A stretch of 64,000 bases of DNA, taken from contig JBBTCT010000022.1 in NCBI GenBank assembly GCA_038060895.1, forward strand, positions 229,301-293,300, read 5' to 3'. The position numbers were made by a program, and so were the translations under genes. How positions within the stretch are numbered: position 1 is the first letter of the stretch; each line of letters begins with the position of its first letter. The DNA is from Planctomycetota bacterium (GTDB lineage Bacteria; Planctomycetota; MHYJ01; WSZJ01). This document shows positions 1 through 64,000 of the stretch, in pieces. Under the pieces are notes generated by a model. The model was not told where the DNA came from, searched no databases, and saw only the letters and a list, made by a program, of their open reading frames with translations.

Positions 1-1
1 C

Positions 2-286
2 CCCGAAAACCTCGGCAACCCCGTCGCCGCCGGCGTCCGCGTCCAGGGAGAACTCATGACGGACGGGACGCTCACCTGCCAGGGCGCAGGCGAAGTCCAC
101 AAGGCGTACACCGACTACGTGGAAGCGATGCGCGGCCAGGGCTGGGAGCCGCGCTCGGCCGACGGCGACGACGTCAGCAGCATGAAGTGTTCGCTGAAGA
201 AGGACACGCGGCAGGTGGACGTCGCGATCACCGCCGAGGGGAACGGGGCGATCAAGGTGGTCGTCACGGTGGGGACGGCGAAGTAG
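2..286 (+). CDS. hypothetical protein, 3' partial (C-terminal fragment; gene starts upstream of window)
   Basis: Open frame runs from window edge to stop at 286; no recognisable motif. Confidence 0.35.
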   Translation, partial: PENLGNPVAAGVRVQGELMTDGTLTCQGAGEVHKAYTDYVEAMRGQGWEPRSADGDDVSSMKCSLKKDTRQVDVAITAEGNGAIKVVVTVGTAK

Positions 287-545
287 GCTCGACCTTTGCC
301 CTGAATCCTCGCCGCCCTCGCTATGGCCGCTTCGACCTGCTCCGCCGGCGAGTCTGAGAACGTGGTGCTCTGCGACTGCCAGTGGAAGAGCGAGGAGGTG
401 CGCGCGTGTTGGCGGCAATTGGATTTCGGAGGGAAATCGAGCGCCGATTCCAGAGCGGCAGCAAGCTGCGGATCGGCAATTCCTGAGCAGTTGGCCGGAA
501 GATGTTGGTCGCACTTCGATACTCGACCGATATCATCTAGAACTA

Positions 546-2369
546 ATGAGTTCTGCTTCCTGCGCTTGGCAAGGCTCTGTCTCTTCCTTCCTGGAAACTT
601 CGGAGGAACGCGTCCTTTCCGATCTCACCGCGTTTCTGCGCGAAACCGGCGCGCCTCAGATCCTCGCCTGGGATCGCTCTCTCCGCGTCTTGCGAGACCA
701 GCTCCATACGTGTATGCCCGACGCCTCGAACTTCGCACTCGTCCTCGAATTCGAACTTCCGCGAAGCGGTGGCAGGCGCCCGGACTTGATCGTTCTGGAG
801 AACGGCCTCGTCCTCGTCATCGAATTCAAGAATCGCGTAACTGCGGAAGCGGCGGACCTCGCCCAGGTGAAGGGGTACGTGCGCGACCTCGAGGACTACC
901 ACGCCGCTTGCCGCGGCAAGACGCTCGTTCCGATCCTCGTGCCGATCGGGATGGAAGGGGAGCCCGAGGAGCGTGACGGCGTGCGCGTCGTCCCGTCGCG
1001 TCTGTTAGGCAGGGTGATTCGCGAGATCTCCAAAGGCGGCGAGGGGAAGCGCGGCGACGGGGAAGCGTTCGTTCTGGCACCATTTGAGCCTCTCCCCGCT
1101 CTTGTCGACGCCGCACGCCTACTATTCGAGCGCAAGCCTCTCCCTCGTATCAGAGCTGCCGAATCGGCACGCATCCCGGCGACGGTGGCCCGCCTCGAGC
1201 GGCTCGCTCGAGAAGTGCGCGGCACCGGAAGGCGGTCGCTCGCGCTTGTCTCGGGAGTGCCGGGAAGTGGCAAGACGCTTGTGGGTCTTCAACTGGTGCA
1301 CTCGCGCGACCTCGGTGTCCCGGCGGTGTTCCTCTCCGGAAACGGGCCGCTCGTCAACGTTCTCCAGTACGTCCTGGAGAACAAAGAGTTCGTGCGCGAC
1401 ATGAAGAAATTCATTCACGACCACCTCGTGCGTACGACCTCGGCGCCGCGGGAACACGTCGTTGTGTTCGACGAAGCGCAGCGAGCGTGGGACCGAGACC
1501 GTGTGCTCAAGAAGCATCGCGGGGCACTGGCGGACGGCGAGCCGGCTCTTCTCGCGAGGATTGCGACCAAGGTGAGCGACGGATTTGTGCTTGTCGCCCT
1601 GATCGGGACAGGGCAGGAGATCCATGAGGGAGAAGAAGGCGGGATTGCCCAGTGGGTGGGCGCGCTGAAAGAGGTCGGCGGGTGGGATGTGCTTGGACCC
1701 CCCGGGTACCGGGAGGAATTCGTGAAGGCCGGAATCGAATACACGGCGGATGACCTGCTTCATCTCACGGTAGCGCTTCGGAGTCACAGGGCGTCCGACA
1801 CGGCTCTGTGGGCCGGGCTCCTTCTTGAAGGTCGCCTGACCGAAGCGGCGAGCGTCGCTGCCGGCATGCGCGACAACAATTTCGAGATTCTCGGTTCACG
1901 ATCGCTGAACGCTCTTCGCGACTATGCGCGTGAGCGATACAGCAATGAGTCCGGAAAGAGGTTTGGGCTGGTGACTTCGTCGAGATTCCGAAATATCGAC
2001 GAGTACGGAGTGCGAACGCCACCCGCGAAATTCTTTCCGCATGGGCCGTGGTATGAGAGCCATCGTGACGATCCGAAATCCTGTTGTCGCCTCGAGGTCG
2101 CCGAAACGGAATTTGGATGCCAAGGACTGGAGCTAGACTTTCCGATCGTCTGCTGGGGACCGGACCTTGTCTGGCGCGGAGCTCACTGGGAAGTGGTGAT
2201 CAAGCGACGGAATCCCGACGTAAGGAATCCGGCCAAGCTGAGGCTCAACGCATACCGAGTCCTCCTGACGCGCGGCCGAGACGGCATGGCCGTGTTTGTG
2301 CCTCCTGGCCAAGCCGGAGACGCAACCTGGAGTGCACTCTTGGCGGGCGGGATCCGCGAACTGGCTTAG
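546..2369 (+). CDS. DUF2075-family protein: N-terminal PD-(D/E)xK-like nuclease motif fused to SF1-like P-loop ATPase
   Basis: Motifs PDLIVLE...VIEFK (D-E-K), Walker A GVPGSGKT, Walker B VVVFDEAQ; 607 aa single ORF. Confidence 0.75.
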   Translation: MSSASCAWQGSVSSFLETSEERVLSDLTAFLRETGAPQILAWDRSLRVLRDQLHTCMPDASNFALVLEFELPRSGGRRPDLIVLENGLVLVIEFKNRVTAEAADLAQVKGYVRDLEDYHAACRGKTLVPILVPIGMEGEPEERDGVRVVPSRLLGRVIREISKGGEGKRGDGEAFVLAPFEPLPALVDAARLLFERKPLPRIRAAESARIPATVARLERLAREVRGTGRRSLALVSGVPGSGKTLVGLQLVHSRDLGVPAVFLSGNGPLVNVLQYVLENKEFVRDMKKFIHDHLVRTTSAPREHVVVFDEAQRAWDRDRVLKKHRGALADGEPALLARIATKVSDGFVLVALIGTGQEIHEGEEGGIAQWVGALKEVGGWDVLGPPGYREEFVKAGIEYTADDLLHLTVALRSHRASDTALWAGLLLEGRLTEAASVAAGMRDNNFEILGSRSLNALRDYARERYSNESGKRFGLVTSSRFRNIDEYGVRTPPAKFFPHGPWYESHRDDPKSCCRLEVAETEFGCQGLELDFPIVCWGPDLVWRGAHWEVVIKRRNPDVRNPAKLRLNAYRVLLTRGRDGMAVFVPPGQAGDATWSALLAGGIRELA

Positions 2370-2374
2370 CGTTT

Positions 2375-2749
2375 TCAACCACGTTTTACAGTTCTTGCCG
2401 TCCGGACCCTGTGGACGACGGGAGGGGGGTCCGTTTTCGTGGCGTCGACTTGCCTGAACCTGCGTCGATCTCCTTTCGATTTCCTAGCCCAACTTTCGTC
2501 GGTCACCGACCAGTCGCCGTAGTACATGCCGTCGTAGTAGAGCAGGCACTCGCACGTCACCTGCAGGTCGGCGCTTGCGCACTCGTCTGGCTGCCCCTCA
2601 CCGTCGAGAGGACAGCACTTCAGGTCGCCCGCGTATGTCGTGTGGACGTAAGAGAGCGGACCGAGAATCGGGCCCTGTTCGCCCCAATCGTTGAGTTCTG
2701 ACCGATCGGTGGTCTCGGTTCCATGGAAGAGTTCGAGGTAGACGGGCAT
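2375..2749 (-). CDS. small hypothetical protein (Cys-rich)
   Basis: Strong RBS AAGGAGG immediately upstream of ATG on minus strand; convergent with DUF2075 gene. Confidence 0.45.
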   Translation of the reverse strand: MPVYLELFHGTETTDRSELNDWGEQGPILGPLSYVHTTYAGDLKCCPLDGEGQPDECASADLQVTCECLLYYDGMYYGDWSVTDESWARKSKGDRRRFRQVDATKTDPPPVVHRVRTARTVKRG

Positions 2750-2992
2750 GGAACCTCCTTGATCCGTGTGAGTTCAGAATTCCAATCGTGTGACATTGAT
2801 ACGTCCCGATCGAAAAACTCCTGGAGGAATTCCCAGGAATTCGGACAAGGTTCCACCGCGCCTGCCACCTCCTAGAACTCCTCAATGTGATTCCCCGTCC
2901 TCTTCCGCTTCACCCGGTCGAACTCCTTCACCGTCTTCGGGGATGAGGTCGAGGAACGCTTCCGATGCCACGACCTCGCGAGGCCGGGAGGA

Positions 2993-3811
2993 GTGGCGGG
3001 TTATCCTGCAACTATGCGAGCGCCGGCCCACTACGAATACACCGGCCTCATGGCCCAATCCTGGGACCTTCTCCGCGGCGACACTTCCGCCTGGCCCGAC
3101 CGTGCGTTCTACCTCGAGGTCATCCGCCGGCACGGGCAGCCGGTGCTGGATGTCGGGTGCGGGACGGGGCGGCTGCTGCTGGATTTTCTCGCGCAAGGGA
3201 TCGACGTGGACGGGGTGGACAACTCACCGGAGATGCTGGCGTTGTTGCGGGAGAAAGCTCGGGTGGCGGGACTGCAACCGCGCGTCTACGAGCAGCCGAT
3301 GGAAGCGCTCTCGCTGCCGCGGCGCTACCGGACGATTCTCATTCCGTCGAGCTCGCTTCAGCTGGTCACGGACGTCGCGGCGGCCGGAGCGGCGCTGCGC
3401 GGGATGCGGTCGCTTCTCCCGGAAGGCGGCGTCCTGGTCGCGCCGTTCATGACGCTCTGGCACGAAGGCCAGCCGCTGGAGTCGGGGCGCGAGACGAGGG
3501 CGGTGCGGCCGGCGGACGGGGCGGTTTTCCGGCGGATCGAGAAGTGCCGCTTCGACCCGGCGAATGGATGCGAGCACACGGAGGACCGGTATGAGGTGAT
3601 CGTGGACGGCCGCGTGGTCGGGGAGGAGACGCACCGGCGGTCGCCGGCGACGCGGTCGTACACGCAGGAGGAGGCGCGGCGGCTGTTTCTGGAAGCGGGG
3701 TTCGCGGAGGTGACGGTGACCAGCGGGTTCAGGTTGGTCGCCGCGAAGGCGGACGACCTGTTGTTCTGCGTGACCGCGCTGGATTCGAGGGCCCGTCCCG
3801 GGATAAGCTGA
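2993..3811 (+). CDS. class I SAM-dependent methyltransferase (small-molecule type)
   Basis: Motif I VLDVGCGTGRLL, motif II DGVD; no DPPY/NPPY DNA-MTase motif; GTG start at 2993 or ATG at 3014. Confidence 0.75.
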   Translation: MAGYPATMRAPAHYEYTGLMAQSWDLLRGDTSAWPDRAFYLEVIRRHGQPVLDVGCGTGRLLLDFLAQGIDVDGVDNSPEMLALLREKARVAGLQPRVYEQPMEALSLPRRYRTILIPSSSLQLVTDVAAAGAALRGMRSLLPEGGVLVAPFMTLWHEGQPLESGRETRAVRPADGAVFRRIEKCRFDPANGCEHTEDRYEVIVDGRVVGEETHRRSPATRSYTQEEARRLFLEAGFAEVTVTSGFRLVAAKADDLLFCVTALDSRARPGIS

Positions 3812-3815
3812 ATCC

Positions 3816-4094
3816 ATGTCAACGCTTCCCGACCACGGCGACTTCTTCGTCAAAACCACGCTCAACGAAGACCTCAAGGCGATTCGCCAGGCCACCGAGA
3901 TGGCGAAGCAGAACCCCTCGAAGCCGGGGCACTACTGGCTGCGGGCGGTGATCAAGGGGGACGGGCCGGAAGGGAAGTTCGAGGTGATCAAGATGTATCA
4001 CGTGGACCTGAACGCGGGGATCGTGGAGATCACGGAGACGATGGAAGGCGAAGAGCGGGCGCGGCGGACGCGCAAGCTGGACGATCTGGGGTAG
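3816..4094 (+). CDS. small hypothetical protein
   Basis: 92-aa ORF directly downstream of MTase, same strand. Confidence 0.45.
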   Translation: MSTLPDHGDFFVKTTLNEDLKAIRQATEMAKQNPSKPGHYWLRAVIKGDGPEGKFEVIKMYHVDLNAGIVEITETMEGEERARRTRKLDDLG

Positions 4095-4242
4095 GCTCGT
4101 TTGCGGCGAGGGTCGAAACGATGGGCTATGACGAAAAGCTGGCCGGCCGGATTGCCGGGAAGCTCGACGGGAAGAAGCCTCGGAAGTGAGCGGCCCGCGG
4201 AACCGATCAGGCTTTCGCCGCACGAGCCGCTAACATGAGGGC

Positions 4243-5214
4243 ATGATCCGACTTGCCGCTCTCCTTCTGCCGTTCCTGGCCGGCGTTTCCGCGGCCCAGT
4301 CGCCGGCGACGCAGGTCACTTTCGAGCTGAACGACGCGTTCGTGAAAGGAAAGGCGCTGGAAGGGGTGGAGGTTTCGCTTCAGCGAAGCCCTGAAGGTCC
4401 TGTCGAGCACTCGGGGTTCACGGGCGCGGGCGGTCGCCTGGTGATCATCGTGGAGCCTGGGAAGTGGCTCGTGTCGTACCGGCTGCGCGGATACGTGCCG
4501 GTCGTGCGGAGCGAGACGGACTTTGTCCGCGGTGCGGCGATCGTGACGACGAGCCTGTCGATGAACCTTGAGAGCGAAGGGAGCGACGGCGGCCGCCGGG
4601 TCCGGATGATCCTGAACTGGGGATCCGGCGCTGACCAGGTCCGCGACCTGGATGCGCACGCGCTGTGTGTGTGCGTGCCGGCCAATCCGCACATCTACTA
4701 CCAGGCGAGGATGCACGAGGCCGGTGCGCACGAGGTGTCGCTGGATGTCGACGACCGGGACGGGGGCGGGCCGGAGACGATCACGCTACGGGATCCCACG
4801 CCGGGACAATATCGGTACTTCGTGCACAACTTCAGCGGCGCGCCGGCGCGGCTCGGCGCTTCGGACGCCGTCGTGCGCGTCCTCTCGGGGGACGAACTGA
4901 TCGGGGAATTCCGCGTGCCGCCCGACGTCGCGGAGCGGGTGTGGCGGCCGTTCAAGGCGATCGAAGTGACGCCCGAGGGAAAAGTCTGGATCGTGCCGTT
5001 CGCGGAGTCCGAACTGAAGCGCGCCGAGGACCGGCGGGCACCTGTCGGGACGTCGACGTTCCGGGAACCGGCGGATGAGGAAGGGGCGCCGGTGCGTGCC
5101 GCCGCGCCGGCGAAGAAGGACAACTCCTCTTCCTTCGGGGTCCCGATCGCCGTACTGGTTGTCGTCCTCATCATCCTGGCCGAATTGTTTTTGCGCCGCA
5201 GGCGCGCTTCCTGA
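4243..5214 (+). CDS. secreted hypothetical protein with C-terminal TM anchor (CarboxypepD_reg-like N-domain)
   Basis: N-terminal signal peptide MIRLAALLLPFLAGVSAAQ; C-terminal hydrophobic helix followed by RRRRAS. Confidence 0.6.
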   Translation: MIRLAALLLPFLAGVSAAQSPATQVTFELNDAFVKGKALEGVEVSLQRSPEGPVEHSGFTGAGGRLVIIVEPGKWLVSYRLRGYVPVVRSETDFVRGAAIVTTSLSMNLESEGSDGGRRVRMILNWGSGADQVRDLDAHALCVCVPANPHIYYQARMHEAGAHEVSLDVDDRDGGGPETITLRDPTPGQYRYFVHNFSGAPARLGASDAVVRVLSGDELIGEFRVPPDVAERVWRPFKAIEVTPEGKVWIVPFAESELKRAEDRRAPVGTSTFREPADEEGAPVRAAAPAKKDNSSSFGVPIAVLVVVLIILAELFLRRRRAS

Positions 5215-5411
5215 CCGGCGACGAGGTTTCCCGGGACCTTCCGGCGGCCTCCCGGCGCCGACGCGTCGCAGGTGAGCGTGCTGCTCACGCTCGGCGGCGT
5301 GGTCGACGAGGTCCTGAAGTAGCCGCGCGCCGACTTCAGGCGCGCACCACGCTTCGAGTACCTGCGAGCCGAGTTCCTTCTGGTCACGGCCGATTTTCTC
5401 CAGCGTCGTCG

Positions 5412-5750
5412 AGCGCAGCCGCCGGCGAGTGCGTGGCCGTTGATGGCGGCGACGAGGGGTTTGGGGAACGTGAAAGCGGCGCGGAGCGCGTCGTGAAGTG
5501 CCGGGATCAGATCGCGGATGTACGTGGGCCCGCCGTCGGCGAGTTGTTTGATGTCGAGCCCGGCGGAGAATATCGGGCCGTCTGCGGCGAGGACCACGGC
5601 GCGCGACCCGGATTTCGCCTCGCTCGCGAACGCCGCTTCCAGCTCGCGCAGCAGTCCGACGTCCATCGCGTTCGCCTTGCCCTGTCGGAGGCGCAGGATC
5701 GTGATCGCACTGCGGGATTCGGTGGCGAGCATGGAGGTCCATGGAACCAT
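5412..5750 (-). pseudogene. enoyl-CoA hydratase/isomerase (crotonase) family, N-terminal fragment only
   Basis: Minus-frame translation matches crotonase N-terminus through AINGHALAGGCA, then the frame decays; no in-frame continuation found. Confidence 0.5.
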
Positions 5751-5796
5751 GCCCGCGGCCGGGGCGCACGCCGTTCGGAATTCTGCGAAATTCCGC

Positions 5797-5818
5797 TTGA
5801 CATGAAATGAATTATAAT
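5797..5818 (+). promoter_or_regulatory. AT-rich promoter island (TTGACA ... TATAAT-like boxes) upstream of HTH-ATPase gene
   Basis: ttgacatgaaatgaattataatggatcataatg in otherwise ~68% GC DNA. Confidence 0.35.
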
Positions 5819-6965
5819 GGATCATAATGACATGAAACGATATGAGACGGACTTCGACGCCGCCCTGGCGTTCCTCCAGGTCAGCCGCTCCACCCTGAAC
5901 CGCTGGGTCCACGACGGCAAACTCCCCGCCCGAAAGGTCGGCGGCCAGTGGCGCTTCTCCGAAGAAGACCTCACCAGACTCCGCGACGGATCCGGGGAGC
6001 CCGCCCCGCTCGTCCGCGCTCGAGAAGAGCTGAAGACTTTCCTCGAATCCTCACGGGCCAACCGAAAGGGACCGAAAAACATGAACGCCATCGACACGAA
6101 ATCGCAGCCGCTCGCCGAAGCCCTGGTCTGGGAAGCGCACGACCGCAAGGCCTCCGAGCTGCACCTCCAGCCGAGGAAGGACGGCGTCCACATCTCCGTG
6201 GGCAAAGAAGCGCGGCTCGAGACGATCCGCGTCATTCCGGCGGACCTCGCGCGCGAACTCGAGCAGGCATGGGAAGAAATCGGGCTGCCGTTCGGCGACT
6301 CGGGCATCCGCCGGATCTTCCTCAGTCGCGCCGGGGACCAGGCCGTGAACGAAGTCTCCGTGCTACTCCAGGCCATCGACACCCTCCAGGGGCGCCGCGT
6401 CACGCTACGCTTCATGGGCGGCGGCCGCATCGCCGACCTCGATACCGTCGCGCCGAAAGCCGACGACCGCGCCGTCTTCGAGCGCTGGCTCAAGCGCCCC
6501 AACGGGATCATTCTCTTCTCGGGCCCGACCGGCTCCGGCAAGACGACGACGCTCCTCTCCTGCCTTCAGCATCTCGCGAAGGACGCCGGGCTGGCCGTCT
6601 TCAGCCTCGAGTACCCCGCTTATGTCCGCGTCGATGGCGTCGACCAGGTTGAGGTTCCGAGCGAAGACGGCCCGGTCGTCAAGGCCGCGCTCGAGCGCAT
6701 CATGAGGATGTATCCCAACGCGATCGGAATCTGCGTCGAGACCGAAGAAGCCGCCGCGGCCGCGCTGAACATGGCGATCACGGGGCATCTCGTGCTGATG
6801 CAGGTGCATGCAGAAGAGCACGAGGCGGCGGTGAAGCGCCTCGAGCAGCTCGCAGGCAGGCCGGTCGCGCCGTCCGTGATCGGGGTGATCTCGCAGCGGC
6901 TCAAGCGCGGCGACGCGGGCGGGAAGGTGGCTGAGTACCGCTTCTGGGAGCCTGGCGGGAGATAG
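5817..6965 (+). CDS. excisionase-type HTH fused to GspE/PilB-like secretion ATPase (degenerate)
   Basis: N-term LNRWVHDGKLPARKVGGQWRF (HTH_17-like); Walker A ILFSGPTGSGKTTTL; His-box-like HLVLMQVHA; no clear Walker B or Asp box. Confidence 0.65.
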   Translation: MDHNDMKRYETDFDAALAFLQVSRSTLNRWVHDGKLPARKVGGQWRFSEEDLTRLRDGSGEPAPLVRAREELKTFLESSRANRKGPKNMNAIDTKSQPLAEALVWEAHDRKASELHLQPRKDGVHISVGKEARLETIRVIPADLARELEQAWEEIGLPFGDSGIRRIFLSRAGDQAVNEVSVLLQAIDTLQGRRVTLRFMGGGRIADLDTVAPKADDRAVFERWLKRPNGIILFSGPTGSGKTTTLLSCLQHLAKDAGLAVFSLEYPAYVRVDGVDQVEVPSEDGPVVKAALERIMRMYPNAIGICVETEEAAAAALNMAITGHLVLMQVHAEEHEAAVKRLEQLAGRPVAPSVIGVISQRLKRGDAGGKVAEYRFWEPGGR

Positions 6966-6987
6966 GCTCCCGCGCGACGGCGGCCCG

Positions 6988-8313
6988 TTGCGTAAGATGC
7001 CGGGGATGCCTCTGCTTCGCCGCCCGGGCTGGATCTGCGCCGCCGTCGCGCTCGCTTGCCTTGCCGGATGCGGGCAGAAAAAGCCGGCCGCATCCCGAAC
7101 TTCTTCGCCGGCGCCTCAGGAAATCACCGAACTCGACGCGGGGGAGCTCTTCACGAAGCTTCTTCCCGAAGGACTCCAGGCGCGCGTCACCCGCCGCGAG
7201 TACGCAGGCTACCGCGAGGGAGGCGTCTTCGTCATCGACGGCGACTACCAGTTCTTCCTCACCGTCATCAACAGCACGGCCGCGCCGGCGCGTGCGACGT
7301 GCCCGAAGTACCTGCTCGGCAAGGGCGAGGGGTGGAGGAACCCCAATCCGGGCGAAGGGCGGGAGCCGGAGTTCCTCTATTTCATGGTCGTCCGCGACCG
7401 GGAACTGCGGATCCCCGCGGGACAGGAGACGCGCGTTGAGCTCCGTGAAGCGCATTACCTGGGCAACGTAAACCGACCGCCCTATTTCGGGCCGGGGACG
7501 GAGCCGGAGCTGCGGATCTCGGTGCCGGCTGCGGATTCGCAGTATGTCAGAGCCGCTGAAGCGCTCGAAGCCCTGAAACCGTCGCTGGCGCCCTGGTTCC
7601 CGGGCCTCGCTTTCAGCCTCATTTCCGACGCGTCCCCCGACGAGATCCAGCGCAAGCGAATCCTGGCGTGGGAGTGGGTCGGGCTGAAGAGGCTTCGCGA
7701 GGCGCTGGAAGGGGCCGGTGTCCGGCCGCGGCAGGCATCGTCCTTCGAGGAGGCCGCGAAAAAGCGCGAGGGCATTCTCGGGAAGCTGCGCGCGGCCGTT
7801 GACGCCGCCGAGGCGATCCGCGCGGTGGACGAGCGATCGTGCGCCGGCGACGTCGAGGTCGCCGTCGCGGTCGCAGCTTTCCTCAAGCCGGAAGCCGACC
7901 GGACGGAGAAGTCACCGCTTCCCCTGGTCCTGGGCCGCCTCAAGGTCCGCGACCCCCGCATTCTCGACCGGCTCTTCGAATTCGCCCTGCGCGACGGCCA
8001 CGAATTCAGCCGCGTGCAGGCGGCCATGGAGGGAGCGAAGCTCGGCGACCCCCGGTGCATTCCGCTGCTCGTGCAGTACAGCCGGAACCCGGCCATGGCC
8101 GATGGCGACGTGGCGAAACTGGCCCAGGAATGCACCGGCACGCTGGTCGAGTTGTGGGAAGCGCAGGGAAAGTTCGCGCGGGGAGGGAAATGGAAAGAAG
8201 CCATCGACCGCTTCGGCGGCCTGGATGCCCCCGATCTGGCGGCCGTCCCGCAGGGGCAGCTCGCCGAGCTCAGGACCTTCCTCGAGTCCGGAAAAAACCT
8301 CCGCAGGAAATAG
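6988..8313 (+). CDS. lipoprotein with HEAT/PBS-lyase-like repeats
   Basis: Signal peptide with lipobox LAGC; C-terminal HEAT-like repeats. Confidence 0.6.
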   Translation: MRKMPGMPLLRRPGWICAAVALACLAGCGQKKPAASRTSSPAPQEITELDAGELFTKLLPEGLQARVTRREYAGYREGGVFVIDGDYQFFLTVINSTAAPARATCPKYLLGKGEGWRNPNPGEGREPEFLYFMVVRDRELRIPAGQETRVELREAHYLGNVNRPPYFGPGTEPELRISVPAADSQYVRAAEALEALKPSLAPWFPGLAFSLISDASPDEIQRKRILAWEWVGLKRLREALEGAGVRPRQASSFEEAAKKREGILGKLRAAVDAAEAIRAVDERSCAGDVEVAVAVAAFLKPEADRTEKSPLPLVLGRLKVRDPRILDRLFEFALRDGHEFSRVQAAMEGAKLGDPRCIPLLVQYSRNPAMADGDVAKLAQECTGTLVELWEAQGKFARGGKWKEAIDRFGGLDAPDLAAVPQGQLAELRTFLESGKNLRRK

Positions 8314-8385
8314 CCGCCCCGTCCGTGGCTACAATGCCCGTGTCCTTTCGCCGTTCCGTGGAATCGCGGTCGCAGGGGGTGCGGC

Positions 8386-10608
8386 GTGGGCAGGGAGCTC
8401 GAGATTCTCGCTGGACTCATGGCAGTCCAGCTGCGCCTCGTGCCGGGCCCCCGATTCATCCACGCCGGCGCGCAGACCGAATCGGACCCGACGAAACTCC
8501 TCACCCGGCGACTGGTCGAGGAACGGGACATCGGCGAAGCCGAAATGGCGTCGATTCTCATGCTGGCGTCGGGGCAGGTCCGGCAGCACGGCGGGGACGA
8601 GACCGCCGCCCTGGCCTCGGCGCCGATCGACCCGAAGCTCCTCGACGCGCTTCTGGAGTGCGGGCCGTCTCCGAAAATGAAAGGGTTGCTGCGGCTGCTG
8701 CGTCCCGCGGAAAAAGTCGGCACTTCGGTGCTGCCGGGGCACGCACCGAAGCTGTCGCTCATCGACACTTCGGAGCTGGACGACGTTCTCGGCGGCGGCG
8801 AAGTCGACCTGGAACAGGAGCTCCGCGGCGCGCGGCCGATGGGCGGCGGCCTGGCCATCCCCGCTTCCATTCCGGCGCCGACCGCGGAATCGGCCGAGGC
8901 GGACGACGTCCGCAGGGTTGAGCGCGCGCTGAAAACGTACGCGGATTCGCTGGCGGCGGCGCAGGGGCAGAAAGGGTTCCATGCCAGGGGGATGACGCGC
9001 GGCGTCTCGGAGTCGAACGTGACGGCGCTCGGGTCCGACCAGTCCGCGACCCGGGAAGCCAGGCAGAAAGCGGCGACCTTGTTCGAGGGATTGCGCAAGA
9101 CGATCGAGGAAGCGGTCGCGCGCCGGCCCGCGAACCGCGCCATCCGGCACGCCGCGGCGGAGTTCTACACGCGCGCGGCGAGCCAGCGCGAAATCGAGGG
9201 AGAGGCGGCGGCTTCTTCCGAACTCAAGGCCCGCGCCCGGCTGCTCGACACCTCCGTTCACTCCGCGGTCCGGCGCTCCGGGACGCTGGGCGTGCGGACC
9301 CGGGCGTTTTCCTGCGCGTGCGTGCGCGAGGGACGCGAGTTCGCGCCCGGCGCGCTGGCACTTCGCGGCCTGAGCCTGTTCACCGGCCTCCCCGCAGTCA
9401 AATCGCCCTCGAAAGTTCCGGGAGATTCCGGCGAATCGGATCGCCCCGTCCGGCTGAAGGCCCACGGGCCCGAGTGCGTTCCGGCGCCCCTTCCCGGAGC
9501 CGACGTCTGGCTCTTCCGGTACGACCTCGGCACGGATCACTCCACGCTCACGACGCCGAAGGACGTGGCCGGGCGCGGGACCGATCCGCTGCCGGTTCAT
9601 CTGCGCGAAGCGCTTTTTGCGAAGAACTCCCCGCACGCGCCGGAAGGGCCCGGCGTCCACCTCGGGAAGACGCCGGTGGAGGGCCTCGTCCTCCCCTCCG
9701 GTTCGTGGATGCTGCTGGTCTGGCAAGCCGGCCGCAATCCGGCGCGGGTGCCCGTGCGCACGGGCGTCAGCGGCGACACTTCCATCGACGTGACGCTGTC
9801 GCTCCCCACGGAAGTTCCGCCGAAGTTCGCTTCGATCGCCGAAGGAACGTTCCTGTACCAGGGGGACGTGAAGAACCCGCACTCGGAGCCCGGCCAGTCC
9901 GGATCGACGCACGAGTTCCTGCTGGCGAAGTACCCGGTCACCGCGAGGGAGTACGCCGAATTTCTGAACGCCCGCTGCCAGGCGGAACTCGACCTCGTCG
10001 TGCGCCGGAGCGCGCCGCGGGACGTGGAAAAGGCGACCACTCTCTGGCCCGGGCCTCCGTTTGCCGTGCCGACGGCGCAGGCCCTCGAGGCCGCGCCCGC
10101 GGAGTTCCGCGCCGCCGCGAAGAAACTCCCCGGCTGCACCGCCGACTGGAATGAACGGTGGCCGATCGTCTCGATTTCGTGGCGCGACGCGATGATGTTC
10201 TGCGAATGGAAGCGCGCCACCACGGGATGGCTCATGACGCTTCCCCACGAAATCGACTGGGAGAAAGCCGCCAGGGGAGTGGACGGGCGGACGTTTCCGT
10301 GGGGGCACGGCCTGAAGCAGGGCAACTGCAATACCGTCAGCGCGCGTCCCGACTCGGCCAGCCCCTCGGCCGTGGAGGAGTTCCCGGCCGACGAGTCGCC
10401 CTACGGCGTCTTCGGGCTCGGCGGGAACGCGCGCGACATGTGCCTCAACCAGCCCGGGCCGGAATTCGCCGGGCAGCGCGTCATGCGCGGCGGCTACTGG
10501 GCGAGCGACGGCCTCCGCTGCCACTCCAGCTACCGCACCTGCGCCAGGCAGGACCACGTTTCCGCGAACGGAGGCTTCCGGCTGATGTGCATCACACGGC
10601 TCTCCTGA
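8386..10608 (+). CDS. large protein with C-terminal FGE-sulfatase (SUMF1-like) domain
   Basis: C-terminal motifs WRLPTE/IDWEKAARG, RGGYWASDG, FRLMC typical of formylglycine-generating-enzyme fold; GTG start with RBS. Confidence 0.75.
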   Translation: MGRELEILAGLMAVQLRLVPGPRFIHAGAQTESDPTKLLTRRLVEERDIGEAEMASILMLASGQVRQHGGDETAALASAPIDPKLLDALLECGPSPKMKGLLRLLRPAEKVGTSVLPGHAPKLSLIDTSELDDVLGGGEVDLEQELRGARPMGGGLAIPASIPAPTAESAEADDVRRVERALKTYADSLAAAQGQKGFHARGMTRGVSESNVTALGSDQSATREARQKAATLFEGLRKTIEEAVARRPANRAIRHAAAEFYTRAASQREIEGEAAASSELKARARLLDTSVHSAVRRSGTLGVRTRAFSCACVREGREFAPGALALRGLSLFTGLPAVKSPSKVPGDSGESDRPVRLKAHGPECVPAPLPGADVWLFRYDLGTDHSTLTTPKDVAGRGTDPLPVHLREALFAKNSPHAPEGPGVHLGKTPVEGLVLPSGSWMLLVWQAGRNPARVPVRTGVSGDTSIDVTLSLPTEVPPKFASIAEGTFLYQGDVKNPHSEPGQSGSTHEFLLAKYPVTAREYAEFLNARCQAELDLVVRRSAPRDVEKATTLWPGPPFAVPTAQALEAAPAEFRAAAKKLPGCTADWNERWPIVSISWRDAMMFCEWKRATTGWLMTLPHEIDWEKAARGVDGRTFPWGHGLKQGNCNTVSARPDSASPSAVEEFPADESPYGVFGLGGNARDMCLNQPGPEFAGQRVMRGGYWASDGLRCHSSYRTCARQDHVSANGGFRLMCITRLS

Positions 10609-10660
10609 TGGCCCGTCCGGCGGCGCCTCCCTTGTCCGGCGCCTGGAGCAGGAGGTACGC

Positions 10661-12556
10661 TTGCAGACATCCATCAGCGGGGAAGCCGGCGATCCGCGCC
10701 GGGCGCTGGATTCAGGGGAAGCGGCGGTGACAGAGCAAGAGAATCCGGGCCGGTGCCGGAACTTCGTGAACGCCTGCCGTGAACGGCGGTCGGTGAAGGT
10801 CCTCGCCGCGGGGGTGTTCCTCCTCGCGGCCGCGTGGGTCGTGCAGATCGCCTCACAGCCCGAGGGCCCGCGCTTCCGCGAAGGCCTCGCTCTCTACGCG
10901 ACTCGCTTCTGGCCGCTTCTGGGAAGCGCCGCCGTGCTCTTCGCCGTGTGGGTCGCGCTGTGGGCCGCGACGCACCGCGCGAAGCTCTCGGCGGTCCTGC
11001 TCCTCGTGCTGTGGCTGCCGCCTGCGATCGCCAACGCGGCGAAGCTGGCGAGCCTCGACCTCCCGCTGATGCCGCTGGACGCGTACCGCACGGGGGACAT
11101 GCTGTCGATTTTTCACGCGGACCTCGTGCGGCCGGGGGGGTGGCTGAAGCTGTCGCTCCTGGTCGCGCTCACGGCGCCGCTCGTCATGGCATTCGCGGTG
11201 ATGCCGTCGCCGAAGACGCGGCCGCGCGTCCGCATCGCCGCCGGCGTGGCGGCCCTCGCGTTCCTGGGCTCGCTCTTTCTCCCGGCGACGAACGTCTTCG
11301 CGCAGCTCTCGGGACCGTTCACGCGCTACAGCTGGGACAGCCGCGGCACCCACGACCAGAACGGATTCGTCGTGTTTTTCGCCATGAACTGCCGGTACGT
11401 GAGGGTCGAAGAGCCGCGCGGCTACTCGGAGGAAGCGGTCGCGCGCATCATCCGCGAGCTGCCGCCGTCCACTGCGAAGACGAGCGGCCTCCGCCCGAAC
11501 GTCATCGTCGTCCTGAGCGAGTCGTTCAGCGACGTGACGCGCATCCCGGGCGTCGAATTCGAAACCGACCCGCTCCCGACCCTCCACGAACTCCAGCGCG
11601 ACTTCGGCCGCCTCGACCTCGTCAGCCCCGTCTACGCCGGCATCACGTGCAACGCCGAGCTCGAGATCCTCACCGGATTCAACATGCGCTTCTTCCCCGA
11701 ACCCTCCGCCGCCTGGGTCGATTCGATCCGCCGCCCGGTGCCGTCTCTCGCTTCCATCCTCCGCGGCCACGGATATCGCGCGATCTCGCTTCACGCCGCC
11801 GGCGGGTTCCACAACGACGCGCAGGTGCAGCCGCTTCTCGGTTTCGAAAAGTGCATTCCCGGAAGCGACTGGGTCAACCGCGACGCGATCGGCTGGCTCG
11901 TGACGGACGAAGCGGTGACGAAGGAGGTCATCCGCGTTTCGCGCGAGCTGCCGCGGCCGTGGTTCGTGTGCGTGAACACCATCGAGGGGCACGCGCCCTA
12001 CGACGGCAAGTACCCGGACCCGAAGTGCGGGATTCGCTTTACGAGGCCGCTCTCGGAGAAGTCGCGTGAGATTCTCGAAGGGTACGCGTACGGACTGAAC
12101 CGAGCCGACCGCGCGCTGCGCGCGCTCATCGACGGGTACCGCGACTCGCCCGAGCCCACGCTCATCCTGTTCTACGGCGACCACCTTCCCGACCTCGGCG
12201 AGAACTTCCTCGCCTGGAGCGAAACCGGTTTCCTCCCGCCCGGACAGGGAAGCTCCTCCCTCGCCATGCGCACCGTCCCCGCCGCGATCTGGAACAACTA
12301 CGGGAAGCGGCTTCCCGTGCTCAACGGTCCCGTCGGCATGTCGCGAGTCCTGCCGCTTCTCCTCGACGCGCTCGAGTTGCCGAAGCCGGCGCACGTGCGC
12401 GTCGTCGAGCAGGTGGGCGCCCGCTGGCCGGTCGTGAGCACCGCGGGATGCTTTGACGCCAGCGGGACCGGCGCGGACGCGGATCTCGCCGATTACTCCC
12501 TCATGCAGTACGACCTGCTGTTCGGCAAGCAGCACTTCCTGCAGGGCGGGCGCTGA
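10661..12556 (+). CDS. membrane-anchored sulfatase/phosphoglycerol-transferase (LtaS/MdoB-like) family protein
   Basis: Five N-terminal TM helices, then VVLSESFSD ... TCNAE alkaline-phosphatase-superfamily core; TTG start after GGAGG. Confidence 0.7.
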   Translation: MQTSISGEAGDPRRALDSGEAAVTEQENPGRCRNFVNACRERRSVKVLAAGVFLLAAAWVVQIASQPEGPRFREGLALYATRFWPLLGSAAVLFAVWVALWAATHRAKLSAVLLLVLWLPPAIANAAKLASLDLPLMPLDAYRTGDMLSIFHADLVRPGGWLKLSLLVALTAPLVMAFAVMPSPKTRPRVRIAAGVAALAFLGSLFLPATNVFAQLSGPFTRYSWDSRGTHDQNGFVVFFAMNCRYVRVEEPRGYSEEAVARIIRELPPSTAKTSGLRPNVIVVLSESFSDVTRIPGVEFETDPLPTLHELQRDFGRLDLVSPVYAGITCNAELEILTGFNMRFFPEPSAAWVDSIRRPVPSLASILRGHGYRAISLHAAGGFHNDAQVQPLLGFEKCIPGSDWVNRDAIGWLVTDEAVTKEVIRVSRELPRPWFVCVNTIEGHAPYDGKYPDPKCGIRFTRPLSEKSREILEGYAYGLNRADRALRALIDGYRDSPEPTLILFYGDHLPDLGENFLAWSETGFLPPGQGSSSLAMRTVPAAIWNNYGKRLPVLNGPVGMSRVLPLLLDALELPKPAHVRVVEQVGARWPVVSTAGCFDASGTGADADLADYSLMQYDLLFGKQHFLQGGR

Positions 12557-12559
12557 TGC

Positions 12560-12961
12560 CTAGGGCGGGCAAAGCAGCGGGATCGCTTCGCGTTTGTTCC
12601 TGCGATAGACATGAAAGTCGGTTCGGTCAGTCGTGATCACGATGTGGCGCGGGTACATCTCGCTCATGCGGATGAGGCAGAGATCGGCAAAATCGGGTTT
12701 CAAGTCGGCGTAACGCTTCGCCAGGGCTGCCAGCTGCGGAATATGCGCGCGGGATTCGAATGACGGAAGCACCAGGCCTTCCTCGATCATCGCCAGGACG
12801 ATGGCAGAGTCCTGTACGTGGAAGGCCGCTTCCGCAAGGACCGCATCGCAGGTGAGCAGCGGTTCCGTCATGCCTTCCGCCACGCTGACGGCCCAGTCGT
12901 GGTGCATGTCGTTCCGGCGGATGAAGGCGACGATGAAGCCGGTGTCGGCGATCCCCTTCAA
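12560..12961 (-). CDS. vapC: PIN-domain toxin VapC
   Basis: PIN acidic residues (D5, E.., D..); 4-bp overlap with upstream antitoxin. Confidence 0.8.
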   Translation of the reverse strand: MKGIADTGFIVAFIRRNDMHHDWAVSVAEGMTEPLLTCDAVLAEAAFHVQDSAIVLAMIEEGLVLPSFESRAHIPQLAALAKRYADLKPDFADLCLIRMSEMYPRHIVITTDRTDFHVYRRNKREAIPLLCPP

Positions 12962-13173
12962 TGCTTGCTGAAGCCCTTGCGCATCGAAAGGTCGCGAGGC
13001 CCTCCGCGGATGATGCCTGCGAGCCTCATGAATTTGCGTTGCTCGCCGGCCGCGCGAGCCTTCTCCAGCTGCTCGCGGACGAGACGGCCCTGTGAAATCC
13101 CGCTCCGGGCGGCGGCTTTTTCAAGCCAGTCGGCGAGGTCGGGGGTGAGGCGGATGGAGAGTGTACGACTCAT
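12958..13173 (-). CDS. vapB: VapB/CopG-like ribbon-helix-helix antitoxin
   Basis: 71-aa basic protein overlapping vapC start. Confidence 0.7.
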   Translation of the reverse strand: MSRTLSIRLTPDLADWLEKAAARSGISQGRLVREQLEKARAAGEQRKFMRLAGIIRGGPRDLSMRKGFSKH

Positions 13174-13342
13174 ATGGCAGAAGTGTACTCAGAGCGCGCG
13201 AAGAAGTCGAGTGCCGTCGGCGGTCGGACCTCGCTGCGCGACGCCGCCGAACGGCCGGCGTCGTCGCTTCGCTCGCCCCGACCGCTCGCCGTCACTCGAT
13301 TTCTTCGCGCGCTCTCACCTGGCCCGCACCGGTCAATGCGCC

Positions 13343-14929
13343 CTACTTTTCCGCCTCCAGCCGGACGGTCACGTTTTGCACCGATCGATCGCGGACTCTC
13401 AATTCCGCGCTCAACTTCTCTCCGTCCACTTCCCCCCACGCCACCAGGTCCAGCCGGTCCACGTCCTCGGAATCGAAGAGCAGGCTGAACCGCCCGTCCG
13501 CCCCGACGACGACGATGCCGGAGTCGGGGCGCTTGATGAGGGTGCAGACGCTCGCTCCCGCGCAGGGTTCGCCGTCGGGCTTGAGGACGACCCCGGCGAT
13601 GCGGAAGCCGGCGCGGAGGCGGACGACGAGTTCTTGCCCCTGGGGCTCGACGTTGCGGACGAGTCCCTTGACCCAGTCGATCGCGGCGGGGTCGTCGTCG
13701 GGAGGAGAGACCTCGACGAGCAGTTTCACGGGAGGGAGGCCGGTGAACGCGGCGACGCCGAGCTGATCCGTGACGCGGGCGCTGGCCGGGCTCTCGTAGA
13801 CTTCATAGAGCCGCACGGCCGCCGCGGCGACAGGCCCGCCCGTCGGCGATTCGACCTTGACCCGCAGCGTCCGGTCGAGCGGCTGCACCTGGAGCTGCAG
13901 GACGAGGTCGCGCGCGCCGGCGCTCACGCCGGGCAGCGAGCCGGTGACGCGGACCGGCCACGTGTCTTCCGCTTCCTGAAGCGCCGGCGCCTTCTCGCCG
14001 AAGTCGATCGCGAGCGTGACGGTTTCGCCTTCGGGGACGGTGGCTTCGAAGCGGCCCTCGGCGTCGGTTTTGGCCGTCGAGACCGTGTCCTTCCCCCGGA
14101 GAGTGGCGACGACGCCGCCCTTGAAGGGTCGCCCGCGAGGAGTCAGGACGACGCCTGAGGCGATGCCCGCATCCTCGAGCACGAAGCGCACGTCGTTGCC
14201 GTCGTCCGGGTACAGCTGCGTCTGCATCGGCAGCACGTAGCGGCGTCCGAAGGCGGGGGTTTCGACGACCTCGACCACGGGAAAGTCCCCGTACGACGTC
14301 AGCCGGGCGACGCCGAGCTCGTTGGTGGGGACGCACCCCTGCTTCGGGTCGTCGTTCGCGCGCTCCGACGAAACCACGACCTGCGCGCCGGCGACCGCGG
14401 CGCCGCGGGCGTCGACGACGGTCACGGTGATGATCCGCGCCTGCGGAAGGCGCAGTTCGAGGCCGTCGCGACTTCTTCCATCGGACAGGTCGAAGGGAAG
14501 CGTCACCACGCTTGCGGGGAAACGCAACGCGTCACCCGCCGAGAGGATTCCTGTGCTGGCGGGCAGGCCGTCAAACCGGAAAGCCCCGTCGGACCCTGTC
14601 TCCACGCCATTCATGAAGATGTCCGCAACCGATCTCGTCGAGCGAACCTGCACCAGGCAGCCGGCCGCGGCCGTCCCGTCGTGATTCAGCACCCGACCCG
14701 CGATGAAGAGTTTCCCGGCGGGCGCCGGAGCCCGCAGGCCCGTCGAACTTTCCTTCGGCGGGCTGCCTTCGCCGCCCTCGCCTGCCGCCGGCCTCTCGGG
14801 GCCCCGCGCCAGGTCCGCGGACGAGTCTTCGACAACGGGGCGCTCCGCCCCACGGAACCGGAGCCAGAGCCCGGCCGCCCCTGCCATCAGCAGGCAAAAG
14901 ACGACGCCGATGACAACGCGGTTCCGCAC
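13343..14929 (-). CDS. membrane-anchored protein with repeated carboxypeptidase-regulatory-like (Ig-like) domains
   Basis: N-terminal TM segment; repeated G-x-V-x-D-x-G-x-P-x-x-G-A-x-V motifs. Confidence 0.6.
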   Translation of the reverse strand: MRNRVVIGVVFCLLMAGAAGLWLRFRGAERPVVEDSSADLARGPERPAAGEGGEGSPPKESSTGLRAPAPAGKLFIAGRVLNHDGTAAAGCLVQVRSTRSVADIFMNGVETGSDGAFRFDGLPASTGILSAGDALRFPASVVTLPFDLSDGRSRDGLELRLPQARIITVTVVDARGAAVAGAQVVVSSERANDDPKQGCVPTNELGVARLTSYGDFPVVEVVETPAFGRRYVLPMQTQLYPDDGNDVRFVLEDAGIASGVVLTPRGRPFKGGVVATLRGKDTVSTAKTDAEGRFEATVPEGETVTLAIDFGEKAPALQEAEDTWPVRVTGSLPGVSAGARDLVLQLQVQPLDRTLRVKVESPTGGPVAAAAVRLYEVYESPASARVTDQLGVAAFTGLPPVKLLVEVSPPDDDPAAIDWVKGLVRNVEPQGQELVVRLRAGFRIAGVVLKPDGEPCAGASVCTLIKRPDSGIVVVGADGRFSLLFDSEDVDRLDLVAWGEVDGEKLSAELRVRDRSVQNVTVRLEAEK

Positions 14930-14935
14930 GAAGGT

Positions 14936-15663
14936 CTATTTGTCCTCCGTTTCGTCCGGCTTCCCGTGTTTCACCAGCTTCGCCGGCCCGTCCTTGATCA
15001 GCCCGATCCCCTTCACGTAGTACTTGTACTCAATGTGCCCGGGCTCGAGCGGCGTCGATTCCTGGATCTTGAGCACGTCCTTGAACTTCCCGGCCGGCGT
15101 CGTGACCTTGCGGTCGAGGCCGACGATCTCCGCCCGGTCCATCGCGACCCCGGGGGCGACTTCCTGCATGTAGCGGGCGCCCAGAAGCGCCGTCCCCGGC
15201 ATGATCATTCCGAACTTCGCGCCGTCCTTGCCGGCGAGCCAGGAGCCGTCGTGCGAGACGACCTTCCCGCCCTTGTACATGTCCACGTCCTCGCCGAAGT
15301 AGTACACGGCGTTGGTGCGCTTCGAGATCACGAAGTAGTTGCGCGAGACCTCGATCAGTTCGTCTCCTTCCCACTCTTTCTCCTCGACGATGCGCGTGTT
15401 GATGTCGCCGACCTTCTTCGTCTCTTTGAGGACGGTGATCAGGAGCTTGAGCTTCTTTTTCCCCTCCATCCCTTCGTACTCGAGCACGTAACCGGGATCG
15501 AGAATGAAGTAAGGGTTCTTGCCGGATGTCTCGAAGTCCGCGGGGTCCTCGCCGAAATCCTGTGTGAACACGGGCTCGTCCGGCGGCGGCGCTTTCGGGT
15601 CTTCTGCGCAGACGGTCAGGACGAGAAAAAGGGCGGAGGCGGTGAAAAGGGAAGCGCGGATCA
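14936..15663 (-). CDS. secreted Lys-rich hypothetical protein
   Basis: Signal peptide MIRASLFTASALFLVLTVCA; composition distinct from neighbours (K-rich); the upstream part of the long ORF in the track is antisense to queA. Confidence 0.55.
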
Positions 15664-15798
15664 TGGGGGCTCCTGCGGGCAGGTAGAAGTGCCTTCGACC
15701 ATACGCCCCGGAGCGTGGGCGGTTCAAGGACCATATGCGGGCTCCGCGGGCCGAAGTCTCGAGCAGACGATTGCCTGCTCCATGATTTTCAGTCCAAG

Positions 15799-16809
15799 TC
15801 AGCCACCGAGGATCACGCACGAGTCCCCGAACTCGTGGCAGAGGTAACCTTCGGATTCGGCGTGCCGGTAAGACTCGCGCAGCAGTTCCTCCGCCGCGAA
15901 TGCGCACAGCAGCCGGTAGTGGCTGGTGCCGGGTTCGTGGATGCCGGTGAAGATCCCGTGGACGACGCGGGGCCGGGTGTCCGGGGTCACGAGGTGCGTC
16001 GTGCGGCCGGCGCCGGCGCGGATTTCGCCATCGTGCGAACAGGCGCTTCCTTCGAGCGCGCGCACAACGCTGGTGCCGACGGCGATCACGCGGCGCGCGA
16101 CGGCGATCGCATCCACCGTGGCCTGCGGAATCTCGAAGCTTTCCCCGAACGGCAGGCGCGCGTCGAGCGCGGCGTCGCCGGAAGAAGAGAGCCCCGCCGA
16201 GTGCGTGATCGACGCGACGCGCACGCCGGCGCGCGCGAGCCCGAGCAGCGTCGCCCACGACAGCGGGCGCCCCGCCGACGGCGCTTCCGCCGCCCACGGC
16301 CGTGCGGCCCAGCCGGTCTGGACGTCCCAGAGCGCGAGGGGGCGGTCGAGGTACGAGTACTGCACGGGACGGCCGGCGCGATAGAGCGCGGGCCAAAAGG
16401 CGTCGGGGGGTTCGTCGAAACGGAGGTGCACGAGGCGGGGCGAAACGGCGTCCACGGCGGTGACGATGGCGTGCAACTCCGCGCCGAAATCGAGGTGCGT
16501 GCCGGCCGGAAGAAGCGGCGGCGCCGGTCGGTCCTCGGTGCGCGCACGCCAGTCGCCGGCGCCGAAGGCGATCGCTTCCCAGGAATCTGCTGACGGTGCG
16601 CCGCACAGGCGAAGCTCGACGGGATGCGAGGTGGAATTGAGGGAAGCGGGGAGAGTCGCGGCGTCGTTGACGACGACGAGGTCGCGGGGACGAAGGAAGG
16701 AGGGGAGGTCGCGGACGCGTGAGTCGTGGAAAGCGCCGGTGGATGGGTCGATTCGGAGAAGGCGCTCGGCGTCGCGGTCCGTGCGGGGGTGGCGGGCGGG
16801 GCTGAGCAT
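15799..16809 (-). CDS. queA: S-adenosylmethionine:tRNA ribosyltransferase-isomerase
   Basis: Matches QueA blocks LVVVNDAATLPA, RVIAVGTSVVRALE, HEPGTSHYRLLCAF, HEFGDS. Confidence 0.85.
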   Translation of the reverse strand: MLSPARHPRTDRDAERLLRIDPSTGAFHDSRVRDLPSFLRPRDLVVVNDAATLPASLNSTSHPVELRLCGAPSADSWEAIAFGAGDWRARTEDRPAPPLLPAGTHLDFGAELHAIVTAVDAVSPRLVHLRFDEPPDAFWPALYRAGRPVQYSYLDRPLALWDVQTGWAARPWAAEAPSAGRPLSWATLLGLARAGVRVASITHSAGLSSSGDAALDARLPFGESFEIPQATVDAIAVARRVIAVGTSVVRALEGSACSHDGEIRAGAGRTTHLVTPDTRPRVVHGIFTGIHEPGTSHYRLLCAFAAEELLRESYRHAESEGYLCHEFGDSCVILGG

Positions 16810-16811
16810 GG

Positions 16812-16870
16812 TCTTTAGCCTCCGCCAGCTTTCGCCAGCCTCGGCCAGCCTTCGCCAGCCTCACCTTCCA
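16812..16870. repeat. tandem CGCCAGCCT-type intergenic repeat (about 4 units)
   Basis: agcctccgccagctttcgccagcctcggccagccttcgccagcctc; same family recurs at 32380-32556. Confidence 0.6.
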
Positions 16871-17585
16871 TTCCCGGCAAACCGCTGAGCCGCGTTCCGC
16901 TGGGGATTTCCTCAACCCCCTCGATGCACCGCACGATCCGCTTCGCCACTTCCGCCGGATCCGCCAGCGTCGCGGGGTCGGCCTCGGGCATTGCTTCGGC
17001 ATGCATGCGCGTGTTCATCTCGCCGGGGTCGATGCCGAGGAAGCGCACGCCGGTGCCTTCGAGTTCCGCGGCCCAGATGCGGGCGAGGTGATCGAGGGCT
17101 GCCTTGGAAGAGGAGTAGGCGCCCCAGCCGGGGTAGGCGCTTGTGGCGGCGTCGCTGGAGATGTGGAGGACGAGGCCGCGGCGGCGGAGGACCATGGAGC
17201 CGGCGAGGGCTTTGGTCAGGCGGAAGGGACCGACGAGGTTGACCTCGAGGACGCGGGAGAGGTCTTCGCACTCGGTGTCGAGGAGGAGGGGAAGGGGCGT
17301 TTTGCCGAGGGTGCTGGCGTTGTGGACGAGGAGGTCGATCGGGCCGACGAGGGCGGCCGCGGCGCCGGCGAGAGGGTAGATCGCGGACTTGTCGCCGATG
17401 TCGGCGGGGAGGGGGTGGGCTTCACCGCCTTCGGCGCGGATTTCGGCCGCGACGCGATCGAGATCCGTTCTTGAGCGGGCGACGAGGACGACGCGGGCGC
17501 CGCGGCGGGCGAGTTCCTTCGCGAGCGAGGCGCCGAGGCCGCGGCCGGCGCCGGTGACGAGAGCGGAAAGACGGTTGAGATTCAT
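16815..17585 (-). CDS. SDR family NAD(P)-dependent oxidoreductase
   Basis: TGAGRGLG Rossmann motif, YSSSK catalytic motif. Confidence 0.85.
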   Translation of the reverse strand: MNLNRLSALVTGAGRGLGASLAKELARRGARVVLVARSRTDLDRVAAEIRAEGGEAHPLPADIGDKSAIYPLAGAAAALVGPIDLLVHNASTLGKTPLPLLLDTECEDLSRVLEVNLVGPFRLTKALAGSMVLRRRGLVLHISSDAATSAYPGWGAYSSSKAALDHLARIWAAELEGTGVRFLGIDPGEMNTRMHAEAMPEADPATLADPAEVAKRIVRCIEGVEEIPSGTRLSGLPGMEGEAGEGWPRLAKAGGG

Positions 17586-17793
17586 TGAGAGCCCTCCGGA
17601 TTGTGTTCCCTACTTAATAAAGTAACTCCTTTACTAAGTTTGTCAAGCGGGTTGGGTAGAAAGGCGGGAGAGAACGGAACCTGGCCCTTGCCCAGGGGAC
17701 GGAATGGGAGCGCCTGGGATTGAAGTTTGGTGGGCAAGGGCAAGGGCGAGGGCAACGACTGCGCTGTGACCGAATTCCGGTAACATTCCGGCG

Positions 17794-19158
17794 ATGCGCA
17801 TCACACTGCTGCTCCTGTTCCTGACCTCCACCGCGTTCGCCGATCGCTGGGGGGCATACGTGGAAAACCGCACGGTGTCCCCCAACGGAAAACACTACGT
17901 CGTCGCCAGAAGCCCCGAGTTCATGAAGCTCTCCTTCCAGATCTGCCGCCGCCGCGACGGTGTCGCGCCCCTTCTCCCGGCCGAGAATCCCGATCCCATC
18001 GATCGCGATTCCGAGGACAAGCTGCTGGCGGAAGGGCAGCTCGACTGGTGCCCGATTGCGATCCGGGTGCTGGACTCGGAGCCCTCGGCGGTGCTGTTCG
18101 AGAAGCACGGCGGAGTCGGGCGCGGAAACTCGCTGGCGCTGGTGGACGAGAAGGGACAGACGCGGTGGACGGTGCAGCTGGACGACCTCTTCACGGCGCA
18201 GGAGATCGAAAAGTTCATGCGCACGGTGTCGTCGATCTGGTGGTCGCAGGGGTGGTGGATTGACGAAAAGCGCGGAAAGGTCGTGGTCGTCGCGACCGGG
18301 GACGCGCTTCGCGAGGTTGACCTCAAGGACGGCAAGGTTTCGACGCCGCCGGCGAAGGTGCTGCTCCTGCGCGTGGAGGAAGGACCGGTGGCGGACCGGT
18401 GCCTGGCGCTTGAGGTGATGTCGCGGATACTGCCGGAGGGGATGACGCCGTGGGTCACGACGGTGGCGCAGGATGAGAAACAGCCGGTTGCGGTGCGGCT
18501 GCGCGCCGCGATTGCGTCGAAAAAGGCGGGTGAGGATCCGAGGGCGGGAGATCTTTTCCTGGCGGCGATCCCGAAGGGACAGCCGATCGACGAGCGGCGG
18601 TACGCAATCGGGCATCTCGGGGAGATTCTCGGTGAGAAGGCGATCCCTCACCTGCGTGAAGCGATGCGCGGGACTGCCGACGGGGCCTGGGGCTCGGCGC
18701 AGGAGGGTCTGGCGGCGTTCGGGGAGCACGCGGTGCCCGTGCTGATCGAGATGATGAAGGAAGTCAAGGAGACGCCGGACTACCGTGGAGGCGCGGCGCA
18801 CGTGCTGGCGAAGATCGGGGCGAGGTCGTCGGTGCCGGCGCTGGTCGAGACGATTTCGGACCCGGTTGAATACGTTGCGAATGCCGCGGCAAACGCGGCG
18901 ATCGCGATCGGGGCGCCGGATCTGGAGGAGAAGCTCGCCGCGATTCTGCTGAAGGGATCGACGCAGGACTCGCGCCTGGCCGGGTACTTCGAGGATCACC
19001 CGGGCGAGCGGGCGGTGGAAGCGCTCGTCGCGGCGCTAGGGCGGACGAAGCCGGATACGTACGACCGGCGGAGGGTGCTGCAAACGCTGAGGAAAATTAC
19101 GGGGAAGGATTTCGGTGAAGAGGCGGAGGATTGGAAGGCGGGGTTGAAAGGGAGGTAA
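17794..19158 (+). CDS. secreted protein with C-terminal HEAT repeats
   Basis: Signal peptide MRITLLLLFLTSTAFA; HEAT-like repeats in C-terminal half. Confidence 0.6.
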   Translation: MRITLLLLFLTSTAFADRWGAYVENRTVSPNGKHYVVARSPEFMKLSFQICRRRDGVAPLLPAENPDPIDRDSEDKLLAEGQLDWCPIAIRVLDSEPSAVLFEKHGGVGRGNSLALVDEKGQTRWTVQLDDLFTAQEIEKFMRTVSSIWWSQGWWIDEKRGKVVVVATGDALREVDLKDGKVSTPPAKVLLLRVEEGPVADRCLALEVMSRILPEGMTPWVTTVAQDEKQPVAVRLRAAIASKKAGEDPRAGDLFLAAIPKGQPIDERRYAIGHLGEILGEKAIPHLREAMRGTADGAWGSAQEGLAAFGEHAVPVLIEMMKEVKETPDYRGGAAHVLAKIGARSSVPALVETISDPVEYVANAAANAAIAIGAPDLEEKLAAILLKGSTQDSRLAGYFEDHPGERAVEALVAALGRTKPDTYDRRRVLQTLRKITGKDFGEEAEDWKAGLKGR

Positions 19159-19273
19159 CGACGGCGGAAGGAAGCTGTCCTCGCGGCGCCATTCCTCTCA
19201 GGGCGGTGCCATTTCCCATTCCCTCATGCCGGGTAGGAGGGAAAGGACAAGACGGGCGGCTGAATTGGCCTGG

Positions 19274-21091
19274 TTACTTCGCTCCCAACGTCCTCGCCCG
19301 AACAAGGTAAACCCAGACCTCCCGCCCCTTCGCCCCGTTCCTTGTGACCGCCGAGGCCACGAACGCTCTCCCGTCCTGCAGATGCGCGTCGCATCCCAGC
19401 GACACGACCTCGCAGGTCGGCGTCTGCACGGCGCCCCCTGTCTCGGACTCGGTCTCCAGTGCCTCCGCCATCGAGGCTTCGGCCAGACCCGACTGAAGCT
19501 TCACCTGCAGCCGTCCCTCGGTGGCCTGGAGGACGCCGGCGTGGAGAAGGAAGCCGTCGTTCAGCGAATCGATGACGGGATCCCAGGCCTTGGCGCCCCA
19601 GGCGATTTCCACGTCGTGCTCCGCGACGAAATCGGCGTGGCGGCCGCGAAGCGAATGGAAAGGACTCCCGGTGCGGCCGAGCGCGGACGACTGGGCGACG
19701 AGGCGCGCGGTCCCTTTCTGCACGAGCCCGAGGATGTCGCCGAAAAGCGCGTCGGGGAGCCCGCCCGCCCGCTCCAGGACGTCGCGGCGGGCGAGCCACT
19801 CGGACTCGGGGAACGCGAGAAGCCACGACTCGGCCGCGAGGTTCGCGCCAAGGCGCAACTCCAGGTCGGTCAGCGTGCGCCGGATCTTGTCCTGCACTTC
19901 CGGCGGCGCGTGCACGACGAGGTCGTCGCCGATGATGGCGTAGCGGCAGCCGTCTTCGCTCCAGGTTTCTTCGCCGGTGCCGGCCTTGATCCGCTCGTCC
20001 AGTTCGTCGAGGTCCAGGCAGGTCGGATCGGGACCCGGGCCACATCGGATTCCCCCTCCGTTCTCGGGCGGATCGTTCAGCCCCAGATGGGGGGGCCTGC
20101 GATCGAACCAGGGGAGGCGCAGCAGAGCGCCGATGCTGTAGGCACGGAAGACCTCCGCGTTTCCCGCCCGCTCGGCGACGGCGTCGGAAGCGCCCTCGAC
20201 GCGTGCGCGCAGGAGGACGGCCGTGGTCCAGCCCGGAGTGAAGGGGCGGTAATCGGTCGCAGCGAGGAGGAGGGTCCGGCCCGGCTGAAGCGCGACGTAG
20301 GTGCGGATTTCCGTGGAATCCATGCGCGGAAGTTCGAGGCGTCCGCCGGACGCCGCCGGGAGTTTGAAATCGGCCAGCTCGGCCAGGCGCGCGGTCTGGA
20401 TCAGGAGCTCGAGGTGCAACAGGTCCTCGCCCGCCGAAAAATGCGGCCGCATCTCCAGGACCGCACCTTCCTGAAGTTCGTCCATGATCGGGTCGGCGAT
20501 CGCAGACTGCTGCGCAATCTCGATGTCGAAATCTCTCACATAGGTCTTCCGCCGGAGCGACGACGCAACCGCGTAGCGCCCCCCGCCCCCGCGGGCGACC
20601 AGCCGGTGCGCCACCCGGCCGCGCGCCTTGTCAGCCGCCGCGGCCCGAAGCCCCGCCGCCGCCGCTTCGTCCAGCAATCCCGGCGCAAGCCCGTCCGCAA
20701 CCCCGGGCGCCAATTCCACCATCTCCATCTCCACCACGATCGTCCGCGCCGCCCGCTTTTCGAGCAGCTCGAGCGCTGCGGCAATCGACTGAAGCACTTC
20801 CGGCCCCGCCGTCACGCGCAGCGTCCCGTTGGCGTACTCGAGCGTGTCCACGCCGCTGTCCCACGCGCCGGCATTCACGGTCTGGCCGAGGAGAAGCGCG
20901 ATGCTGTCTCCGGTGCCCTCCGTCTCGGGGGCCGCGCCCACCGGGGGCTCGTAAACGACAAAGCCGATCCGCGGCCCGCGCTTTTCGGGACGAGGGTCCG
21001 TCAGGGAGCGCAGATCCCACGTGCGGCGCTCCTGCGCGGAAGCGGCCGTTGCGAAGGCGAGGACGGCGAGGATGGCGATTGAGACCCGCAT
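19274..21091 (-). CDS. secreted hypothetical protein, paralog B of tandem pair (internal two-fold repeat)
   Basis: Real start MRVSIAILAVLAFATAASA inside the longer track ORF; start overlaps upstream stop as TGATG. Confidence 0.55.
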   Translation of the reverse strand: MRVSIAILAVLAFATAASAQERRTWDLRSLTDPRPEKRGPRIGFVVYEPPVGAAPETEGTGDSIALLLGQTVNAGAWDSGVDTLEYANGTLRVTAGPEVLQSIAAALELLEKRAARTIVVEMEMVELAPGVADGLAPGLLDEAAAAGLRAAAADKARGRVAHRLVARGGGGRYAVASSLRRKTYVRDFDIEIAQQSAIADPIMDELQEGAVLEMRPHFSAGEDLLHLELLIQTARLAELADFKLPAASGGRLELPRMDSTEIRTYVALQPGRTLLLAATDYRPFTPGWTTAVLLRARVEGASDAVAERAGNAEVFRAYSIGALLRLPWFDRRPPHLGLNDPPENGGGIRCGPGPDPTCLDLDELDERIKAGTGEETWSEDGCRYAIIGDDLVVHAPPEVQDKIRRTLTDLELRLGANLAAESWLLAFPESEWLARRDVLERAGGLPDALFGDILGLVQKGTARLVAQSSALGRTGSPFHSLRGRHADFVAEHDVEIAWGAKAWDPVIDSLNDGFLLHAGVLQATEGRLQVKLQSGLAEASMAEALETESETGGAVQTPTCEVVSLGCDAHLQDGRAFVASAVTRNGAKGREVWVYLVRARTLGAK

Positions 21092-22899
21092 CAGCGCACC
21101 TCCGGAAAGCGGACCCGGATGAGGAGAAGGAGCGTTTCGGCGGGGCCTTCGCGTCGCGCCTCCGTCACCGCCGTCCACTCGCCGGCCTTGACGGTCGAGT
21201 CCGTCCGGATTTCGAGCAGGTCGATCGTGGTCCGGTGGATGTCGCCGCCGTGCTCCGCCCCGGTTCCAAATGCTGCGATTTCCGAACGCCACCCGAACTG
21301 GCCCTGGAGTTCCACCCGCGCGCGCCCGCCAGCGTCGGCCGCAAAGGGCCTCACGTCAAGCAGGAGCCCTTCGCGCAGGACGTCGTTGACCGGGTCCGTC
21401 GCCGCCGCTTCCTGCGCAATCTCGACGTCGCGGTCGCGCACGAAGAGCGACTCGGCGCCCGCGAACGCGTGGACGCGCTGGCCGGTGAGCCCGAGAGCCG
21501 TCGCGCCTGCGACCACGCGCGCACGGTCGCCCTTGCGCGCCGCCGCGAGAACGTCCGCCGCCGGGAGGTCGCCGCGCTCCCTGCCCTCGAGGGCCACCAC
21601 GACCGCGTCCACCGCGACCCGCTTCAGCCGGAGTTCGGCCATTCCCTTGAGCGCCGCTTCCGTCGCTTCCAGGATCCCCTGCGGTGCGACGGCCATGATG
21701 CGGTCGTGCCTGAAGCGCAGTTCGCGGCCTTCCACCGACCAGGCGTCCTCCCCGCCGGCCGACTGGCGGAGCAGCGCCCCGAGAGTGTCGTCGTCGAGCC
21801 CGGGATTGCGCGGGTCTTCGATGAAGATGACGCCGCCCTGCTGTTCGTCCCAGTCCGAGAGGTCCAGCCGCTGCCCGGGGAAATCCGTCACGTTCCATTG
21901 GAGGGTGCCGGCCTCGAGGAAGCGCATCTTGAGATCGTCGAGGCCCGCCGCGAGATCGCCGAGGGGCTCTTCGACGCGCTTGGCGCGGACCAGCGCCACG
22001 AGCGTCCAGCCGTTCTCGATGCCTTCGACGCCGCCGGGGACGAGCAGGACGGTGCGCCCCGAAGGGCACGGCCACGTCCCGGCCGCGAACCAGGCCGCGC
22101 GCGAGGGGAGCTGGATCTTTCCCTCGGGTTTCGCCTTCGCGTCGAATTCGAGCACCGTGCCCGGGCGGGCGCACTGGAAGCGGTACTCCAGGAGGACCGT
22201 CGCGCCGTCGGGGGCGAGCACCGGCCGCACGTCGAGCACGGTCCCATCCAGCACTTTCTGCACGAACGGGTCGGCGACCGTGGCCGCCTGCGCAATTTCG
22301 ATGTCGTAGTCCACCACCAGTTGCCGCTCGCGCACGTCGGCCGCGTGAAACCGAAGCCCCGGCGCGCCGCCCGATCGCAGCACCGCCACTGTCCGCCCGC
22401 GCGTCCCGCCCGCCGCCGCTTCCCGCAACGACTGCTCCTGCGCATCCGTCACGACGCCCGCTTCGAGCCCGGCCGTTTCAAGCACCCCCGGCGCCAGCAG
22501 CATGACCTCCGCATCCACCACCACCCGGCGCGCGCCGATCCGCGCGAGCACGTTCAGGGCCGCGACGATCTTCTCCTGGGCCTGCTTCGTCTGCTTGACC
22601 GTCATCCACCCGTCGCCGGCGATGTCGAGCGACGCGTCCCCCGCTTCCCACGACTCCGGCTCGACCATCCGCTGGATCGCCCAGGTCAGCGTCTCGGCGT
22701 CGAAGGCGGCCACTTCCTCGTACTCCTCGCCGTTCTCAACGGCCGAAGTATCCGGAATGGTTTTCAGGCTCAGCCTCGGTCCCGGCTTCGAACTGCCCGT
22801 AGCCCGGAGCGCGCGGACGTCGTGCGTGCGCGTCACAAAGCCAGAGTCCTCGGCCCAGGCAAGTCCCGCGGCGAGGAAGAGGACGGCGATCGGTCGCAT
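21091..22899 (-). CDS. secreted hypothetical protein, paralog A of tandem pair (internal two-fold repeat)
   Basis: Signal peptide MRPIAVLFLAAGLAWA; shares D(Y/F)DIEIAQ ... DP ... VRP module with paralog B. Confidence 0.55.
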   Translation of the reverse strand: MRPIAVLFLAAGLAWAEDSGFVTRTHDVRALRATGSSKPGPRLSLKTIPDTSAVENGEEYEEVAAFDAETLTWAIQRMVEPESWEAGDASLDIAGDGWMTVKQTKQAQEKIVAALNVLARIGARRVVVDAEVMLLAPGVLETAGLEAGVVTDAQEQSLREAAAGGTRGRTVAVLRSGGAPGLRFHAADVRERQLVVDYDIEIAQAATVADPFVQKVLDGTVLDVRPVLAPDGATVLLEYRFQCARPGTVLEFDAKAKPEGKIQLPSRAAWFAAGTWPCPSGRTVLLVPGGVEGIENGWTLVALVRAKRVEEPLGDLAAGLDDLKMRFLEAGTLQWNVTDFPGQRLDLSDWDEQQGGVIFIEDPRNPGLDDDTLGALLRQSAGGEDAWSVEGRELRFRHDRIMAVAPQGILEATEAALKGMAELRLKRVAVDAVVVALEGRERGDLPAADVLAAARKGDRARVVAGATALGLTGQRVHAFAGAESLFVRDRDVEIAQEAAATDPVNDVLREGLLLDVRPFAADAGGRARVELQGQFGWRSEIAAFGTGAEHGGDIHRTTIDLLEIRTDSTVKAGEWTAVTEARREGPAETLLLLIRVRFPEVR

Positions 22900-23229
22900 G
22901 AAGCGGTCTCCCGGGTGAATTGGCAGGGCGTCCCCCGGTGCATGAGACGGCCCGACGGGGGTGCGGGTCAAGCGCATTTCTGAAGTTCTGGGCTGGCATG
23001 GGCCGGCATGAGCTGGCGTTGGCTTAGTTCAGCAGGAAGACCAAGACCCGTACAGAGGGTGGGCTGAAACGCCAGTGACTCGGGGCCGGCCAGGGGACTA
23101 TACTCTGGTCGGGGGAGATTTTTCCGAGTGGACCGCTGCTTTGCGCTGAGATCGCTGGTGCGGGAGGGAGAAGTAATGAGCGACCTGCTCTGCGTTGGAC
23201 TTTCGAAACGCTCCGCCCCCTCTCGTGTG

Positions 23230-23253
23230 CAAGCAAGCAAGCAAGCAAGCAAG
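23230..23253. repeat. (CAAG)6 tetranucleotide microsatellite
   Basis: gcaagcaagcaagcaagcaagcaagg inside a small RBS-preceded ORF (23176-23346). Confidence 0.7.
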
Positions 23254-23364
23254 GTAACCCACCTCTCAGCGCTGTTTGCGCGCCGCCGAAAGTCGAGATG
23301 CGGAAGACCGCATGGACGCCAGATGTCGCTGTGCCTCCCAGTCTGAAGGTTTCAATGCCAAGTT

Positions 23365-24924
23365 TTGCCTGGTGCCTACGAGAGGAAATCGCCCATGGAA
23401 CGATTTGAGGCCGCACGTCGCGCACGCGCAGTTCTGCAAAATCTGGTCATCGCGGCGGCTCCGGCTGGTCAAATCCTGAATGCCACGCTTCGCGAGTGCC
23501 TCCTCCTGACTGGGGCGCGAACCGCGCTCTTCATTGGCGCCGCCGAGGTCCCAGAGCACCTTCGAAGCGTTCCCATGACCTTCGATGGACCGGGAAAGTG
23601 GCCGCCGCTTTCACCGAAACTGCTCGAAACGGTCATGCGTACGGCGAAGCCCTGGGTTCCCGTGGCAACGCCCGCGGATGGAAATGGCACTCCACCCCAC
23701 GTCTCCGAAGTGCTGTGCCTGGGCGATCGTTTCATGGGGGTCGCAGGGTTCATGCCCTGCTCGTTGGAAACTCTCGGTGAAGCGGGGCGTGAACTGCTCA
23801 CAGAGCTCCTACAGTCCATCGCCGAAGCTCTCTCCGCGGCCGTGTACCAGACGGCAATCGCCCGATTGGAGTCGGACCTGCGGCTTGCGAGAGTTGGCAA
23901 TGCCCTCACGCCGCTACCTCTCGTCGGCGGACCGACGAAGCTGCAGTCAAAGCGGCTGGTCGGCAATTCATCCCAGATGCGCGATTTGGACGGACGGATC
24001 GATCGTGCAGCCGCCACCGATGCAACGGTCCTGATCCAGGGGGAAACAGGAACGGGGAAGGAACTTGTCGCCCAGGAAATTCACGCCCGTTCGCCGCGGC
24101 GGCGGGGCCCGTTCGTCGATCAGCACATGGGAGCCTTGCCCGACGACCTGATCGAAGCGGTCATCATGGGGTACGTCAAGGACATCCACTCGCAAGCCCA
24201 CAAAGACAAGCCCGGCCAGTTCGAGCTAGCCGACAAGGGCACCTACTTCATGGACGAGGTCGGGCTGACCACCCTGATCGTGCAGGAGAAATTTCTGCGT
24301 GTTCTCCAGGAGCGAAAGGTCCGCCGCATCGGGTCGGAAGTGTCGTTCGATTTCGACACGCGCATCATTGCGGCGAGCAATCGCGATCTGCAGGAACTCG
24401 TCCGTGAAGGAAAAATGCGTGAGGACTTTTTCTACCGGCTCAAGGTCGTGACCATTCCCATCCCCCCGCTGCGTCACCATCTCGAGGACTTGCCGGCACT
24501 GTTCGAGTATTTCACCGAGCGCCTCGCCTGCAAGTGGAGCCTGCCCGCGCTTCGCGACCACAAATTCGATTCCGCCTGGGCCGCTCTCCTCGGGGGATGG
24601 TCGTGGCCCGGAAACGTTCGGGAACTTGAAAACACCGTTGAGGAGGTCGTAACGAATTCGGGAGGCGCGCCAAAGCTCGAGGAACTGGAAAAGATCATGG
24701 ACGCGAAGCGGAATGCGGCCGGGATCGAGGAGGCAGCGTCCGGCGAGCGGATTTCGCACGCCAAGCGGATGGAGAATGCCGAAGCGAACTTCCTGCGAAG
24801 CGACCTGCGCGAGAGCAACGGCAGCGTCCGCAAGGCGGCAGAGAAGAACGGCCTCTCGGAGCCGACCATGCGAAGGAAGGCAACCCGGTATCACCTCTCG
24901 ACTTCGTCAGGCGCTCAGAAATGA
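23365..24924 (+). CDS. GAF-domain AAA+ bacterial enhancer-binding-protein-type regulator (sigma-54-activator family, GAFTGA motif absent) with Fis-type HTH
   Basis: Walker A GETGTGKE, Walker B GTYFMDEVG, R-finger region, C-terminal HTH; GAFTGA replaced by KDIHSQAHKDKPG. Confidence 0.8.
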   Translation: MPGAYERKSPMERFEAARRARAVLQNLVIAAAPAGQILNATLRECLLLTGARTALFIGAAEVPEHLRSVPMTFDGPGKWPPLSPKLLETVMRTAKPWVPVATPADGNGTPPHVSEVLCLGDRFMGVAGFMPCSLETLGEAGRELLTELLQSIAEALSAAVYQTAIARLESDLRLARVGNALTPLPLVGGPTKLQSKRLVGNSSQMRDLDGRIDRAAATDATVLIQGETGTGKELVAQEIHARSPRRRGPFVDQHMGALPDDLIEAVIMGYVKDIHSQAHKDKPGQFELADKGTYFMDEVGLTTLIVQEKFLRVLQERKVRRIGSEVSFDFDTRIIAASNRDLQELVREGKMREDFFYRLKVVTIPIPPLRHHLEDLPALFEYFTERLACKWSLPALRDHKFDSAWAALLGGWSWPGNVRELENTVEEVVTNSGGAPKLEELEKIMDAKRNAAGIEEAASGERISHAKRMENAEANFLRSDLRESNGSVRKAAEKNGLSEPTMRRKATRYHLSTSSGAQK

Positions 24925-25109
24925 CGAAGCGCCGCTCATCTTTGACGAAACGCACTTCGTAAGTCGAAGCCCTGTGGTGCGCGAAACTTGTGTCGCGTGC
25001 CGCACCGGCCGGTTCCGTTGAATTCGTCAAGAGTGAGCGAGTGCCGGATCCTTTTCCGGATCCCGCCCCGGGGAATGTGAGTGGCCCGCGGCTTGCGATA
25101 AAGATTCGC

Positions 25110-25637
25110 ATGGGAGCCTGCTGCGGCGGATGCGATGAGGGCGCGAGTTGCGCTGGCAAACAGCCTGCGGCGGTTTTGCTGCCTCCGGACCTGATCATCC
25201 CGGGACCCGACCCGGATCGCACGGGAGTGCTTGAGCTGGAAGAAGTTCCGGATGAGACGACGAGCGATGAATCGGTCCCGCTGATCACGAAGTCGCTCGG
25301 CCCCACCCGGCCAGTCGCACTTAACACCCGTCTCGTCCTCACGGACGGCGGAACGACTGTCAGCGAAGCGCTGCACGTCCGGGGTTGCAACTCGGGTAGC
25401 GTCGACCTTGTCGTCTTCCTTCTGAATTCGATCTCGACCATAGACGCGGTCCTGGAGGGCGGAATCGACGGAGAAAACTACCGCCGGATTTCCTCGACGC
25501 GATTCAGCGCAGCCGGGTTTGCGAGGTTCCGATTTCGCCGGGTGGGTTACCGCTTTCTCCGAGTGTATTACAGCGCTTCCGGCTCGGCCGGTGGCGTCGC
25601 TGTCCTGACCACAACGATCAACGGTTCATCCAACTGA
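25110..25637 (+). CDS. hypothetical protein, Cys-rich N-terminus (MGACCGGCDEGASCAG); C-terminal beta-rich domain paralogous to the next gene
   Basis: Alternative upstream start at 24990; shares the IDG(E/Q)N(Y/W)R block with 25657-25980. Confidence 0.4.
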   Translation: MGACCGGCDEGASCAGKQPAAVLLPPDLIIPGPDPDRTGVLELEEVPDETTSDESVPLITKSLGPTRPVALNTRLVLTDGGTTVSEALHVRGCNSGSVDLVVFLLNSISTIDAVLEGGIDGENYRRISSTRFSAAGFARFRFRRVGYRFLRVYYSASGSAGGVAVLTTTINGSSN

Positions 25638-25656
25638 CCCCCAAAGGAGGACGTTC

Positions 25657-25980
25657 ATGGCCTATGCCAAGCTCTTTACAAACTTGTCCGTCGTCAACGG
25701 AGTTTCGCAGTACTCGCAACCGTTCAGTATGGCGGGGAACAACGCGTTCCGGTTCGGAGTGACGGTCTTCAGCAACTCCGCGACGAGTCTGACCTGTACG
25801 CCCCAAGGTTCCATCGACGGACAAAACTGGCGGGACCTCACCGCCGCAACCGGGCTCGTCGTCGGGTGGGCCTCGTTCACGCAAGGGAGCATCACCGACC
25901 TGATGGTGAGACTCGTCTGCACGGTCGTAGGAACCGGGACGATCGTCCTGGCCGCTGATGTGTACACGAGCCAGCAGTAG
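25657..25980 (+). CDS. small beta-rich hypothetical protein
   Basis: Strong RBS AAGGAGG 7 nt upstream of ATG. Confidence 0.6.
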   Translation: MAYAKLFTNLSVVNGVSQYSQPFSMAGNNAFRFGVTVFSNSATSLTCTPQGSIDGQNWRDLTAATGLVVGWASFTQGSITDLMVRLVCTVVGTGTIVLAADVYTSQQ

Positions 25981-26100
25981 GAACACGAAGAGTCGGAGCA
26001 GTCGCAACCCTCGGACCAGTCGGGGCGGAGGAGAGCCGTCGTCCGGCTCTCTTCCGTCCGGCTTCCGAAATAAAAACATCGTCGTTACAAAGAGGTCGAA

Positions 26101-26667
26101 ATGCCCGAACTTCCGCTGACCTACGTCTACGAGCCGCCGAACTGGCTTGCGCGCGCGAACGCCTACGGCTCCTGCGTCGGCGGCCGGAGATTCTCCGTCG
26201 CGCATCAGACACCCGGGACGACCGTGACGGGGCAGACCTCCTTCGTGGCCACGACTCCCACGTTCCTGATCAACCAGGCGAGCGCCGCGCACCGCGTCGT
26301 GCTCTCGAACTTCGCGCTCTGCCAGATCGGGACGCCCGCGGGAGGGACGATCCACGTGGCGCTGGCGATCGACTCGTCGGATCGATACTCCTCAGGAGGG
26401 ACGTCGATCACCCCGCAGGCGACCGCGATGCCCAGTGCGCTCACCGCGGGCTTCAGTTTCCGGTTCAACCCGACCGCCGCCGCCGCCAGCGCCGTCCGGA
26501 TCCTGAACGAGTGGACCCAGCCCGCGTGGGCCGGTTCGATTTTCAATCCCGACCTGCATGACGGCGTCCTGATCGGATACACGGGTTCGATTCTGATCTA
26601 TACGTGGGCGGCCACGACGGCGCCGACGTGGATCATCGGCGGCTTCGACGTCCTGGAGGACGAGTAG
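26101..26667 (+). CDS. hypothetical protein (Thr/Ser/Ala-rich, beta-rich)
   Basis: RBS AAGAGG upstream; abuts the next gene. Confidence 0.55.
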   Translation: MPELPLTYVYEPPNWLARANAYGSCVGGRRFSVAHQTPGTTVTGQTSFVATTPTFLINQASAAHRVVLSNFALCQIGTPAGGTIHVALAIDSSDRYSSGGTSITPQATAMPSALTAGFSFRFNPTAAAASAVRILNEWTQPAWAGSIFNPDLHDGVLIGYTGSILIYTWAATTAPTWIIGGFDVLEDE

Positions 26668-26668
26668 G

Positions 26669-27553
26669 ATGCCGACGATCCGAGACCTGAGCCAGGGCGG
26701 CGTCCAGCCTCACGCCTCGACGCACATGTCGGGAGGTTCCGACGCGATCAAGCTCGACGAGCTCGCCGCGCCTACGGACGTCACGACGCTGAATGTCTCC
26801 ACTTCGGCTCACGGGCTGACGCCGAAGCTCCCGAACGATGCGACCAAATACCTCGACGGGACTGGCGCGTTCAGCGTCCCTGCGGGAAGCGGCGGCTCCG
26901 GCTCGTACCTCGGGACCACCGTGAAGACTTCCGGCACGACGTTCACGACCGGAGCCTCCACCAACACGATCCGTGTACGCCTTCAGGCCGGCGGCGGTGG
27001 AGGCGGCGGCGCTGCGTCGAATCTATTCAGCCCCGCCGGCGGCGGTGGCGCGGGCGGATACGCGGAAAAGACATTCGCCGTGAGCCCCTCGACCGCCTAC
27101 ACCTGCGCGATCGGCGCCGCAGGAGCCGGGGGCTCGGCAGGAAACAACAACGGCTCGGCCGGAGGGAACTCCACTTTCGCAGTCGGCGGAACGACCGTCA
27201 CAGCTTTCGGCGGCAATGGCGGAATCGGAACTGCCGGCGGAAGCGGCTCATCCGCGATCTTCGTTCTGGGGGGCGCTGCCGCATCCGTCTCCACGAGCGC
27301 CGACCTGAACGCAAGCGGCTCGCCGGGAGGGTTCGGGACAGGAAGTGGCGGCATTGGTGGTAGCGGCGCCTCGGGAGCCGGAGGTTCGTGCCTCTTCGGC
27401 GCCGGCGGAAACAGCCTCAATACCCAGAGCGGCGGCGCCGCGGGCGTCGGTTACGGCGCGGGCGGAAGCGGCGGCTGTTCGCTTTCCAGCGGCGGAAACG
27501 TTGCCGGCGGCGCAGGACTCGCCGGGGTGATCGTCGTCGAGGAGTTCTCGTAG
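26669..27553 (+). CDS. Gly-rich protein with phage tail-fibre-like N-terminal motif
   Basis: N-term HASTHMSGGSDAIKLDEL ... HGLTPKLPNDATKYLDGTGAF, then long GGxGG repeats as in phage minor tail/tail-fibre proteins. Confidence 0.55.
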   Translation: MPTIRDLSQGGVQPHASTHMSGGSDAIKLDELAAPTDVTTLNVSTSAHGLTPKLPNDATKYLDGTGAFSVPAGSGGSGSYLGTTVKTSGTTFTTGASTNTIRVRLQAGGGGGGGAASNLFSPAGGGGAGGYAEKTFAVSPSTAYTCAIGAAGAGGSAGNNNGSAGGNSTFAVGGTTVTAFGGNGGIGTAGGSGSSAIFVLGGAAASVSTSADLNASGSPGGFGTGSGGIGGSGASGAGGSCLFGAGGNSLNTQSGGAAGVGYGAGGSGGCSLSSGGNVAGGAGLAGVIVVEEFS

Positions 27554-27574
27554 CAAGATCGAGGAGATGAAGTC

Positions 27575-28015
27575 GTGAGCGGAAACGGCTGTTCCTTCTG
27601 GGCCCAGAACGTCTCCCCGGAGACGAGCTGGCCGATTTCCTCCGAAGCGCCGGCGGGGATGGACGGAATGTCCTGGTCGAGCGAGTGCGTCTGGGACGCG
27701 ATGTCCTTCCCGCAGGGAGTCCTGCAGGTCTCCGCGCCCGTCGAGATCCGGAACCCAAACAACACCGTGATCTTCTCCATCGTGATCATCGGCCAGAGCA
27801 GCGGGTCTCCTCAGCTCGCCATCGTATTCTCCGGCGCCAATTGTCCGGAGGGTCCCTACACCACGCTGAGCGGGCCGACCAACATCACGACCTTGGGCCT
27901 GCAGTTCCTAGGCGCCGTGACCGGAATCAGGTTCCCCTACGTCCGGGCAGAAGTCATGTCGTCGAACGGGAGTGCGGTGGCGGGGAGCGGGTGCTTTTGT
28001 GTCTCGGAAGCCTAA
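27575..28015 (+). CDS. hypothetical protein (Cys-containing, beta-rich)
   Basis: GTG start after GAGGAG RBS. Confidence 0.45.
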   Translation: MSGNGCSFWAQNVSPETSWPISSEAPAGMDGMSWSSECVWDAMSFPQGVLQVSAPVEIRNPNNTVIFSIVIIGQSSGSPQLAIVFSGANCPEGPYTTLSGPTNITTLGLQFLGAVTGIRFPYVRAEVMSSNGSAVAGSGCFCVSEA

Positions 28016-28173
28016 AGCCAGCGTTCGCTCGACAAACCAACCGTCCAAAGCGCCATCGGTGTAGCACATAACGAGAAGAGGTTTCGCGCGACTGTCTCTC
28101 ATCAAAGTCAAGTCAGAGCTCTCCAGCGCCTGACGGGTCTTCGAGTCGATTTTCCCTAGAGAAGGAGGTACCG

Positions 28174-28656
28174 ATGCCAGATCCAGAGATTGTGTCAATT
28201 GACGAAATCTTGCGTGCTAATGAGCTAAGGGATCCGCTGACCGGGGTCAGAACCGGCGGCACCGTGCTACACCCTGGCACTGGCGTGAAACTTCGGAAAG
28301 ATCGGCCTTCAGGATCCATTGGAATCAACTTGGACACAGGTCAATTGGAGATGCATGACTGGGGGCCGACCGTTGCTGGGCCCAGTACTGATTTCTCAAA
28401 GTTACCTGAACGAATCCGACTCTTTGGGGGAGAAACTGGCGACGGGCCCAGGGTGGGTCGTGACCCAAAGGAGTCTGAGGACCGTGGCGTGGAGATGCTG
28501 CTTCCGGAAGGCGTGAGAAAATTCGTCGCAGGAGATGCGCTGAAGGCAGGTATTGTCTCCATTTCCTTCGAGTTCGGAGGACCTTGGGGCCTTACCGTCA
28601 CGTTTGGAAGGCCGCCTGAGCCGGCTGGGGTCAGACGGAAGGACCTGGAGAAGTGA
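28174..28656 (+). CDS. hypothetical protein
   Basis: Strong RBS AAGGAGG 5 nt before ATG; lower-GC DNA. Confidence 0.55.
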   Translation: MPDPEIVSIDEILRANELRDPLTGVRTGGTVLHPGTGVKLRKDRPSGSIGINLDTGQLEMHDWGPTVAGPSTDFSKLPERIRLFGGETGDGPRVGRDPKESEDRGVEMLLPEGVRKFVAGDALKAGIVSISFEFGGPWGLTVTFGRPPEPAGVRRKDLEK

Positions 28657-28760
28657 CGCAATGCGAAACACGATCCATTTCTCGAAGTCGAGGACTGTCT
28701 GGGATGGGATGACTTCCCAGGAGCTAACCGCGCCTCCGTCGAAATCTCAGGAGCACGTCA

Positions 28761-29909
28761 ATGCGAACAGAAGCTTCTAGCGAACTGACTCATTCGTCAA
28801 GGTGGTGTCATCCAGTTACATTTGCACTTGCCTTGTTTCTTGGATGCGCCGCGGGTCAGGGCACCAACGAATCGAAGCCAGAAGAACCCAGGATTCACAA
28901 TTCGGTGGAATTGAGGGACTCGCAAGGGAGGATCCGGCTCTCGATCTGTCTGGATCAAGATGAGTGTCCTCAAATCATGCTATTTGATCCCGCCGGACAC
29001 CCTCGCTCGCGAATTGGACTAAGTTCGGAATTCGAACCCGTAATTCGTATGACGGGTTCGAACGGCGAGGATGCGGTTTCGCTTGGTTTGCGCGAGGATT
29101 CCCCCCAACTCCGGCTGGAGTGTGGCGAGGGACGAAGTGGTATTCGGATCCAGGCTGAAGCAACGCGAGGACCGGAGTTGACGTTGTCGGATGGCGATGG
29201 TTTGGAGCGCGCCCGACTGGCAATTGATCGTGGCGCCCCACAACTTTCGATGTTGGACCCTGGACTCAAGCCTCGCCTGTACCTTGGAACCGAGGTCTCG
29301 ACACCGGATAATTACGGACTCCGCGTCACCTCAGACGACGGCCTTTCCCGCGCGGAGGTTGGCACGACAAAAAACTCGCCGGCGTTCATCCTCGTTTCTG
29401 GAGGCGCTGGCGAATGGTCAGCGCTTGCAATGAGCCGTGGCGGGCACCCGCTGCTAAGCTTTGTCGATTCGACCGACATCGAACGAATTCGAGTCAGCTT
29501 GACGCCTCAACAGGAGTCCGAAGTAGCGCTTTGTAGCGCCGAAGGTCAGATTTCCGTTCTGGCAAGATGTCCGAAGTCGGGTTTCGGGTTGGTCAACTTG
29601 TCCGATGGCGATTCACCGACAGCCGTGTTTCTGGGGAAAGGTTCGTCCGGTGATGTCTTGGCCGGGATCGTTGATGCGGCGGGGTGTAGACGAGCGAGCT
29701 TGTCGCTAACCCCGGAGGACCGAGCTTACGCCTCCGTACAGGATTCGACCGCCTCCTCAGCCTTTCTGACGAACGATGGCAAAGGACTTTGCAAACTCGA
29801 GCTGAATCGAAAGGGAAAGACCAGACTGCTCGCGGGTTTTGACAAGACTGATACAGCATCCTTCATGTCGCTTGATTCGGAGGAAATCGAAACTTGGCGA
29901 TCAAAGTAG
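28761..29909 (+). CDS. repeat-containing lipoprotein
   Basis: Lipobox ALFLGCAAG; about eight roughly 24-aa repeats of the form P-x-L-x-L-x-D-x-G. Confidence 0.55.
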   Translation: MRTEASSELTHSSRWCHPVTFALALFLGCAAGQGTNESKPEEPRIHNSVELRDSQGRIRLSICLDQDECPQIMLFDPAGHPRSRIGLSSEFEPVIRMTGSNGEDAVSLGLREDSPQLRLECGEGRSGIRIQAEATRGPELTLSDGDGLERARLAIDRGAPQLSMLDPGLKPRLYLGTEVSTPDNYGLRVTSDDGLSRAEVGTTKNSPAFILVSGGAGEWSALAMSRGGHPLLSFVDSTDIERIRVSLTPQQESEVALCSAEGQISVLARCPKSGFGLVNLSDGDSPTAVFLGKGSSGDVLAGIVDAAGCRRASLSLTPEDRAYASVQDSTASSAFLTNDGKGLCKLELNRKGKTRLLAGFDKTDTASFMSLDSEEIETWRSK

Positions 29910-30203
29910 ACTGCGGGGCTGCCATTCTTCTACAGACAGGCTTCAGTAGATGCGGTCGGGCGTCTCGATGGGGTTGAGACGTCGGGTGTAGACGGTTTCG
30001 CGACGTTGTAGACGTCGTAGGGCGACTCTTCCGTTCGGACGGAGCCCAACACCTGGGCTTGCGGGACACCCCGAACCTCCGAACGCAAATCGCTTCGTCC
30101 ACATCCAATTTCCCCAGGAGTCTCATGCCCGCCTTGCTCCGCCTCCCCCGCCAATGCTAAAGTCGCCCTTCCGGGTAACCCAGGGCCCGGTTGAGGGCCT
30201 CTC

Positions 30204-30725
30204 ATGGACGCAACGAAACCGGAAGTCGCCGCTCCAGCACCGCCCGCGCCGCTGGCCGACCCGCGCGTGGACAAGCTCCTTGAAAAGATCGGGATCCTTG
30301 AGCAGCTTTTCGTGAAGCGCATCAAGGACGACCAGGCGCACGCGGCGGCGTACAACACGCTGTACCAGGACATGTCGAAGTACCGGGACGACGCGTTCCG
30401 GGGGGCGCAGAAGTCGCTTCTCAAGGGTCTAGTGCTCATTTACGACACGATGAAGCGGTCCATTTCGGGGATCGGGGACGGGACGGTGCGCGAGATGGTG
30501 AACCTGCACGTCGAGGAACTGCTCGAGCTGCTTCATCGCCACGACGTCGAGCGGATGCCGGACACGCTGGGAAAATTCGACCGGAACGTGCAGCAGGCGC
30601 TGGGGACGGAGCCGGCGGCGACGGCGGAAGAAGATCAGACTGTTGCGCGAGTGGTGCGTGACGGGTTCAAATGGGGGACTCAGGTGTTGAGGCCGCAGGA
30701 AGTAGTGATTAAGGTAAAAAAGTAG
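30204..30725 (+). CDS. grpE: nucleotide exchange factor GrpE
   Basis: C-terminal VVRDGFKWGTQVLRPQEVVIKV matches the GrpE beta-domain. Confidence 0.8.
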   Translation: MDATKPEVAAPAPPAPLADPRVDKLLEKIGILEQLFVKRIKDDQAHAAAYNTLYQDMSKYRDDAFRGAQKSLLKGLVLIYDTMKRSISGIGDGTVREMVNLHVEELLELLHRHDVERMPDTLGKFDRNVQQALGTEPAATAEEDQTVARVVRDGFKWGTQVLRPQEVVIKVKK

Positions 30726-30765
30726 TAGGGAGCAGGGGGTAGTGGGTAGTTGGTAGGAAAGGCAA
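30721..30765. repeat. GGGGGTAG(T/G)GGGTAG-type intergenic repeat
   Basis: agggggtagtgggtagttggtagg; related copy in inverted arrangement at 34621-34680. Confidence 0.5.
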
Positions 30766-30788
30766 AGACTCTTAACAGGAGACCGTCC

Positions 30789-32378
30789 ATGGCCGACCAG
30801 AAGACGCCGATGACGTGCGGGATTGACCTGGGCACGACGAACAGCGCCATCGCGTTCATCGACGAGCACGGCAAGGCGCAGGTGATCCAGAACACGGACA
30901 ACGAGCGGATCACGCCCTCGGTCGTGCTGTTCGAGGAGAAGGAAGTCATCGTCGGCAAGATCGCCAAGAACTCGGCGGTGGCAGCGCCGGACCGGGTAGT
31001 GCAGTTCGTGAAGCGGCACATCGGCGAAGAGGGCTGGGTGAAGACGTACTTCGGGACGGAGTACACGCCCGAGACGATCAGCGCGCTGATCCTGAAGCGC
31101 ATCGTGCAGGACGCCGAGAAGGTGAGCGGCGGCAAAGTTGGGAGCGTGGTGATCACGGTTCCGGCGTACTTCAACGAAGTCGAGCGCAAGGCGACGCAGG
31201 ACGCGGGGACGATCGCGGGCCTGAACGTCGTCTCCATCCTCAATGAGCCGACGGCCGCGGCGCTGGCTTACGGGCTGGACCGGCTGGGCGAGAAGAAGCG
31301 CGTCCTGGTCTACGACCTGGGCGGCGGGACGTTCGACGTGACGATCATCGAGATCGACGGCACGAAGATCGACGTGCTGGCGACGGACGGCGAGCGGCGG
31401 CTGGGCGGCATCGACTGGGACGACGAGATCATCAACATGGTCTCCGAGAAGTTCCAGGCGGAGCACGGGATCGACCCGCGCAACGACCTCGAAGCGTGCC
31501 AGGACCTGCGCAACAAGGCGGAAGACGCGAAGATCAGCCTGTCGAAGCTCGAAAAGGTGCGCATCCTCTGCCAGTGCCAGGGCAAGACGACCAAGGTCGA
31601 ACTGACGCGCGAAGATTTCGAGAAGATCACCAAGGGCCTGCTCGACCAGACCGAGACGTACCTCGGGGTCGTGCTCCAGAAGGCGAAGCTCGCCTGGAAG
31701 GACATCGGCACCGTCCTGCTCGTCGGCGGCATGACCCGCATGCCCGCCGTGCAGGGCATGATCCAGCGTGTCACGGGTCTTAAACCCGAAACCGGCATCA
31801 ACCCCGACGAATGCGTCGCGATGGGCGCCGCCTACTACAACGCCGTCCTCGCCCTCCAGGCCAAGCCGTCCGAGGAGCCCGAGCTGGCGCTTCAGGGCGA
31901 AGCGCTGAAGGAGTCGATCGACGAGGAAGTCATGATCCTGCTGCAGGGCGTCGAGGTCACGAACGTGAACTCGCACTCGCTGGGCATCGTGGGCATCCAC
32001 AAGAAGACCGGCAAGCTGGTCGCGTACAAGATGATCCCGAAGAACACGCCGATCCCGGCCGACATCACAAAGCCGTTCGGGACGGAGAAGGAAAACCAGG
32101 TCAGCGTGCAGATCAAGATCGTCGAGGGCGAAGGCGAGACCCCCGAGGATTGCACGGAGATCGGGATGTGCGAGATCAAGGACCTCCCGAAGGGCCACCC
32201 CGCGGGCTCGATCATCGACGTGACCTACTCGTACAGCGTCGACGGCCGACTGCAAGTCACAGGCAAGGACCGCCTGTCCGGCAAGGAGGCCAGGGTCGAG
32301 ATCGTCCGCGCGAGCGGTATGGATGACAAAGAGATCAAGGAGGCGAAGAAGGACGTGGTTGAGATGGAAGTAGGCTAA
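30789..32378 (+). CDS. Hsp70-family chaperone, short form (no C-terminal lid/EEVD)
   Basis: GIDLGTTNS, DLGGGTFD, VLLVGGMTRMP motifs; about 530 aa. Confidence 0.85.
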   Translation: MADQKTPMTCGIDLGTTNSAIAFIDEHGKAQVIQNTDNERITPSVVLFEEKEVIVGKIAKNSAVAAPDRVVQFVKRHIGEEGWVKTYFGTEYTPETISALILKRIVQDAEKVSGGKVGSVVITVPAYFNEVERKATQDAGTIAGLNVVSILNEPTAAALAYGLDRLGEKKRVLVYDLGGGTFDVTIIEIDGTKIDVLATDGERRLGGIDWDDEIINMVSEKFQAEHGIDPRNDLEACQDLRNKAEDAKISLSKLEKVRILCQCQGKTTKVELTREDFEKITKGLLDQTETYLGVVLQKAKLAWKDIGTVLLVGGMTRMPAVQGMIQRVTGLKPETGINPDECVAMGAAYYNAVLALQAKPSEEPELALQGEALKESIDEEVMILLQGVEVTNVNSHSLGIVGIHKKTGKLVAYKMIPKNTPIPADITKPFGTEKENQVSVQIKIVEGEGETPEDCTEIGMCEIKDLPKGHPAGSIIDVTYSYSVDGRLQVTGKDRLSGKEARVEIVRASGMDDKEIKEAKKDVVEMEVG

Positions 32379-32379
32379 G

Positions 32380-32556
32380 GACAGGCTGGCATAGGCTGGC
32401 GGAGGCTGCGGAGGCTGGCGGAGGCTTTGGCGCAAAGGGAGGCAACCCCCTATGAGTAAGCGCCGACGCAATCGCCAGCCCCGATTCAGCCGACGCCTTT
32501 AGCCTTCGCCAGCCTCCGCCAGCCTCTGCCAGCCTCCGCCAGCCTCTTCACTACCC
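32380..32556. repeat. inverted tandem arrays of GGCGGAGGCT(G) repeat (long hairpin potential)
   Basis: Left arm aggctggcggaggctgcggaggctggcggaggct; right arm its reverse complement agcctccgccagcctctgccagcctccgccagcctc. Confidence 0.65.
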
Positions 32557-33771
32557 ATGCCTGAAAACCGCTTCCACGAACTTCTGGGCCTCCCAGAAGA
32601 GGTCTCCGACCCGGACTATTACCAGCTCCTGGGCGTGCCACGCTCCGAGAATGACGCCGCCGCAATCGAGGCGTGCTTCAAGGAGAAGATGACGCATGTC
32701 CAGCACATCGAGAACCCGCGCCACAAGGAGTTTCTCGAGTTTCTCAAGGGGGAGCTGAAGCGCGCCCGGTCGATCCTGACCGACGAAGAGCGGCGCGGCG
32801 AGTACGACCGCGAGCTGGCGGAGGAGCGCGGCGACGAGCTTCGGAAGGTGCTGTCGCACATGCTCGTGGACGGGACGCTGAGCTCGATCGCCGAGGTGTC
32901 GGTCTTCCGCGAGGGTCACAATCTCGGGCTGAGCGGCGAGTTCGTGAAGCAGGTCGTGGACGAGGAGTTGAAGAAGGCGGGGGCGCGCCGCGTCTCGGTC
33001 GCGACGGGGACCAACGGGCACCAGACGCAGGTCCTCATGAACCAGAAGGCGCAGGAAGTCGCGCGCCAGATGCAGGAAGCCCGCATGGCGGCGCGCATCG
33101 CCGACACGCGCGCGAAGATCGCGGAGACGCACCAGAAGAAGGCCGAGGAGCAGGTGCAGGTCGTGCTGCAGAAGGCCCGCGTGGCCGAGGTCCAGAAGAA
33201 GCAGGCCGTCGAACTGGCGCAGGAAACCCGCGAACGCGCGCGGCAGGCCGAGATCCACAAGATGCGCGCCGAACAGAAGGTCCAGGCCGTCACGCAGAAG
33301 GCCCGCGAAGCCGAGACGCTCGCGCGCAAGGCGATTACCCGTGAGCACCTCGCCGCCGCCCGCCACAAGATGTCCGAACAGGAACGCAAGCAGCTCGAAG
33401 CCGGCATGAAGGAGGCGGAGACCCGCTTCCAGGCCTACGTCGAAGCCTCCAACGAAGAACTTGAGTCGGTCCGTGAGAAAGGCATGGCAGGGCGGCGCCT
33501 CACGATGTGCTACGCCCTCCTCAGCATGTCGCTCGTCGCCGGCGCCGCGCTGCCTAAATACGTGCCGGGCGCCGCTTCCGCCATCACGAAACTGCTCGAA
33601 CCCTATGTCTCCAGGGTCAGCGGCATTCCGCACGCGGCCCTGCCGCTCATCGCCATCGCAATCCTGCTCCCGACGCTTCATTGGCTGGCAGGGACGCGGG
33701 CCACCGGGTTCTTCGCGCCGCTGCTGGTTATCCTCGCGCTGGCCGTCGCGGCGGGCGTGCTGCGGGGATAG
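32557..33771 (+). CDS. membrane-anchored J-domain-like protein (HPD motif absent) with long coiled coil
   Basis: N-term DYYQLLGVPRSENDAAAIEACFKEKMTHVQH resembles a J domain but lacks HPD; C-terminal TM helices. Confidence 0.6.
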   Translation: MPENRFHELLGLPEEVSDPDYYQLLGVPRSENDAAAIEACFKEKMTHVQHIENPRHKEFLEFLKGELKRARSILTDEERRGEYDRELAEERGDELRKVLSHMLVDGTLSSIAEVSVFREGHNLGLSGEFVKQVVDEELKKAGARRVSVATGTNGHQTQVLMNQKAQEVARQMQEARMAARIADTRAKIAETHQKKAEEQVQVVLQKARVAEVQKKQAVELAQETRERARQAEIHKMRAEQKVQAVTQKAREAETLARKAITREHLAAARHKMSEQERKQLEAGMKEAETRFQAYVEASNEELESVREKGMAGRRLTMCYALLSMSLVAGAALPKYVPGAASAITKLLEPYVSRVSGIPHAALPLIAIAILLPTLHWLAGTRATGFFAPLLVILALAVAAGVLRG

Positions 33772-33857
33772 TGGCTGTCGGGAACGGAATTGAATGTAGC
33801 CGCGCCCGGCGAAGGATTGCAGGATTCCGCCCCTTAACCCATTCAGGGGAAACCGCC

Positions 33858-34267
33858 ATGAAGTTCCGCAACGCTCTCCCGCTCCTCGCCTCGTTTGCCC
33901 TTCTCGCTGGCTGCGCCTCGAACGGCGAGGGCACCGCCGACACTTCCGGCAAACCCGGCGCCTTCCACGTCCGGGGCGACCAGGTTGAAGCCTGCGAGTG
34001 CGACTCAGTCTGCCCGTGCATCTTCGAAAAAGATGTCACCCACGAACAGTGCCAGGGCTGGCTCGCCCTCGCGATCCGGGAAGGCAGCTACGAGGGGACG
34101 GACCTCGCGGGCGTCACCTGCGCGATCGCCCTGCTGAAGACCGAGAAAAACCTGGGCAAGTCGATGGGCAAGTTGCGGACAGCAACACGCTCAGCGACGG
34201 CCCGGTGAAGTGGGATTTCAAGGGTCGCAACGGCGGGTACGGCGGCTTCGAATTCAAGAGCAAGTAG
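33858..34267 (+). pseudogene. DUF1326-like lipoprotein with apparent -1 frameshift at an A5 homopolymer (or sequencing error)
   Basis: Lipobox LLAGC; CECDSVCPC motif; frame 0 stops at 34208 but the +2 frame continues to 34267, immediately followed by a strong terminator. Confidence 0.45.
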
Positions 34268-34273
34268 CAGAGT

Positions 34274-34306
34274 CCCGGGAGCCCGGCGAAAACGCCGGGC
34301 TCCCTT
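34274..34306 (+). terminator. rho-independent terminator
   Basis: gggagcccggcg-aaaa-cgccgggctccc followed by tttgtc. Confidence 0.8.
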
Positions 34307-34331
34307 TGTCTACGGACCACCCGGAGGTCCC

Positions 34332-34598
34332 ATGCCCCTCTACGACTCCGTCCTCCAGCTCATCGGCCGCACGCCGCTTGTCCGCCTCGCGCGCGTCGGC
34401 GCGGGATGCCCGGCGCGCGTCTGCGGCGTCGGAACAGGCGGCACACTGACCGGCGCCGGGCGCTTCCTCAAGGAGCGCAAGCCGGCGCTTCGCGTCGTCC
34501 TGGCCGACCCGGTGGGGTCGACGCTGTCCGGCGGGGCTTCGGGGACCTACTTGCAGGGGCAATCGGCGACCCAAGACCCGAATCCGCATCGTCCTTAA
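34332..34598 (+). pseudogene. cysK: cysteine synthase (CysK/CysM) remnant with internal deletion and truncation
   Basis: N-term MPLYDSVLQLIGRTPLVRLARV joined directly to mid-protein GVGTGGTLTGAGRFLKERKPALRVVLADPVGSTLSGG, then decay. Confidence 0.5.
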
Positions 34599-34620
34599 CG
34601 AAGAGTCGCTAGAATCCCAC

Positions 34621-34680
34621 CCCCTTCAGGGGGTAGGGGGTAGTAAAGGCCCTGCGTAGCCGGTTTTTCCTACCCACTAC
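34621..34680. repeat. inverted pair of GGTAGGGGGTAG repeat units (REP-like hairpin)
   Basis: gggggtagggggtagtaaagg ... cctacccactacc. Confidence 0.5.
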
Positions 34681-34717
34681 CTCCTGCCACTGCCGTCCCC
34701 GCTTCCAGGAACCCACG

Positions 34718-35677
34718 ATGAGTCCCAAAGACGATTCGGAACGCAATACGTTCCGCCGCATCCACAGCGACCTCGTCGATGATTTCGACGAAGAGCTCGA
34801 GCTGGAATCCGAGGACTACGAGCCCGGGGACATTCCGGCGAAGGGGATTTCCGACGCCGAGCGCGTCCTGCGCCGCCGTTATTTCAAGGAGCTCTTCCGG
34901 CTCCAGTCCGACCTGATCAAGATGCAGGACTGGATCGTGCACAAGGGGCTGAAGCTGGTGATTCTCTTTGAAGGGCGCGACGCGGCCGGCAAGGGAGGGC
35001 TGATCAAGCGGATCACGCAGCGCCTGAACCCGCGCGCCCTTCGCGTCGCGGCCCTGCCGGCGCCGACGGACCGGCAGCGGTCGCAGTGGTACTTCCAGCG
35101 CTACGTGGAACACCTGCCGGCGGCGGGCGAAATGGTGCTCTTCGACCGCAGCTGGTACAACCGCGCCGGCGTGGAAAAAGTGATGGGGTTCTGCACGGCG
35201 GCGGAGCTCGAGGAGTTCTACCGGTCGGTGCCGGAATTCGAAAAGATGCTCGTGCGGTCGGGGATCCAGCTCATCAAGTACTGGTTCTCGATCAGCGACG
35301 AAGAGCAGGAGTTCCGGTTCATGTGCCGGACGATGGACCCGATGAAGCAGTGGAAGCTCTCCAAGATGGACCTCGAGTCGCGCCGGCGGTGGGAGGACTA
35401 CACGAAGGCGAAGGAGATGATGCTCGAGCGCACGCACATCCCGGAGGCGCCCTGGTGGGTGGTGATGGCCAACGACAAGAAGCGCGCGCGGCTGAACTGC
35501 ATCCACCACCTGTTGAGCCAGGTGAAGTTCCAGGAAGTGCCGCACACGCCGCTGACGCTGCCGAAGAGGGAGCACCGGGAGGACTACCACCGGAATCCGG
35601 TGCCGAAGAGCATGATCGTCCCGGACGTTTACGGAGAACCCGGAAGTCCTTCGGGTCAGGCTCCGACGGCCGAATGA
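34718..35677 (+). CDS. polyphosphate kinase 2 (PPK2) family protein
   Basis: Walker A FEGRDAAGKGG, DRSWYNR lid motif. Confidence 0.85.
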   Translation: MSPKDDSERNTFRRIHSDLVDDFDEELELESEDYEPGDIPAKGISDAERVLRRRYFKELFRLQSDLIKMQDWIVHKGLKLVILFEGRDAAGKGGLIKRITQRLNPRALRVAALPAPTDRQRSQWYFQRYVEHLPAAGEMVLFDRSWYNRAGVEKVMGFCTAAELEEFYRSVPEFEKMLVRSGIQLIKYWFSISDEEQEFRFMCRTMDPMKQWKLSKMDLESRRRWEDYTKAKEMMLERTHIPEAPWWVVMANDKKRARLNCIHHLLSQVKFQEVPHTPLTLPKREHREDYHRNPVPKSMIVPDVYGEPGSPSGQAPTAE

Positions 35678-37527
35678 CTCGCGCTGCCGCTCCCGGAGTT
35701 CTCCTCCTGCTGGCCACCTTCGCCTCCGCCCAGACGACGACGGTCCGCGACGCGGACGGGTTCCGGCAGGCGGTGAGGACGGCGAAGCCGGGCGCGAAGA
35801 TCCTCCTTGCGGCAGGGGAGTACGGCGGAGGTTTTTATTTCGAGAACGTGAAGGGCGAATCCGGGAAGCCTGTGACCATCGCCGCCGCGGACCCCGCGCA
35901 CCCGCCCGAGTTCACCGGCGGCGCTTCCGCGATGCACTTCACGGACGCCTGCCACCTCGAGCTGCGCGACGTCACGGTGAAAGGCTCAACCGCCAACGGC
36001 CTCAACTTCGACGACGGCGGCACGTTCGACACGACGTCGCACCACCTAGTCCTCCGCGGGATCAGGGTCACCGACGTCGGCGCGAGAGGCAACGAGGACG
36101 GACTGAAGATGTCGGGCATCCAGGATTTCCGCGTCGAAGACTGCTCGTTCGAGCGCTGGGGCGCGAACGGATCGGGGATCGACATGGTCGGGTGCGTGCG
36201 GGGCGTGATCGAAAATTGCCGCTTCAGCCACCCGGGAGGCTCCAACGGCGTGCAGATGAAGGGGGCCAGCGCCTCCGTATCGGTCCGCAGGTGCCGCTTC
36301 GAGGACGCCGGCTCGCGCGCGATCAACATCGGCGGCAGCACCGGCCTCCCGTTCTTCCGGCCGCCGCTCAAGGAGCCGCCGTTTGCGGAAGCGCGGGACA
36401 TCACGGTCGAAGGAAACACGTTCACGGGGTCGGACTGCCCGGTGGCGTTCGTCGGCGTGGACGGCGCCGTGGTCCGCTACAACACGATCTACCGCCCGCG
36501 GCGCTGGGCGATGCGCATCCTGCAGGAGACGACGGCGGACGGATTCGTGCCGTGCCGCAACGGCGAGTTCAGCCGGAACATCGTAGTTTTCCGGAGCGAC
36601 GCGTGGTCGGAGGGCGGGGTCAATGCAGGCTCCGGGACGGAGCCGTCGAGCTTCAAGTTCGAGGGAAACGCCTGGTTCTGCCTCGACGCCCCGGCGCGGT
36701 CGAAACCCAAACTGCCGGCGGAAGAGATCAAGGGGTTGTACGGGACCGACCCGATGTTCGAGGATCCTGAGAAGGGTGACTTGCGCGTGAGGGCGGCGAG
36801 CCCCATCCGCGACGCGGGGGCTGAGGCGCTTCAGGACTCGCCGGTCGTCTGGCTCGACGATGCGAAAACGGTGAAGATGGAATTCCGCCGCATCAAGGCC
36901 GGGAAGTTCACGATGGGTGCGAAGGAAGGCGCGGACGAAAAGCGGCTGCCGCATTCGGTGACGCTGACGCGGGATTTCCTGATGCAGACCACAGAGGTGA
37001 CGCAGGCGCAGTTCGAGGCGCTGATGGGGTCGAATCCGTCGAAATCGAAAGGCAAGGACCTGCCCGTGGAGCACGTGACGTGGGATGAGTGCCAGGAATT
37101 CGTCGAGAAGCTGAACGTACGCCTCGCAGGATGGGTCGCAAGCCTTCCGACCGAGGCGGAGTGGGAATACGCCTGTGGCGCGGGGTCTGCCGGGAGATGG
37201 GGCAGCGGGAACGACGCGAAACAGCTCCTCGATTACGCCTGGCTCGAGCCGAACTCGGGCGGCAAGACGCACCCGGTCGCGCAGAAGAAGCCGAACGCCT
37301 GGGGACTCCACGACATGCACGGCAACGCGTGGGAGTGGTGCGCCGACTGGTACGGCCCCTTCCGCGGCGACGAAATCGACCCCAAAGGCCCCGAAACCGG
37401 CGTCGCACGCTGCCTGCGCGGCGGGAGCTGGACCAGCCTCGCTACCCACGCGCGGTCGGCCCACAGCCTGTGGTGCGCGCCGGACTACCGAATGGAAGAA
37501 GCGGGGTTCCGGGTGCTCCTCAAATAG
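35674..37527 (+). CDS. secreted right-handed beta-helix (pectate-lyase-like) protein with C-terminal FGE-sulfatase domain
   Basis: Signal peptide; ATGA start/stop overlap with PPK2; C-terminal GNAWEWCADWY ... RGGSW FGE motifs. Confidence 0.75.
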   Translation: MTRAAAPGVLLLLATFASAQTTTVRDADGFRQAVRTAKPGAKILLAAGEYGGGFYFENVKGESGKPVTIAAADPAHPPEFTGGASAMHFTDACHLELRDVTVKGSTANGLNFDDGGTFDTTSHHLVLRGIRVTDVGARGNEDGLKMSGIQDFRVEDCSFERWGANGSGIDMVGCVRGVIENCRFSHPGGSNGVQMKGASASVSVRRCRFEDAGSRAINIGGSTGLPFFRPPLKEPPFAEARDITVEGNTFTGSDCPVAFVGVDGAVVRYNTIYRPRRWAMRILQETTADGFVPCRNGEFSRNIVVFRSDAWSEGGVNAGSGTEPSSFKFEGNAWFCLDAPARSKPKLPAEEIKGLYGTDPMFEDPEKGDLRVRAASPIRDAGAEALQDSPVVWLDDAKTVKMEFRRIKAGKFTMGAKEGADEKRLPHSVTLTRDFLMQTTEVTQAQFEALMGSNPSKSKGKDLPVEHVTWDECQEFVEKLNVRLAGWVASLPTEAEWEYACGAGSAGRWGSGNDAKQLLDYAWLEPNSGGKTHPVAQKKPNAWGLHDMHGNAWEWCADWYGPFRGDEIDPKGPETGVARCLRGGSWTSLATHARSAHSLWCAPDYRMEEAGFRVLLK

Positions 37528-37826
37528 ACATCATTTCTCCGGTGACCACTCCACCGGCGTTTTCACCGCTTCCTTGATCGCGTCCCACTCCTTCGGCGTC
37601 ATGTTCATGCGCTCGGCGCGGCTTGTCGTTTCGCGAATTTGGCAAAGCCGTCCGCCGGCATGATCGAGTTAGACGGAGTGCATCCCGATGAAGAGATCCT
37701 CGCCCAGGCCGCGCTCGCCGGCGAAGGCAAGGGTGCGTGCCTTGAAGGCGCGCTCAAGTTCCTTGGCGGAAAATGAACCGGGCATGACGTCCCGCAGCGA
37801 ATGAGCCGTGCTACGATCCGCCCGCG

Positions 37827-38663
37827 ATGACCATGCTGCGCGTCATGACGTACAACATCCTCGAGGGCGCGAACGACCGCCTCGACGTGGTCGCCTCGGT
37901 CGTGCGCGCGGCGGACCCGGACGTGCTCGGCGTCACCGAGGCGAACGGGTTCGAGGACCCGAAGCGGCTGAAGGAAGTCGAGAAGGCGTTCGGGATGAAG
38001 GGTGTCGTGGGGCATGCGAAGAGCGGTTTCCACGTCGCAATTTTCACGAAGCCGGCGTGGACCGTCGAGGCCAGCGGGTCCGAGTTCTACCCGTTTTTTC
38101 ACGCGGCGCTCTGGGCGAAGCTGCGGTTCGACAAGGACCGCCACTTCACCGCCGTCGTCGCCCACCTCAATCCGTTCAGCCCGGATGAGCGCCTCGCGGA
38201 AGTCCGGGCCCTGTGCCGTCACGCGGCGCCCAAGGAGCGCGCCGTCCTGATGGGAGACTTCAACTGCATGGCTCCCGGAGACGAGATCGACCAGAGCGTC
38301 CTCGAACTCCCGCGCAACATCCTGGCGCGCTTCATCAAGGAGGCCGGCGACCCCGTCGAGTTCGACCGCCGCGAGATCGCGCTCGCCGAGTGGGCGGGGT
38401 TCGTGGACGTTTACCGGAAAATGGTCCCGAAGAAACCGGGGTGGACGCTCATGACGACGCGGTTCGGCGCGGCGCTCCGGTCGCGAATGCGCATCGACTA
38501 CATGCTGGCGACTCCGGGGATGTCGAAGCGCGCGACTTCGTCGGAGGTCATCGAGACGAACGAGTCGCGGCGCGCGAGCGACCACTACCCGCTGATGGCG
38601 ACGTTCGACATGCGCGGGATGGGGACGGGGAAGTCGGAAAAGTGGATACCGCTTGAAAAGTAG
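37827..38663 (+). CDS. endonuclease/exonuclease/phosphatase (EEP) family protein
   Basis: MTYNIL, GDFN, SDHYPL motifs. Confidence 0.8.
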   Translation: MTMLRVMTYNILEGANDRLDVVASVVRAADPDVLGVTEANGFEDPKRLKEVEKAFGMKGVVGHAKSGFHVAIFTKPAWTVEASGSEFYPFFHAALWAKLRFDKDRHFTAVVAHLNPFSPDERLAEVRALCRHAAPKERAVLMGDFNCMAPGDEIDQSVLELPRNILARFIKEAGDPVEFDRREIALAEWAGFVDVYRKMVPKKPGWTLMTTRFGAALRSRMRIDYMLATPGMSKRATSSEVIETNESRRASDHYPLMATFDMRGMGTGKSEKWIPLEK

Positions 38664-38696
38664 AGGCTTGCCATCCTGGAGGAAAGGCGGTAGCCC

Positions 38697-40808
38697 ATGA
38701 GACTTCATGGAACATTCACGGCGCTCGCGCTCATCGCCTTCGTCGCCGGCTGCGGGGGAAGCGCCGACCATGCCGACCCGGGGGAAACGGACTTGAGCGC
38801 GGACCCGCATCTCTGGCTTGAAGACGTCTACGGCGAGAAAGCGCTCGATTGGGTGCGCGCGCAGAACGCCGTGAGCCAGAAGGAGCTCGAGGCGCTGCCG
38901 GAATTCGAGCCGACGCGGAAGCGGCTTCTGGCGATCTACGATTCGCGGGAGCGGATTCCGCACGTGGGGAAGCGGGGGAAGTGGTTCTACAACTTCTGGC
39001 GCGATGCGAAGAACGTGCGCGGCGTGTGGCGGCGGACGACGCTGGACGAGTACCGCAAGGCGGCGCCGGCGTGGGAGACGGTGATCGACGTCGACCAGCT
39101 CGCGGCCGCGGAGAACGAGAATTGGGTCTGGCAGGGGACGCACTTCCTCGAGCCGGGTTGGGAGCGCTGCATGGTCCAGCTCTCGCGCGGCGGGCTGGAC
39201 GCGAGCGTGTGGCGCGAGTTTGACGTCGTGAAGAAGGAATTCGTGGCTGGCGGGTTCGCGGTGCCGGAGGCGAAGAGCTGGGTCGCGTGGCGCGACATCG
39301 ACACGATCTACGTCGGGACCGATTTCGGCCCGGGGTCAATGACGACATCCGGGTACACGCGCATCGGCAAGGAGTGGAAGCGCGGGACGCCGCTGGCGGA
39401 GGCGCGGACGGTCTTTGAGGGGACGGTGGACGACGTCAACGCGGACATCACGGTCATCCACGATCACGGCCGCACGTACGAGCTGGCGTCGCGCTCGCCG
39501 ACGTTTTTCACGGACGAGATGTTCGTGCGCCGGGGGGACGAGTTCGTGCGCATCGAGAAGCCGGCTGACACCCGACTCCGCTTCTTCGGCGACGCGGCGC
39601 TGTTCGAGCCGCGCACGGACTGGACCGTCGGCGGGAAGACGTGGCCCGCCGGCACGCTCCTTTCGACGGACTTCGACTCCTGGATGAGGGGCGAACGCAA
39701 CCTCGTCCCCGTCTTCGAGCCCACGGCGCGCGCTTCGCTGAGCAGCATCCATTCGACGAAGAGCTGCCTGATCCTGAACATCCTCGAGAATGTCCGCAGC
39801 CGCCCCGTTCTTCTGCACCTTGAAAAGGGAGCCTGGAAACGCACGCCCCTCGAGGTGCCGGAGATCGGCGTCGTGGGCGCGCACGGCGTTGACCCGGACG
39901 AGAACGACGACTACTTCCTGGACGTGACCAGCTTCCTCACGCCGTCCAGCCTGTGGATGGGGACCGTCGGGAAACCGGGGCGCGAAAAGTTGAAGAGTCT
40001 CCCGGAGTATTTCGAGGCCGACGGTCTCGAGATCCAGCAGTTCGAGGTCAAGTCGAAGGACGGCACGCGCGTCCCGTACTTCCAGGTCAGCCGCAAGGGC
40101 CTCGCGCTCGACGGCTCGAATCCCACCCTTCTCTACGGCTACGGCGGCTTCGAAATCTCCATGCTCCCTTCCTACAACTCCGGCCTCGGAGCCTCCTGGC
40201 TCGAGCGCGGCGGCGTCTACGTCCTTTCCAACATCCGCGGCGGCGGCGAGTTCGGCCCCGCGTGGCACAACGCCGTGCGAAAGGAGAACCGGCAGCTCGC
40301 CTACGACGACTTCATCGCGATCGCCGAGGACCTCATCGCGCGCAAGGTCTCATCCCCGCGCCACCTCGGCATCTCAGGCCGCTCGAACGGCGGCCTCCTC
40401 ATGGGCGCCATTCTCACCCAGCGCCCGGAACTCTTCCGCGCCGTCGTCTGCGGGAATCCGCTTCTCGACATGAAGCGTTACCACAAGCTGCTGGCCGGCG
40501 CGAGCTGGATGGACGAGTACGGCGACCCCGACAAGCCGGAGGAGTGGGCGTACATTTCGAAGTTCTCGCCGTACCAGAACCTGCGCAAGGAGCGGACGTA
40601 CCCGCGCGTGCTGTTCACGACGTCGACGAGGGACGACCGCGTCCACCCCGGCCACGCGAGGAAGATGTTCGCGCGCATGCAGGAGCAGGGCCATGACGCC
40701 CTCTACTACGAGAACATCGAGGGAGGGCACGGGTCGGCGGCGAACAACAAGCAGTCGGCCTTCATGGAAGCGCTGGCGTATGCGTTCCTGTGGAAGGAGC
40801 TGAAGTGA
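38697..40808 (+). CDS. prolyl oligopeptidase (S9A) family lipoprotein
   Basis: Lipobox VAGC; catalytic GRSNGG, DDRV, GGHG motifs. Confidence 0.85.
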   Translation: MRLHGTFTALALIAFVAGCGGSADHADPGETDLSADPHLWLEDVYGEKALDWVRAQNAVSQKELEALPEFEPTRKRLLAIYDSRERIPHVGKRGKWFYNFWRDAKNVRGVWRRTTLDEYRKAAPAWETVIDVDQLAAAENENWVWQGTHFLEPGWERCMVQLSRGGLDASVWREFDVVKKEFVAGGFAVPEAKSWVAWRDIDTIYVGTDFGPGSMTTSGYTRIGKEWKRGTPLAEARTVFEGTVDDVNADITVIHDHGRTYELASRSPTFFTDEMFVRRGDEFVRIEKPADTRLRFFGDAALFEPRTDWTVGGKTWPAGTLLSTDFDSWMRGERNLVPVFEPTARASLSSIHSTKSCLILNILENVRSRPVLLHLEKGAWKRTPLEVPEIGVVGAHGVDPDENDDYFLDVTSFLTPSSLWMGTVGKPGREKLKSLPEYFEADGLEIQQFEVKSKDGTRVPYFQVSRKGLALDGSNPTLLYGYGGFEISMLPSYNSGLGASWLERGGVYVLSNIRGGGEFGPAWHNAVRKENRQLAYDDFIAIAEDLIARKVSSPRHLGISGRSNGGLLMGAILTQRPELFRAVVCGNPLLDMKRYHKLLAGASWMDEYGDPDKPEEWAYISKFSPYQNLRKERTYPRVLFTTSTRDDRVHPGHARKMFARMQEQGHDALYYENIEGGHGSAANNKQSAFMEALAYAFLWKELK

Positions 40809-40827
40809 ATCGAGGCTGGTTGCAGCA

Positions 40828-41961
40828 GTGAGCACGAAGCCACAATTTCCATGTCCGTGTTGTGGATACGTCGTGTTTTTCGAGCGTCCGGGTAACTACG
40901 AAATTTGCCCGATCTGTTTCTGGGAAGACGACCTCGTTCAACTTCGTGACCCGCGGTTTCCAGGGGGCGCCAACAAATCCAGCCTGGTGGATGCGCAGCA
41001 GAACTGCATTTTGGAAGGTGCCATGGAATCCCGATTCAAGGGGAATGTCCGCAAGCCGCGACCTACCGACGAACAGGATCCGCATTGGCGGCCGGTCAAC
41101 CTCGAGAAGGACAACCTGGAGCAGTGCCTGCCTGAAGGGGTCTTCCCTGCCCGAGCTTCCGATTCGCCGGCGCGAGATTTCAGGTGTTCGACTGCCCCCG
41201 CCGCGGCATCATGCCTGCAACCTCTCAGCCGGAGAATTGCCATGCGCGTTTGCCTCGTTCTCGCCTTCGTCGGCATCGCCGCTTCCCTCGCTGCCGCCCA
41301 GGACTCGAAGCCCGACGTCTCCGAAAACGCCTGGCTCGACTACGACGTCGCTTCGCTCAAGAACGGCGAGTGGGTGAAACTGAAACTCGACCGCGACGGG
41401 GAGAAGCCTCTGGAGTACCGGCTGTCGTGCGTGGGGCTGGAAGCGGAGGTGGTCTGGATCGAGGAGGACCGGACGACGGTGGAGTCGTTCCCGGGGACGG
41501 TGATCCTGTGCTCGGTGGGGTTGAAGGACCGGAAGGTGAAGCGCGCGTTCTGGGGGAAGCCGGGTGAGAAGGGCCGGGAGCTGAACCTGACGCGGCGGAT
41601 TTTGCCGGATCCGGGCAACGACGCGGCGAAGGGGACTGCGGAAGTGACCGCGGGCAAGGTGACGATCAAGGGAAAGGAGCACGTCACCGAGAAAATCGAA
41701 ATCAAGGTGGAGATCGAGGGGTTCGGCGCGCCGATCAAGACGAAGCAGGTGATCGTCCTTGCAGCCGAGATCCCATTCCCGCTGGCGATGGACGAGAAGG
41801 GCAACTGCCGCGCGAGCATTTCGGAGGGGAAGATCGAATGGAAGGGGAAGCCGACGTGGAAGGGCGGGGTGGTGACGCTTCAATTTGAGGGCGGAACGAA
41901 GTCGACGCTGTCGCTTGTGGACTGGGGGGCGGACGCGAAGGCGACGTTGTTCAAGCCCTAG
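40828..41961 (+). CDS. CPCC-family Cys-rich domain fused in-frame to a secreted domain (read-through; see also internal start)
   Basis: N-term CPCCGYVVFFERPGNYEICPICFWEDD (CPCC family, normally an ~80-100-aa protein); no stop before an internal signal peptide. Confidence 0.45.
   Translation: MSTKPQFPCPCCGYVVFFERPGNYEICPICFWEDDLVQLRDPRFPGGANKSSLVDAQQNCILEGAMESRFKGNVRKPRPTDEQDPHWRPVNLEKDNLEQCLPEGVFPARASDSPARDFRCSTAPAAASCLQPLSRRIAMRVCLVLAFVGIAASLAAAQDSKPDVSENAWLDYDVASLKNGEWVKLKLDRDGEKPLEYRLSCVGLEAEVVWIEEDRTTVESFPGTVILCSVGLKDRKVKRAFWGKPGEKGRELNLTRRILPDPGNDAAKGTAEVTAGKVTIKGKEHVTEKIEIKVEIEGFGAPIKTKQVIVLAAEIPFPLAMDEKGNCRASISEGKIEWKGKPTWKGGVVTLQFEGGTKSTLSLVDWGADAKATLFKP
41241..41961 (+). CDS. secreted hypothetical protein (alternative internal start within CPCC ORF)
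   Basis: RBS GGAGAA 6 nt before ATG; signal peptide MRVCLVLAFVGIAASLAAAQ. Confidence 0.45.
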
Positions 41962-42785
41962 CGCCCGAGCCTCTCGGAAGCATCCCACTCTTCTTCATTT
42001 TCCAGACCTGTCCTGTAGTCCGGATTCTCGACGAAGTGGCCGAGGTCCTGGTCCCAGAAGAACACCTTCCGGCAGGGGAACTCGGAAACCGGATCCCGGC
42101 GGATGATGCCTTCCTCACCTTCAATTGTGTCACCGTCGTCTTCTCCCTTGTCGACGACGGTTCCCGTGAGATCGAGGTCGTCGTACCCGTCGAGGTCGAT
42201 GTCGCGATAGCAGGGAGACAGCAGGCCCCCCTTGTAGGTGTACCGGTCGTCATGGTCGTCCACGGCGCGCGTCTCGAGGAGCAGCACCAGCTTCCGGCCG
42301 CGCAACTCGTACAGGTACAAGCCTCCGTTGCCCATGTGCGTCTGGCCGAAAACCTCGAACACCGGATTGGGGATTCCGTGCAGCGCCAGGGCCCGCATCT
42401 CCCGGACCGATTGCTCCCCGGGCTGGTTTTCGCACTCCGCCTGCCAGACAATGGCATCCTCCTCAACCCCGTACACCGTCATGAATCCCCACCACTGGCC
42501 TTCGTAGTCGCAAATGGCGCCGAGCAGATCGGGGTGCCCGGCGACCGGGACTGAAGTGATCGCGCGGAGTTCGGCCGACTCGTGTTTCAGGTTCCATGCG
42601 GCGATCGCGGCGTTGAAGCGGCCTGAATCGTCTCCCTCAGGGTCCTCCAGGCGGGGAGAGATTCCGGCCTCATCGGCGGATTTGCGCGACGAGAGCCGCC
42701 GGCATCCGGCGAGCAGAAGAGCGATCGCGACTGAGATCGTAAGGACTCTGATGGGGCACCTCGGGCTGTGAGCGACGCGCGGCAC
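41958..42785 (-). CDS. acidic lipoprotein, hypothetical
   Basis: Lipobox LLAGC. Confidence 0.55.
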   Translation of the reverse strand: MPRVAHSPRCPIRVLTISVAIALLLAGCRRLSSRKSADEAGISPRLEDPEGDDSGRFNAAIAAWNLKHESAELRAITSVPVAGHPDLLGAICDYEGQWWGFMTVYGVEEDAIVWQAECENQPGEQSVREMRALALHGIPNPVFEVFGQTHMGNGGLYLYELRGRKLVLLLETRAVDDHDDRYTYKGGLLSPCYRDIDLDGYDDLDLTGTVVDKGEDDGDTIEGEEGIIRRDPVSEFPCRKVFFWDQDLGHFVENPDYRTGLENEEEWDASERLGR

Positions 42786-42817
42786 TGCTATCGGCGCGCC
42801 GCCGACCCGGGCCGCAC

Positions 42818-43285
42818 TTACTCTTTACCGCCGCAGCACTTCTTGTACTTCTTGCCGCTCCCGCAAGGGCACGGATCGTTGCGGCCGAGAGGCGCGCCCG
42901 CATTCTTGAAAGGCGTTCCCTCGGGTTTCGCCTGCTTTTCGAACGCCGCGGTGAGCGCGCCGGCGTAGGTGGCGAGCTGGCGGCCGCCGTAGAGGCGACC
43001 CTCGGATTCCAGGAATTCGAGGAAGGCGCCGACGAGGTGGGGGACGGAGGCGCGCGCTTCGGGTGGAAGGGCAAGCCGGGCGAGGCCGGTGAGGAGGCCG
43101 TTTCTGACGGAGAGTTCGTCGAGATCGCCGGGAGAAACGGAGGCGCACGCCGTTTCCATGAAGGCCATGAGGAGCGGGGCGGCGTCCAGATCGGGGCGTG
43201 CGCGGAAGGGGCGGAAGGGAGTGGACTCGAGGAAGTCAGCGATCCAGGCTTCGACGCTGTCGCGTTCGAACGTTTCCATGGGCAA
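42818..43285 (-). CDS. SEC-C metal-binding motif protein
   Basis: C-terminal [17 protein letters not shown]. Confidence 0.7.
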
Positions 43286-43573
43286 AGCATCGTACGCGCG
43301 GGGCTGCTGTCGCGCGAGTGGCAGGGGGAATAGTCGCCGGAACGCTCAGCCGAGATCGTATAAAATAAGTACTCTGCGCTGCTTAATGATATGCGTGGCT
43401 GGAGTCTGACGCACAGCGAATTTCAACGGGATTATGCACTTGACAAACTTAAAATCCATGAACGAAACTCGTACAGGCATCATGGTTTGCGTCGATTATG
43501 GCCCCGCGATTAAACGAATAAGAAAATCGCCAGAGTCCCGTTTCAGGACGCGATTTTGGCCCGCGACGAGGAT

Positions 43574-43702
43574 TCAGGACTTACGGCGAGGTTTCCCGGC
43601 CTTCTTAGCCCGCTTCAGGGGGGGTGTAGCGAGGGCCTTCCGGATCATGGCGTCGAAGTCCACGCGGGTCACTTCTCGGTGGCTCTCTGGCTTGGGTTTC
43701 AT
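43574..43702 (-). CDS. small basic ORF (42 aa) inside the element
   Basis: RBS AAGGAG 8 nt upstream of ATG; Lys/Arg-rich tail. Confidence 0.25.
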   Translation of the reverse strand: MKPKPESHREVTRVDFDAMIRKALATPPLKRAKKAGKPRRKS

Positions 43703-43748
43703 CTATCTATCTCCTTGGGGGTTATCAGGCTGATTCCCCTAGAAAGTA

Positions 43749-43777
43749 TTTGACAGCGTCTGCGGCGCAGCTTAGGA
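43749..43777 (+). promoter_or_regulatory. sigma-70-like promoter TTGACA-N17-TAGGAT
   Basis: tttgacagcgtctgcggcgcagcttaggat; downstream ATG at 43786 would be nearly leaderless. Confidence 0.4.
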
Positions 43778-43785
43778 TTTCCCAG

Positions 43786-44175
43786 ATGCGAAGGAACAAC
43801 AAGATCGTGAGCCTTGGAGAGGAAATCGCGGCGAAGCGCCGGGAGCTGGCGGCGCTTGAGGCCGAACTTGACATCGAAGTCAGGCGGTATAGCGGTGGTC
43901 ATGCGAAGGCTCCACAAGCGGTGGTGACACCGCCTAGACCTGCGGACCCTGAAGAGGTCCTTCTGAGTGATGCCATCATCGCTGGCAAGGTGGTGCCTCT
44001 CTTGGACAGGGAGCCGGATCGGGTGTTCACCGTGGATGATATCACAAGATTGACCGGAGTGCCGCGCCACCTTCTGGTGATGTCTATCGGGCGCATGGTG
44101 CGCTGGCACAAGGTCCACAAAGTGGAAGCTGGCAAGTACAAGGCATCCACGGTTAAGAAAGCGATGGAGGGATAA
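43786..44175 (+). CDS. hypothetical protein with coiled-coil N-terminus and winged-helix-like C-terminus (element passenger/regulator)
   Basis: Alternative start at 43750; followed by hairpin ccctcgg-N7-ccgaggg. Confidence 0.45.
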   Translation: MRRNNKIVSLGEEIAAKRRELAALEAELDIEVRRYSGGHAKAPQAVVTPPRPADPEEVLLSDAIIAGKVVPLLDREPDRVFTVDDITRLTGVPRHLLVMSIGRMVRWHKVHKVEAGKYKASTVKKAMEG

Positions 44176-44215
44176 AGAAAAACCCTCGGTCGTTGGCCGA
44201 GGGTGTACGTCGGTT

Positions 44216-44307
44216 GGAGAGGTGTCCGAGTGGCTTATGGTGCTGGTTTCCAAAACCAGTGAACGGTGGTGACACACCGTCCGAGGGTTCGACTCCCTCC
44301 CTCTCCG
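44216..44307 (+). tRNA. class-II tRNA, Ser-like body (acceptor GGAGAGG, G73) with anticodon CCA (reads UGG)
   Basis: Hand-folded: acceptor GGAGAGG/CCTCTCC, anticodon stem CTGGT/ACCAG, loop TTCCAAA, 23-nt variable arm with 6-bp stem ACGGTG/CACCGT, T-arm GAGGG-TTCGACT-CCCTC. Confidence 0.6.
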
Positions 44308-44325
44308 TTTTGCTGTTCTGAGGCT

Positions 44326-44420
44326 GGCCGGGTGGCGGAACTGGTTTACGCGCCCGACTTGGAATCGGGTGGTTGTCTCTTGACGGGGGCACCATGCGGG
44401 TTCGAATCCCGTCCCGGTCA
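44326..44420 (+). tRNA. class-II tRNA, Leu-like body (D-arm GGCGGAACTGGTTTACGCG, A73) with anticodon UGG (reads CCN)
   Basis: Acceptor GGCCGGG/CCCGGTC, anticodon stem CCCGA/TCGGG, loop CTTGGAA, long variable arm, T-arm GCGGG-TTCGAAT-CCCGT. Confidence 0.55.
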
Positions 44421-44541
44421 GTCTCATTTTTGAAAGATCGAAGCGCCTTTGCGAAGTGCTTGAGGCTGGCGCGTGTCAAAAGAATACAACAAGACTGGGT
44501 GCGTGTCAACTTGCGAAATTGACGCACCGCGCCAACTCTGA

Positions 44542-45495
44542 CTAGCGCTTCACATCCCGCTTTGGCGCTTCCAGAGTGAGGCGTTTTCCTTCGGTGCGCT
44601 GGATCGCGTCGAGCATCTTCGCCCCGTCTGACTTCTTCCGGTTGTTGAACGTCCAGAGGTAGGAATCGAGGTACTTCGGAAGGTAGTCATGCCCAACGCC
44701 GTGGAAGATGCCCACGATGGAAGTCTTGAAGTTGGCGAAGAGGCCCTCAACGCCGTTCGTCGTGACGTCCCCACGGGCGTACTCTTCGATGGAGTGGTTG
44801 ACGGTTTCATGCTTCACCATCATCCGCCCTGGCGTGACGTACAGCTTGGATTCGTCTGAGTGAAGCACCGTCCGCTTGGGATCAACGTTCTTCATTACGA
44901 AGCGGCGGATGTCCCGCGCGTTGGCCTTGGGCGCTGGCTTGACGACGGCACGCGCGGACCCTCCACGCTGAACCAGCGCCAGCACGGTTGACTTCTTCAC
45001 GGCCTTGCCACGGCGCGATCCGCGCCCCTTGTGGCCGAAGTAGGTTTCGTCCGCTTCGATGATCCCGGCGAGTGGTGACTTGTCGGAGTTCTGGAGAGCG
45101 TGGCGCACCCGATGGCAGAGAAACCACGCGGTGCGATAACTGCCGAGTTCAAGGTGCCGCTGGATTGCCAGCGCCGAGATTCCTGTCTTGCTGGACGAAA
45201 TGAGGTAGAAGGCCAGCAGCCACTTGTTGAGCGGGATGTGGCTGTCCTCGAAGATCGTGCCAACGGTGCAAGTGAACTGCTTCCGGCACGCCACGCAGAA
45301 CAGCAGCCCCTTGCGAATCTTCTTCTCCGCGTCTGGCTTGAGCCGGGCGACCTTCTCGCGTTCGGTGCAGCCACAGTGCGGGCAAACGGGGCCAGAGGGC
45401 CAGCGCACCGCTTCGATGTAGTTACGCGCGGCGTCCTCGTCTGGGAAGAGAGAGAAGATGTTCGTCAGGCTCACGGCATCGGGCGTCGGGATCAT
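44542..45495 (-). CDS. IS1595-family (ISXO2-like) DDE transposase
   Basis: N-terminal zinc ribbon WPSGPVCPHCG; DDE core around IIEADETYFG. Confidence 0.85.
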   Translation of the reverse strand: MIPTPDAVSLTNIFSLFPDEDAARNYIEAVRWPSGPVCPHCGCTEREKVARLKPDAEKKIRKGLLFCVACRKQFTCTVGTIFEDSHIPLNKWLLAFYLISSSKTGISALAIQRHLELGSYRTAWFLCHRVRHALQNSDKSPLAGIIEADETYFGHKGRGSRRGKAVKKSTVLALVQRGGSARAVVKPAPKANARDIRRFVMKNVDPKRTVLHSDESKLYVTPGRMMVKHETVNHSIEEYARGDVTTNGVEGLFANFKTSIVGIFHGVGHDYLPKYLDSYLWTFNNRKKSDGAKMLDAIQRTEGKRLTLEAPKRDVKR

Positions 45496-45721
45496 GGGCG
45501 TCTCCTTTGAGTACGCCTAAAAGATACTAGATCATGCTTGTTTTGTCAAGTGCATAATCCCGATTTCAAGCTTAACATTATGATATTAAATAAGTTATGA
45601 CACATTGTCTGCAACGGTTCATTCGGCACGTGCGTTGCAATTCAATCTTGACGCGACCTGATCAACGAACGGTTGCGGCCTTCACTTCCCAAACAACAAC
45701 TCACCGATCGGAGAACGACCC

Positions 45722-46261
45722 ATGAGCAACACATTGGACACAACCATCCGGGTTCAGTGGTCCCCGGCCCCCGGCTCCCCCGAAGCCCTTTCTTCCAACC
45801 GCCGTCTCTCGAAGCTCGCCGCTGCGGCGCTTCACTGCGCCTGGCTGTCCTACATCGCGGCGCTCTTCCTTCCTGCCGCTGTCTACACACCCGGCTACCT
45901 GTGCCTGCTCGGGTCGGCCGTTTCGGTGGTGGTTCTCTGCCTGGGCTCGGTCTCCGCGCTCGTTCCCGCGCTTCTGTTCATCCCGAACCTGGCGATGCTC
46001 CTGAGCCCGATGGTCCTGGCGCGGTCCGTGCGTCGCGGCCGCATGATGCAGGTCCTGAGCGGGCTCAGCGTGGCCGGCGCCATCCTGACCGTTTCGTGCG
46101 GCGCGCTGATCTGCTCCCAGGGGCTCGACACCGGCGGCTGCGGCGGCACGGGCGGACGGAACTCCGATCCGGAGATCGGGTTCTTCATGTGGGTCGTGTC
46201 GGCGGTCTTCCTCGCGGCCGGCACGGTCCTCGCCCGCCGGTCGGAAGGCGCCGCGAAGTAA
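45722..46261 (+). CDS. integral membrane protein, hypothetical
   Basis: 4-5 predicted TM helices; RBS GGAGAA. Confidence 0.55.
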   Translation: MSNTLDTTIRVQWSPAPGSPEALSSNRRLSKLAAAALHCAWLSYIAALFLPAAVYTPGYLCLLGSAVSVVVLCLGSVSALVPALLFIPNLAMLLSPMVLARSVRRGRMMQVLSGLSVAGAILTVSCGALICSQGLDTGGCGGTGGRNSDPEIGFFMWVVSAVFLAAGTVLARRSEGAAK

Positions 46262-46353
46262 GTCCGGTCTCCTCTCTGCCGAACGGGCCGCGCGATCCCC
46301 ACGGATCCGCGGCCCGTCGCGTTTCCGGCATTCTTCGGGGACAATGCCCCGGA

Positions 46354-46713
46354 ATGGACCAGCTGAACACCGTGCGCGTTCACCTCCTCGAACTTCATCG
46401 CCTCCTCCTCGCCGTCGAGCGCGAGGACTACGAACGCGTCCACGGCCGCGTGACGGGCGCCACCTTCCTGAACGTGCTGACCTCCGACCCGGCGTTCGCA
46501 TGGCTGCGGCCCCTCACGTCGCTGATCCTCACGCTGGACGAGATGCTGGAAGCGGAACTCACCGAGGCCGACCGGGTGGACGGCATCACGCGCATCCGCG
46601 CTTTCCTGGCCCCCGACGAAAACGGGAACGAGTTCCAGAGGAGGTACGCCGACGCGCTTCAGCAGAGCCCGCACGTTCTACTCGCGCACGGGGTGGTGAT
46701 GAAGGCGCTGTAG
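46354..46713 (+). CDS. hypothetical alpha-helical protein
   Basis: ATG inside a longer track ORF; coding-like composition. Confidence 0.4.
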   Translation: MDQLNTVRVHLLELHRLLLAVEREDYERVHGRVTGATFLNVLTSDPAFAWLRPLTSLILTLDEMLEAELTEADRVDGITRIRAFLAPDENGNEFQRRYADALQQSPHVLLAHGVVMKAL

Positions 46714-46810
46714 ACCGCCGCCGGGCGCTCCCCCGGCTCACTGTAATAGACAATAAAACCATTATGTCTATTCTGGGCATTATGGTAATTTCCGTCCAGG
46801 AGGTTTCACC

Positions 46811-47162
46811 CATGACGACAAGTTCCCTGCCGACGCCGACGGGCGAATCCGTTCCCATGACCAGCTTCCCGGCCTCTGCGCTCAAGAACTCCGCTGCGGA
46901 TGTCCTGGAGATGGTCCTGACCTCCGGCGCCGTTGTCATCACCCGACACGGCAAGGAGAAGGCCGTGATCCTGTCCGTCGAAGCCTACCGGCGACTCGTG
47001 GCTTCCCGCCGCGACGACCTGGACGTTCTACGCGCAAAATTCGGCGGGCTGCTAGCCAGAATGCAGACTCCCGCTGCGCGAAAGGGCGCACGGGCCGCCT
47101 TCGACGCTTCGCCGGATGAAATGGGCAAAGCAGCCGTAAAGGCGGCGCGCCGCCGTGGCTGA
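46811..47162 (+). CDS. Phd/YefM-family antitoxin
   Basis: RBS AGGAGG; core VVITRHGKEKAVILSVEAYRRL; AT-rich palindromic operator upstream. Confidence 0.7.
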
Positions 47163-47802
47163 CCGCCGCGCCGTCATCACCGTGCTCGCCGGCACGAATG
47201 GCGCCGGCAAGAGCAGCATTGCAGGAGCCACGATTCGTTCGCGCCAGGCGGACTACTACAACCCTGACGAAGCGGCGCGCGCTCACAAGGAAGCGCATCC
47301 GGAGGCGACTGCCGAAGAAGCGAACGCCGCTGCGTGGGAATTCGGCCGCCGCATGCTCGAAGAGGCCGCTCGTGAGCGGAAGAACTTCGCCTTTGAAACG
47401 ACACTGGGCGGCAACACGATCATGTTTCTTCTTGAGAATGCAGCGAATTCCGGTTTGGACGTGCGGATCTGGTACACCGGACTTGCTTCAGTCGAGTTGC
47501 ACCTCAAACGCGTCCGGCAACGGGTCCGCCTGGGAGGTCACGACATTCCCGAGGAAATGATCCGGCGCCGCTATGAGAACGGGCCCCGGAACCTGATCCG
47601 CCTCATGCCGAAGCTCGCCTCGCTGCGCGTCTACGACAACAGTGCCGCAGGGGATCCCGCCGCGGGAGTGGCTCCGAAACCAGTTCTTGTTCTGCAGATG
47701 GAAAAGGGCCGAATTGCCGGGCCGAAGGATCTGTCCCGGACTTCCGAATGGGCGAAATCGATCGTCGCGCGGGCCATGGAACTTCACTCGGCGCCCAGGT
47801 AG
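47155..47802 (+). CDS. zeta-toxin-like P-loop kinase (toxin of TA pair)
   Basis: P-loop [11 protein letters not shown]; 8-nt overlap with antitoxin gene; GTG start. Confidence 0.7.
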
Positions 47803-47863
47803 CGACCCCGCTCGGATCGGCATTGTGCTATCCTCCCGCCCCCTCATTTCCGGAACCACCTTG

Positions 47864-49387
47864 ATGCGTTTCGCAGACCTGCACCTGATCGAGCCTCTTC
47901 TCCGCGCCGTGCACGACGAAGGCTATGTCACGCCCACCCCCATCCAGGAAATGTCGATCCCGCACGTGCTGGAAGGGAAGGACCTGCTCGGCTGCGCCCA
48001 GACCGGCACCGGCAAGACGGCGGCCTTCGCACTTCCGATCCTCCAGCGCCTCCACGCCCAGCCCATCCCGAACCCGCGATACGTGCGCGTGCTGGTGCTC
48101 GCGCCCACGCGCGAGCTGGCGACCCAGATCGGCGATTCGTTCCGGACCTACGGGAAACACCTCGGCTTCCGGCACGTCACCATCTACGGCGGCGTCGGCC
48201 AGAACCCGCAGGCACAGGCGCTTCACCGCGGCGTCGACATCGTCGTCGCCACCCCCGGCCGGCTGCTCGACCTGATGCAGCAGGGGTATGCGAAGCTGAA
48301 CCGGGTGGAAGTGCTGGTGCTCGACGAAGCGGACCGGATGCTGGACATGGGGTTCATCCACGACGTGAAGCGGATCATCGCGGCGATCCCGAAGAAGCGG
48401 CAGACGCTTTTTTACAGCGCGACGCTGCCGCGCGAGATCCAGTCGCTGGCGCACGACATCCTGTCGAGCCCGGTTCGCGTCGAGGTCACGCCCGCGGCGA
48501 CGACGGTCGAGAAAATCGCACAGTCGGTGTGCTTCGTGGACAAGGGAAACAAGTTCACGGTCCTTCAGGGGCTTCTGCGCGACACGAAAATTCAGCGCGC
48601 CCTCATTTTCACGCGCACGAAGCACGGCGCGAACAAGCTCGCCAAGCAGCTCAACCAGGTCGGCGTCCGATCCGACGCCATCCATGGGAACAAGGCGCAG
48701 ACGGCGCGCGAGCGCGCGCTGGCGGACTTCGGGCGAGGCAAGATCCGGGTCCTGGTCGCCACCGACATCGCCGCGCGCGGGATCGACGTCGAGGGCATCA
48801 CGCACGTCTTCAACTACGACCTCCCCAACGTCCCCGACAGCTACGTGCACCGCATCGGGCGCACCGCGCGAGCGGGGGCTTCCGGCGAAGCGATTTCATT
48901 CTGCTCCCCCGAGGAGCGCGGCGAGCTGTCCGACATCGAGCGGCTGATCCGGATGACGCTTCCGACGCGGCCGGGACAGCCGGAACGGCCCGCGGCGGGG
49001 CGGCCGGGCGGCCAATCGGCCGGGCGGGCAGGCGGGCGCAGCTTCGGCTCCTCAGGGCAGATGGGCGGCTCCTCGAATCGCTTCAATCGCCCGGGACAGG
49101 GACATGGAGGCCACGCGCACCGCTCGCAGGGCGCGAAGCCGGCCGGTCACGGCCACTCCGGGTCCCACGGCCACCACACTTCCGGCGGTCACGCCGCTTC
49201 CCACGTCCAGGCAGCCTCCCACGGCTCAACTCCCGCGCACCCGGCTCCGCACTCCCACGCCGCGCCTCACTCGCACGGAGCTCCGCGATCCGCCGGCGGT
49301 TCGCATCAGCACGGCGGCGCGCCGGCTCACGGCCAGGGCCGCTTCGCGGGAAAACTCCGGGGACGGCATCCCCGGAAGGGGCGTTAG
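47864..49387 (+). CDS. DEAD-box ATP-dependent RNA helicase (RhlE-like) with His/Gly-rich tail
   Basis: Q-motif, [23 protein letters not shown] motifs. Confidence 0.9.
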
Positions 49388-49472
49388 CCGGAGTTCGTCC
49401 AGGGAGATCGAACCCGCGGCTCAGCGGTTCGTTGAAGGGGAGGACGCCCGGACGGGCGGCCCAACCCTTCTC

Positions 49473-50933
49473 ATGAGAACACTTCTCAGCCCCTGTCTTG
49501 CCGCGCTTGCGACGGCGGCCTGCTTCGCGATGAACGCGAGCGCCGAAGAGCCCGCTTCCGCCGATGTGTTCATCGAAACGGCCGACGGAACGATGATCGC
49601 GGGCACCTTGCCCTCGGACCTGGCGTTTGTGCTCGCGCGACCGGACGGAGAAACGAAAATCGCCGCGGGTGCGGTGCGCCGGCTGGCGGTGTCGAGCCTT
49701 CGGGAAGCGGAAGCGCTGGAGCTGGAGGCTTCGGTCAAGGGGATCGGAGTGCGGTGGAAGAGCGAGGAATTCGAGGAGCGCGAAGCGGCGACGAAGGAAG
49801 CGTTGAAGCTGCCGGCGGCGGCGGCGGCGTTCCTGTCGCGATTGAGAGCGGACCCGGACGCGGAGGTGGGCGCGCGGGCGCGCGAGGTGCTGGAAGAGAT
49901 CCAGGCGCGCGGAGACCCGGGCGATGCGCGCGACCAGGTATTTGCGGACGGCAAGATCCTGCGGGGCTGGCTGAAGCTCGAGACGTTCACGCTCACGACG
50001 ATGCTGGGGCCGGCCAAGATTTCACTGGCGGACGTGCGCACGCTGCGCCGGGTGGAAGAGCCGGAGCGCCTGCCGCGCGCGACACAGGAGGACGAATGGC
50101 CACCGCCGCCGCCGGACCGGCCCGCGCCGCCGCCGGCGAACGGTTCTATTCAGGTCGCGATGCTTCTGCGAAACGGCTGGCGGCTCGTGGGCGAGTTGGC
50201 GCCGGAGGCTCTTTCTCTCGAAGGAGAGAACGGCGACCTGGTGGCGATGGAGAACCTCGTCCGGCTCGAACGGGCGAAGGACGATCGCAAGTTCTTCCGG
50301 GTGATCCGAAAGGGAAAACCTTCGGTCAGCGCGACGCTGGCGGCAGATGAGGTCGCTCTCGATGCGCTCGTCGGGCGCTGGGCCGTGCCCGCCGACGACA
50401 TCGAGTGGATTGAGTTCGGGCCGCTTCGGCGCAACTCGGGAGCCCTCGTTCAACTCATTGCCGACTTCACCGCGGCGAAGGCCGCCGGCGAAAAACGGCT
50501 GGAGTCGAAGTTCTGGGTCCACATCCGCGACCAGCGTGCCAACCCGTGGGACAGCGCGGGAAAGGTGGGAATGACCTGGTCGCTTCTCGACGTCCAGGGC
50601 GACGCCTGCCTGGTCGGCGTGCACGCGAAGAGCAACGCCTACCAGGGCGATACGTCCGTGGAGGAAGAGCTTCCGATCCTCGCGATCCGCAAAGGGAAGT
50701 TCGCGCCGCCGGAGGGGCTGGACGTCTCGAACGCGTACCGGGGCTGGGCCTCGGGCGAGATCCGGCTGACGCGGCCGGTGCGCGGGACGGCGATGACTTC
50801 GCTGGAAGCGGCGAACAAGCTGGTCGTGGAGGAGTTCGGGGACGGCTGGCGGATGGCGCAGTTCCACGATACGAACAGGACGGGATGGCACTGGTGGGCC
50901 TACTGGGTGGATCCGACCGGGAAAGAGAAGTAG
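49473..50933 (+). CDS. secreted hypothetical protein
   Basis: Signal peptide MRTLLSPCLAALATAACFA; Pro-rich linker. Confidence 0.55.
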   Translation: MRTLLSPCLAALATAACFAMNASAEEPASADVFIETADGTMIAGTLPSDLAFVLARPDGETKIAAGAVRRLAVSSLREAEALELEASVKGIGVRWKSEEFEEREAATKEALKLPAAAAAFLSRLRADPDAEVGARAREVLEEIQARGDPGDARDQVFADGKILRGWLKLETFTLTTMLGPAKISLADVRTLRRVEEPERLPRATQEDEWPPPPPDRPAPPPANGSIQVAMLLRNGWRLVGELAPEALSLEGENGDLVAMENLVRLERAKDDRKFFRVIRKGKPSVSATLAADEVALDALVGRWAVPADDIEWIEFGPLRRNSGALVQLIADFTAAKAAGEKRLESKFWVHIRDQRANPWDSAGKVGMTWSLLDVQGDACLVGVHAKSNAYQGDTSVEEELPILAIRKGKFAPPEGLDVSNAYRGWASGEIRLTRPVRGTAMTSLEAANKLVVEEFGDGWRMAQFHDTNRTGWHWWAYWVDPTGKEK

Positions 50934-51008
50934 GGAGGAGCGCTCGATCGCGGCCCTCTGTCCGCCGAACAAGCCGGAAAGGAGGTCCCTGCAACTACAC
51001 TCCGTTCC

Positions 51009-54000
51009 ATGAGCGGCGATTCGTCCCTGCAGAACCGCGCCCTTGCCGAGCTGGCCCGCGCCCGCGGGTGGGTGGAGGACGCGGCGCTCGACCGGGCGGT
51101 CTCGGAAGCGGCAGGCGCCGATCTTGGAAACCGGCTGCGGGACGCCGGGCTGATTTCGCAGGGGCAGCTCGAATCGCTTCGCGCCGCCCTCGGCGTGCCT
51201 CTTCAGCCGGGCTCTGATGCGACGGTGGTCCCGGGCGCGGTCGTCGGCGAGGCGTCTGCGGCAGACACCCAGGTCGGGCCTTACCGGATCCTGCGCGAAC
51301 TCGGCCGCGGTGGCATGGGGGTCGTCTACCGCGCGCTCGACCCGAAGCTCGGGCGCGAAGTCGCGCTCAAGGTGCTTCTCGGTGGCGGCATCGCTCCCGA
51401 GGACCAGGTCGAGCGCTTCCGCCGCGAAGCCGCCCTCCTCGCGCGGCTCGGCCGCCATCCGCATCTCGTCGCGGTGCACGACGCGGGGCGCGACGGGGAT
51501 TCGCTGTACTTCACGATGGACCTCGTCGCCGGGAGGTCGCTGCAAAAGCGCCTCGATGACGAAGGCGCTCTTCCTCCCCTCGAAGCCGCGCGCATCGCCG
51601 CGGAGGCCGCTTCGGCCCTGGCGTTCGTGCATGCTGCGGGGGCGGTGCACCGCGACGTGAAGCCCGCGAACGTCCTGCTCGACGCGGAAGGCCGCGCGTA
51701 TCTCACGGATTTCGGGCTGGCGCGGGCGGGGGATTCCGGGCTGACGCTGACGGGGGACGTCTTCGGGACGCCCGCGTTCATGCCGCCGGAACAGGCGGCG
51801 GGGATGGGGAAGTCCGCGACCGCCGCGGCGGACGTCTATTCGTTGGGCGCGACGCTGTACCAGGCGATGACCGGCGCGGCGCCTTTCGCGGGCGAAAGCG
51901 CGGCCGAGATTCTGCGGCAGGTCGTGAGCGAAGAGCCGCAGGCGCCGCGCTCGGTGCGCGCGGCGATCCCCGTCGATCTCGAAGTCATCTGCCTGAAGGC
52001 GATGCGCAAGGAACCTCACCGCCGGTACGGATCGGCTGCGGACATGGAAGCGGACCTGCGGCATTTCATCGCGGGAGAGTCGATCCAGGCGCGCCCGGCC
52101 GGCGCGGCCGAGAGGGCGGCGGGCTGGGCGCGCCGCCATCGCGGCCCCGTCGCGGCGGGAGCGGTGGCGCTTCTGCTCATCGCCGCAGCAGGCGGCGCCG
52201 CCGGCTGGAAGGCGATCACCCAGGCGCGCTCGGACCGCTCGCGGCAGGAAAACGAATCGCGGGCGCGCGCGGAAGCGGCGCCGCTTCTGGCCGAAGGAAG
52301 TTCCCTGATCCGGCAGTCCGACGAGGCCTGGAGGGCGGGCGATCCCTCCCTCCGCGCCGCGATCGCCGCGCGCGCGATCGCGCCGCTTCGCCGCGCCGCC
52401 GGCCTTCTCCCCGGAGACGGCGACATCGCCTGCGAACTCGGCCGCGCGCTCCGGAGGTCCGGGCATCGCGGTGAAGCGCTGGCCGCGCTCGAGCGCGCGC
52501 AGCGGCTGAGCCCCCGGAACTCGCTGGCGTGGTACGAACACGGGGCGACGCTGATGGACCAGCTCGAAGACCAGCGCGGGCGGATCCTGCGCACGGTCAT
52601 TCCCCGCGGAACCTTCAGCATGGAGCAGGACAGCAAAGTTCGCCCCGTCATGGAAGTGTCGCTGGATGAGACGGCCTCGCCCGCCGCGGAGTCGCTGAAA
52701 GCCCGCGCGGCCCAGGATTTCCGCGCGCTGGTCGATCTCGAGCCGGCCGGCGAACGCTCGGCCTACGGGCGGGGGATCCTGCACTTCTTCGAGAAGCGAT
52801 ACGAGGACGGGCTCCGCGAGCTCGACGCCGCGCTGGCCGAGAATCCGTATTTCTTCGAAGCGCGCGAGGCCCGTGCGCAGCTGCTCGACCTCTGGACGAA
52901 GGACCCGCTTCGCGCCCTCGAAGACCGCCGCACGCTCGCAGCGCAGCTTCCGCTCAACCTGCTCGCGCGCCTCGGATACGCCATGTCGCTGGCGGCGGTG
53001 GGGCGCAAGGAGGAAGCGCTCGCCGCGGCCCGCGGCATCGCCGCCGGGTGGCCGGACGACCTCGTCAGTCAGTTCAACGCGGGCGTGATCTGCCTCGCGT
53101 GCGACGACCGCGACAGCGCGAGCCGCTGCGCCGTCCGCGTGCTCGAGCTGGCGGACACGCAGGAAGAGCTGGAGGCCGGCGTCGAGCTCTCGGTCAATTC
53201 CTGCCTTCTCGTGCACGACGTCGCGGCCGCCGACGAAGCCCTGGAGCGCTTCGCGTCGCGCATCGACCCCGATTTCGCCCACCTCTTGCGCGCCATGGTC
53301 CGCCGCGAACAGGGGCGCCACGCCGAGGCCTCCCGCGAACTCCGGGCGATTTCACCGGATGACCCCTACTACCTCATCTGCTCCGACATGCGCGGCTGGG
53401 TCGAGTGGACCTGCGGCAACCTCGACCTCGCCGACAAGGCCTCCTTCGACGGCGCCCGGCGCTTCAGCGAAGGCGGCAGCTTCTGGGTCCGCGGCCTCAT
53501 CCTCATGGACCTCGGCCGCTACCCCGAGGCCGTCGAAAACCTCGACGCAGCCTGCCGCATCACGCCGGACTTCAACGCCTACATCATTCACCTCTCCGGC
53601 GCCCGCTTCCTCAATCGCGACCTCCCCGGCGCTGTCGAAGCGCTGGCGCAGGCGATCGCGACGACGCCCATGCCCGAGTCGGCGCGCAAGACCGCCGACA
53701 GTTACGTCGCCAACCTCCGCAAGCAGGCGGAAGCGGCAAAAACGCCCGCGCAGGAGGGCGCGCTCGTGCAGGGCGTCGCGGGTGCGCTGGCCTTTCTGGG
53801 GGCGCAGGTCGAGGCCCGCTCGGCGACCCGGCAGGCGATCGACATCGGCCTCGCCGGCCTCTGGTACCTGCTCCAGCAATTCTACTTCGACCGAGGGATG
53901 CACAAGGAATCGTCGACGGCCGGCGAAGCGCACCTGAGGATCCAGCGCAACGGGGCGGTCTTGTACAAGCTGGCGCGCTCAAAAGCTTCCGAGGGGAAGA

Positions 54001-54137
54001 CAAAGTCGGCGCTGAAGGCGCTCGCGGAGGCGTTCGAGAAAGGCTTCGACGACGGAAAGCGGCTGGACTCGGAAAAGGCGTTTGACGGAGTGAGGGAGTC
54101 GGGGGATTTCATTGAGCTTCGGAAGCGGTGCCGGTGA
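51009..54137 (+). CDS. Ser/Thr protein kinase with TM segment and TPR repeats
   Basis: GRGGMGVVY, VALK, HRDVKPANVLL, DFGLA kinase motifs. Confidence 0.8.
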   Translation: MSGDSSLQNRALAELARARGWVEDAALDRAVSEAAGADLGNRLRDAGLISQGQLESLRAALGVPLQPGSDATVVPGAVVGEASAADTQVGPYRILRELGRGGMGVVYRALDPKLGREVALKVLLGGGIAPEDQVERFRREAALLARLGRHPHLVAVHDAGRDGDSLYFTMDLVAGRSLQKRLDDEGALPPLEAARIAAEAASALAFVHAAGAVHRDVKPANVLLDAEGRAYLTDFGLARAGDSGLTLTGDVFGTPAFMPPEQAAGMGKSATAAADVYSLGATLYQAMTGAAPFAGESAAEILRQVVSEEPQAPRSVRAAIPVDLEVICLKAMRKEPHRRYGSAADMEADLRHFIAGESIQARPAGAAERAAGWARRHRGPVAAGAVALLLIAAAGGAAGWKAITQARSDRSRQENESRARAEAAPLLAEGSSLIRQSDEAWRAGDPSLRAAIAARAIAPLRRAAGLLPGDGDIACELGRALRRSGHRGEALAALERAQRLSPRNSLAWYEHGATLMDQLEDQRGRILRTVIPRGTFSMEQDSKVRPVMEVSLDETASPAAESLKARAAQDFRALVDLEPAGERSAYGRGILHFFEKRYEDGLRELDAALAENPYFFEAREARAQLLDLWTKDPLRALEDRRTLAAQLPLNLLARLGYAMSLAAVGRKEEALAAARGIAAGWPDDLVSQFNAGVICLACDDRDSASRCAVRVLELADTQEELEAGVELSVNSCLLVHDVAAADEALERFASRIDPDFAHLLRAMVRREQGRHAEASRELRAISPDDPYYLICSDMRGWVEWTCGNLDLADKASFDGARRFSEGGSFWVRGLILMDLGRYPEAVENLDAACRITPDFNAYIIHLSGARFLNRDLPGAVEALAQAIATTPMPESARKTADSYVANLRKQAEAAKTPAQEGALVQGVAGALAFLGAQVEARSATRQAIDIGLAGLWYLLQQFYFDRGMHKESSTAGEAHLRIQRNGAVLYKLARSKASEGKTKSALKALAEAFEKGFDDGKRLDSEKAFDGVRESGDFIELRKRCR

Positions 54138-54152
54138 TCCGACGCACGACCA

Positions 54153-54758
54153 TCAACAATTCTCGTACTTCCAGTTCCGCGACTTTCCTTTCGTCAGCCA
54201 CTCCAGCGTCGTCGCGAGGCGGCGCTGGCGCGTCGCCTCCTGTTTCGCTTCCGTGATCCACTCGATGTACTCGCGCCGGTGGCTCGGCGGAAAGGCCTCG
54301 AACGTCGCGCGCGCCTTCGCGTTTTTCTTGAGCGCCGCGGCGAGATCCGCCGGCACCTTCGCCTCAGGCTTCTTCGTGCGTGGCCGCGACATCGGCGACT
54401 TCGCACCGGAGAGGTTCAGCTCGACGGCCTGCCGCACGTAGTCCGCGATCACTCCGTCCGGCGGAAGCTGCGACACGTCCGTGTACCGAGACCCCATCAT
54501 CCCGTCGTGCCTGCCGAGAATCCCCGCCGGGTCCTTCATCTGCTTCTCGCGCCAGAACCCGAACGTCGCGTGCGCCTTGAACGCCGCCATCCCGCAGACC
54601 ATTCCGTACTTCTCGAAGCTCGGCACACCCCACTTGATTTTCTCCTCGATCCCGGGGCACCCCGTGCGCACCGCCGCGCGGACGCGCTTCAGGATCGGCT
54701 GCGCGAACGGCGCGGCCTTCGCGATGTACGCATCGACTTTCTTCGAGTCGTCGGGCAT
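54153..54758 (-). CDS. DUF1801/YdeI-like protein
   Basis: Real start at MPDDSKKVDAYIAK inside the longer track ORF. Confidence 0.55.
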   Translation of the reverse strand: MPDDSKKVDAYIAKAAPFAQPILKRVRAAVRTGCPGIEEKIKWGVPSFEKYGMVCGMAAFKAHATFGFWREKQMKDPAGILGRHDGMMGSRYTDVSQLPPDGVIADYVRQAVELNLSGAKSPMSRPRTKKPEAKVPADLAAALKKNAKARATFEAFPPSHRREYIEWITEAKQEATRQRRLATTLEWLTKGKSRNWKYENC

Positions 54759-54830
54759 GGCGGGACCTCTTGCAGGAGAAGCGCCGATGTTGCGGAAGGC
54801 CGCCCGGCGAGTCAAGCCGCGCGCACCGCG

Positions 54831-54836
54831 TATAAT
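54831..54836 (+). promoter_or_regulatory. -10 box TATAAT upstream of pgpA
   Basis: cgcgtataatgcgcacccc TTG start at 54846. Confidence 0.3.
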
Positions 54837-54845
54837 GCGCACCCC

Positions 54846-55307
54846 TTGCGACTCTTCCTCGCCACCGGCTGCGGCCTCGGCCGATTCCCCTTCGGCGGAT
54901 CGATCGCGTCGCTTGCCTCCTGCTTCTTCGCCGTCGTCGTCGCCGAATCGACGTTCCCTGACCGGCTCGAGTGGGCGGTGCTCGCCGTCCTTGCGTCGCT
55001 CGTGTGCCTTGCGACAGCCGGAGAAGCGGAGCGGGTGCTCGGGAGGAAGGACCCGCTGGAAGTCGTCGCCGACGAATTCGCGGGGATGTGGCTGGCGTTT
55101 GCAATCGCGCCGCCGGGGCGGAATCTCGCACTGGTCTTCGTGGTGTTCGGACTATTCCGACTCTTCGACGGCGTAAAGCCGTTCGGGCTGAAGAAGCTCC
55201 AGGCGGCACCGGGCGCAGTGGGGATCCTGATTGACGACCTGGTGGCAGGTGCCATAGCAGGAGCCGGCACCCTCGGCCTGTCCGCCGCGTTACCGGGAGT
55301 CCTTTAG
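54846..55307 (+). CDS. pgpA: phosphatidylglycerophosphatase A
   Basis: DEFAGMW ... FRLFDGVKPFG ... GILIDDLVAG matches PgpA; TTG start. Confidence 0.7.
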   Translation: MRLFLATGCGLGRFPFGGSIASLASCFFAVVVAESTFPDRLEWAVLAVLASLVCLATAGEAERVLGRKDPLEVVADEFAGMWLAFAIAPPGRNLALVFVVFGLFRLFDGVKPFGLKKLQAAPGAVGILIDDLVAGAIAGAGTLGLSAALPGVL

Positions 55308-55318
55308 CCGACCGCGGG

Positions 55319-55903
55319 CTACTTCGTGCCTGCCGGGGCCATCCAGGCACTTGGGTCGCCGTCGAGGAGGTCATCGGCGAGCGAGCCGGTCGGACTGTCG
55401 TACGTAAAGACGTCCACGCGGCCCTGGAAGAAGAGGACGTTGAGATCGTCCCCGTTGCCGTGATTCGGCTCGCCCGTCGCAGGATTGTCGTCGTCGCAGG
55501 CGATCGGCAGGTCCGGGGGCGCGCCGTCGTTGATGCCCGCGGTCGTCCACGTGTAGGTCACGCCGCCTTCAGGCGTGTAGGCGCCCGCGTCCACGATCGC
55601 GGCGTAGTGCGTCCCCGTGCCGCCCTTGCCGACTACGGCGCAGCGGAACAGATTGCCGTCGGTCGCCAGGTCGGGGCGCCAGAGCAACCCGAACCACGTC
55701 AGGGCGCCCGGCGTCGGGTAGGCCTTGAACTTTCCCTCGTACAGGGCGAAGTACACGCCGATCTGCTTGAGCGAGTTCTTGCAGTCCGTCTTGCGGCTCG
55801 ATTTGCGCGCCGCGGCCAGGGCAGGGAGGAGGAGCGCCGCCAGGATGCCGATGATGGCGATGACGACGAGCAGTTCGATGAGAGTGAAGCCTTTGCGTCG
55901 CAT
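55319..55903 (-). CDS. prepilin-type N-terminal cleavage/methylation domain protein (DUF1559 family)
   Basis: [25 protein letters not shown]; C-terminal NHGNGDD ... FFQGRV (H-X9-G region). Confidence 0.75.
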
Positions 55904-56108
55904 CAGACGTCTCCTGCTCCAAGAATAGCGTTTGTTCCCCACAAAGAGATGCCGGCATTCGTGAGGGGCTTTCACGGGGAAGCGGAATTCGTCCATCGGG
56001 GGAGGAGGGGCTATCGAATAGCCGCCACGACCTAACTTCCGGCTTACTTCAGCTCCGTCTGCGCGCTCTTTCCCCCACCCGTCCCGCTATCATGCATCTC
56101 CGACACCC

Positions 56109-56762
56109 GTGCCCACCTTCCCCAGCACCATCTGGCACGACCTCGACCGCGCCCGCAACGGCGAGGCCGCCGCGTGGACCGCCGTCGTCACCCGCTATCG
56201 CCCGGCGATTCACTCCTTTCTTCGAAGCGCCGGCAGATCGGAGGCCGACGCGGATGACATCGCGCAGGATGTCTTCCTCCAGATGGTCCGCAGCAGCCTC
56301 CTCGACGGCGCGCACCCCAGGCGCGGCAAGTTCCGGAGCCTCGTCCTCGCCGTGACGACCAACGTCATGCGCCACAAGCTCCGCGACGACCGCGCGGAAA
56401 AACGCGGCGGCGGCAGGAAGCCCGTCCCGCTCGAAGGGCAGGACGTCCCGGCGCCCGAGGAAGAAGAGCGCTTCGACCGCGAATGGGTCAAGCGCATGGT
56501 CGCCTCGGCGCTCGAAGAGCTGGCCCGGACACGGCCGCTCTATCACGAAGCGCTCCGGCTCTCCCTCGAGGACCGGACGCAGGCGCAGATCGCGCAGACG
56601 CTGGGAAAGTCGTCCGCCCAGGTGAACAACCACATCCATCGCGCGAAGAAGTGGGTCCGGCGGCGGTTGCGCGCGCTGGTGAGGGAGTCGTGCGCGGACG
56701 CGGTGACGTACCGGGAGGAGCTCGCCTACCTCGGGAAGTACCTGGACCTGGAGGGGGAATAG
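56109..56762 (+). CDS. ECF-subfamily RNA polymerase sigma factor
   Basis: Sigma region 2 (DIAQDVFLQM) and region 4 (AQIAQTLGKSSAQVNNHIHRAKKWVRR); GTG start. Confidence 0.8.
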   Translation: MPTFPSTIWHDLDRARNGEAAAWTAVVTRYRPAIHSFLRSAGRSEADADDIAQDVFLQMVRSSLLDGAHPRRGKFRSLVLAVTTNVMRHKLRDDRAEKRGGGRKPVPLEGQDVPAPEEEERFDREWVKRMVASALEELARTRPLYHEALRLSLEDRTQAQIAQTLGKSSAQVNNHIHRAKKWVRRRLRALVRESCADAVTYREELAYLGKYLDLEGE

Positions 56763-56764
56763 CC

Positions 56765-59332
56765 CTATTTCGCAGCTTCCACCGACCGCACCAGCCTGAA
56801 CCCGATGTCGCTGTCCACTTCTCTCTCCGGATCCCCATCCACGAACGTCGTCCGAAACTCGACCCAGTCCATGTCGCGCGACCCGCCGCCCCGCACCCCG
56901 CGCAGCCTCACCGACTTGTCCTGCCAGTTCGAGCACCACTCCTTCACATTCCCCGCCAGGTCCATGATCCCGTACGGGCACTCGTCCGCGGGATTCGACC
57001 CGACGGGAAGCGCCCCGAGTTCCACCGTCGGTCGCGACCGCCCGCCGTTCGTCCAGATCCAGTCGAACGTCGGTCCCCACGGAAACGCACGCCCGTCCGC
57101 GCCGCGGGCGATCGCTTCGCGCTCCCGCGTCGTCGGAAGCCGCCACGGGAGCCCGTCCCGCTGCGCCCGCCACGCGCAATACTTCCGCGCGTCCCAGTAC
57201 GACACTTTCACCATCGGCAGACGCAGACCTCCGTCCGGGTAACCCGGCTCCGCCGGCATCAGCCGCCCGTCCCGCATCTCCCAGCCGTCCGGCGGCGCCC
57301 GCTTCCGCAATTCCTCCGGGTCCCCCGCTGCCGCAAGCGCCGCGAGATACTCCGCGTACTCCGCACGCGTAACCTCGTACTTCCCGGCCACCAGGTCCCC
57401 CATCTCGCGAACCCGCCGCCTCTCGTCCGGACCCACGACGAATTTTCCGGCAGGCACGTGCACGAAGTCCGCACCGATCTCCGCTTCCGTCAGCAGCCGT
57501 ACCGTCGCGGCCACCTGCGGATACTTGCGCGTGATCGCGAACGGGAAGCGCGTGTCCCGGCGGCCCGGGAGCCGGAGGATCGCCAGGTACGAACCCGCCG
57601 GCAGCTTTTCCGGCGGCGCTTTCATCGGGCGCAGCACGAGTCGTGGATCCTCTCCCTGCTCGTACCGGAAGTACTCAACGGCAGCGCCCGGCGGGTCCGA
57701 GGTGATCACCACCGAGCCGCTCGCGCGGTCGCACTCTTCCGACCTCGGCTTGTCGTAGAGCTTCAGCAGACCTTTCGCTTCCGCCATCTTGAGTGCATCC
57801 CCGGCCCACTCCGCGCGCTTGAAAGCTCTCCAGTAATAGCCGGACAGGAATTCCCGGGGCGGCGCGTAGTCCGGGTCGGCCTGTACGGCGGACGAATAGA
57901 AGTGGACCACCTTTGTGCGTTCCTCGGAGAGTTCGCGCTCGAGCGTGGCGATCCGGGTTTCCATTCTCCAGAGCTCGTCGTGCTTGCCGGAGGGCGCGGT
58001 GGTGTCGAGCGAAGCGAACAGCGCGTCGCGTTCGACCTGAAGTGCCTTGAGCGAGGCGCCAATCTCCTTCACACGCGCGCGTGCCGCCTTTCCCTGCTCG
58101 GTGTTGCGCTCCGCGTTGTACCGCTTTGCTTCCCGACGCTTGAGCGCCAGCAGGTTCGAGTTCCGGTCGCTCTTCTCGAGATTCCAGAGCTGGCTGGCCA
58201 GCCACACGGCCTGCTCCGTGTCGCGTTCCGCCAGGACCTCCGCGTGTTTCGCTTCGACGTCGCTCCGGTGGCGGGCGGCATCGACGGCGAGCTTCACGCC
58301 GAGTCCTGCGAGTGCGAGCACCAGGGCGGCTCCCGCCGTCGCGGCCGCGACATGACGGCGCACCCAGAGTTCCGCCTTGCGCGCCGGCGAAGGCGGGCGC
58401 GCGAGCACGCGGCCTCCGTCGAGATGTCTGCGGAGGTCGTCGGCAAAGGAAGCGGCATCCGGGTATCGGCGCGCAGGATCTTTTTCGAGGGCGCGCAGGG
58501 CGACGAGCTCGAGGTCGCGCGGGACGCCGGGATTCAGCGCGTTCGGGGGAAGCGGATCTTCATACGCGACCCGCCGGATCACGTCGGCCGCGTTATCCCC
58601 CTGGTGCGGGGCGCGGCCGGTGAGGATGTGGTACAGGATCGCGCCGAGCGCGTAGACGTCGGTGCGGACCGAAAGGAGCCCCGACTGCCCGAGCGCCTGC
58701 TCGGGCGCCATGTACCACGGCGTCCCCAGCGTCGTCCCGCTCTGCGTCAGCGCCGTCTCGGAATCGATCTTCCGCGCAAGGCCGAAGTCCGCGACCTTCG
58801 GCACGCCGGCAGGCGTCAGCAGCAGATTTCCCGGCTTCAAATCGCGGTGAATGATCCCCGTCCCGTGCGCGTAATGCACCGCCCGGCTCACCGTTTCCAG
58901 GATCTCCGCCCCCTTGCGAATCTCCACGTCGTTCGCGCTCAGCGCTTCCGCCAGCGTCCTCCCGCGGATCAGCTCCATCACCAGGATCATTCGCCCTTCT
59001 TCCCAGCCCACGTCGTAAATCGTCACGATGTTCGGGTGCGTCAGCTTCGCCGCCATCTCCGCTTCACGCCGGAACCGGATCCCCATCTCCGCGTCCCCGC
59101 GGCTCTCCTCGCGCAGCACCTTGACCGCGACCTCGCGCTGCAGCTTCTTGTCGAACGCCGCGTAAACCACCGCCGTGCCGCCGCGCCCGAGCTCCTCGCG
59201 CATCTCAAACCGCGAAGCCGCCAGCGGCGGCGCCATCTGCACCGTCGCCACTTCCTTCATGGCGCTTCGCATCGCATCGTCGAGGGATTCGGGTTTCATG
59301 GTCGAGGTCCGGGAAGCGGCGGGCATTTTCAC
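56765..59332 (-). CDS. Ser/Thr protein kinase fused to C-terminal FGE-sulfatase domain
   Basis: Kinase motifs GRGGTAVVY, HRDLKPGNLLL, DFGLA; C-terminal FGE-like motifs (WRLPTTRERE, NVKEWC, GFRLV); alternative start at 59299. Confidence 0.8.
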   Translation of the reverse strand: MKMPAASRTSTMKPESLDDAMRSAMKEVATVQMAPPLAASRFEMREELGRGGTAVVYAAFDKKLQREVAVKVLREESRGDAEMGIRFRREAEMAAKLTHPNIVTIYDVGWEEGRMILVMELIRGRTLAEALSANDVEIRKGAEILETVSRAVHYAHGTGIIHRDLKPGNLLLTPAGVPKVADFGLARKIDSETALTQSGTTLGTPWYMAPEQALGQSGLLSVRTDVYALGAILYHILTGRAPHQGDNAADVIRRVAYEDPLPPNALNPGVPRDLELVALRALEKDPARRYPDAASFADDLRRHLDGGRVLARPPSPARKAELWVRRHVAAATAGAALVLALAGLGVKLAVDAARHRSDVEAKHAEVLAERDTEQAVWLASQLWNLEKSDRNSNLLALKRREAKRYNAERNTEQGKAARARVKEIGASLKALQVERDALFASLDTTAPSGKHDELWRMETRIATLERELSEERTKVVHFYSSAVQADPDYAPPREFLSGYYWRAFKRAEWAGDALKMAEAKGLLKLYDKPRSEECDRASGSVVITSDPPGAAVEYFRYEQGEDPRLVLRPMKAPPEKLPAGSYLAILRLPGRRDTRFPFAITRKYPQVAATVRLLTEAEIGADFVHVPAGKFVVGPDERRRVREMGDLVAGKYEVTRAEYAEYLAALAAAGDPEELRKRAPPDGWEMRDGRLMPAEPGYPDGGLRLPMVKVSYWDARKYCAWRAQRDGLPWRLPTTREREAIARGADGRAFPWGPTFDWIWTNGGRSRPTVELGALPVGSNPADECPYGIMDLAGNVKEWCSNWQDKSVRLRGVRGGGSRDMDWVEFRTTFVDGDPEREVDSDIGFRLVRSVEAAK

Positions 59333-59482
59333 ACAAAGAGATGCCCGGTGGCGTCCGGTTGTTTCACTTCATTCCAGGAATGACGGCATTTAAGGTTCGG
59401 TGAAGGTTCGGCCGCTTCTCGAATGGGCATCTCACGCTCGTTGCTTCGCGTCCCGCGATTCCCGTAGAATCCATGGGCTCAC

Positions 59483-60616
59483 ATGGGGGACCTCGCGATG
59501 GGCGAACACACGCGCGATCGGGCTGGCGCCGACGCGGATTCACTGCGCGCGGAGAATCTGCGCCTCGAGACCCTGGTTCGCAAGCAGGAACTGGACTTCA
59601 AGACGCTCCTCGAGATGGCCAACGCGATCAACGAGCGGTCGCTGGATCCGCGCGGGATCGAGGCCTACCTCATCTACATCTGCAACGCTGTGCGCGGGCA
59701 GTTCGGGGTCACGAAGGCGCATGTGGTGCGGGAAGCGATGGACGGGGAAGCGCGGCGGTTCATCCTGATGGAGCGGGGGAAGACGGTGTTTGAGTGCGCG
59801 CGGGACGGGGAGTTCGCGAAGGCGATGGTGAAGGCGCGCGGGGCGGTGCCGCTCTCGGGGGATCCGGTGGCGAATCTGCCGGAGGCCGCGCAGCTCAAGG
59901 CGCTCGACCTCGAAACCGTGGCGCCGCTTCTGAGATTCGCCGAAGGAAAAGCCGAACTCAAGGGGGTGCTCGCGATCGGAAAGCGGCTCGTCAAGGCGCC
60001 TTTCGCGGCCGACGACCTCCAGATGTTTGGATTGCTGGGGAGCATCATCGCGATTTCGCTGCATAATGCGGAACTGCACCGGAAGGCGATCGTGGACACG
60101 CTGACGCAGGTGTACAGCCGGGGGCATTTCGACCTGGCGATGGAAGCGGAGATTTCCCGTGCGGAGCGGTACGGCGGACAGCATCATTCCGACGAGGTGC
60201 GGTTCGTGTCGCTGGTGATGATGGACATCGACCACTTCAAGAAGGTGAACGACACGCACGGCCACCTGGGCGGGGACGCGGTGTTGCGGGTGGTGGCGCG
60301 GGCGCTGAGGCAGACGGTGAGGAAATCGGACGTGGTGTCGCGGTACGGCGGCGAAGAGTTTGCGTTGATCGCGCCGGAGACGAACAAAGAGGAGGCGATC
60401 CGGATGGCGGAGCGGTTGCGGCTGAGGATCGCCGGGGAGAAGGCGGAGAGCGGCGGGAAGTCGCTGGCGGTCACCGCGAGCTTCGGGGTCGCGACGTACC
60501 CCAATGATGCGGGGGATCTGCGCGCGCTGGTGGCGGCCGCCGACAAGGCGCTGTACGCGGCCAAAGAGCGCGGGCGTAACCAGGTCGTCGCCGCTTCCGG
60601 CCGGGAGCACGCCTGA
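59483..60616 (+). CDS. GAF-domain diguanylate cyclase (GGDEF)
   Basis: RYGGEEF active site, DxxHF metal site. Confidence 0.8.
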   Translation: MGDLAMGEHTRDRAGADADSLRAENLRLETLVRKQELDFKTLLEMANAINERSLDPRGIEAYLIYICNAVRGQFGVTKAHVVREAMDGEARRFILMERGKTVFECARDGEFAKAMVKARGAVPLSGDPVANLPEAAQLKALDLETVAPLLRFAEGKAELKGVLAIGKRLVKAPFAADDLQMFGLLGSIIAISLHNAELHRKAIVDTLTQVYSRGHFDLAMEAEISRAERYGGQHHSDEVRFVSLVMMDIDHFKKVNDTHGHLGGDAVLRVVARALRQTVRKSDVVSRYGGEEFALIAPETNKEEAIRMAERLRLRIAGEKAESGGKSLAVTASFGVATYPNDAGDLRALVAAADKALYAAKERGRNQVVAASGREHA

Positions 60617-62493
60617 TGGAACGGCCCATGGGGGGAGCGCGCCGTCCGGCGCCGGGAGGCACCAGCGCCAAGATGGGCGGGACGGGACAGCACCGTGCGG
60701 TCCGACCCGCGCCGGGGCACACCCCCGCGGGAACGCCACCGCCGTCGGACACCAGCCACCTGAGACGGACGGACGGCGGGCACAGCGCCGGCCACGGCGG
60801 GGGACACGCCGCCGGCCCCGCGCGCTCTCCGGGGACCTCCAGCGGGTCGCTCGGCGGCATGGGCCTCGGCGCCAAGTTCGCGCTCTTCATCGCCCTCACC
60901 GTCGCCATCGCCAGCTCCTTCCTCGTCGTCGGCGGGTACTACTCCGTCGCGAAGGAAATGGACCAGGAGATCGACGAAGCGGGCGTTCGGCTGACGAAGC
61001 TCGCCGCGGCGACGGCGTGGCCGATCATCAAGAAGCACATGGACGCCGGCGATGACAACCCGCGCGAGAAGCTGCTCGAGAACCTCAACAACATGGTCAA
61101 GCTGGTCGATCCCACGAACCAGCCGGCCTACAAGAAGCTCGACGACGAGAACCGCAACAAGTGGCTGAAGGCCATCCTGGAATCCAGCGACATCGACCCT
61201 TACAGCCTCCTGACCAATTCGACGATGGAGCTCGAAACCCCCGAGATCATCAACATCATCATCCTCCTGCCGAACGGGCGGGATTACATCGCCTCCATGA
61301 AGCGAGACCCGATCACCCTTGGAAATCCGACGCCTCGCGCCAAGATCGGCGGCGTGGAGATCCAGGAGGGCATCTACTCCTCCGGCAACAACGTCCGGGT
61401 GCGGCTCTTCAAGAAGCCCGTCCTCGACCAGAACGGAACCGAGCGCGGCACCGTGCAGGTCTACCTGAAGGCCGCGAAGATCGACGCGGCGAAGTCGCAC
61501 ATCCTGACGGCCATGATGATCCCGCTGCTCTTCGCGATCGTCATCGGCGCCGGCATCGGCTTCTACCTGTCCACGATCGTGACCAAGCCGCTCAAGACGC
61601 TCATCAGCGACATCCAGATCGTGTCGCAGGGTGACCTCGAGCACGAGACGAAGGCGCGGTCCACCGACGAGATCGGGTACCTCGCGCGGACGTTCAACCT
61701 CATGACGAAGAGCCTCGCGGTGGCGCACACGGCGGAGCTGCAGACCAAGGCGATGGAGCACGAGTTGAGCATCGCCGTGGACATCCAGTCGAACCTGTTG
61801 CCTAAGCGCATCCCGAAGATCCCGAAGTTCGAGATCGGCGCGTACTACCGGCCGTCAAAGGAAGTCGGCGGCGACTACTACGACTTCATCCAGATCGACC
61901 AGAACCACCTGGGCGTGATCGTGGCCGACGTGTCGGGCAAGGGCATTCCCGGGTCGATGGTGATGACGATGGCGCGGTCGCTTATCCGGATGGAAGCGGA
62001 GCGAAATCTGTCCACGGCCGACACGCTGATCAAGACGAACCGCATCCTCGCGCGCGACATCCGCCGCGGAATGTTCGTGACGTGCCTCTACGCGCTCATC
62101 GACGTGCAGAAGAACTCGATGCTCGTCTCGAGCGCCGGGCACAACCCGATGGTGGTCTACCGCAAGGCGACCAACAAGTACGAGCTGATCAACCCCAACG
62201 GCATCGCCCTCGGTTTCGACAAGGGCCCGATCTTCGAGCGCACCATCAAGGAACAGTCGATCCCGTACGGCCCGGGCGACCGCTTCGTCCTCTACACCGA
62301 CGGCGTCGTCGAGGCCATGAGCCCCCGGAACGTCGAGTTCGGGGACGAACGTTTCTACAAGATGGTCCAGACCCTCGCCGACAAGGATTCGAACGTGTTC
62401 ATCAACACCATCGTGAAGGCGCTCGACGACCACCAGGGCGACGGGGAGCAGCACGACGACATCACGCTCGTTACGGTGAGGGTGCTGGGCTAG
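60616..62493 (+). CDS. membrane sensor (HAMP) PP2C-type Ser phosphatase (RsbU/SpoIIE family)
   Basis: Two TM helices, HAMP, GGDYYD, VADVSGKG, DGVVE, DDITLV motifs; ATGA overlap with GGDEF gene. Confidence 0.8.
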   Translation: MERPMGGARRPAPGGTSAKMGGTGQHRAVRPAPGHTPAGTPPPSDTSHLRRTDGGHSAGHGGGHAAGPARSPGTSSGSLGGMGLGAKFALFIALTVAIASSFLVVGGYYSVAKEMDQEIDEAGVRLTKLAAATAWPIIKKHMDAGDDNPREKLLENLNNMVKLVDPTNQPAYKKLDDENRNKWLKAILESSDIDPYSLLTNSTMELETPEIINIIILLPNGRDYIASMKRDPITLGNPTPRAKIGGVEIQEGIYSSGNNVRVRLFKKPVLDQNGTERGTVQVYLKAAKIDAAKSHILTAMMIPLLFAIVIGAGIGFYLSTIVTKPLKTLISDIQIVSQGDLEHETKARSTDEIGYLARTFNLMTKSLAVAHTAELQTKAMEHELSIAVDIQSNLLPKRIPKIPKFEIGAYYRPSKEVGGDYYDFIQIDQNHLGVIVADVSGKGIPGSMVMTMARSLIRMEAERNLSTADTLIKTNRILARDIRRGMFVTCLYALIDVQKNSMLVSSAGHNPMVVYRKATNKYELINPNGIALGFDKGPIFERTIKEQSIPYGPGDRFVLYTDGVVEAMSPRNVEFGDERFYKMVQTLADKDSNVFINTIVKALDDHQGDGEQHDDITLVTVRVLG

Positions 62494-62542
62494 GCGCGTC
62501 CTGAGGTTGGCGGCGTGAATTCAACACCTGGGAGAGCAGCGG

Positions 62543-62989
62543 ATGGGTGAAGTGCACGACCGGATCGTCATCACGAACGACACCAAGTTCCTCGGTTTCG
62601 TGCGCGAGTTCATGTCGCGCATGATCCGCCAGTCGTCGCTCTCCCGCGAGGACGAGAACAAGATCATCCTCGCGGTGGACGAAGCCGTCGCGAACATCAT
62701 CGAGCACGCGTACGAGAACCAGCGCGAGGGGACGATCGACGTCGAGTGCCTGGCCGACCCGGTGAAGTTCGTCGTGACGATCCGCGACTCCGGCCACCAG
62801 TTCAGCCCGGAAGCCATCGAGACGCCGAGCATCGAAGGGCACGTGAAGATGAAGAAGAAGAAGGGCCTGGGCATCTACCTGATGCGCCTCATCATGGACG
62901 AGGTGCGCTACACGTTCCGCGAGGGAATCCAGAACGAACTCGTGCTCGTCAAGTACATCGGGGGAAAGCCCAAGGCACCGCAGGCTTAG
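62543..62989 (+). CDS. RsbW/SpoIIAB-like anti-sigma factor Ser kinase (HATPase_c)
   Basis: N-box EAVANIIEHAY, G-box GLGIYLM. Confidence 0.8.
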   Translation: MGEVHDRIVITNDTKFLGFVREFMSRMIRQSSLSREDENKIILAVDEAVANIIEHAYENQREGTIDVECLADPVKFVVTIRDSGHQFSPEAIETPSIEGHVKMKKKKGLGIYLMRLIMDEVRYTFREGIQNELVLVKYIGGKPKAPQA

Positions 62990-63047
62990 TTCCGTTGAGT
63001 CAGCCGGGGAGGATCGCTAGAATCCCCGTCCAACATCGAGGAATCAG

Positions 63048-63395
63048 ATGGCCGAGTTCCACATCCAGACCAAGAAGCTGAACAACAACATCGTCTTCAT
63101 CGCGGTGCAGGGTTTTCTCGACGCCCACACCTTCGAGGAGATGGAGAAGACGATCAACGACCTCTTCGACGGCGGCACCTACCGCCTCGTGGTCGACCTC
63201 TCCAAGCTCGACTACATCTCCAGCGCCGGCGCGGGCGTCTTCATCGGCGCGATCGGCACCGCGCAGGAGAACGACGGGAACATCGTCCTCATGAAGCCGA
63301 GCCCGAACGTGAAGGAAGTCTTCGACCTGCTCGGCCTCAGCCAGATCTTTCCGTTCGCCAACGACGTCGACGGAGCTTCGAAACTGTTCGCGTAG
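63048..63395 (+). CDS. STAS-domain anti-sigma-factor antagonist (RsbV/SpoIIAA-like)
   Basis: DLSKLDYISSAGAGVF with conserved phosphorylatable Ser. Confidence 0.8.
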   Translation: MAEFHIQTKKLNNNIVFIAVQGFLDAHTFEEMEKTINDLFDGGTYRLVVDLSKLDYISSAGAGVFIGAIGTAQENDGNIVLMKPSPNVKEVFDLLGLSQIFPFANDVDGASKLFA

Positions 63396-63420
63396 AGGGG
63401 CCGGGCCGGAATCAGAAATG

Positions 63421-63457
63421 AAGTCGCCCGGAGCGGAATCGCTCCGGGCGAAGTTGT
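63421..63457. terminator. rho-independent terminator between convergent genes
   Basis: cgcccggagcg-gaat-cgctccgggcg followed by aagttgttttc. Confidence 0.7.
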
Positions 63458-63471
63458 TTTCGGGGACTCCG

Positions 63472-63990
63472 TCATTCGCCGCGGCGCGCCCAGTCGATGA
63501 CGCGCTTCCAGAATGGGTAGAACCACGGCTCGTCTCCGCTGCGGAACCTCCATCGCCAGGTTTCGTCGGTGGCGGAGCAGAAGACGCGGCCGCGGCCGGT
63601 TTTCCTCGTGACGAATAGCGGCATGCGCCGGTCTTCGGGGCCGCATTCCACAAGCGCCTGCGCGTCCGCCTTGCAGCGGGTCGCAAGAAGCCAATGGATT
63701 CCCGGGATGCCGTCGCTGCGGCGGTCTCTGTCCTCCCAGACTTCCGTGGAGGGCGCCGGATTGGCCGAAAACGAAGTGATCGAGCTCAGGATCCCGAAGT
63801 CGGTCAGCCTGTATGCGTAGACAGCGGGTGATTCGGGGAGCGGCGTGTCGATTTCCACCGGCAGGAGCGGCTGAAGGTCCTTCTCGTCCCAGAGACTCGG
63901 CATCGCCTGTTCGCCGGCGATCAGGATGAGGCCGCCGCCCTCTTCCGCGACCCACGTGACCAGATTCTGCCAGCACATCCAGGACGCCAT
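63472..63990 (-). CDS. hypothetical protein, 5' partial (gene continues beyond window end)
   Basis: Minus-strand ORF open to the window edge. Confidence 0.4.
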   Translation of the reverse strand: MASWMCWQNLVTWVAEEGGGLILIAGEQAMPSLWDEKDLQPLLPVEIDTPLPESPAVYAYRLTDFGILSSITSFSANPAPSTEVWEDRDRRSDGIPGIHWLLATRCKADAQALVECGPEDRRMPLFVTRKTGRGRVFCSATDETWRWRFRSGDEPWFYPFWKRVIDWARRGE

Positions 63991-64000
63991 GTCCGGAGTC

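Follow-up and report, generated by a model that had tools for sequence, protein, structure and literature searches.

The DNA analysed here, referred to as the window, is a 64,000-nt stretch of a Planctomycetota bacterium MAG (assembly GCA_038060895.1, contig JBBTCT010000022.1, positions 229,301 to 293,300 of the forward strand). Close to its start lies a gene for a 607-aa protein, followed by a convergent small ORF and by a methyltransferase gene. The features of the locus, with coordinates given in the window and residue numbers in the 607-aa protein, are as follows:

546..2369, + strand: complete gene, stop codon included, of a predicted Nhi-like / PADLOC PDC-S41 nuclease-helicase (ORF of 607 aa; PDC-S41 match)
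546..1040, + strand: predicted PD-(D/E)xK nuclease domain, aa 1-165 (secondary structure of the model, Foldseek matches in the PDB)
747..878, + strand: RecB/Cas4-type catalytic signature D...ExK plus QxxxY (invariance in 44 homologs)
747-749, 783-785, 822-824, 828-830, 864-866 and 876-878, + strand: catalytic residues E68, D80, E93, K95, Q107 and Y111, respectively
1041..1229, + strand: helical linker between nuclease and motor, aa 166-228 (invariant F194, L199 and P200)
1236..2303, + strand: SLFN-g3_helicase (PF09848, formerly DUF2075), SF1-type motor, aa 231-586 (Pfam, E 4.2e-60)
1254..1277, + strand: Walker A / motif I, GVPGSGKT, aa 237-244 (G237, P239, G240, G242, K243 and T244 invariant)
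1470..1481, + strand: Walker B / motif II, DEAQ, aa 309-312, followed by an invariant RAWD (alignment of 44 homologs)
1605..1637, + strand: motif III-like block GxGQxIHxGEE, aa 354-364 (invariant residues)
2109..2279, + strand: motif V-like EFGCQGLELD, aa 522-531, and motif VI-like NAYRVLLTRGR, aa 568-578 (invariant residues)
2375..2749, - strand: convergent 124-aa ORF with five cysteines, starting 5 bp past the stop codon of the 607-aa gene
2993..3811, + strand: class I SAM methyltransferase (Pfam Methyltransf_25/11/12), about 600 bp from the nuclease gene

An earlier note on this DNA had reported the 607-aa ORF together with four quoted motifs; its exact coordinates were confirmed, as were the motifs, which lie at residues 79-85 (PDLIVLE), 91-95 (VIEFK), 237-244 (GVPGSGKT) and 305-312 (VVVFDEAQ). 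More than 7000 database proteins match the product at E <= 1e-5, many of them over its full length, and these homologs, together with the PF09848 match, exclude that the ORF arose by chance in a GC-rich genome. Because W8, G10, Q38 and W42, which all fall before residue 57, show no or almost no variation among 44 homologs, the correct start codon is, on this conservation, ATG 546. The NCBI annotation of an identical protein (P0001, 551 aa) begins instead at M57, whereby part of the nuclease domain is lost. The public annotation of a close relative, P0005, likewise starts 56 codons late and shortens the nuclease domain. The gene has an atypical codon composition, its GC3 being the lowest in the window (z = -2.45), and a scan for regulatory signals showed neither a consensus promoter nor a terminator, although its sigma-70 model may not suit this phylum. 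A full-length AlphaFold2 model of the protein was obtained with a pLDDT of 87.5 and a pTM of 0.83.

The PD-(D/E)xK character ascribed to the N-terminus by the earlier note is borne out by catalytic residues, family profiles and model fold alike. All six residues of the RecB/Cas4-type signature are invariant across 44 homologs of 41-84 % identity, so the catalytic D/E/K set (D80, E93 and K95), the absence of which the earlier note would have counted against its proposal, is in place. In the models the core runs through a1 (36-54), b1 (64-67), b2 (81-85), b3 (88-95), a2 (102-118) and b4 (126-133). Sub-threshold Pfam matches of the N-terminus are all to PD-(D/E)xK families, HSDR_N being hit in 20 of 23 family members, with an N-terminal score of 22.3-24.5 bits against a cutoff of 25.1. 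A PDB sequence search with the full 607-aa protein returned no meaningful match; with a profile of the N-terminal domain the PDB matches were marginal and to Hjc alone, the PD...ExK falling on the Hjc active-site motif. Foldseek, by comparison of an AlphaFold2 model of aa 1-205 (pLDDT 86.5) with the PDB, retrieved exclusively PD-(D/E)xK nucleases, namely VC1899, McrC, Card1, Can2, Cdn1, Bax1, Hjc, MspJI and PvuRts1I.

The linker, whose loop at aa 200-204 is of low confidence in the structure model, leads into the motor. What had been described as a DUF2075/SF1-like ATPase corresponds to PF09848 with invariant Walker A and B motifs. The blocks downstream of these are presumably SF1 motifs III, V and VI, a naming that we take from general knowledge of SF1 helicases; in the first of them G354, G356, Q357, H360, G362, E363 and E364 are invariant in 44 homologs. 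A helical insertion occupies aa 414-464. The top structural matches of the motor are human SLFN11 (E 2.8e-10) and SLFN14, followed by Upf1, RecD2, Dna2 and nsp13. The epithet 'Schlafen-like' used in the earlier note therefore holds for the helicase domain alone: PF09848 is common to the 607-aa protein and the human Schlafen group 3 (SLFN11, SLFN14, SLFN5 and SLFN13), with antiviral roles on both sides, whereas the AlbA_2-type tRNase core of Schlafen proteins is absent here according to Pfam, with the PD-(D/E)xK fold in its place. Bacterial Schlafen defence proteins are defined by the RNase domain and not by a PF09848-type helicase (PMC13056530). The ResIII/Helicase_C motor of Type I HsdR is absent from the 607-aa protein (Pfam), and neither HsdM nor HsdS is encoded next to the gene or elsewhere in the window and its upstream stretch.

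A PADLOC search, one of the checks proposed in the earlier note, matched the PDC-S41 model along practically the whole protein (E 1.2e-127; aa 6-596 on positions 4-634 of the 657-position profile). PDC systems go back to genes found inside BREX, DISARM or Type I R-M loci; the name PDC-S41 does not occur in the accessible portion of the supplements of the PADLOC guilt-by-embedding preprint. The protein is also homologous to Nhi-like SG141 (Bacillus cereus FSL H8-0482), which is described as defending on its own, pairs a nuclease at the N-terminus with a DUF2075 domain and is listed as 'Verified' (Millman et al. 2022, 10.1101/2022.05.11.491447). The two align colinearly over aa 5-374 with 34 % identity (E 2e-67; 385 residues aligned, out of the 399 of SG141 available in the supplement of that preprint). 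A plasmid-encoded B. cereus protein that shares 96 % identity with SG141 covers 98 % of the 607-aa protein (E 1e-73) and itself matches PDC-S41 (E 1.2e-113). By these comparisons PDC-S41, an untested candidate in PADLOC, is the same family as the verified Nhi-like system, such that a PDC-S41 call may be taken to mean Nhi-like, and the product of 546..2369 is, on its sequence, a divergent planctomycete member of this already validated family. The earlier note had rightly proposed a candidate stand-alone defence protein without recognising that the family was named and validated in 2022; the gene is thus not new in kind.

Likeness to Nhi-like SG141 consists of full-length colinear homology (607 vs 611 aa), the same D...ExK block (RRPD, then IEFK here vs IECK in B. 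cereus), Walker A/B motifs and a GEGQEI-x-GEEGG block in common, and a single-gene organization with no conserved partner. The differences are an overall identity of only 31-34 % to the verified protein, a Planctomycetota MAG as host vs a Bacillus megaplasmid, a defence role that is predicted here vs verified there, the lack of a local defence island, and a 124-aa ORF that accompanies the gene in the planctomycete sub-lineage.

Of 185,579 species representatives, at least 509 have a relative; these are scattered patchily over more than 20 phyla including archaea, and relatives also occur in 50 plasmid records. The Nhi-like family reaches Planctomycetota and archaea, its catalytic residues all being kept. 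On the Exiguobacterium plasmid pCXA a homolog is flanked by a Type I R-M system with an HNH gene on one side and by McrBC on the other. Gene context varies even among relatives of 69-84 % identity. The 141 immediate neighbours include DUF3427 (three), mREase_IV (three), a McrA-like HNH, NUDIX_4 (four) and ResIII (four), counts that rest on crude ORF calling with no background control and make the association with defence genes a qualitative one; the genes that adjoin the family are for the most part metabolic and unrelated to it. The idea of a partner common to the whole family was rejected, the best neighbour cluster occurring in just 9 of 80 loci. Since the family is patchy over more than 20 phyla and variable in context, matches PDC-S41 and includes a verified Nhi-like homolog, it behaves as an accessory defence gene rather than as the housekeeping gene conserved across the phylum that the earlier note had named as the finding to watch for.

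The same observations bear on the view that the protein is a housekeeping DNA repair or recombination enzyme acting, in the manner of Dna2 or AddAB, on host DNA, at its ends or at forks that have stalled, and not on phage DNA. Dna2, RecD2 and Upf1 are indeed among the structural matches of the motor, the QxxxY nuclease signature is that of RecB/Cas4-type end resection, and the flanks in the window are ordinary chromosomal genes. A repair function would nevertheless be hard to reconcile with so scattered an occurrence among phyla, a context that shifts between relatives of 69-84 % identity, the atypical codon composition of 546..2369, the plasmid-borne relatives within defence islands and the verification of one family member for phage defence, and we regard it as very unlikely. 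As to the surroundings, the region upstream of the window was reached through an identical small ORF, P0121 (L087; 100 % identity over 6.5 kb). Window and upstream region together carry chromosomal genes of an ordinary kind plus a ParE toxin module; neither the window nor the 7.5 kb upstream showed a defence island, an integrase or an R-M system. The PADLOC matches in the window that might have indicated a defence island were discarded as generic Ser/Thr kinases on PD-T4-6 models. Motif-level reading has in this case recovered a predicted defence gene that has no such island around it.

The methyltransferase gene at 2993..3811 would be of consequence if the nuclease-helicase were the restriction half of an R-M pair. 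The two genes are about 600 bp apart, the arrangement is kept at the locus of the closest relative (L083), and the PADLOC mad2 model matches the methyltransferase partially (E 2e-14), over the SAM-binding region only. With family models, however, its product matches no DNA-methyltransferase family; its matches to daptide, CpaM and UbiE-like models are weak and all far below cutoffs, of a small-molecule/RiPP type. Its GC3 of 0.86 is host-like, unlike that of the nuclease gene. It is missing beside the 82 % relative (L084), and the other 80 loci hold no close counterpart, two of them (L008 and L014) having weak generic class I matches of about 31 % over 110-140 aa (E 3e-4 to 6e-4). The verified family member, moreover, works without a methyltransferase. 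A pairing of this kind is accordingly extremely improbable, in agreement with the earlier note, which had seen a methyltransferase devoid of DNA-methyltransferase motifs and no classical R-M pair; the enzyme falls into generic or small-molecule families and, those two weak matches aside, accompanies the nuclease gene elsewhere only in the closest relative.

More thought is due to the convergent 124-aa ORF. It is a real gene, having a 72 % identical counterpart in L083 and being present in L084 as well, and its GC3 of 0.71 is atypical and, with that of 546..2369, the lowest in the window. The earlier note had described it as a small Cys-rich convergent gene; position, orientation and the five cysteines stand, but the cysteines are not conserved in its family. 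One could picture a two-gene module in which the small protein serves the DUF2075 protein as regulator, antitoxin-like inhibitor or sensor, so that the latter would not truly stand alone in this lineage. The pair does stay together in the window, L083 and L084 despite different flanks, and it recurs at L088 in a different orientation, where identity is 63 % between the small proteins and only 32 % between the DUF2075 proteins. In L084, on the other hand, an HNH_2 cassette lies between the two genes, and the L088 copy of the small protein lacks the family-invariant W22, W80 and V82. Among 80 other, metagenome loci of the small-protein family none has a DUF2075 neighbour, by which we rejected the small protein as a general partner of the family; conversely, homologs of the small protein are missing from all of 80 genome loci that carry the DUF2075 family. 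The verified B. cereus protein also functions from one cloned gene. The usual neighbours of the small-protein family are ThiF-like, DnaN-like, ligase and ParB genes, perhaps a PRTRC cassette (the ParB best matching PRTRC_parB, but at 142 bits against a cutoff of 278.6, the ThiF match being generic), and such a cluster suggests a mobile-element fragment rather than a partner. We therefore consider a two-gene module unlikely; the 124-aa ORF was probably co-acquired with the defence gene and is not an established component of the system.

The reading that we favour, and hold to be probable, is that 546..2369 specifies an anti-phage nuclease-helicase contained in one polypeptide and belonging to the Nhi-like family (PDC-S41). 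The ATP-driven Schlafen group-3 (DUF2075) SF1 motor would engage foreign DNA, and the attached RecB-like PD-(D/E)xK nuclease would nick or degrade the engaged DNA, so that accumulation of phage DNA would be stopped; a methyltransferase or another partner would be unnecessary. The planctomycete copy may be expressed and protective. Nuclease and helicase activities can be predicted for it by analogy with Nhi of Staphylococcus epidermidis (SERP2475, 606 aa), a single-gene protein of the same size that combines a PD-(D/E)xK HsdR-like domain of about 230 aa with a DUF2075 SF1 helicase. In vivo, Nhi requires both nuclease and helicase motifs; its N-terminal 230 aa act as a 3'-5' exonuclease and nickase, activities nearly absent in the full-length protein, which unwinds DNA bidirectionally (Bari et al. 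2022, bioRxiv 10.1101/776245). The transfer of this biochemistry rests on common architecture and not on demonstrated homology: Nhi belongs to a different sequence family, its PADLOC model matching only the P-loop at aa 230-317 (E 0.002), and no sequence identity is reported between Nhi and Nhi-like (Millman et al. 2022, 10.1101/2022.05.11.491447).

The two systems also differ in how phages escape them, through the phage SSB in the case of Nhi and through loss of a phage cytosine methylase in that of Nhi-like, SPbeta escapers of the latter carrying deletions or frameshifts in mtbP. Since SPbeta escapes by losing this methylase and Type IV restriction genes recur near family members, one may guess that the trigger is modified, for instance C5-methylated, phage DNA, an idea that we offer tentatively. 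With Type IV enzymes (McrBC, McrA and DUF3427-type enzymes such as McaZI) the 607-aa protein shares the combination of nuclease and NTPase, the lack of a cognate methyltransferase and mutual neighbourhood, DUF2075 NTPases adjoining McaZI (Lutz et al. 2019, PMC6765204). It differs in its SF1 helicase, as opposed to an AAA+ GTPase, and no modified-base reader domain of the SRA, PUA or DUF3427 type is recognisable in it by Pfam. A bolder and rather doubtful proposal is that Nhi-like/PDC-S41 proteins form a very widespread ATP-driven, Type IV-like restriction class that reads modified phage DNA by an unrecognised element, either the conserved N-terminal helices or the insertion at aa 414-464, and that in the planctomycete sub-lineage a small modulator derived from a mobile element has been co-mobilised with the gene. 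Such a class would account for the methylase-loss escapers and for the McrA-like, DUF3427 and NUDIX_4 neighbours; the recurrence of these and of mREase_IV genes beside the family, the McrA-like neighbour being of the HNH type, fits escape by methylase loss and suggests a modification-dependent mechanism that can be put to the test.

On the evidence of its sequence, the 607-aa product of the gene below is a divergent member of the Nhi-like (= PDC-S41) family, a family already named and experimentally validated, to which the planctomycete copy adds a new member with a predicted role in phage defence.

546..2369, + strand: Nhi-like gene, 607-aa ORF with an ATG start (ORF listing)

At a GC content of 65 %, long spurious ORFs are frequent in the window and several overlap this one; it is nonetheless a real ORF, since its product has more than 7000 matches at E <= 1e-5 among clustered database proteins, dozens of them full-length with 41-84 % identity. 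An identical protein from an NCBI Planctomycetota MAG (P0001), labelled 'DNA/RNA helicase domain-containing protein', is annotated with 551 aa and begins at M57. Translation starts at ATG 546, and the annotated version lacks part of the nuclease domain, because W8, G10, Q38 and W42, all N-terminal to M57, are conserved in an alignment of 44 homologs. The M57 start (551 aa) recurs in P0005, an annotated 84 % relative; the DNA affected is 546-713 in the window and 5044-5211 in L083, the locus of an 84 %-identical relative, and 56 conserved residues are lost, nuclease helix a1 among them.

The PADLOC check proposed in the earlier note returned a full-length match to PDC-S41 (E 1.2e-127; PADLOC-DB), with the Nhi and AbiO models matching at the P-loop level only. 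PDC entries are candidate systems that go back to genes found inside loci of BREX, DISARM or Type I R-M (10.1101/2024.01.29.577857). The S. epidermidis protein Nhi, of 606 aa, joins a PD-(D/E)xK nuclease to a DUF2075 helicase (10.1101/776245), and Nhi-like, a stand-alone defensive protein, shares this organisation with zero sequence identity reported (Millman et al. 2022, 10.1101/2022.05.11.491447). Our comparison sequence was the verified Nhi-like protein SG141 of Bacillus cereus FSL H8-0482 (611 aa), residues 1-399 of which are printed in the supplement of Millman et al. 2022. By BLASTP the window protein is 34 % identical to it (E 2e-67), colinear over residues 5 to 374, and the alignment spans RRPD...IE(F/C)K, GxPGxGKT, FDEAQRAWD and GxGQEIxxGEEGG. 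WP_313755532.1, a B. cereus megaplasmid protein 96 % identical to SG141, aligns with 98 % of the window protein (31 % identity, E 1e-73) and itself matches PDC-S41 (E 1.2e-113). PDC-S41 and Nhi-like are thus a single family, to which the window protein belongs as a divergent member.

The earlier reading of the protein as a PD-(D/E)xK nuclease fused to a DUF2075/SF1-like ATPase held for both halves. The motifs it had quoted lie at aa 79-85 (PDLIVLE), 91-95 (VIEFK), 237-244 (GVPGSGKT) and 305-312 (VVVFDEAQ). PF09848 (SLFN-g3_helicase, formerly DUF2075) covers aa 231-586 (E 4e-60; Pfam), and HSDR_N falls just under threshold at aa 58-115. Invariant across the 44 sequences are the Walker A residues G237, P239, G240, G242, K243 and T244, Walker B with its extension (D309-E310-A311-Q312-R-A-W-D), and the blocks G354-x-G-Q357-x-x-H360-x-G-E-E364, E522-F-x-x-Q-G-L-E-x-D531 and N568-x-Y-R-V-L-x-x-R-G-R578, which we take to be SF1 helicase motifs III, V and VI. 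The N-terminus does not lack catalytic residues: E68, D80, E93, K95, Q107 and Y111 are likewise invariant, and form the D...ExK + QxxxY signature of RecB/Cas4-type PD-(D/E)xK nucleases. When 23 N-domains were scanned singly against Pfam, the sub-threshold matches were exclusively to PD-(D/E)xK families (HSDR_N in 20, then VRR_NUC, Hjc, MmcB, NERD and PDDEXK_3), and a profile search of PDB sequences aligned RPD...EFK onto the Hjc catalytic motif.

A confident full-length AlphaFold2 model built from the 44-homolog alignment (pLDDT 87.5, pTM 0.83) retrieved human SLFN11 (E 2.8e-10) and SLFN14 at the top of a Foldseek search of the PDB, followed by the SF1B helicases Upf1, RecD2, Dna2 and nsp13. 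Modelled separately, aa 1-205 (pLDDT 86.5) follow the canonical alpha-beta-beta-beta-alpha-beta order: D80 sits where b2 begins, b3 holds E93 and K95, and the next helix carries Q107 and Y111. PDB matches of this model were exclusively PD-(D/E)xK nucleases (VC1899/Card1-like, McrC, Cdn1, Can2, R.BspD6I, R2 endonuclease, Bax1, Hjc, arenavirus endonucleases, MspJI and PvuRts1I), at modest E-values (7e-4 to 4e-2) and mostly high probabilities.

The gene does not behave like a housekeeping function shared by the whole phylum. At least 509 of 185,579 species representatives (one genome per species) carry a relative, and those listed are scattered over Planctomycetota, Cyanobacteria, Chloroflexota, Actinomycetota, Bacillota, Bacteroidota, Proteobacteria, Acidobacteriota, Deinococcota and Elusimicrobia, with Bathyarchaeia and Methanobrevibacter as archaea among the matches listed. 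Fifty plasmid records encode a relative; on the mobilizable Exiguobacterium plasmid pCXA it has Type I R-M genes and an HNH endonuclease on one side and an McrBC pair on the other. L083 shares with the window a syntenic block of ~3.5 kb (Nhi-like gene, small ORF, methyltransferase and ~92-aa ORF), beyond which the flanks differ on both sides; the relatives in L084 (82 %) and L085 (69 %) have unrelated contexts. The GC3 of the Nhi-like gene (0.709) is the lowest of the 46 window genes analysed (mean 0.841, SD 0.054; z = -2.45). Scattered distribution, plasmids, changing contexts and low GC3 fit horizontal acquisition and, with the homology to verified Nhi-like and the full-length PDC-S41 match, support the interpretation as a stand-alone defence protein. 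L083, from the contig of the closest relative, also encodes at 12267-14027 a restriction-endonuclease-like protein (NOV_C) and a PIN_3/HicB-like pair; they follow the Nhi-like gene at a distance of about 5-7 kb, on its downstream side, and are all absent from the window.

The convergent small ORF (124 aa), with the second lowest GC3 (0.712), belongs to a family whose members include:

window 2375-2749, - strand: small ORF
L083 6943-7329: small-ORF homolog
L084 11133-11525: small-ORF homolog
L088 5001-5378: small-ORF homolog
L090 5001-5366: small-ORF homolog

It had been described as a Cys-rich gene. The gene is real, being 72 % identical in L083 and present in L084; the cysteines are not conserved in the family (117 proteins, ~100-125 aa, without Pfam match), the core of which reads VYLELFHGR..DWG..GPILGP..YVHTTYA...LYYDG.YYGDWSV. 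In L084 the Nhi-like gene and the small ORF are separated precisely by a 1.3-kb insertion (9864-11092; two small ORFs and an HNH_2 protein), and a PRiA4_ORF3 plasmid-type gene comes next. The spacer between the two genes has the look of a hotspot for insertions. The family adjoins PDC-S41 proteins in four loci, and these proteins share only 32 % identity with each other; in L088 a PDC-S41 gene, its product only 32 % identical to the window protein, has a 63 % homolog of the small ORF immediately upstream. Such a pairing with so divergent a partner is suggestive of a two-gene module of Nhi-like protein and small ORF product, but none of 80 metagenome loci of the small-ORF family has a DUF2075 neighbour, and we consider a module improbable. 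The usual neighbours are ThiF-like, DnaN-like, ATP-ligase, ParB_N and C5 DNA-methylase genes, a mobile-element-like cluster resembling a PRTRC cassette, though below curated cutoffs. In our reading the small ORF is probably a piece of mobile-element DNA acquired along with the Nhi-like gene, not a part of the system; for its family, a function in regulation or anti-defence is conceivable.

The methyltransferase (2993..3811, + strand) matches generic class I or small-molecule families only, has a host-like GC3 (0.86) and is syntenic in L083 only (70 % identity). Among the other 80 loci no close counterpart was found, and weak generic class I matches occurred only in L008 and L014 (E 3e-4 to 6e-4). 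An R-M pair with this enzyme was accordingly rejected, in line with the earlier view that the two genes are no classical R-M pair.

A survey of 80 genome loci by crude ORF calling and all-against-all BLAST (up to 4 neighbours per side) found no conserved partner gene. The most frequent neighbour cluster (9/80 loci) comprises NUDIX_4 hydrolases and HNH proteins of ~270 aa, the latter with homology to McrA of E. coli (6ghc, E 5.5e-23) and to ScoMcrA. Both kinds repeatedly sit directly beside Nhi-like genes:

L011 11948-13477: McrA-like HNH / NUDIX_4
L013 9427-9942: McrA-like HNH / NUDIX_4
L021 11845-12666: McrA-like HNH / NUDIX_4
L022 11914-12387: McrA-like HNH / NUDIX_4
L036 11904-13111: McrA-like HNH / NUDIX_4
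L054 8071-9973: McrA-like HNH / NUDIX_4, fused into one protein
L016, L017 and L052: McrA-like HNH / NUDIX_4

We speculate that a NUDIX enzyme beside a modification-dependent nuclease could sanitise modified dNTPs. The 141 immediate neighbours of 46 loci include DUF3427 (three), mREase_IV (three; PADLOC, best E 8e-187), ResIII/DEAD helicases (four), extra DUF2075 paralogs (three) and PDC-S07 matches (four); the majority are unrelated, and the association with restriction-type neighbours is qualitative. This association agrees with the adjacency of DUF2075 NTPases to the modification-dependent enzyme McaZI noted by Lutz et al. 2019 (PMC6765204).

In Nhi, nuclease and helicase motifs are both required in vivo; its N-terminal 230 aa act as 3'-5' exonuclease and nickase, activities nearly absent in the full-length dimer, which unwinds DNA from either overhang (10.1101/776245). 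For the window protein, the analysis shows the domain architecture, the conserved active sites, the place in the family and the accessory behaviour. Its homology to verified Nhi-like and its Nhi-like layout further suggest that it probably works as an ATP-dependent nuclease-helicase under autoinhibition, which would degrade phage DNA. The trigger of Nhi involves phage replication intermediates and SSB. SPbeta escapes Nhi-like via deletion or frameshift of the C5 cytosine methylase mtbP (10.1101/2022.05.11.491447). Taken with the neighbouring Type IV restriction and NUDIX genes, this escape route suggests that modified DNA is what is recognised; as no known modified-base reader domain was detectable in the window protein, we hold this trigger to be possible but somewhat doubtful.

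The Nhi-like gene is isolated here, since no defence island was found in the 64-kb window or the 7.5 kb upstream. The other 60 kb carry what is usual for a planctomycete chromosome: Ser/Thr kinases, FGE-sulfatase proteins, Hsp70/GrpE and QueA, besides a sigma-54 activator and a single IS1595 transposase; PADLOC gave generic kinase matches only. The upstream 7.5 kb, read from the identical contig L087, hold small ORFs, the gene of a zf-CDGSH protein, a ParE toxin module and, adjoining the ParE_toxin pair, a fusion of Ser/Thr kinase and FGE-sulfatase (1166 aa). Further features are:

L087 8213-8703: 81-aa ORF and ParE_toxin gene, ~2.1-2.6 kb upstream of window position 1
28174-28656: 160-aa ORF
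28761-29909: 382-aa ORF, apparent signal or lipoprotein-like N-terminus
44215-44421, + strand: adjacent tRNA-Trp(CCA) and tRNA-Pro(TGG) (Rfam)

The two ORFs at 28174-29909 lie in a GC dip (28001-30000; 0.563 vs ~0.66 for the window) that may be another horizontally acquired patch. Both tRNAs measure 92-97 nt but align with all 71 positions of the Rfam tRNA model, so each has ~20 nt inserted, an unusual feature in these isoacceptors.

Follow-up and report, generated by a model that had tools for sequence, protein, structure and literature searches.

Divergent secretin-superfamily proteins encoded by translationally coupled, tandem-module paralogs of Planctomycetota

Two adjacent genes of a Planctomycetota contig, here called A and B, encode proteins that sequence comparison and predicted structure place in the secretin superfamily, as divergent members whose architecture is new. 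Each protein contains two modules, in which a ring-building domain of the N3 type precedes a secretin beta-sandwich core whose long inner hairpins, of the gate type, are retained. Filamentous phage, type IV pili and the type II and type III secretion systems use secretins as giant gated portals, which assemble as a gated ring of 12-17 subunits in the outer membrane. A and B belong to a large unannotated family, made of hundreds of diverged clusters, that breaks several secretin rules together: the lip and the AHL are lost while N3 and the gated core are kept, the module is duplicated within the gene and, in this clade, the genes come as coupled paralog pairs. This family is a natural experiment on the role of a secretin core without membrane anchor, on the evolution of heteromeric or pseudo-symmetric secretin rings, and on the envelope machinery used by Planctomycetota. 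It also gives a superfamily assignment to about 327 or more clusters of "hypothetical proteins".

A coupled pair of exported, internally duplicated paralogs

Gene A (positions 21091-22899, minus strand; 602 aa) and gene B (19274-21091, minus strand; 605 aa; AAB074_15645) lie in a 64-kb window, i.e., the whole stretch of DNA analysed. A, whose open reading frame and translation give an exported protein with two secretin-like modules, has GGGAGA before its ATG and is identical to the NCBI MAG protein AAB074_15650 (database protein P0001), annotated "hypothetical"; B, its paralog, is built of two modules in the same way. Two consecutive minus-strand genes of about 600 aa each, as described in a first, sequence-only reading, are thus confirmed, and so is their coupling by a TGATG overlap (21089-21093, minus strand), in which the stop codon of A and the start codon of B have one adenine in common. 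The Shine-Dalgarno sequence of B, GGAGG (21099-21103, minus strand), is located within the last codons of A, 7 nt upstream. In seven related loci the two genes likewise overlap or are separated by no more than 1 nt, and in L001, L004, L005, L009, L011, L012 and L013 the final codons of the upstream gene contain GGAG(G) as well. As their GC3 is 0.81-0.86 and orthologs with 43-72% identity are found in other MAGs, A and B are real genes. Long plus-strand ORFs overlapping them were rejected as high-GC artefacts.

Both proteins carry the signal peptides that had been proposed. By inspection, the N-terminus of A (MRPIAVLFLAAGLAWA followed by ED; residues 1-16, positions 22852-22899, minus strand) and that of B (MRVSIAILAVLAFATAASA followed by QE; residues 1-19, positions 21035-21091, minus strand) resemble Sec/SPase I signal peptides, with AWA/ED and ASA/QE as the respective predicted cleavage sites. 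This pattern, kept in orthologs, is common to 16 orthologs/paralogs, and the AF2 model of A has an N-terminal helix at residues 2-18. No lipobox cysteine was seen on inspection of both signal peptides. A location of A and B in the envelope (periplasm or outer membrane), as first suggested, is supported.

A and B are 31% identical in a full-length alignment (E 3e-49). The N-terminal half of each protein is in turn similar to its C-terminal half, with single-sequence BLAST E-values of 9e-12 (A) and 4e-9 (B), and profile-profile comparison of the halves by hhalign, on a 17-sequence family alignment, gives a probability of 99.9% and an E-value of 1.9e-34 over 285 columns. These comparisons agree with the initial count of two module copies per gene and four across the pair. 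In A, module 1 (residues 20-310; 21970-22842, minus strand), delimited by hhalign, BLASTP and DSSP, comprises an N3-like domain and a secretin core without beta-lip or AHL, and module 2 (residues 322-602; 21094-21936, minus strand) is supported by hhalign and by a PDB profile match to BfpB 359-485. In B, module 1 covers residues 22-305 (20177-21028, minus strand) and module 2 residues 314-605 (19277-20152, minus strand), the latter containing HDVEIAWGAKAWDP, a divergent motif of the B type kept among B orthologs.

The signature by which the modules had been recognised, R-x-VVV ... D(Y/F)DIEIAQ ... VRP, is exact in the N-terminal modules and degenerate in the C-terminal ones. The N-terminal modules contain RRVVVD (residues 124-129) and DYDIEIAQ (197-204; 22288-22311, minus strand) in A, and RTIVVE (116-121) and DFDIEIAQ (187-194; 20510-20533, minus strand) in B. 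The counterparts in the C-terminal modules are KRVAVD and DRDVEIAQ (489-496; 21412-21435, minus strand) in A and a degenerate HDVEIAW (492-498; 19598-19618, minus strand) in B, whose C-terminal module has no VRP. DYDIEIAQ, the most conserved motif of the double-module family, lies in the first arm of a long hairpin of A (strands 184-203 and 206-228) and is equivalent to DFDVEIAQ within the PF00263 domain of TPR-secretins. From its position in PF00263 and the description of secretin gates (PMC6155069), this hairpin is probably of the GATE1 type.

Homology of the modules to secretins

The modules had been thought to match no known family, possibly with a secretin-accessory-like fold. Neither idea holds, as the homology is to secretins themselves. 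In BLASTP, A matches Planctomycetota TPR-secretins bearing PF00263 with an E-value of 2e-14, and B matches one of them, P0011, with an E-value of 1.4e-15. Against the TPR-secretin profile, hhalign places module 1 of A onto residues 456-854 of P0011 with two deletions (probability 100, E 8.5e-45) and also recovers module 2 (E 4.1e-30); module 1 is likewise collinear with residues 457-807 of P0043 in BLASTP. A PDB profile search retrieves the BfpB secretin (9u5s; E 1.5e-10), the match covering the N3/first-strand region as well as the secretin core.

The predicted structure points to the same known fold. The AF2 model of A has a pLDDT of 85.6 and a pTM of 0.85, and its best 36 Foldseek matches in the PDB are all secretins (InvG, BfpB, PulD, GspD, PilQ, pIV, RcpA), with probabilities of 0.75-1.00, mostly 1.00, and low TM-scores of 0.2-0.38.

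Domain libraries miss this relationship in A and B themselves. Pfam gives no match to either protein even at E<=10, so that the PF00263 gathering threshold is not reached, and NCBIfam does not recognise them, residues 69-127 of B showing a weak match to the PilN-type secretin family TIGR02520 (25 bits vs a cutoff of 288). Among 73 sampled family representatives, 15 match PF00263 (E<=0.01) and three match Secretin_N, with no other recurrent family. P0098, P0176 and P0173 pass the PF00263 threshold, with coverage of HMM positions 2-126 of 169 only.

The closest sequence relatives of A and B are the Planctomycetota TPR-secretins (P0011, P0043), which share their phylum and are encoded in the same genomes. 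These proteins of about 865-890 aa have a helical/TPR N-terminal half, followed by N domains and a full PF00263. The N3-like domain, first barrel strand, helix and core are collinear in both groups, and the motif DFD(V/I)EIAQxAxIADP...DG.VLDVRP is near-identical (42% identity over 104 aa). However, TPR-secretins have a single module after a helical/TPR region of about 450 aa, and they possess the beta-lip segment and the AHL (PF00263 match 2-168), whereas all these features are absent from A and B: neither TPR matches nor an N-terminal extension were found in them, and they contain two truncated cores instead of a full one. At two loci the TPR-secretins flank a cluster of TPR, unknown, ExbB, ExbD and ExbD genes, which is not the case of A and B. 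The closest full-length Planctomycetota secretins adjoin ExbB/ExbD motors, not secretion ATPases.

Among solved structures, the best sequence match is the type IVb bundle-forming-pilus secretin BfpB, which ranks third in the Foldseek search with the highest TM-scores among the top matches; the weak TIGR02520 match of B is a further, slight likeness to the PilN/TcpC class. BfpB is a single-module lipoprotein forming a homo-17-mer outer-membrane pore of a pilus machine, whereas A and B have two modules and lack the lipobox, the lip, the AHL and nearby pilus genes. With canonical secretins such as GspD/PulD, InvG, PilQ, pIV and RcpA, they share Sec-dependent export, the N3 fold and the double-sheet core with long hairpins. 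They differ from them by the absence of N0, beta-lip, AHL and S domain/pilotin signal, by escaping detection with PF00263, by the intragenic tandem duplication and obligate paralog pair in place of a homo-oligomer, and by the lack of associated ATPase, platform or pilin genes.

Secretin elements missing from A and B

The two deletions relative to TPR-secretins probably correspond to defined secretin elements. First, about 85 aa of P0011 (residues ~577-662), which separate the N3-like domain from the beginning of PF00263, are unmatched in any module, and in the model of A the strand 126-135 leads straight into the helix 152-163. In PilQ, this position is taken by the beta-lip, with the strands that span the outer membrane (PMC10653833). 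Second, residues 808-838 of P0011 (VPILNKIPIISFFF), modelled as a helical loop between strands 799-815 and 832-851, are replaced in the model of A by a turn of seven residues joining strands 283-291 and 299-308, of 9-10 residues each. We infer that this segment of P0011 is the AHL, as defined in PMC6155069, PMC6532946 and PMC8134430. Consistently, the distant members above the Pfam Secretin threshold all end at HMM position 116-126 of 169. The names "lip" and "AHL" for the deleted segments are thus putative, given from position, from the literature description and from a low-confidence model of P0011.

Other elements are also missing. No N0, STN or FecR_C match was found in A or B with Pfam or NCBIfam, module 1 of A starting about 20 residues past the signal peptide, and there is no C-terminal S domain, which like a lipobox would serve pilotin/Lol targeting, as the proteins end, in the model, five residues past the last core strand. 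Some distant relatives do carry FecR_C/STN-type domains.

The lip and the AHL are the only secretin parts embedded in the outer membrane (PMC9239104, PMC6532946). As these sole membrane-embedding elements are missing, any assembly formed by A and B would be periplasmic or partner-dependent, even though another surface or partner could still mediate membrane insertion. This bears on the possibility that A and B form a conventional outer-membrane pore, or subunits of a TPR-secretin pore, working with a machine (T2SS, T4P or another) encoded in another part of the genome. Their clear secretin homology and fold, the several TPR-secretins encoded in the same genomes and the fact that secretin genes are sometimes unlinked from their machines would all fit such a pore. 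We nevertheless consider it unlikely, since the elements lost are the outer-membrane-embedded and most conserved ones of secretins (PMC6532946, PMC6155069), since N0 for contact with the inner-membrane platform, S domain and lipobox are lacking as well, and since machine genes are absent from the 64 kb and from all related loci examined: no secretion ATPase, pilin or platform gene was found there, nor any T2SS, T3SS, T4P, Tad or filamentous-phage assembly gene in the 19 double-module loci examined, the window included.

Homology to secretin domains therefore settles the fold, formerly regarded as unknown, but not the function: known secretin function is not simply transferable to A and B because they lack beta-lip, AHL, N0, S domain and a linked secretion machine.

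Family distribution and genomic context

The two-module family comprises 327 cluster representatives (50%-identity clusters, E<=1e-30), and two modules were found in 133 of the 144 representatives examined. All 53 genome loci found belong to Planctomycetota, so that the lineage specificity first proposed is true at the level of the phylum, yet the family is large there.

The loss of canonical motifs, the position of A and B below the Pfam threshold and the degenerate motif of B module 2 might suggest decaying, non-functional remnants of duplicated secretin genes. This is highly improbable: the ORFs are intact with a high GC3, the fold is predicted with confidence, the orthologs found in many MAGs retain full length, gene order and coupling, and the divergent B-type motifs are conserved in their own right. 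The number of diverged clusters and the near-constant presence of two modules also argue against decay.

The close relatives of A and B are always coupled pairs, of two types, with a conserved gene order: A then B or, in the second type, C then D. The C/D pair is part of a conserved operon composed of an ECF sigma factor, a zf-HC2/HEAT anti-sigma-like protein, C and D (4 loci). In the window, an exported HEAT-repeat protein of 454 aa (17794-19158, plus strand; Pfam HEAT_2) is encoded convergently with B. A 76%-identical ortholog occupies the same convergent place after B in L015, and the protein is weakly similar (E 4e-5) to the anti-sigma-like HEAT protein of the C/D operon. It is possibly a partner of A and B. 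In L001 and L004, a hemerythrin gene is found in its place.

Proposed assembly

We tentatively propose, with a confidence somewhat below an even chance, that A and B, with their tandem modules, together form a gated, secretin-like ring, either periplasmic or partner-dependent. The translational coupling, visible at the sequence level, would yield A and B in equal amounts, and their signal peptides would direct both to the periplasm. The two modules of each chain, according to the confident single-chain model, would pack side by side, and A and B might then associate by their edges, as a hetero-oligomer, to give a double-walled ring or gate like that of secretins. Such an assembly would stay in the periplasm or use a separate outer-membrane partner, and would not be a self-sufficient pore. 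The overlap and internal Shine-Dalgarno sequence conserved in seven loci, the constant gene order and the B-type motifs, all sequence features, suggest such a hetero-assembly.

Alternatively, A and B could be a self-contained periplasmic scaffold or sensor, i.e., a closed two-module pseudo-dimer, possibly an A-B heterodimer, that forms no ring and serves to sense or signal in the envelope, e.g., as a binding partner of anti-sigma factors or of periplasmic HEAT-repeat proteins. The monomer model of A is unusually confident for a secretin (the model of P0011, a canonical-type relative, has a pTM of only 0.36), which could mean a self-contained, non-polymerising two-module fold. The C/D operon with its sigma and anti-sigma-like genes, the convergent HEAT gene of the window and L015, and the FecR_C/STN-type domains of distant relatives point in the same direction. 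We find this alternative doubtful, however, as N3-type domains and secretin cores oligomerise in every characterised secretin and as a barrel or gate better accounts for the conserved gate-type hairpin motif; moreover, the HEAT neighbour is not universal, and co-transcription with an ECF sigma factor indicates regulation but does not prove a signalling role.

A bolder version of the gated-ring proposal is that the A/B and C/D pairs make up rings derived from secretins, the first to be recognised in which pseudo-protomers are fused and paralogs obligately paired, i.e., hetero-oligomers unable to insert by themselves that form a Planctomycetota-specific periplasmic gate or chamber; we regard it as rather improbable. 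If true, a hetero-oligomer of tandem modules would stand where a homo-15-mer normally does, and the gate or chamber could work, with an outer-membrane partner, within an envelope structure or an uptake or secretion pathway of Planctomycetota that has yet to be characterised. Recourse to a putative partner porin has an analogy in outer-membrane polysaccharide export (OPX) proteins without a membrane-spanning part of their own, from an envelope-export family whose classes differ in their need for a separate beta-barrel porin (bioRxiv 10.1101/2022.02.11.480155). The likeness to the logic proposed here for lip-less secretin cores is an analogy only: OPX proteins are unrelated to A and B in fold and family.

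Two coupled, putatively exported and internally duplicated paralogs

Genes A and B, which encode secretin-like paralogs, lie in tandem on the minus strand. Gene A (602 aa) runs from an ATG at 22899, preceded by GGGAGA, to a TGA at 21093-21091, and gene B (605 aa) from an ATG at 21091-21089 to 19274. Their junction reads TGATG on the minus strand, a single A being common to stop and start, and a GGAGG lies 7 nt upstream of the B start, within the final codons of A. As judged from this arrangement, gene coupling probably serves equimolar synthesis of the two products. Both N-termini are laid out like a Sec signal peptide, with an n-region, an h-region and an AXA motif and without a lipobox cysteine, and this layout is kept in 16 of the 16 orthologs and paralogs extracted; both products are thus predicted to bear export signals.

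The GC3 of the two ORFs is 0.86 and 0.81, with a codon-position GC pattern typical of real genes, in a region of 66-70% GC. The plus-strand ORFs antisense to B (19226-21082, 618 aa) and to A (21049-22983, 644 aa) were rejected as high-GC artefacts, since their GC1 of 0.82 and GC3 of 0.74 reverse the pattern of real genes.

A and B align with each other from end to end (31% identity, E 3e-49). Within each of them, the N-terminal half aligns with the C-terminal half, whether single sequences are compared by BLAST (E 9e-12 for A, 4e-9 for B), type-specific profiles (2.5e-18 and 4.5e-19) or the 17-sequence family profile (Prob 99.9%, E 1.9e-34, 285 columns). Sequence comparison thus indicates that A and B are each an internal duplication of one module. 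The anatomy proposed by the sequence-only reading, namely coupled signal-peptide paralogs with a duplicated module, is upheld by the ORFs, the TGATG junction and the half-to-half alignments; its proposal of an envelope (periplasmic or outer-membrane) location is upheld as well. The signature motif that it had described is found unaltered in the first module of each protein and in degenerate form in the second; the second module of B carries HDVEIAW...WDP, a variant conserved across B orthologs, and lacks VRP. The most conserved motif of the family, D(F/Y)DIEIAQ..ADP, is located on hairpin 184-228 of A, which, from the position of the motif in the Pfam Secretin domain (PF00263), probably corresponds to the GATE1 hairpin.

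The duplicated module is derived from secretins

Direct domain scans were of no use: with the threshold relaxed to E<=10, Pfam still matches neither protein, and the sole NCBIfam match is that of B 69-127 to a PilN-type secretin model, at 25 bits. Homology was therefore reached through relatives. A word-indexed protein search with A returned nine full-length relatives (P0002, P0003, P0005-P0010; 31-57% identity), a 458-aa partial relative (P0004, 69% identity) and about 40 Planctomycetota proteins of ~870-890 aa that contain TPR repeats and PF00263, hereafter TPR-secretins. A 20-292 is collinear with TPR-secretin residues 457-807 (BLASTP), and identity reaches 42% across the stretch with DFDVEIAQAASIADP...DGVVLDVRP, which falls within PF00263 (residues 674-851 of the TPR-secretin P0011). 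When compared with a 37-sequence TPR-secretin profile, both the N-terminal module profile (Prob 100%, E 8.5e-45) and the C-terminal one (Prob 99.9%, E 4.1e-30) match, and B alone matches P0011 with E 1.4e-15. A single significant match, to BfpB (9u5s, E 1.5e-10), the secretin of a type IVb pilus, came from a profile search of PDB sequences; it extends over the secretin core as well as the N3/first-strand region.

The predicted fold points in the same direction. An AlphaFold2 model of A, built from a 17-sequence alignment, has a pLDDT of 85.6 and a pTM of 0.85, and its first 36 Foldseek matches in the PDB are all secretins, with a probability of ~1.0 (InvG, BfpB, PulD/GspD, ExeD, PilQ, XcpQ, pIV, RcpA). 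The low TM-scores of 0.2-0.38 are to be expected, because a monomer with two modules is here set against protomers of rings. A monomeric outer-membrane barrel was rejected, as FadL and TonB-receptor matches reach only E 0.02-0.09 and a probability <=0.09 in Foldseek.

The TPR-secretin alignments, the BfpB match, the model of A and its Foldseek matches together show that each module combines a secretin N3-type domain (A residues ~21-122; beta, alpha, beta-beta, alpha) with a secretin core that follows it, and that homology and fold place A and B in the secretin superfamily. The sequence-only reading was therefore close when it guessed at a secretin-related protein and wrong in assigning the module to no known family; the LolA/BamB-like fold that it also named is not found among the sequence or fold search matches.

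The modules lack the membrane-embedding elements of secretins

Relative to TPR-secretins, every module carries two deletions. The first one removes ~85 residues (P0011 ~577-662) between the first post-N3 barrel strand and the helix that opens PF00263, so that in the model of A helix 152-163 directly follows strand 126-135. In secretins, N3 and PF00263 are separated by the beta-lip, whose strands span the outer membrane (PMC10653833). The second deletion removes about 25-30 residues (P0011 ~808-838) containing VPILNKIPIISFFF. In the P0011 model this segment is a helical loop between the long strands 799-815 and 832-851, and its equivalent in A is a 7-residue turn between strands of 9-10 residues (283-291 and 299-308). 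Distant two-module members that exceed the Pfam Secretin threshold (P0098, 36.6 bits; P0176, 40.4 bits; P0173, 28.2 bits) match only from position 2 to 116-126 of the 169 of the HMM. The lip and the AHL, to which the second of the missing segments probably corresponds, are the only outer-membrane-embedded parts of a secretin (PMC9239104, PMC6532946).

Neither A nor B has an N0/STN domain, a lipobox or an S domain, the chain terminating 5 residues past the last strand; the N3 domain and the long core hairpins are retained. At the level of sequence, each product thus appears to consist of two secretin-derived modules without membrane-embedding elements. A Kyte-Doolittle scan for a hydrophobic belt does not distinguish A and B from full secretins. 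Genes for a secretion ATPase, platform, pilin or pilotin are found neither in the 64-kb window nor in the related loci described below. Most hallmarks of a functional secretin are thus absent from A and B: they fall below the PF00263 threshold, have no lip, AHL, N0 or S domain and no lipobox, and are not linked to secretion-machine genes. They could alternatively form, or co-assemble into, a conventional outer-membrane secretin serving a machine encoded elsewhere, but this is rather improbable for proteins devoid of the lip, the AHL, N0 and the S domain.

A large family of fused and paired modules

An exhaustive HMMER search of 1.84 billion cluster representatives with the family profile returned 327 proteins at E<=1e-30; at E<=1e-10 the number rises to 2109, ordinary secretins included. 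The best 150 comprise 144 new representatives, of which 133 have two modules, and most are 500-700 aa long. All ten representatives whose names were looked up are called only 'hypothetical'. Among 73 sampled representatives, PF00263 is matched in 15 and Secretin_N in 3 (E<=0.01), and no unrelated family recurs. A few longer members have additional N-terminal TPR or FecR_C/STN/N0-like domains. GTDB species genomes were searched with 9 sequences sub-selected from the 17-sequence alignment, and the 53 loci recovered all belong to Planctomycetota MAGs.

The close relatives fall into four orthogroups that form two conserved pairs. A is followed by B in the window and in loci L001, L004/L007, L009 and L008+L015, while C is followed by D, the second pair type, in L005/L010, L011, L012 and L013; both pairs occur together in at least three genomes. 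At every pair junction, stop and start overlap or are separated by at most 1 nt, with GGAG(G) within the final codons of the upstream gene. In the four orthogroups, the N-terminal modules resemble one another more than they resemble the C-terminal ones, which shows that the intragenic duplication is older than the gene duplications. In agreement with this order of events, the distant two-module members of L016, L024, L032, L035 and L037 are single genes, with no adjoining second double-module gene. That A and B are decaying genes is very improbable in view of their sequence conservation, the size of the family and the conserved coupling.

A large secretin-derived family devoid of the signature membrane elements, with pseudo-protomers both fused and paired, should surprise specialists. 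Searches of the accessible literature found nothing on planctomycete secretins, TPR-secretins, tandem or lip-less secretins, and nothing relevant on crateriform structures.

Possible assembly and function

As regards function, we infer, tentatively and with slightly less than even confidence, that A and B form a heteromeric secretin-like ring. Within each chain, the two modules would be placed next to each other in the manner of adjacent protomers, an arrangement with which the high single-chain pTM is compatible, short of proving it. A and B would then join edge to edge into a double-walled ring, with the N3 domains below and the gate-type hairpins inside. Without lip and AHL, the assembly would be periplasmic or depend on a separate outer-membrane partner.

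A second possibility, which we consider unlikely, is a periplasmic scaffold or sensor that is complete in itself, forms no ring and is linked to ECF/HEAT signalling. It is favoured by the confident monomer model and by the fact that C and D are the distal part of a conserved operon (L005 1625-7531; L011 3192-9192; L012 8215-13717; L013 7586-13736) in the order ECF sigma, zf-HC2/HEAT anti-sigma-like protein, C and D. The anti-sigma-like protein has its zf-HC2 motif at the N-terminus and its HEAT repeats at the C-terminus. A divergent thioredoxin-like gene lies upstream of this operon, and a pirin gene lies downstream of C/D in L011, L012 and L013, with none in L005.

The TPR-secretins, the closest relatives of A and B, are themselves uncharacterised. 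In two loci (L060 10001-22480; L061 10001-22267), two full-length TPR-secretins flank genes for a TPR protein, a 410-aa unknown protein, MotA/ExbB, ExbD and ExbD, a cluster that associates secretins with a motor driven by the proton-motive force instead of with a secretion ATPase. At least two nearby TPR-secretin paralogs are present in several genomes.

Gene neighbourhood

The A/B pair of L001 and L004 is flanked by a Ser/Thr kinase-FGE fusion gene directly upstream and by a hemerythrin gene downstream. In the window and L015, a gene for an exported HEAT-repeat protein is convergent to B. In three further regions (L024 9878-12989; L032 9929-13016; L047 2-3004), a distant two-module member encoded by a single gene directly precedes rpoN (sigma-54) and a gene for deoxyhypusine synthase, with polyamine genes and a GGDEF gene on the opposite flank.

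The divergent sigma-54 activator of the window (23365-24924) is probably not a partner of A and B, as the intergenic region 22900-23365 contains no TGG-N9-TGC sigma-54 element and the activator gene is located in an inserted segment of ~7 kb. Comparison with L008 and L001 indicates that ~23.0-30.2 kb was inserted and now separates the pair from the GrpE-Hsp70 genes, its ancestral neighbours, which abut it in L008, L001 and L004. The segment (~23000-30200) has a lower GC (0.56-0.61) and contains several small ORFs without matches, as well as a gene for a glycine-rich protein (26669-27553) that matches phrog_863, a family of phage tail-fibre proteins with the annotation 'tail fiber assembly' (E 3e-29). 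A perfect (GCAA)6.2 tetranucleotide repeat (23229-23253; TTGC on the minus strand), between A and the activator, could be prone to slippage.

Beyond the insertion, the genes for GrpE, Hsp70 (543 aa) and a DnaJ-domain protein (422 aa) form a triad (30204-33771) that is syntenic with the region adjoining the A/B pair in L001, L004 and L008 and may be a dedicated chaperone set. FGE-sulfatase-domain proteins are encoded at 8314-10608 and 56765-59368 of the window, the latter being a Ser/Thr kinase-FGE fusion, and at 7059-9911 of L001; a sulfatase gene (10586-12556) adjoins the first of these in the window.

Follow-up and report, generated by a model that had tools for sequence, protein, structure and literature searches.

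The fiber protein gp24 of the cyanophage Pam3 docks to the virus particle through its N-terminus and binds the receptor through its Gly-rich tip (PMC9608196). This protein (PDB 7YFW and 7YPX) and the Gly-rich adhesins of the S16 gp38 type are the closest described counterparts (PF21722) of P5, one of the products of the Planctomycetota locus analyzed here. Other described systems resemble this locus in part. The jelly-roll proteins with which tailed phages cement or decorate their capsids, such as the cement protein of Bordetella phage BPP-1 (3J4U_H) and the Carin1 decoration protein (8CJZ_B), are similar to its products at the fold level only, and the window, i.e. the whole analyzed stretch of 64,000 nucleotides, contains no capsid gene. 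As in GTAs, tailocins, and encapsulins, the locus comprises phage-derived structural genes and is devoid of replication and integration genes, and it combines purifying selection with a host-type regulator. In contrast to GTAs and tailocins, it possesses no tail, sheath, tube, portal, or terminase, and in contrast to encapsulins, neither a shell gene nor cargo is present in the window. Bacillus Ena appendages (DUF3992) with BclA-type tip fibrils share with it paralogous small jelly rolls without signal peptides, N-terminal arms bearing Cys residues, and a TNF/C1q-like knob protein. Lastly, its regulator resembles the bacterial enhancer-binding proteins of the NtrC, PspF, and NorR class, in that its AAA+ sigma-54 interaction domain is joined to a lid and to an HTH at the C-terminus, and a -24/-12-like element follows the gene.

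The locus covers positions 23365-29909 and comprises a sigma-54-type AAA+ activator gene followed by seven ORFs, P2 to P8, in the same direction:

23365..24924, + strand: sigma-54-type AAA+ enhancer-binding activator (Pfam Sigma54_activat, E 6.7e-54)
25082..25097, + strand: candidate sigma-54 (-24 GG / -12 GC) promoter, TGGCCCGCGGCTTGCG (motif match)
25110..25637, + strand: P2, Cys4 N-terminal arm, linker, and C-terminal small jelly roll (ORF)
25657..25980, + strand: P3, stand-alone copy of the P2 jelly-roll domain (BLASTP to P2, E 4e-7)
26101..26667, + strand: P4, predicted 188-aa jelly-roll "hub" protein, the most conserved cassette gene (ORF)
26669..27553, + strand: P5, short tail-fiber-like protein of 294 aa (Pfam Gly_rich_2, PHROGs)
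27575..28015, + strand: P6, third and more remote member of the P2/P3 jelly-roll family, N-terminus bearing MSGNGCS (iterated local HMM, E 5e-7)
28174..28656, + strand: P7, doubtful 160-aa ORF (strong upstream Shine-Dalgarno, GAAGGAGG)
28761..29909, + strand: P8, repeat lipoprotein (lipobox LFLGC, beta-hairpin repeats)

We give an even chance to the reading that these genes form an operon belonging to a lineage-specific and many-fold duplicated set of domesticated phage structural cassettes, controlled by sigma-54 and equipped with an exchangeable binding tip. The cassette family, found in a few Planctomycetota genomes, is undescribed. A previous reading of the sequence alone had reported an AAA+ enhancer-binding-type regulator heading seven co-directional genes, and the Pfam match of the regulator and the presence of all the ORFs bear this out. 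The strong Shine-Dalgarno sites that it assigned to these genes are found for P3 to P8 (GGAG-type), while P2 has none. Its statement that no family is recognizable holds for P2, P3, P4, P6, P7, and P8, for which Pfam and NCBIfam return marginal sub-threshold matches only, but not for P5. It had also excluded an ordinary prophage. Indeed, when the eight proteins are scanned against Pfam, PHROGs, and NCBIfam, none is identified as a portal, terminase, sheath, tube, baseplate, or integrase; there is neither a nearby tRNA nor any flanking or att repeat around the cluster, and no tail, baseplate, or Tfa-like chaperone gene occurs in the cluster or the window region. The proposed secretion does not hold: a hydropathy scan and inspection of the N-termini reveal an export signal in P8 only, and no signal peptide in P2 to P7.

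The public gene call on an identical contig starts the activator at the ATG at 23395 (509 aa), which is likely its true start. Pfam analysis assigns PF00158 to residues 198-364 and also reports AAA_lid_14 and weak hits with the Fis-type HTH domains HTH_8 and HTH_50, preceded by an uncharacterized N-terminal domain of ~190 residues. In contrast to the described enhancer-binding proteins, the activator misses every NCBIfam equivalog cut-off and returns no Pfam match for a receiver, GAF, or PAS domain. Among PADLOC defense models, the sole match of the cluster is that of the regulator AAA+/HTH core with RtcR-type models, without the CARF part. The GAFTGA loop of sigma-54 activators contacts sigma-54. 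Most sister activators exhibit a canonical or nearly canonical loop (GAFTGA, GSFTGA, GAFSGA, or GGFSGA), whereas the window activator carries KDIHSQA at this position, a variant that it shares with the activator of one sister locus (KGMHSTA in L030); this lack of GAFTGA counts against our best explanation. Downstream of the activator gene, the GC of the candidate promoter TGGCCCGCGGCTTGCG lies 14 nt from the ATG of P2, which would imply an almost leaderless P2 mRNA and also counts against this explanation. Taken alone, the site is not significant, as the whole window contains 6 such matches versus 7.8 expected by chance. In 10 of 13 sister loci, however, an equivalent -24/-12 site follows the gene for the activator, versus ~0.4 expected from a background of 0.088 matches per kb per strand, these loci being related and hence not independent observations. 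Palindromes are found upstream of the promoter. The suggestion that the genes may sit under a dedicated regulator is supported, the phage-related structural or fiber proteins being encoded behind their own sigma-54-type activator.

A scan of 185,579 species genomes places at least 25 paralogous cassettes in six MAGs, all Planctomycetota, single genomes containing up to about ten of them. All relatives come from MAGs or metagenomes, which weighs against our best explanation. The gene order, for which a synteny search was proposed from the sequence alone, recurs within the bounds of these six MAGs. The cassettes keep a fixed arrangement, in which the activator and the -24/-12 promoter precede P2, P3, P4, a variable tagged protein, and more jelly rolls, a repeat lipoprotein gene closing some cassettes. 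Sister clusters also contain a lipoprotein as well as proteins that look glycosyltransferase- and methyltransferase-like by eye and return no family hit. In capsid-type sister loci, present in 4 of the 6 MAGs, two HK97 capsid genes occupy the P2/P3 slot between the activator and P4, which is again followed by a tagged protein; these loci also encode a 390-aa protein with an N-terminal Cys motif. The capsid proteins belong to phrog_212 (E 4e-31) and match the major head proteins of 198 phage records, with 98-99% query coverage and ~30% identity among the matches listed. Neither portal, terminase, protease, nor scaffold is recognized by Pfam and PHROGs in the L036 cluster and its upstream flanking genes. 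In having HK97 capsid genes but, among the genes searched, no recognized portal or terminase, these sister loci further resemble GTAs, tailocins, and encapsulins. The family differs from such systems in that a genome may carry up to ~ten paralogous cassettes, all with a sigma-54 activator and an exchangeable tip gene of their own. The genes are under purifying selection, with dN/dS values of 0.13-0.17 (about 0.15) for P4, 0.22 for P3, and 0.31 for P2. With such values for P4 and an order shared by at least 25 loci that have activators and -24/-12 promoters of their own, the earlier suggestion of a tailocin or receptor-binding remnant is not supported, and the cassette looks like working domesticated virus parts rather than a dead prophage.

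P2 and P3 are paralogues built on a small discoidin-like jelly roll, and P6 is a more remote member of their family. P2 is composed of a CCxxCx5C arm, a PPDLIIPGPDP linker, and a jelly-roll domain at residues ~61-175. The Cys cluster noticed at its N-terminus (MGACCGGCDEGASCAG) is real and is kept as CCxxCxxGxxC[EAS]G in homologues, and the paralogy deduced from an IDG(E/Q)N(Y/W)R block is confirmed by the BLASTP match between the C-terminal half of P2 and P3. Direct profile comparison of P6 with P2/P3 is marginal (E 0.016), and P6 homologues hold the same downstream position in many sister loci. The P2/P3 family profile returns weak hits with CBM32/discoidin (E 0.018) and with the Carin1 capsid decoration protein (E 0.024), and the single PHROG match of P3 is a weak one with a major tail protein (E 0.0029). 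The predicted fold of P2 and P3 resembles that of phage cement/decoration proteins, among other jelly rolls; more generally, the jelly-roll/C1q/TNF-like folds guessed from the sequence agree with the predictions, which give viral-, TNF-, or lectin-type jelly rolls. The likeness of these jelly rolls to PBSX XepA, SPbeta YomS, or the binary-toxin component PirA might suggest a toxin or lysis module targeted by P5. We consider this quite improbable, since sequence identity amounts to 7-11% for a fold that is common to lectins, GOLD domains, and capsid proteins, a PirB-like partner, holin, endolysin, and immunity gene are all absent, and PADLOC matches nothing beyond the AAA+ core of the regulator.

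The N-terminal Cys motifs of P2, P6, and the 390-aa protein of the capsid-type loci would also suit a cell-surface appendage or adhesin, in which Cys-cross-linked jelly rolls would assemble in the manner of Bacillus Ena, carry a knob-and-fiber tip, and be anchored near the repeat lipoprotein. The lipoprotein and the glycosyltransferase- and methyltransferase-like proteins of the sister clusters fit this reading. We nevertheless hold it unlikely: P2 to P6 are devoid of export signals, Pfam DUF3992 is not matched, and no Cys is conserved in P3, the small subunit with the strongest conservation. Besides, four Cys within 11 residues suit a metal site as well as disulfides, and the cassette differs from Ena by its CCxxCx5C pattern and its non-sporulating Planctomycetota genome.

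The P5 protein was noticed as a Gly-rich protein resembling a tail fiber, and its matches agree: 28.9 bits with Pfam Gly_rich_2 (PF21722; cut-off 24.3, residues 89-290), E 3.4e-29 with phrog_863 (tail fiber), and E 2.2e-14 with phrog_6202. Residues 103-294 align weakly (E 0.014) with the TNF-like and Gly-rich part of Pam3 gp24, which has a similar size (280-289 aa). P5 comprises an N-terminal tag (MPTIRDLSQGG), an HxxxHxxGGSD head, and a Gly-rich tip domain; its docking end, formed by the cassette-specific tag and the head, distinguishes it from gp24, as does the lack of a baseplate, tail, or Tfa-type chaperone gene in the window. In all 25 loci, the gene 3' of P4 opens with a kept tag, MPT[I/L]R or, in the capsid-type loci, MAxVRS, while the body behind it is exchangeable, with at least six types. 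Recognizable phage fiber tips account for three of them, the slot bodies including T4 Gp10_C (E 3.3e-22) and a tail collar fiber (phrog_1800, E 3.9e-19). The tag class switches together with the P4 class. P4 itself is predicted to be a larger jelly roll. Its Cys25 is found in 20 of 20 cassettes of the window's type versus none of 9 other homologues, a correlation taken from related loci that are not independent observations.

P4 relatives of uncultured tailed phages are encoded close to the major capsid gene or where the structural module ends. Across the loci, P4 falls within the head module in L008 and L009, directly 3' of the capsid gene in L012 and L035-L038, and last in the structural module in L011 and L013. 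In fibers with a long repeat shaft, the P4 relative is the C-terminal knob. This capsid adjacency of P4 homologues is not observed in the window. P4 profiles share no similarity with the proteins encoded beside the capsid gene in isolated phages whose capsid proteins are related, and this lack of similarity counts against our best explanation. The position of P4 beside capsid genes on phage contigs, the cassette layout of the capsid-type loci, and the match of their capsid proteins with phage head proteins would also fit an accessory kit, in which P2, P3, and P6 are cement or decoration proteins and P4 and P5 form a head-fiber unit on the HK97 shell of a sister locus. If this were true, the cell would produce DNA-free (encapsulin-like) or GTA-like particles, their surface being set by whichever activator is on. 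We regard this as possible, if rather doubtful, since P2 and P3 replace the capsid genes in their slot instead of being added to them, the capsid-type locus already owns a P4 and a fiber, and neither packaging or maturation genes, among those searched above, nor evident cargo accompany the shell.

Returning to a sigma-54-controlled domesticated cassette with an exchangeable tip, a signal sensed by the N-terminal domain of the activator would trigger transcription of the operon by sigma-54 RNA polymerase. P2 to P6, devoid of export signals, would be assembled in the cytoplasm like phage parts. P2, P3, and P6 may form a platform or lattice, on which P4 oligomers would grip the N-terminal tag of the fiber, leaving its variable distal domain to bind a target, for which a surface glycan is probable. 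P2 and P6, with their Cys-rich N-terminal arms, and P4, with its type-specific Cys25, may be linked to one another through a shared metal site or disulfides. The platform would be either free-standing or decorating the HK97 shell of a sister capsid-type locus, and a genome with several cassettes under separate activators would produce assemblies with different binding tips. As the window contains no HK97-fold shell, release, or lysis gene, the route of a cytoplasmic assembly to its target is left unexplained, which also weighs against this explanation.

The 3' end of the cluster differs in composition. P7 is doubtful because the public gene calls of the identical contig omit it and no sister locus encodes a homologue. 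P8 is indeed a lipoprotein built from repeats, with ~13-15 hairpins of ~20 residues each instead of the roughly eight repeats first counted. The reported fall in GC from ~28.0 kb is observed (0.551 at 28-29 kb and 0.574 at 29-30 kb versus 0.658 for the window), but it is limited to P7 (GC3 0.565) and P8 (GC3 0.564), whereas P3 to P6 have host-like GC3 values of 0.77-0.88. Horizontal acquisition of the cluster, as proposed earlier, is therefore not supported. The lower GC of part of the region, together with the phage fiber-tip domains of P5 and several variable-slot proteins, might evoke a decaying prophage or tailocin tail-fiber fragment lying beside the regulator by chance. This is very improbable and largely refuted by the purifying selection, the order with activator and promoter repeated in at least 25 loci, the host-like GC3 of P3 to P6, and the lack of further phage modules and of any integrase, tRNA, or att repeat. 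A P8 homologue lies at the 3' end of the sister cluster L021 (E 2e-27), and P8 is weakly similar to the lipoprotein of L002 (E 0.008). The terminal lipoprotein gene has a GC3 of 0.55-0.57 in three clusters, and this recurring low GC3 is a family trait rather than the mark of a one-off insertion.

The cassette at 23365-29909 of the window, an activator gene followed by seven genes (P2 to P8), is best explained as a domesticated phage structural cassette under the control of its own activator. Its genes are the following.

Genes of the cassette, all co-directional
23365-24924 (publicly annotated start on the identical contig, 23395), sigma-54-type activator
25110-25637, P2, 175 aa, small jelly-roll protein
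25657-25980, P3, 107 aa, small jelly-roll paralogue
26101-26667, P4, 188 aa, larger jelly-roll protein, putative hub
26669-27553, P5, 294 aa, tail-fibre-like protein
27575-28015, P6, 146 aa, small jelly-roll paralogue
28174-28656, P7, 160 aa, doubtful ORF
28761-29909, P8, 382 aa, repeat lipoprotein

None of P2, P3, P4, P6, P7, and P8 reaches a Pfam or NCBIfam threshold or matches a PADLOC model, and the sole PHROGs match outside P5 is a weak one with P3 (E 0.0029). A defence-system search of the cassette did not return any match. A toxin-like role of these products is less likely than one in a phage structural cassette. The P7 ORF is doubtful despite its strong Shine-Dalgarno site, since it is uncalled on the public contig and none of the sister loci encodes a homologue. 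The region has no Rfam match, its boundaries carry no significant direct or inverted repeats and no terminators, and none of the marks of a mobile island (tRNA, integrase, flanking repeat, Rfam element) was found at it.

A P4-profile scan of 185,579 species, each represented by one genome, reports 25 loci, which are confined to six genomes, each a Planctomycetota MAG (10, 5, 4, 3, 2, and 2 loci per MAG; at least 25 with further contigs), and all relatives of the cassette come from MAGs or metagenomes. A concatenated five-protein query did not return any match in a large homologue search. Local HMM maps and gene calls indicate a near-universal gene order: the activator, P2, P3, and P4 are followed by 1.5-3 kb of variable genes and by two to five jelly-roll paralogues. 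Downstream, some loci also encode proteins that by eye resemble glycosyltransferases and methyltransferases, without a family match, and a repeat lipoprotein. Between the window and its closest locus, identity reaches 88% for P4, 50% for P2, and 62% for P3. The dN/dS ratio of P4 is 0.13-0.17 against five other loci, while P3 and P2 yield 0.22 and 0.31, with synonymous sites near saturation for both. The sequence-only reading had allowed for a receptor-binding remnant; low dN/dS, conserved order, and promoters, taken together, essentially exclude a decaying prophage remnant.

In Pfam, the activator combines a sigma-54 interaction AAA+ domain (E 6.7e-54) with a lid and a weakly matching Fis-type HTH, and the protein stays below all NCBIfam equivalog thresholds. 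GAFTGA or a near variant is kept in most sister activators, and K[D/G][I/M]HS[Q/T]A is common to those of the window and of the related locus L030. At 25082, TGGCCCGCGGCTTGCG forms a good -24 GG / -12 GC element; the whole window holds 6 such matches against 7.8 expected, and this site alone is not significant. Among the sister loci, 10/13 possess a -24/-12 site in the interval that separates the activator from the first structural gene, against ~0.4 expected in the 4.9 kb examined (background 0.088 per kb per strand), an enrichment that has no clean probability because the loci are related. The window site lies only 14 nt upstream of the P2 ATG, so the P2 mRNA, if the promoter is real, would be nearly leaderless; P2 is also devoid of a Shine-Dalgarno site. 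Palindromes are found upstream of the -24/-12 site. In L006, a sister locus, three copies of GCGAACTTnnGTTCGC at 8230-8435, 80-265 bp upstream of the site, are candidate binding sites of the activator, and the window exhibits other short palindromes together with a CCGGATCC direct repeat at 25043-25066. In some sister cassettes (L002:8210-8979, L006:8570-8899, L007:8615-8990), the promoter and P2 are separated by genes for one or two small proteins that appear helical, genes of which the window is devoid. The best sigma-54-type match of the window, CGGCACGTGCGTTGCA at 45624-45639 with one mismatch, is unrelated to the cassette.

The P4 model, built from a 66-sequence alignment, is a confident eight-stranded jelly roll (pLDDT 90). 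Foldseek analysis against predicted viral structures reports 36 matches at E 0.001 or better, nearly all of them uncharacterised tailed-phage proteins and many ~150-270 aa long, although matches of the cassette proteins at this level concern a very common fold. Relatives of P4 amount to 134 proteins in a large protein collection and to 229 cluster representatives at E 0.001 or better. Many of them comprise 260-1069 residues and carry the P4 domain at their extreme C-terminus behind long sequence repeats, which is, as judged from sequence, the layout of a fibre shaft with its knob. Five metagenome proteins (P0128, P0139, P0133, P0125, and P0124; 474-1069 aa) display long repeats (e.g. GLDNTGAAVLRPVEARNFDA...LIGLLTNSRL) and end in a P4 domain; Pfam and PHROGs yield essentially nothing for them, apart from weak matches in one protein, and they are probably fibres bearing a P4-type knob. 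Stand-alone P4 homologues are located in the head module of two contigs of uncultured tailed phages (L008 and L009), between the major head gene and the head-tail adaptor/neck genes, and at the end of the structural module in two others (L011 and L013). A 60-kb metagenome contig (L004/L005) with virus-like, co-directional genes encodes a P4 homologue extended by 90 aa at its N-terminus; three 260-aa paralogues lie downstream of it, and upstream lie two paralogues of 299 and 365 aa, which seem internally duplicated. The P4 profile finds nothing meaningful among PDB sequences, nor does the capsid-type profile. Likewise, hhalign reports no similarity between the P4 profile and the capsid-adjacent proteins of Rhizobium phage RHph_Y2_11 and Pseudomonas phage PaMx28, two phages with related capsid genes. 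We rejected a nucleic-acid-binding single-jelly-roll capsid protein as identity of P4, which is devoid of a basic N-terminal arm and whose domain sits at the C-terminal end of fibres.

Immediately downstream of P4, P5 passes the Pfam Gly_rich_2 threshold and matches tail-fibre PHROGs, and its residues 103-294 align to the solved Pam3 fibre gp24 (E 0.014). In Pam3 gp24, the N-terminus docks to the particle, and host recognition falls to the TNF-like and Gly-rich domains (PMC9608196). Against 50,697 phage records, tblastn returns no match for full-length P5, for its head (residues 1-74), for P4, or for a phage P4 homologue. In 25/25 loci, an ORF whose start is only a few bases away from the P4 stop begins with a conserved tag, MP[T/I/V][I/L/V][R/K] or, in the capsid-type loci described below, MAxVRS. 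Behind this tag, the bodies belong to at least six unrelated types.

Types of protein in the slot following P4 (25 loci)
HxxxHxxGGSD head fused to a Gly-rich tip: window, L014, L017, L030
head alone, then separate genes including a tail-collar fibre
head joined to the C-terminal domain of T4 Gp10 (E 3.3e-22; tail PHROGs)
three more types without any match

It is a hallmark of the receptor-binding modules of phages that a conserved docking end is combined with distal domains which can be exchanged. The tag class and the P4 class change together, which fits P4 as the partner of the tag, the covariation comprising only two classes.

The small jelly-roll proteins form a narrower family. The C-terminal half of P2 and P3 are paralogous (BLASTP E 4e-7), whereas P6 is linked to them via intermediate sequences, its direct comparison being marginal (E 0.016). 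The P3 and P4 families show no relation at profile level. P2 is modelled as a disordered 60-residue N-terminal arm followed by a compact jelly roll (pLDDT above 93), and the P2/P3 family profile reports weak matches with CBM32/discoidin modules (E 0.018) and the Carin1 decoration protein (E 0.024). This family comprises 49 proteins, most of them unnamed metagenome proteins; those with a named source all belong to Planctomycetota or Brocadiae MAGs, and the alignment is too variable to drive a genome scan. Scanning IMG/VR with P3 only gave two weak matches on a low-GC contig, in a region without a long ORF, which we rejected as chance matches to a discoidin-like motif. Cysteines recur at the N-termini: P2 homologues keep CCxxCxxGxxC[E/A/S]G at their very start, followed by PPDLIIPGPDP, and P6-type proteins start with M[S/G]G[N/P]GCS. 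In the P4 N-terminal arm, all 20 cassettes of the window type carry Cys25, which is missing in the four capsid-type loci compared and in five phage homologues. Judging from these motifs, we infer that the cysteine arms may link subunits via a metal site or disulfides. The MGxCC start is not retained as a eukaryote-type acylation signal, Gly2 not being conserved. P2, P3, and P6 would build a jelly-roll platform, on which the P4 hub would present the exchangeable fibre tip P5. The analysis demonstrates the folds, phage affinities, family structure, selection, and promoter enrichment; the subunit contacts, cysteine role, site of action, and biological purpose are putative. As a reading of these jelly rolls and cysteine arms, an Ena-like surface appendage is less likely than the phage structural cassette.

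In five sister loci, referred to as capsid-type, P2 and P3 are replaced by two tandem ~311-aa proteins before P4. Both are full-length major head proteins of HK97 type (phrog_212, E 4.3e-31, and local HMM results, whose E-values refer to small databases). They match the major head proteins of 198 phage records, with 98-99% query coverage and ~30% identity among the matches listed.

Two tandem head genes, followed by P4 and fibre genes, in the capsid-type loci
L035:5086-6961
L036:5009-6887
L037:5107-6984
L038:2752-4734
L012:2-928

The activator and promoter layout is that of the other cassettes. Downstream of P4 follow the 80-aa tagged protein, a 129-aa protein, a tail-collar fibre, a 390-aa protein whose N-terminus bears a CGCx6-7CGC motif, and a small lipoprotein whose repeats resemble those of P8. 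Pfam and PHROG analysis of the L036 cluster genes and upstream flank, an ABC transporter operon, identifies no portal, terminase, or protease. A capsid-type locus is present in 4/6 MAGs, and the main rival explanation holds that the cassettes decorate the HK97 shell of this sister locus. Domesticated phage parts, such as GTAs, tailocins, injection systems, and encapsulins, are major bacterial tools. To these, the family described here would add a type consisting of head-accessory jelly rolls and fibre tips, not of tails. Our literature search found no description of this cluster type. A more far-reaching proposal, which we regard as rather improbable, is that phage head-accessory and fibre genes became, in a small Planctomycetota lineage, a toolkit present in multiple copies and switched by sigma-54, with which the cell would build fibre-bearing particles or lattices free of DNA. 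An HK97 shell lacking a packaging machine would come from one locus, and alternative jelly-roll coats from up to ~10 sister cassettes, each under a sensor-activator of its own; with a P4 hub common to the cassettes and exchangeable fibre tips, the signal received would set the binding specificity. If true, this toolkit would produce a domesticated viral nanostructure of a new class, different from GTAs, tailocins, and encapsulins. The massive paralogous expansion within single genomes, the presence of one sigma-54 activator per cassette, and the swapping of the receptor-binding slot behind a conserved docking tag are unusual traits. As a defined small gene set (~4-5 kb), the cassette is suited to studying how fibre modules dock to a hub; considered along with the capsid-type sister loci, it is relevant to the loss of packaging machinery by HK97 shells, and the family points to undescribed cell biology in uncultured Planctomycetota.

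The drop in GC content noticed in the sequence-only reading corresponds to 0.55-0.57 at 28-30 kb of the window, and GC3 is atypical only in P7 (0.565) and P8 (0.564), as compared with 0.77-0.88 in P3 to P6 and 0.81-0.92 in the flanking genes. P8 comprises a lipobox and ~13-15 hairpin repeats. Low GC3 recurs in the lipoproteins of sister loci, namely the L021 P8 homologue (12683-13381; 0.549 versus 0.883 for its P4), the L002 lipoprotein (15405-16415; 0.570 versus 0.915), and the L036 lipoprotein (11672-12172; 0.695 versus 0.834). Therefore, several paralogous cassettes share this drop at their 3' end.

Around the cassette, the genes at 19274-21292 (-) and 21091-22977 (-) encode two paralogues of ~630-670 aa that have signal peptides, motifs repeated within the chain, and no Pfam match; they are divergent from the activator and missing beside sister cassettes. 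Directly downstream, an operon at 30204-33771 encodes GrpE, Hsp70 (542 aa), and a J-domain membrane protein; it is not found beside sister cassettes. In a second lower-GC stretch of the window (43-46 kb, GC 0.58-0.59), a tRNA-Trp and a tRNA-Pro are called side by side at 44215-44421, with unusual lengths of 94 and 97 nt, respectively.
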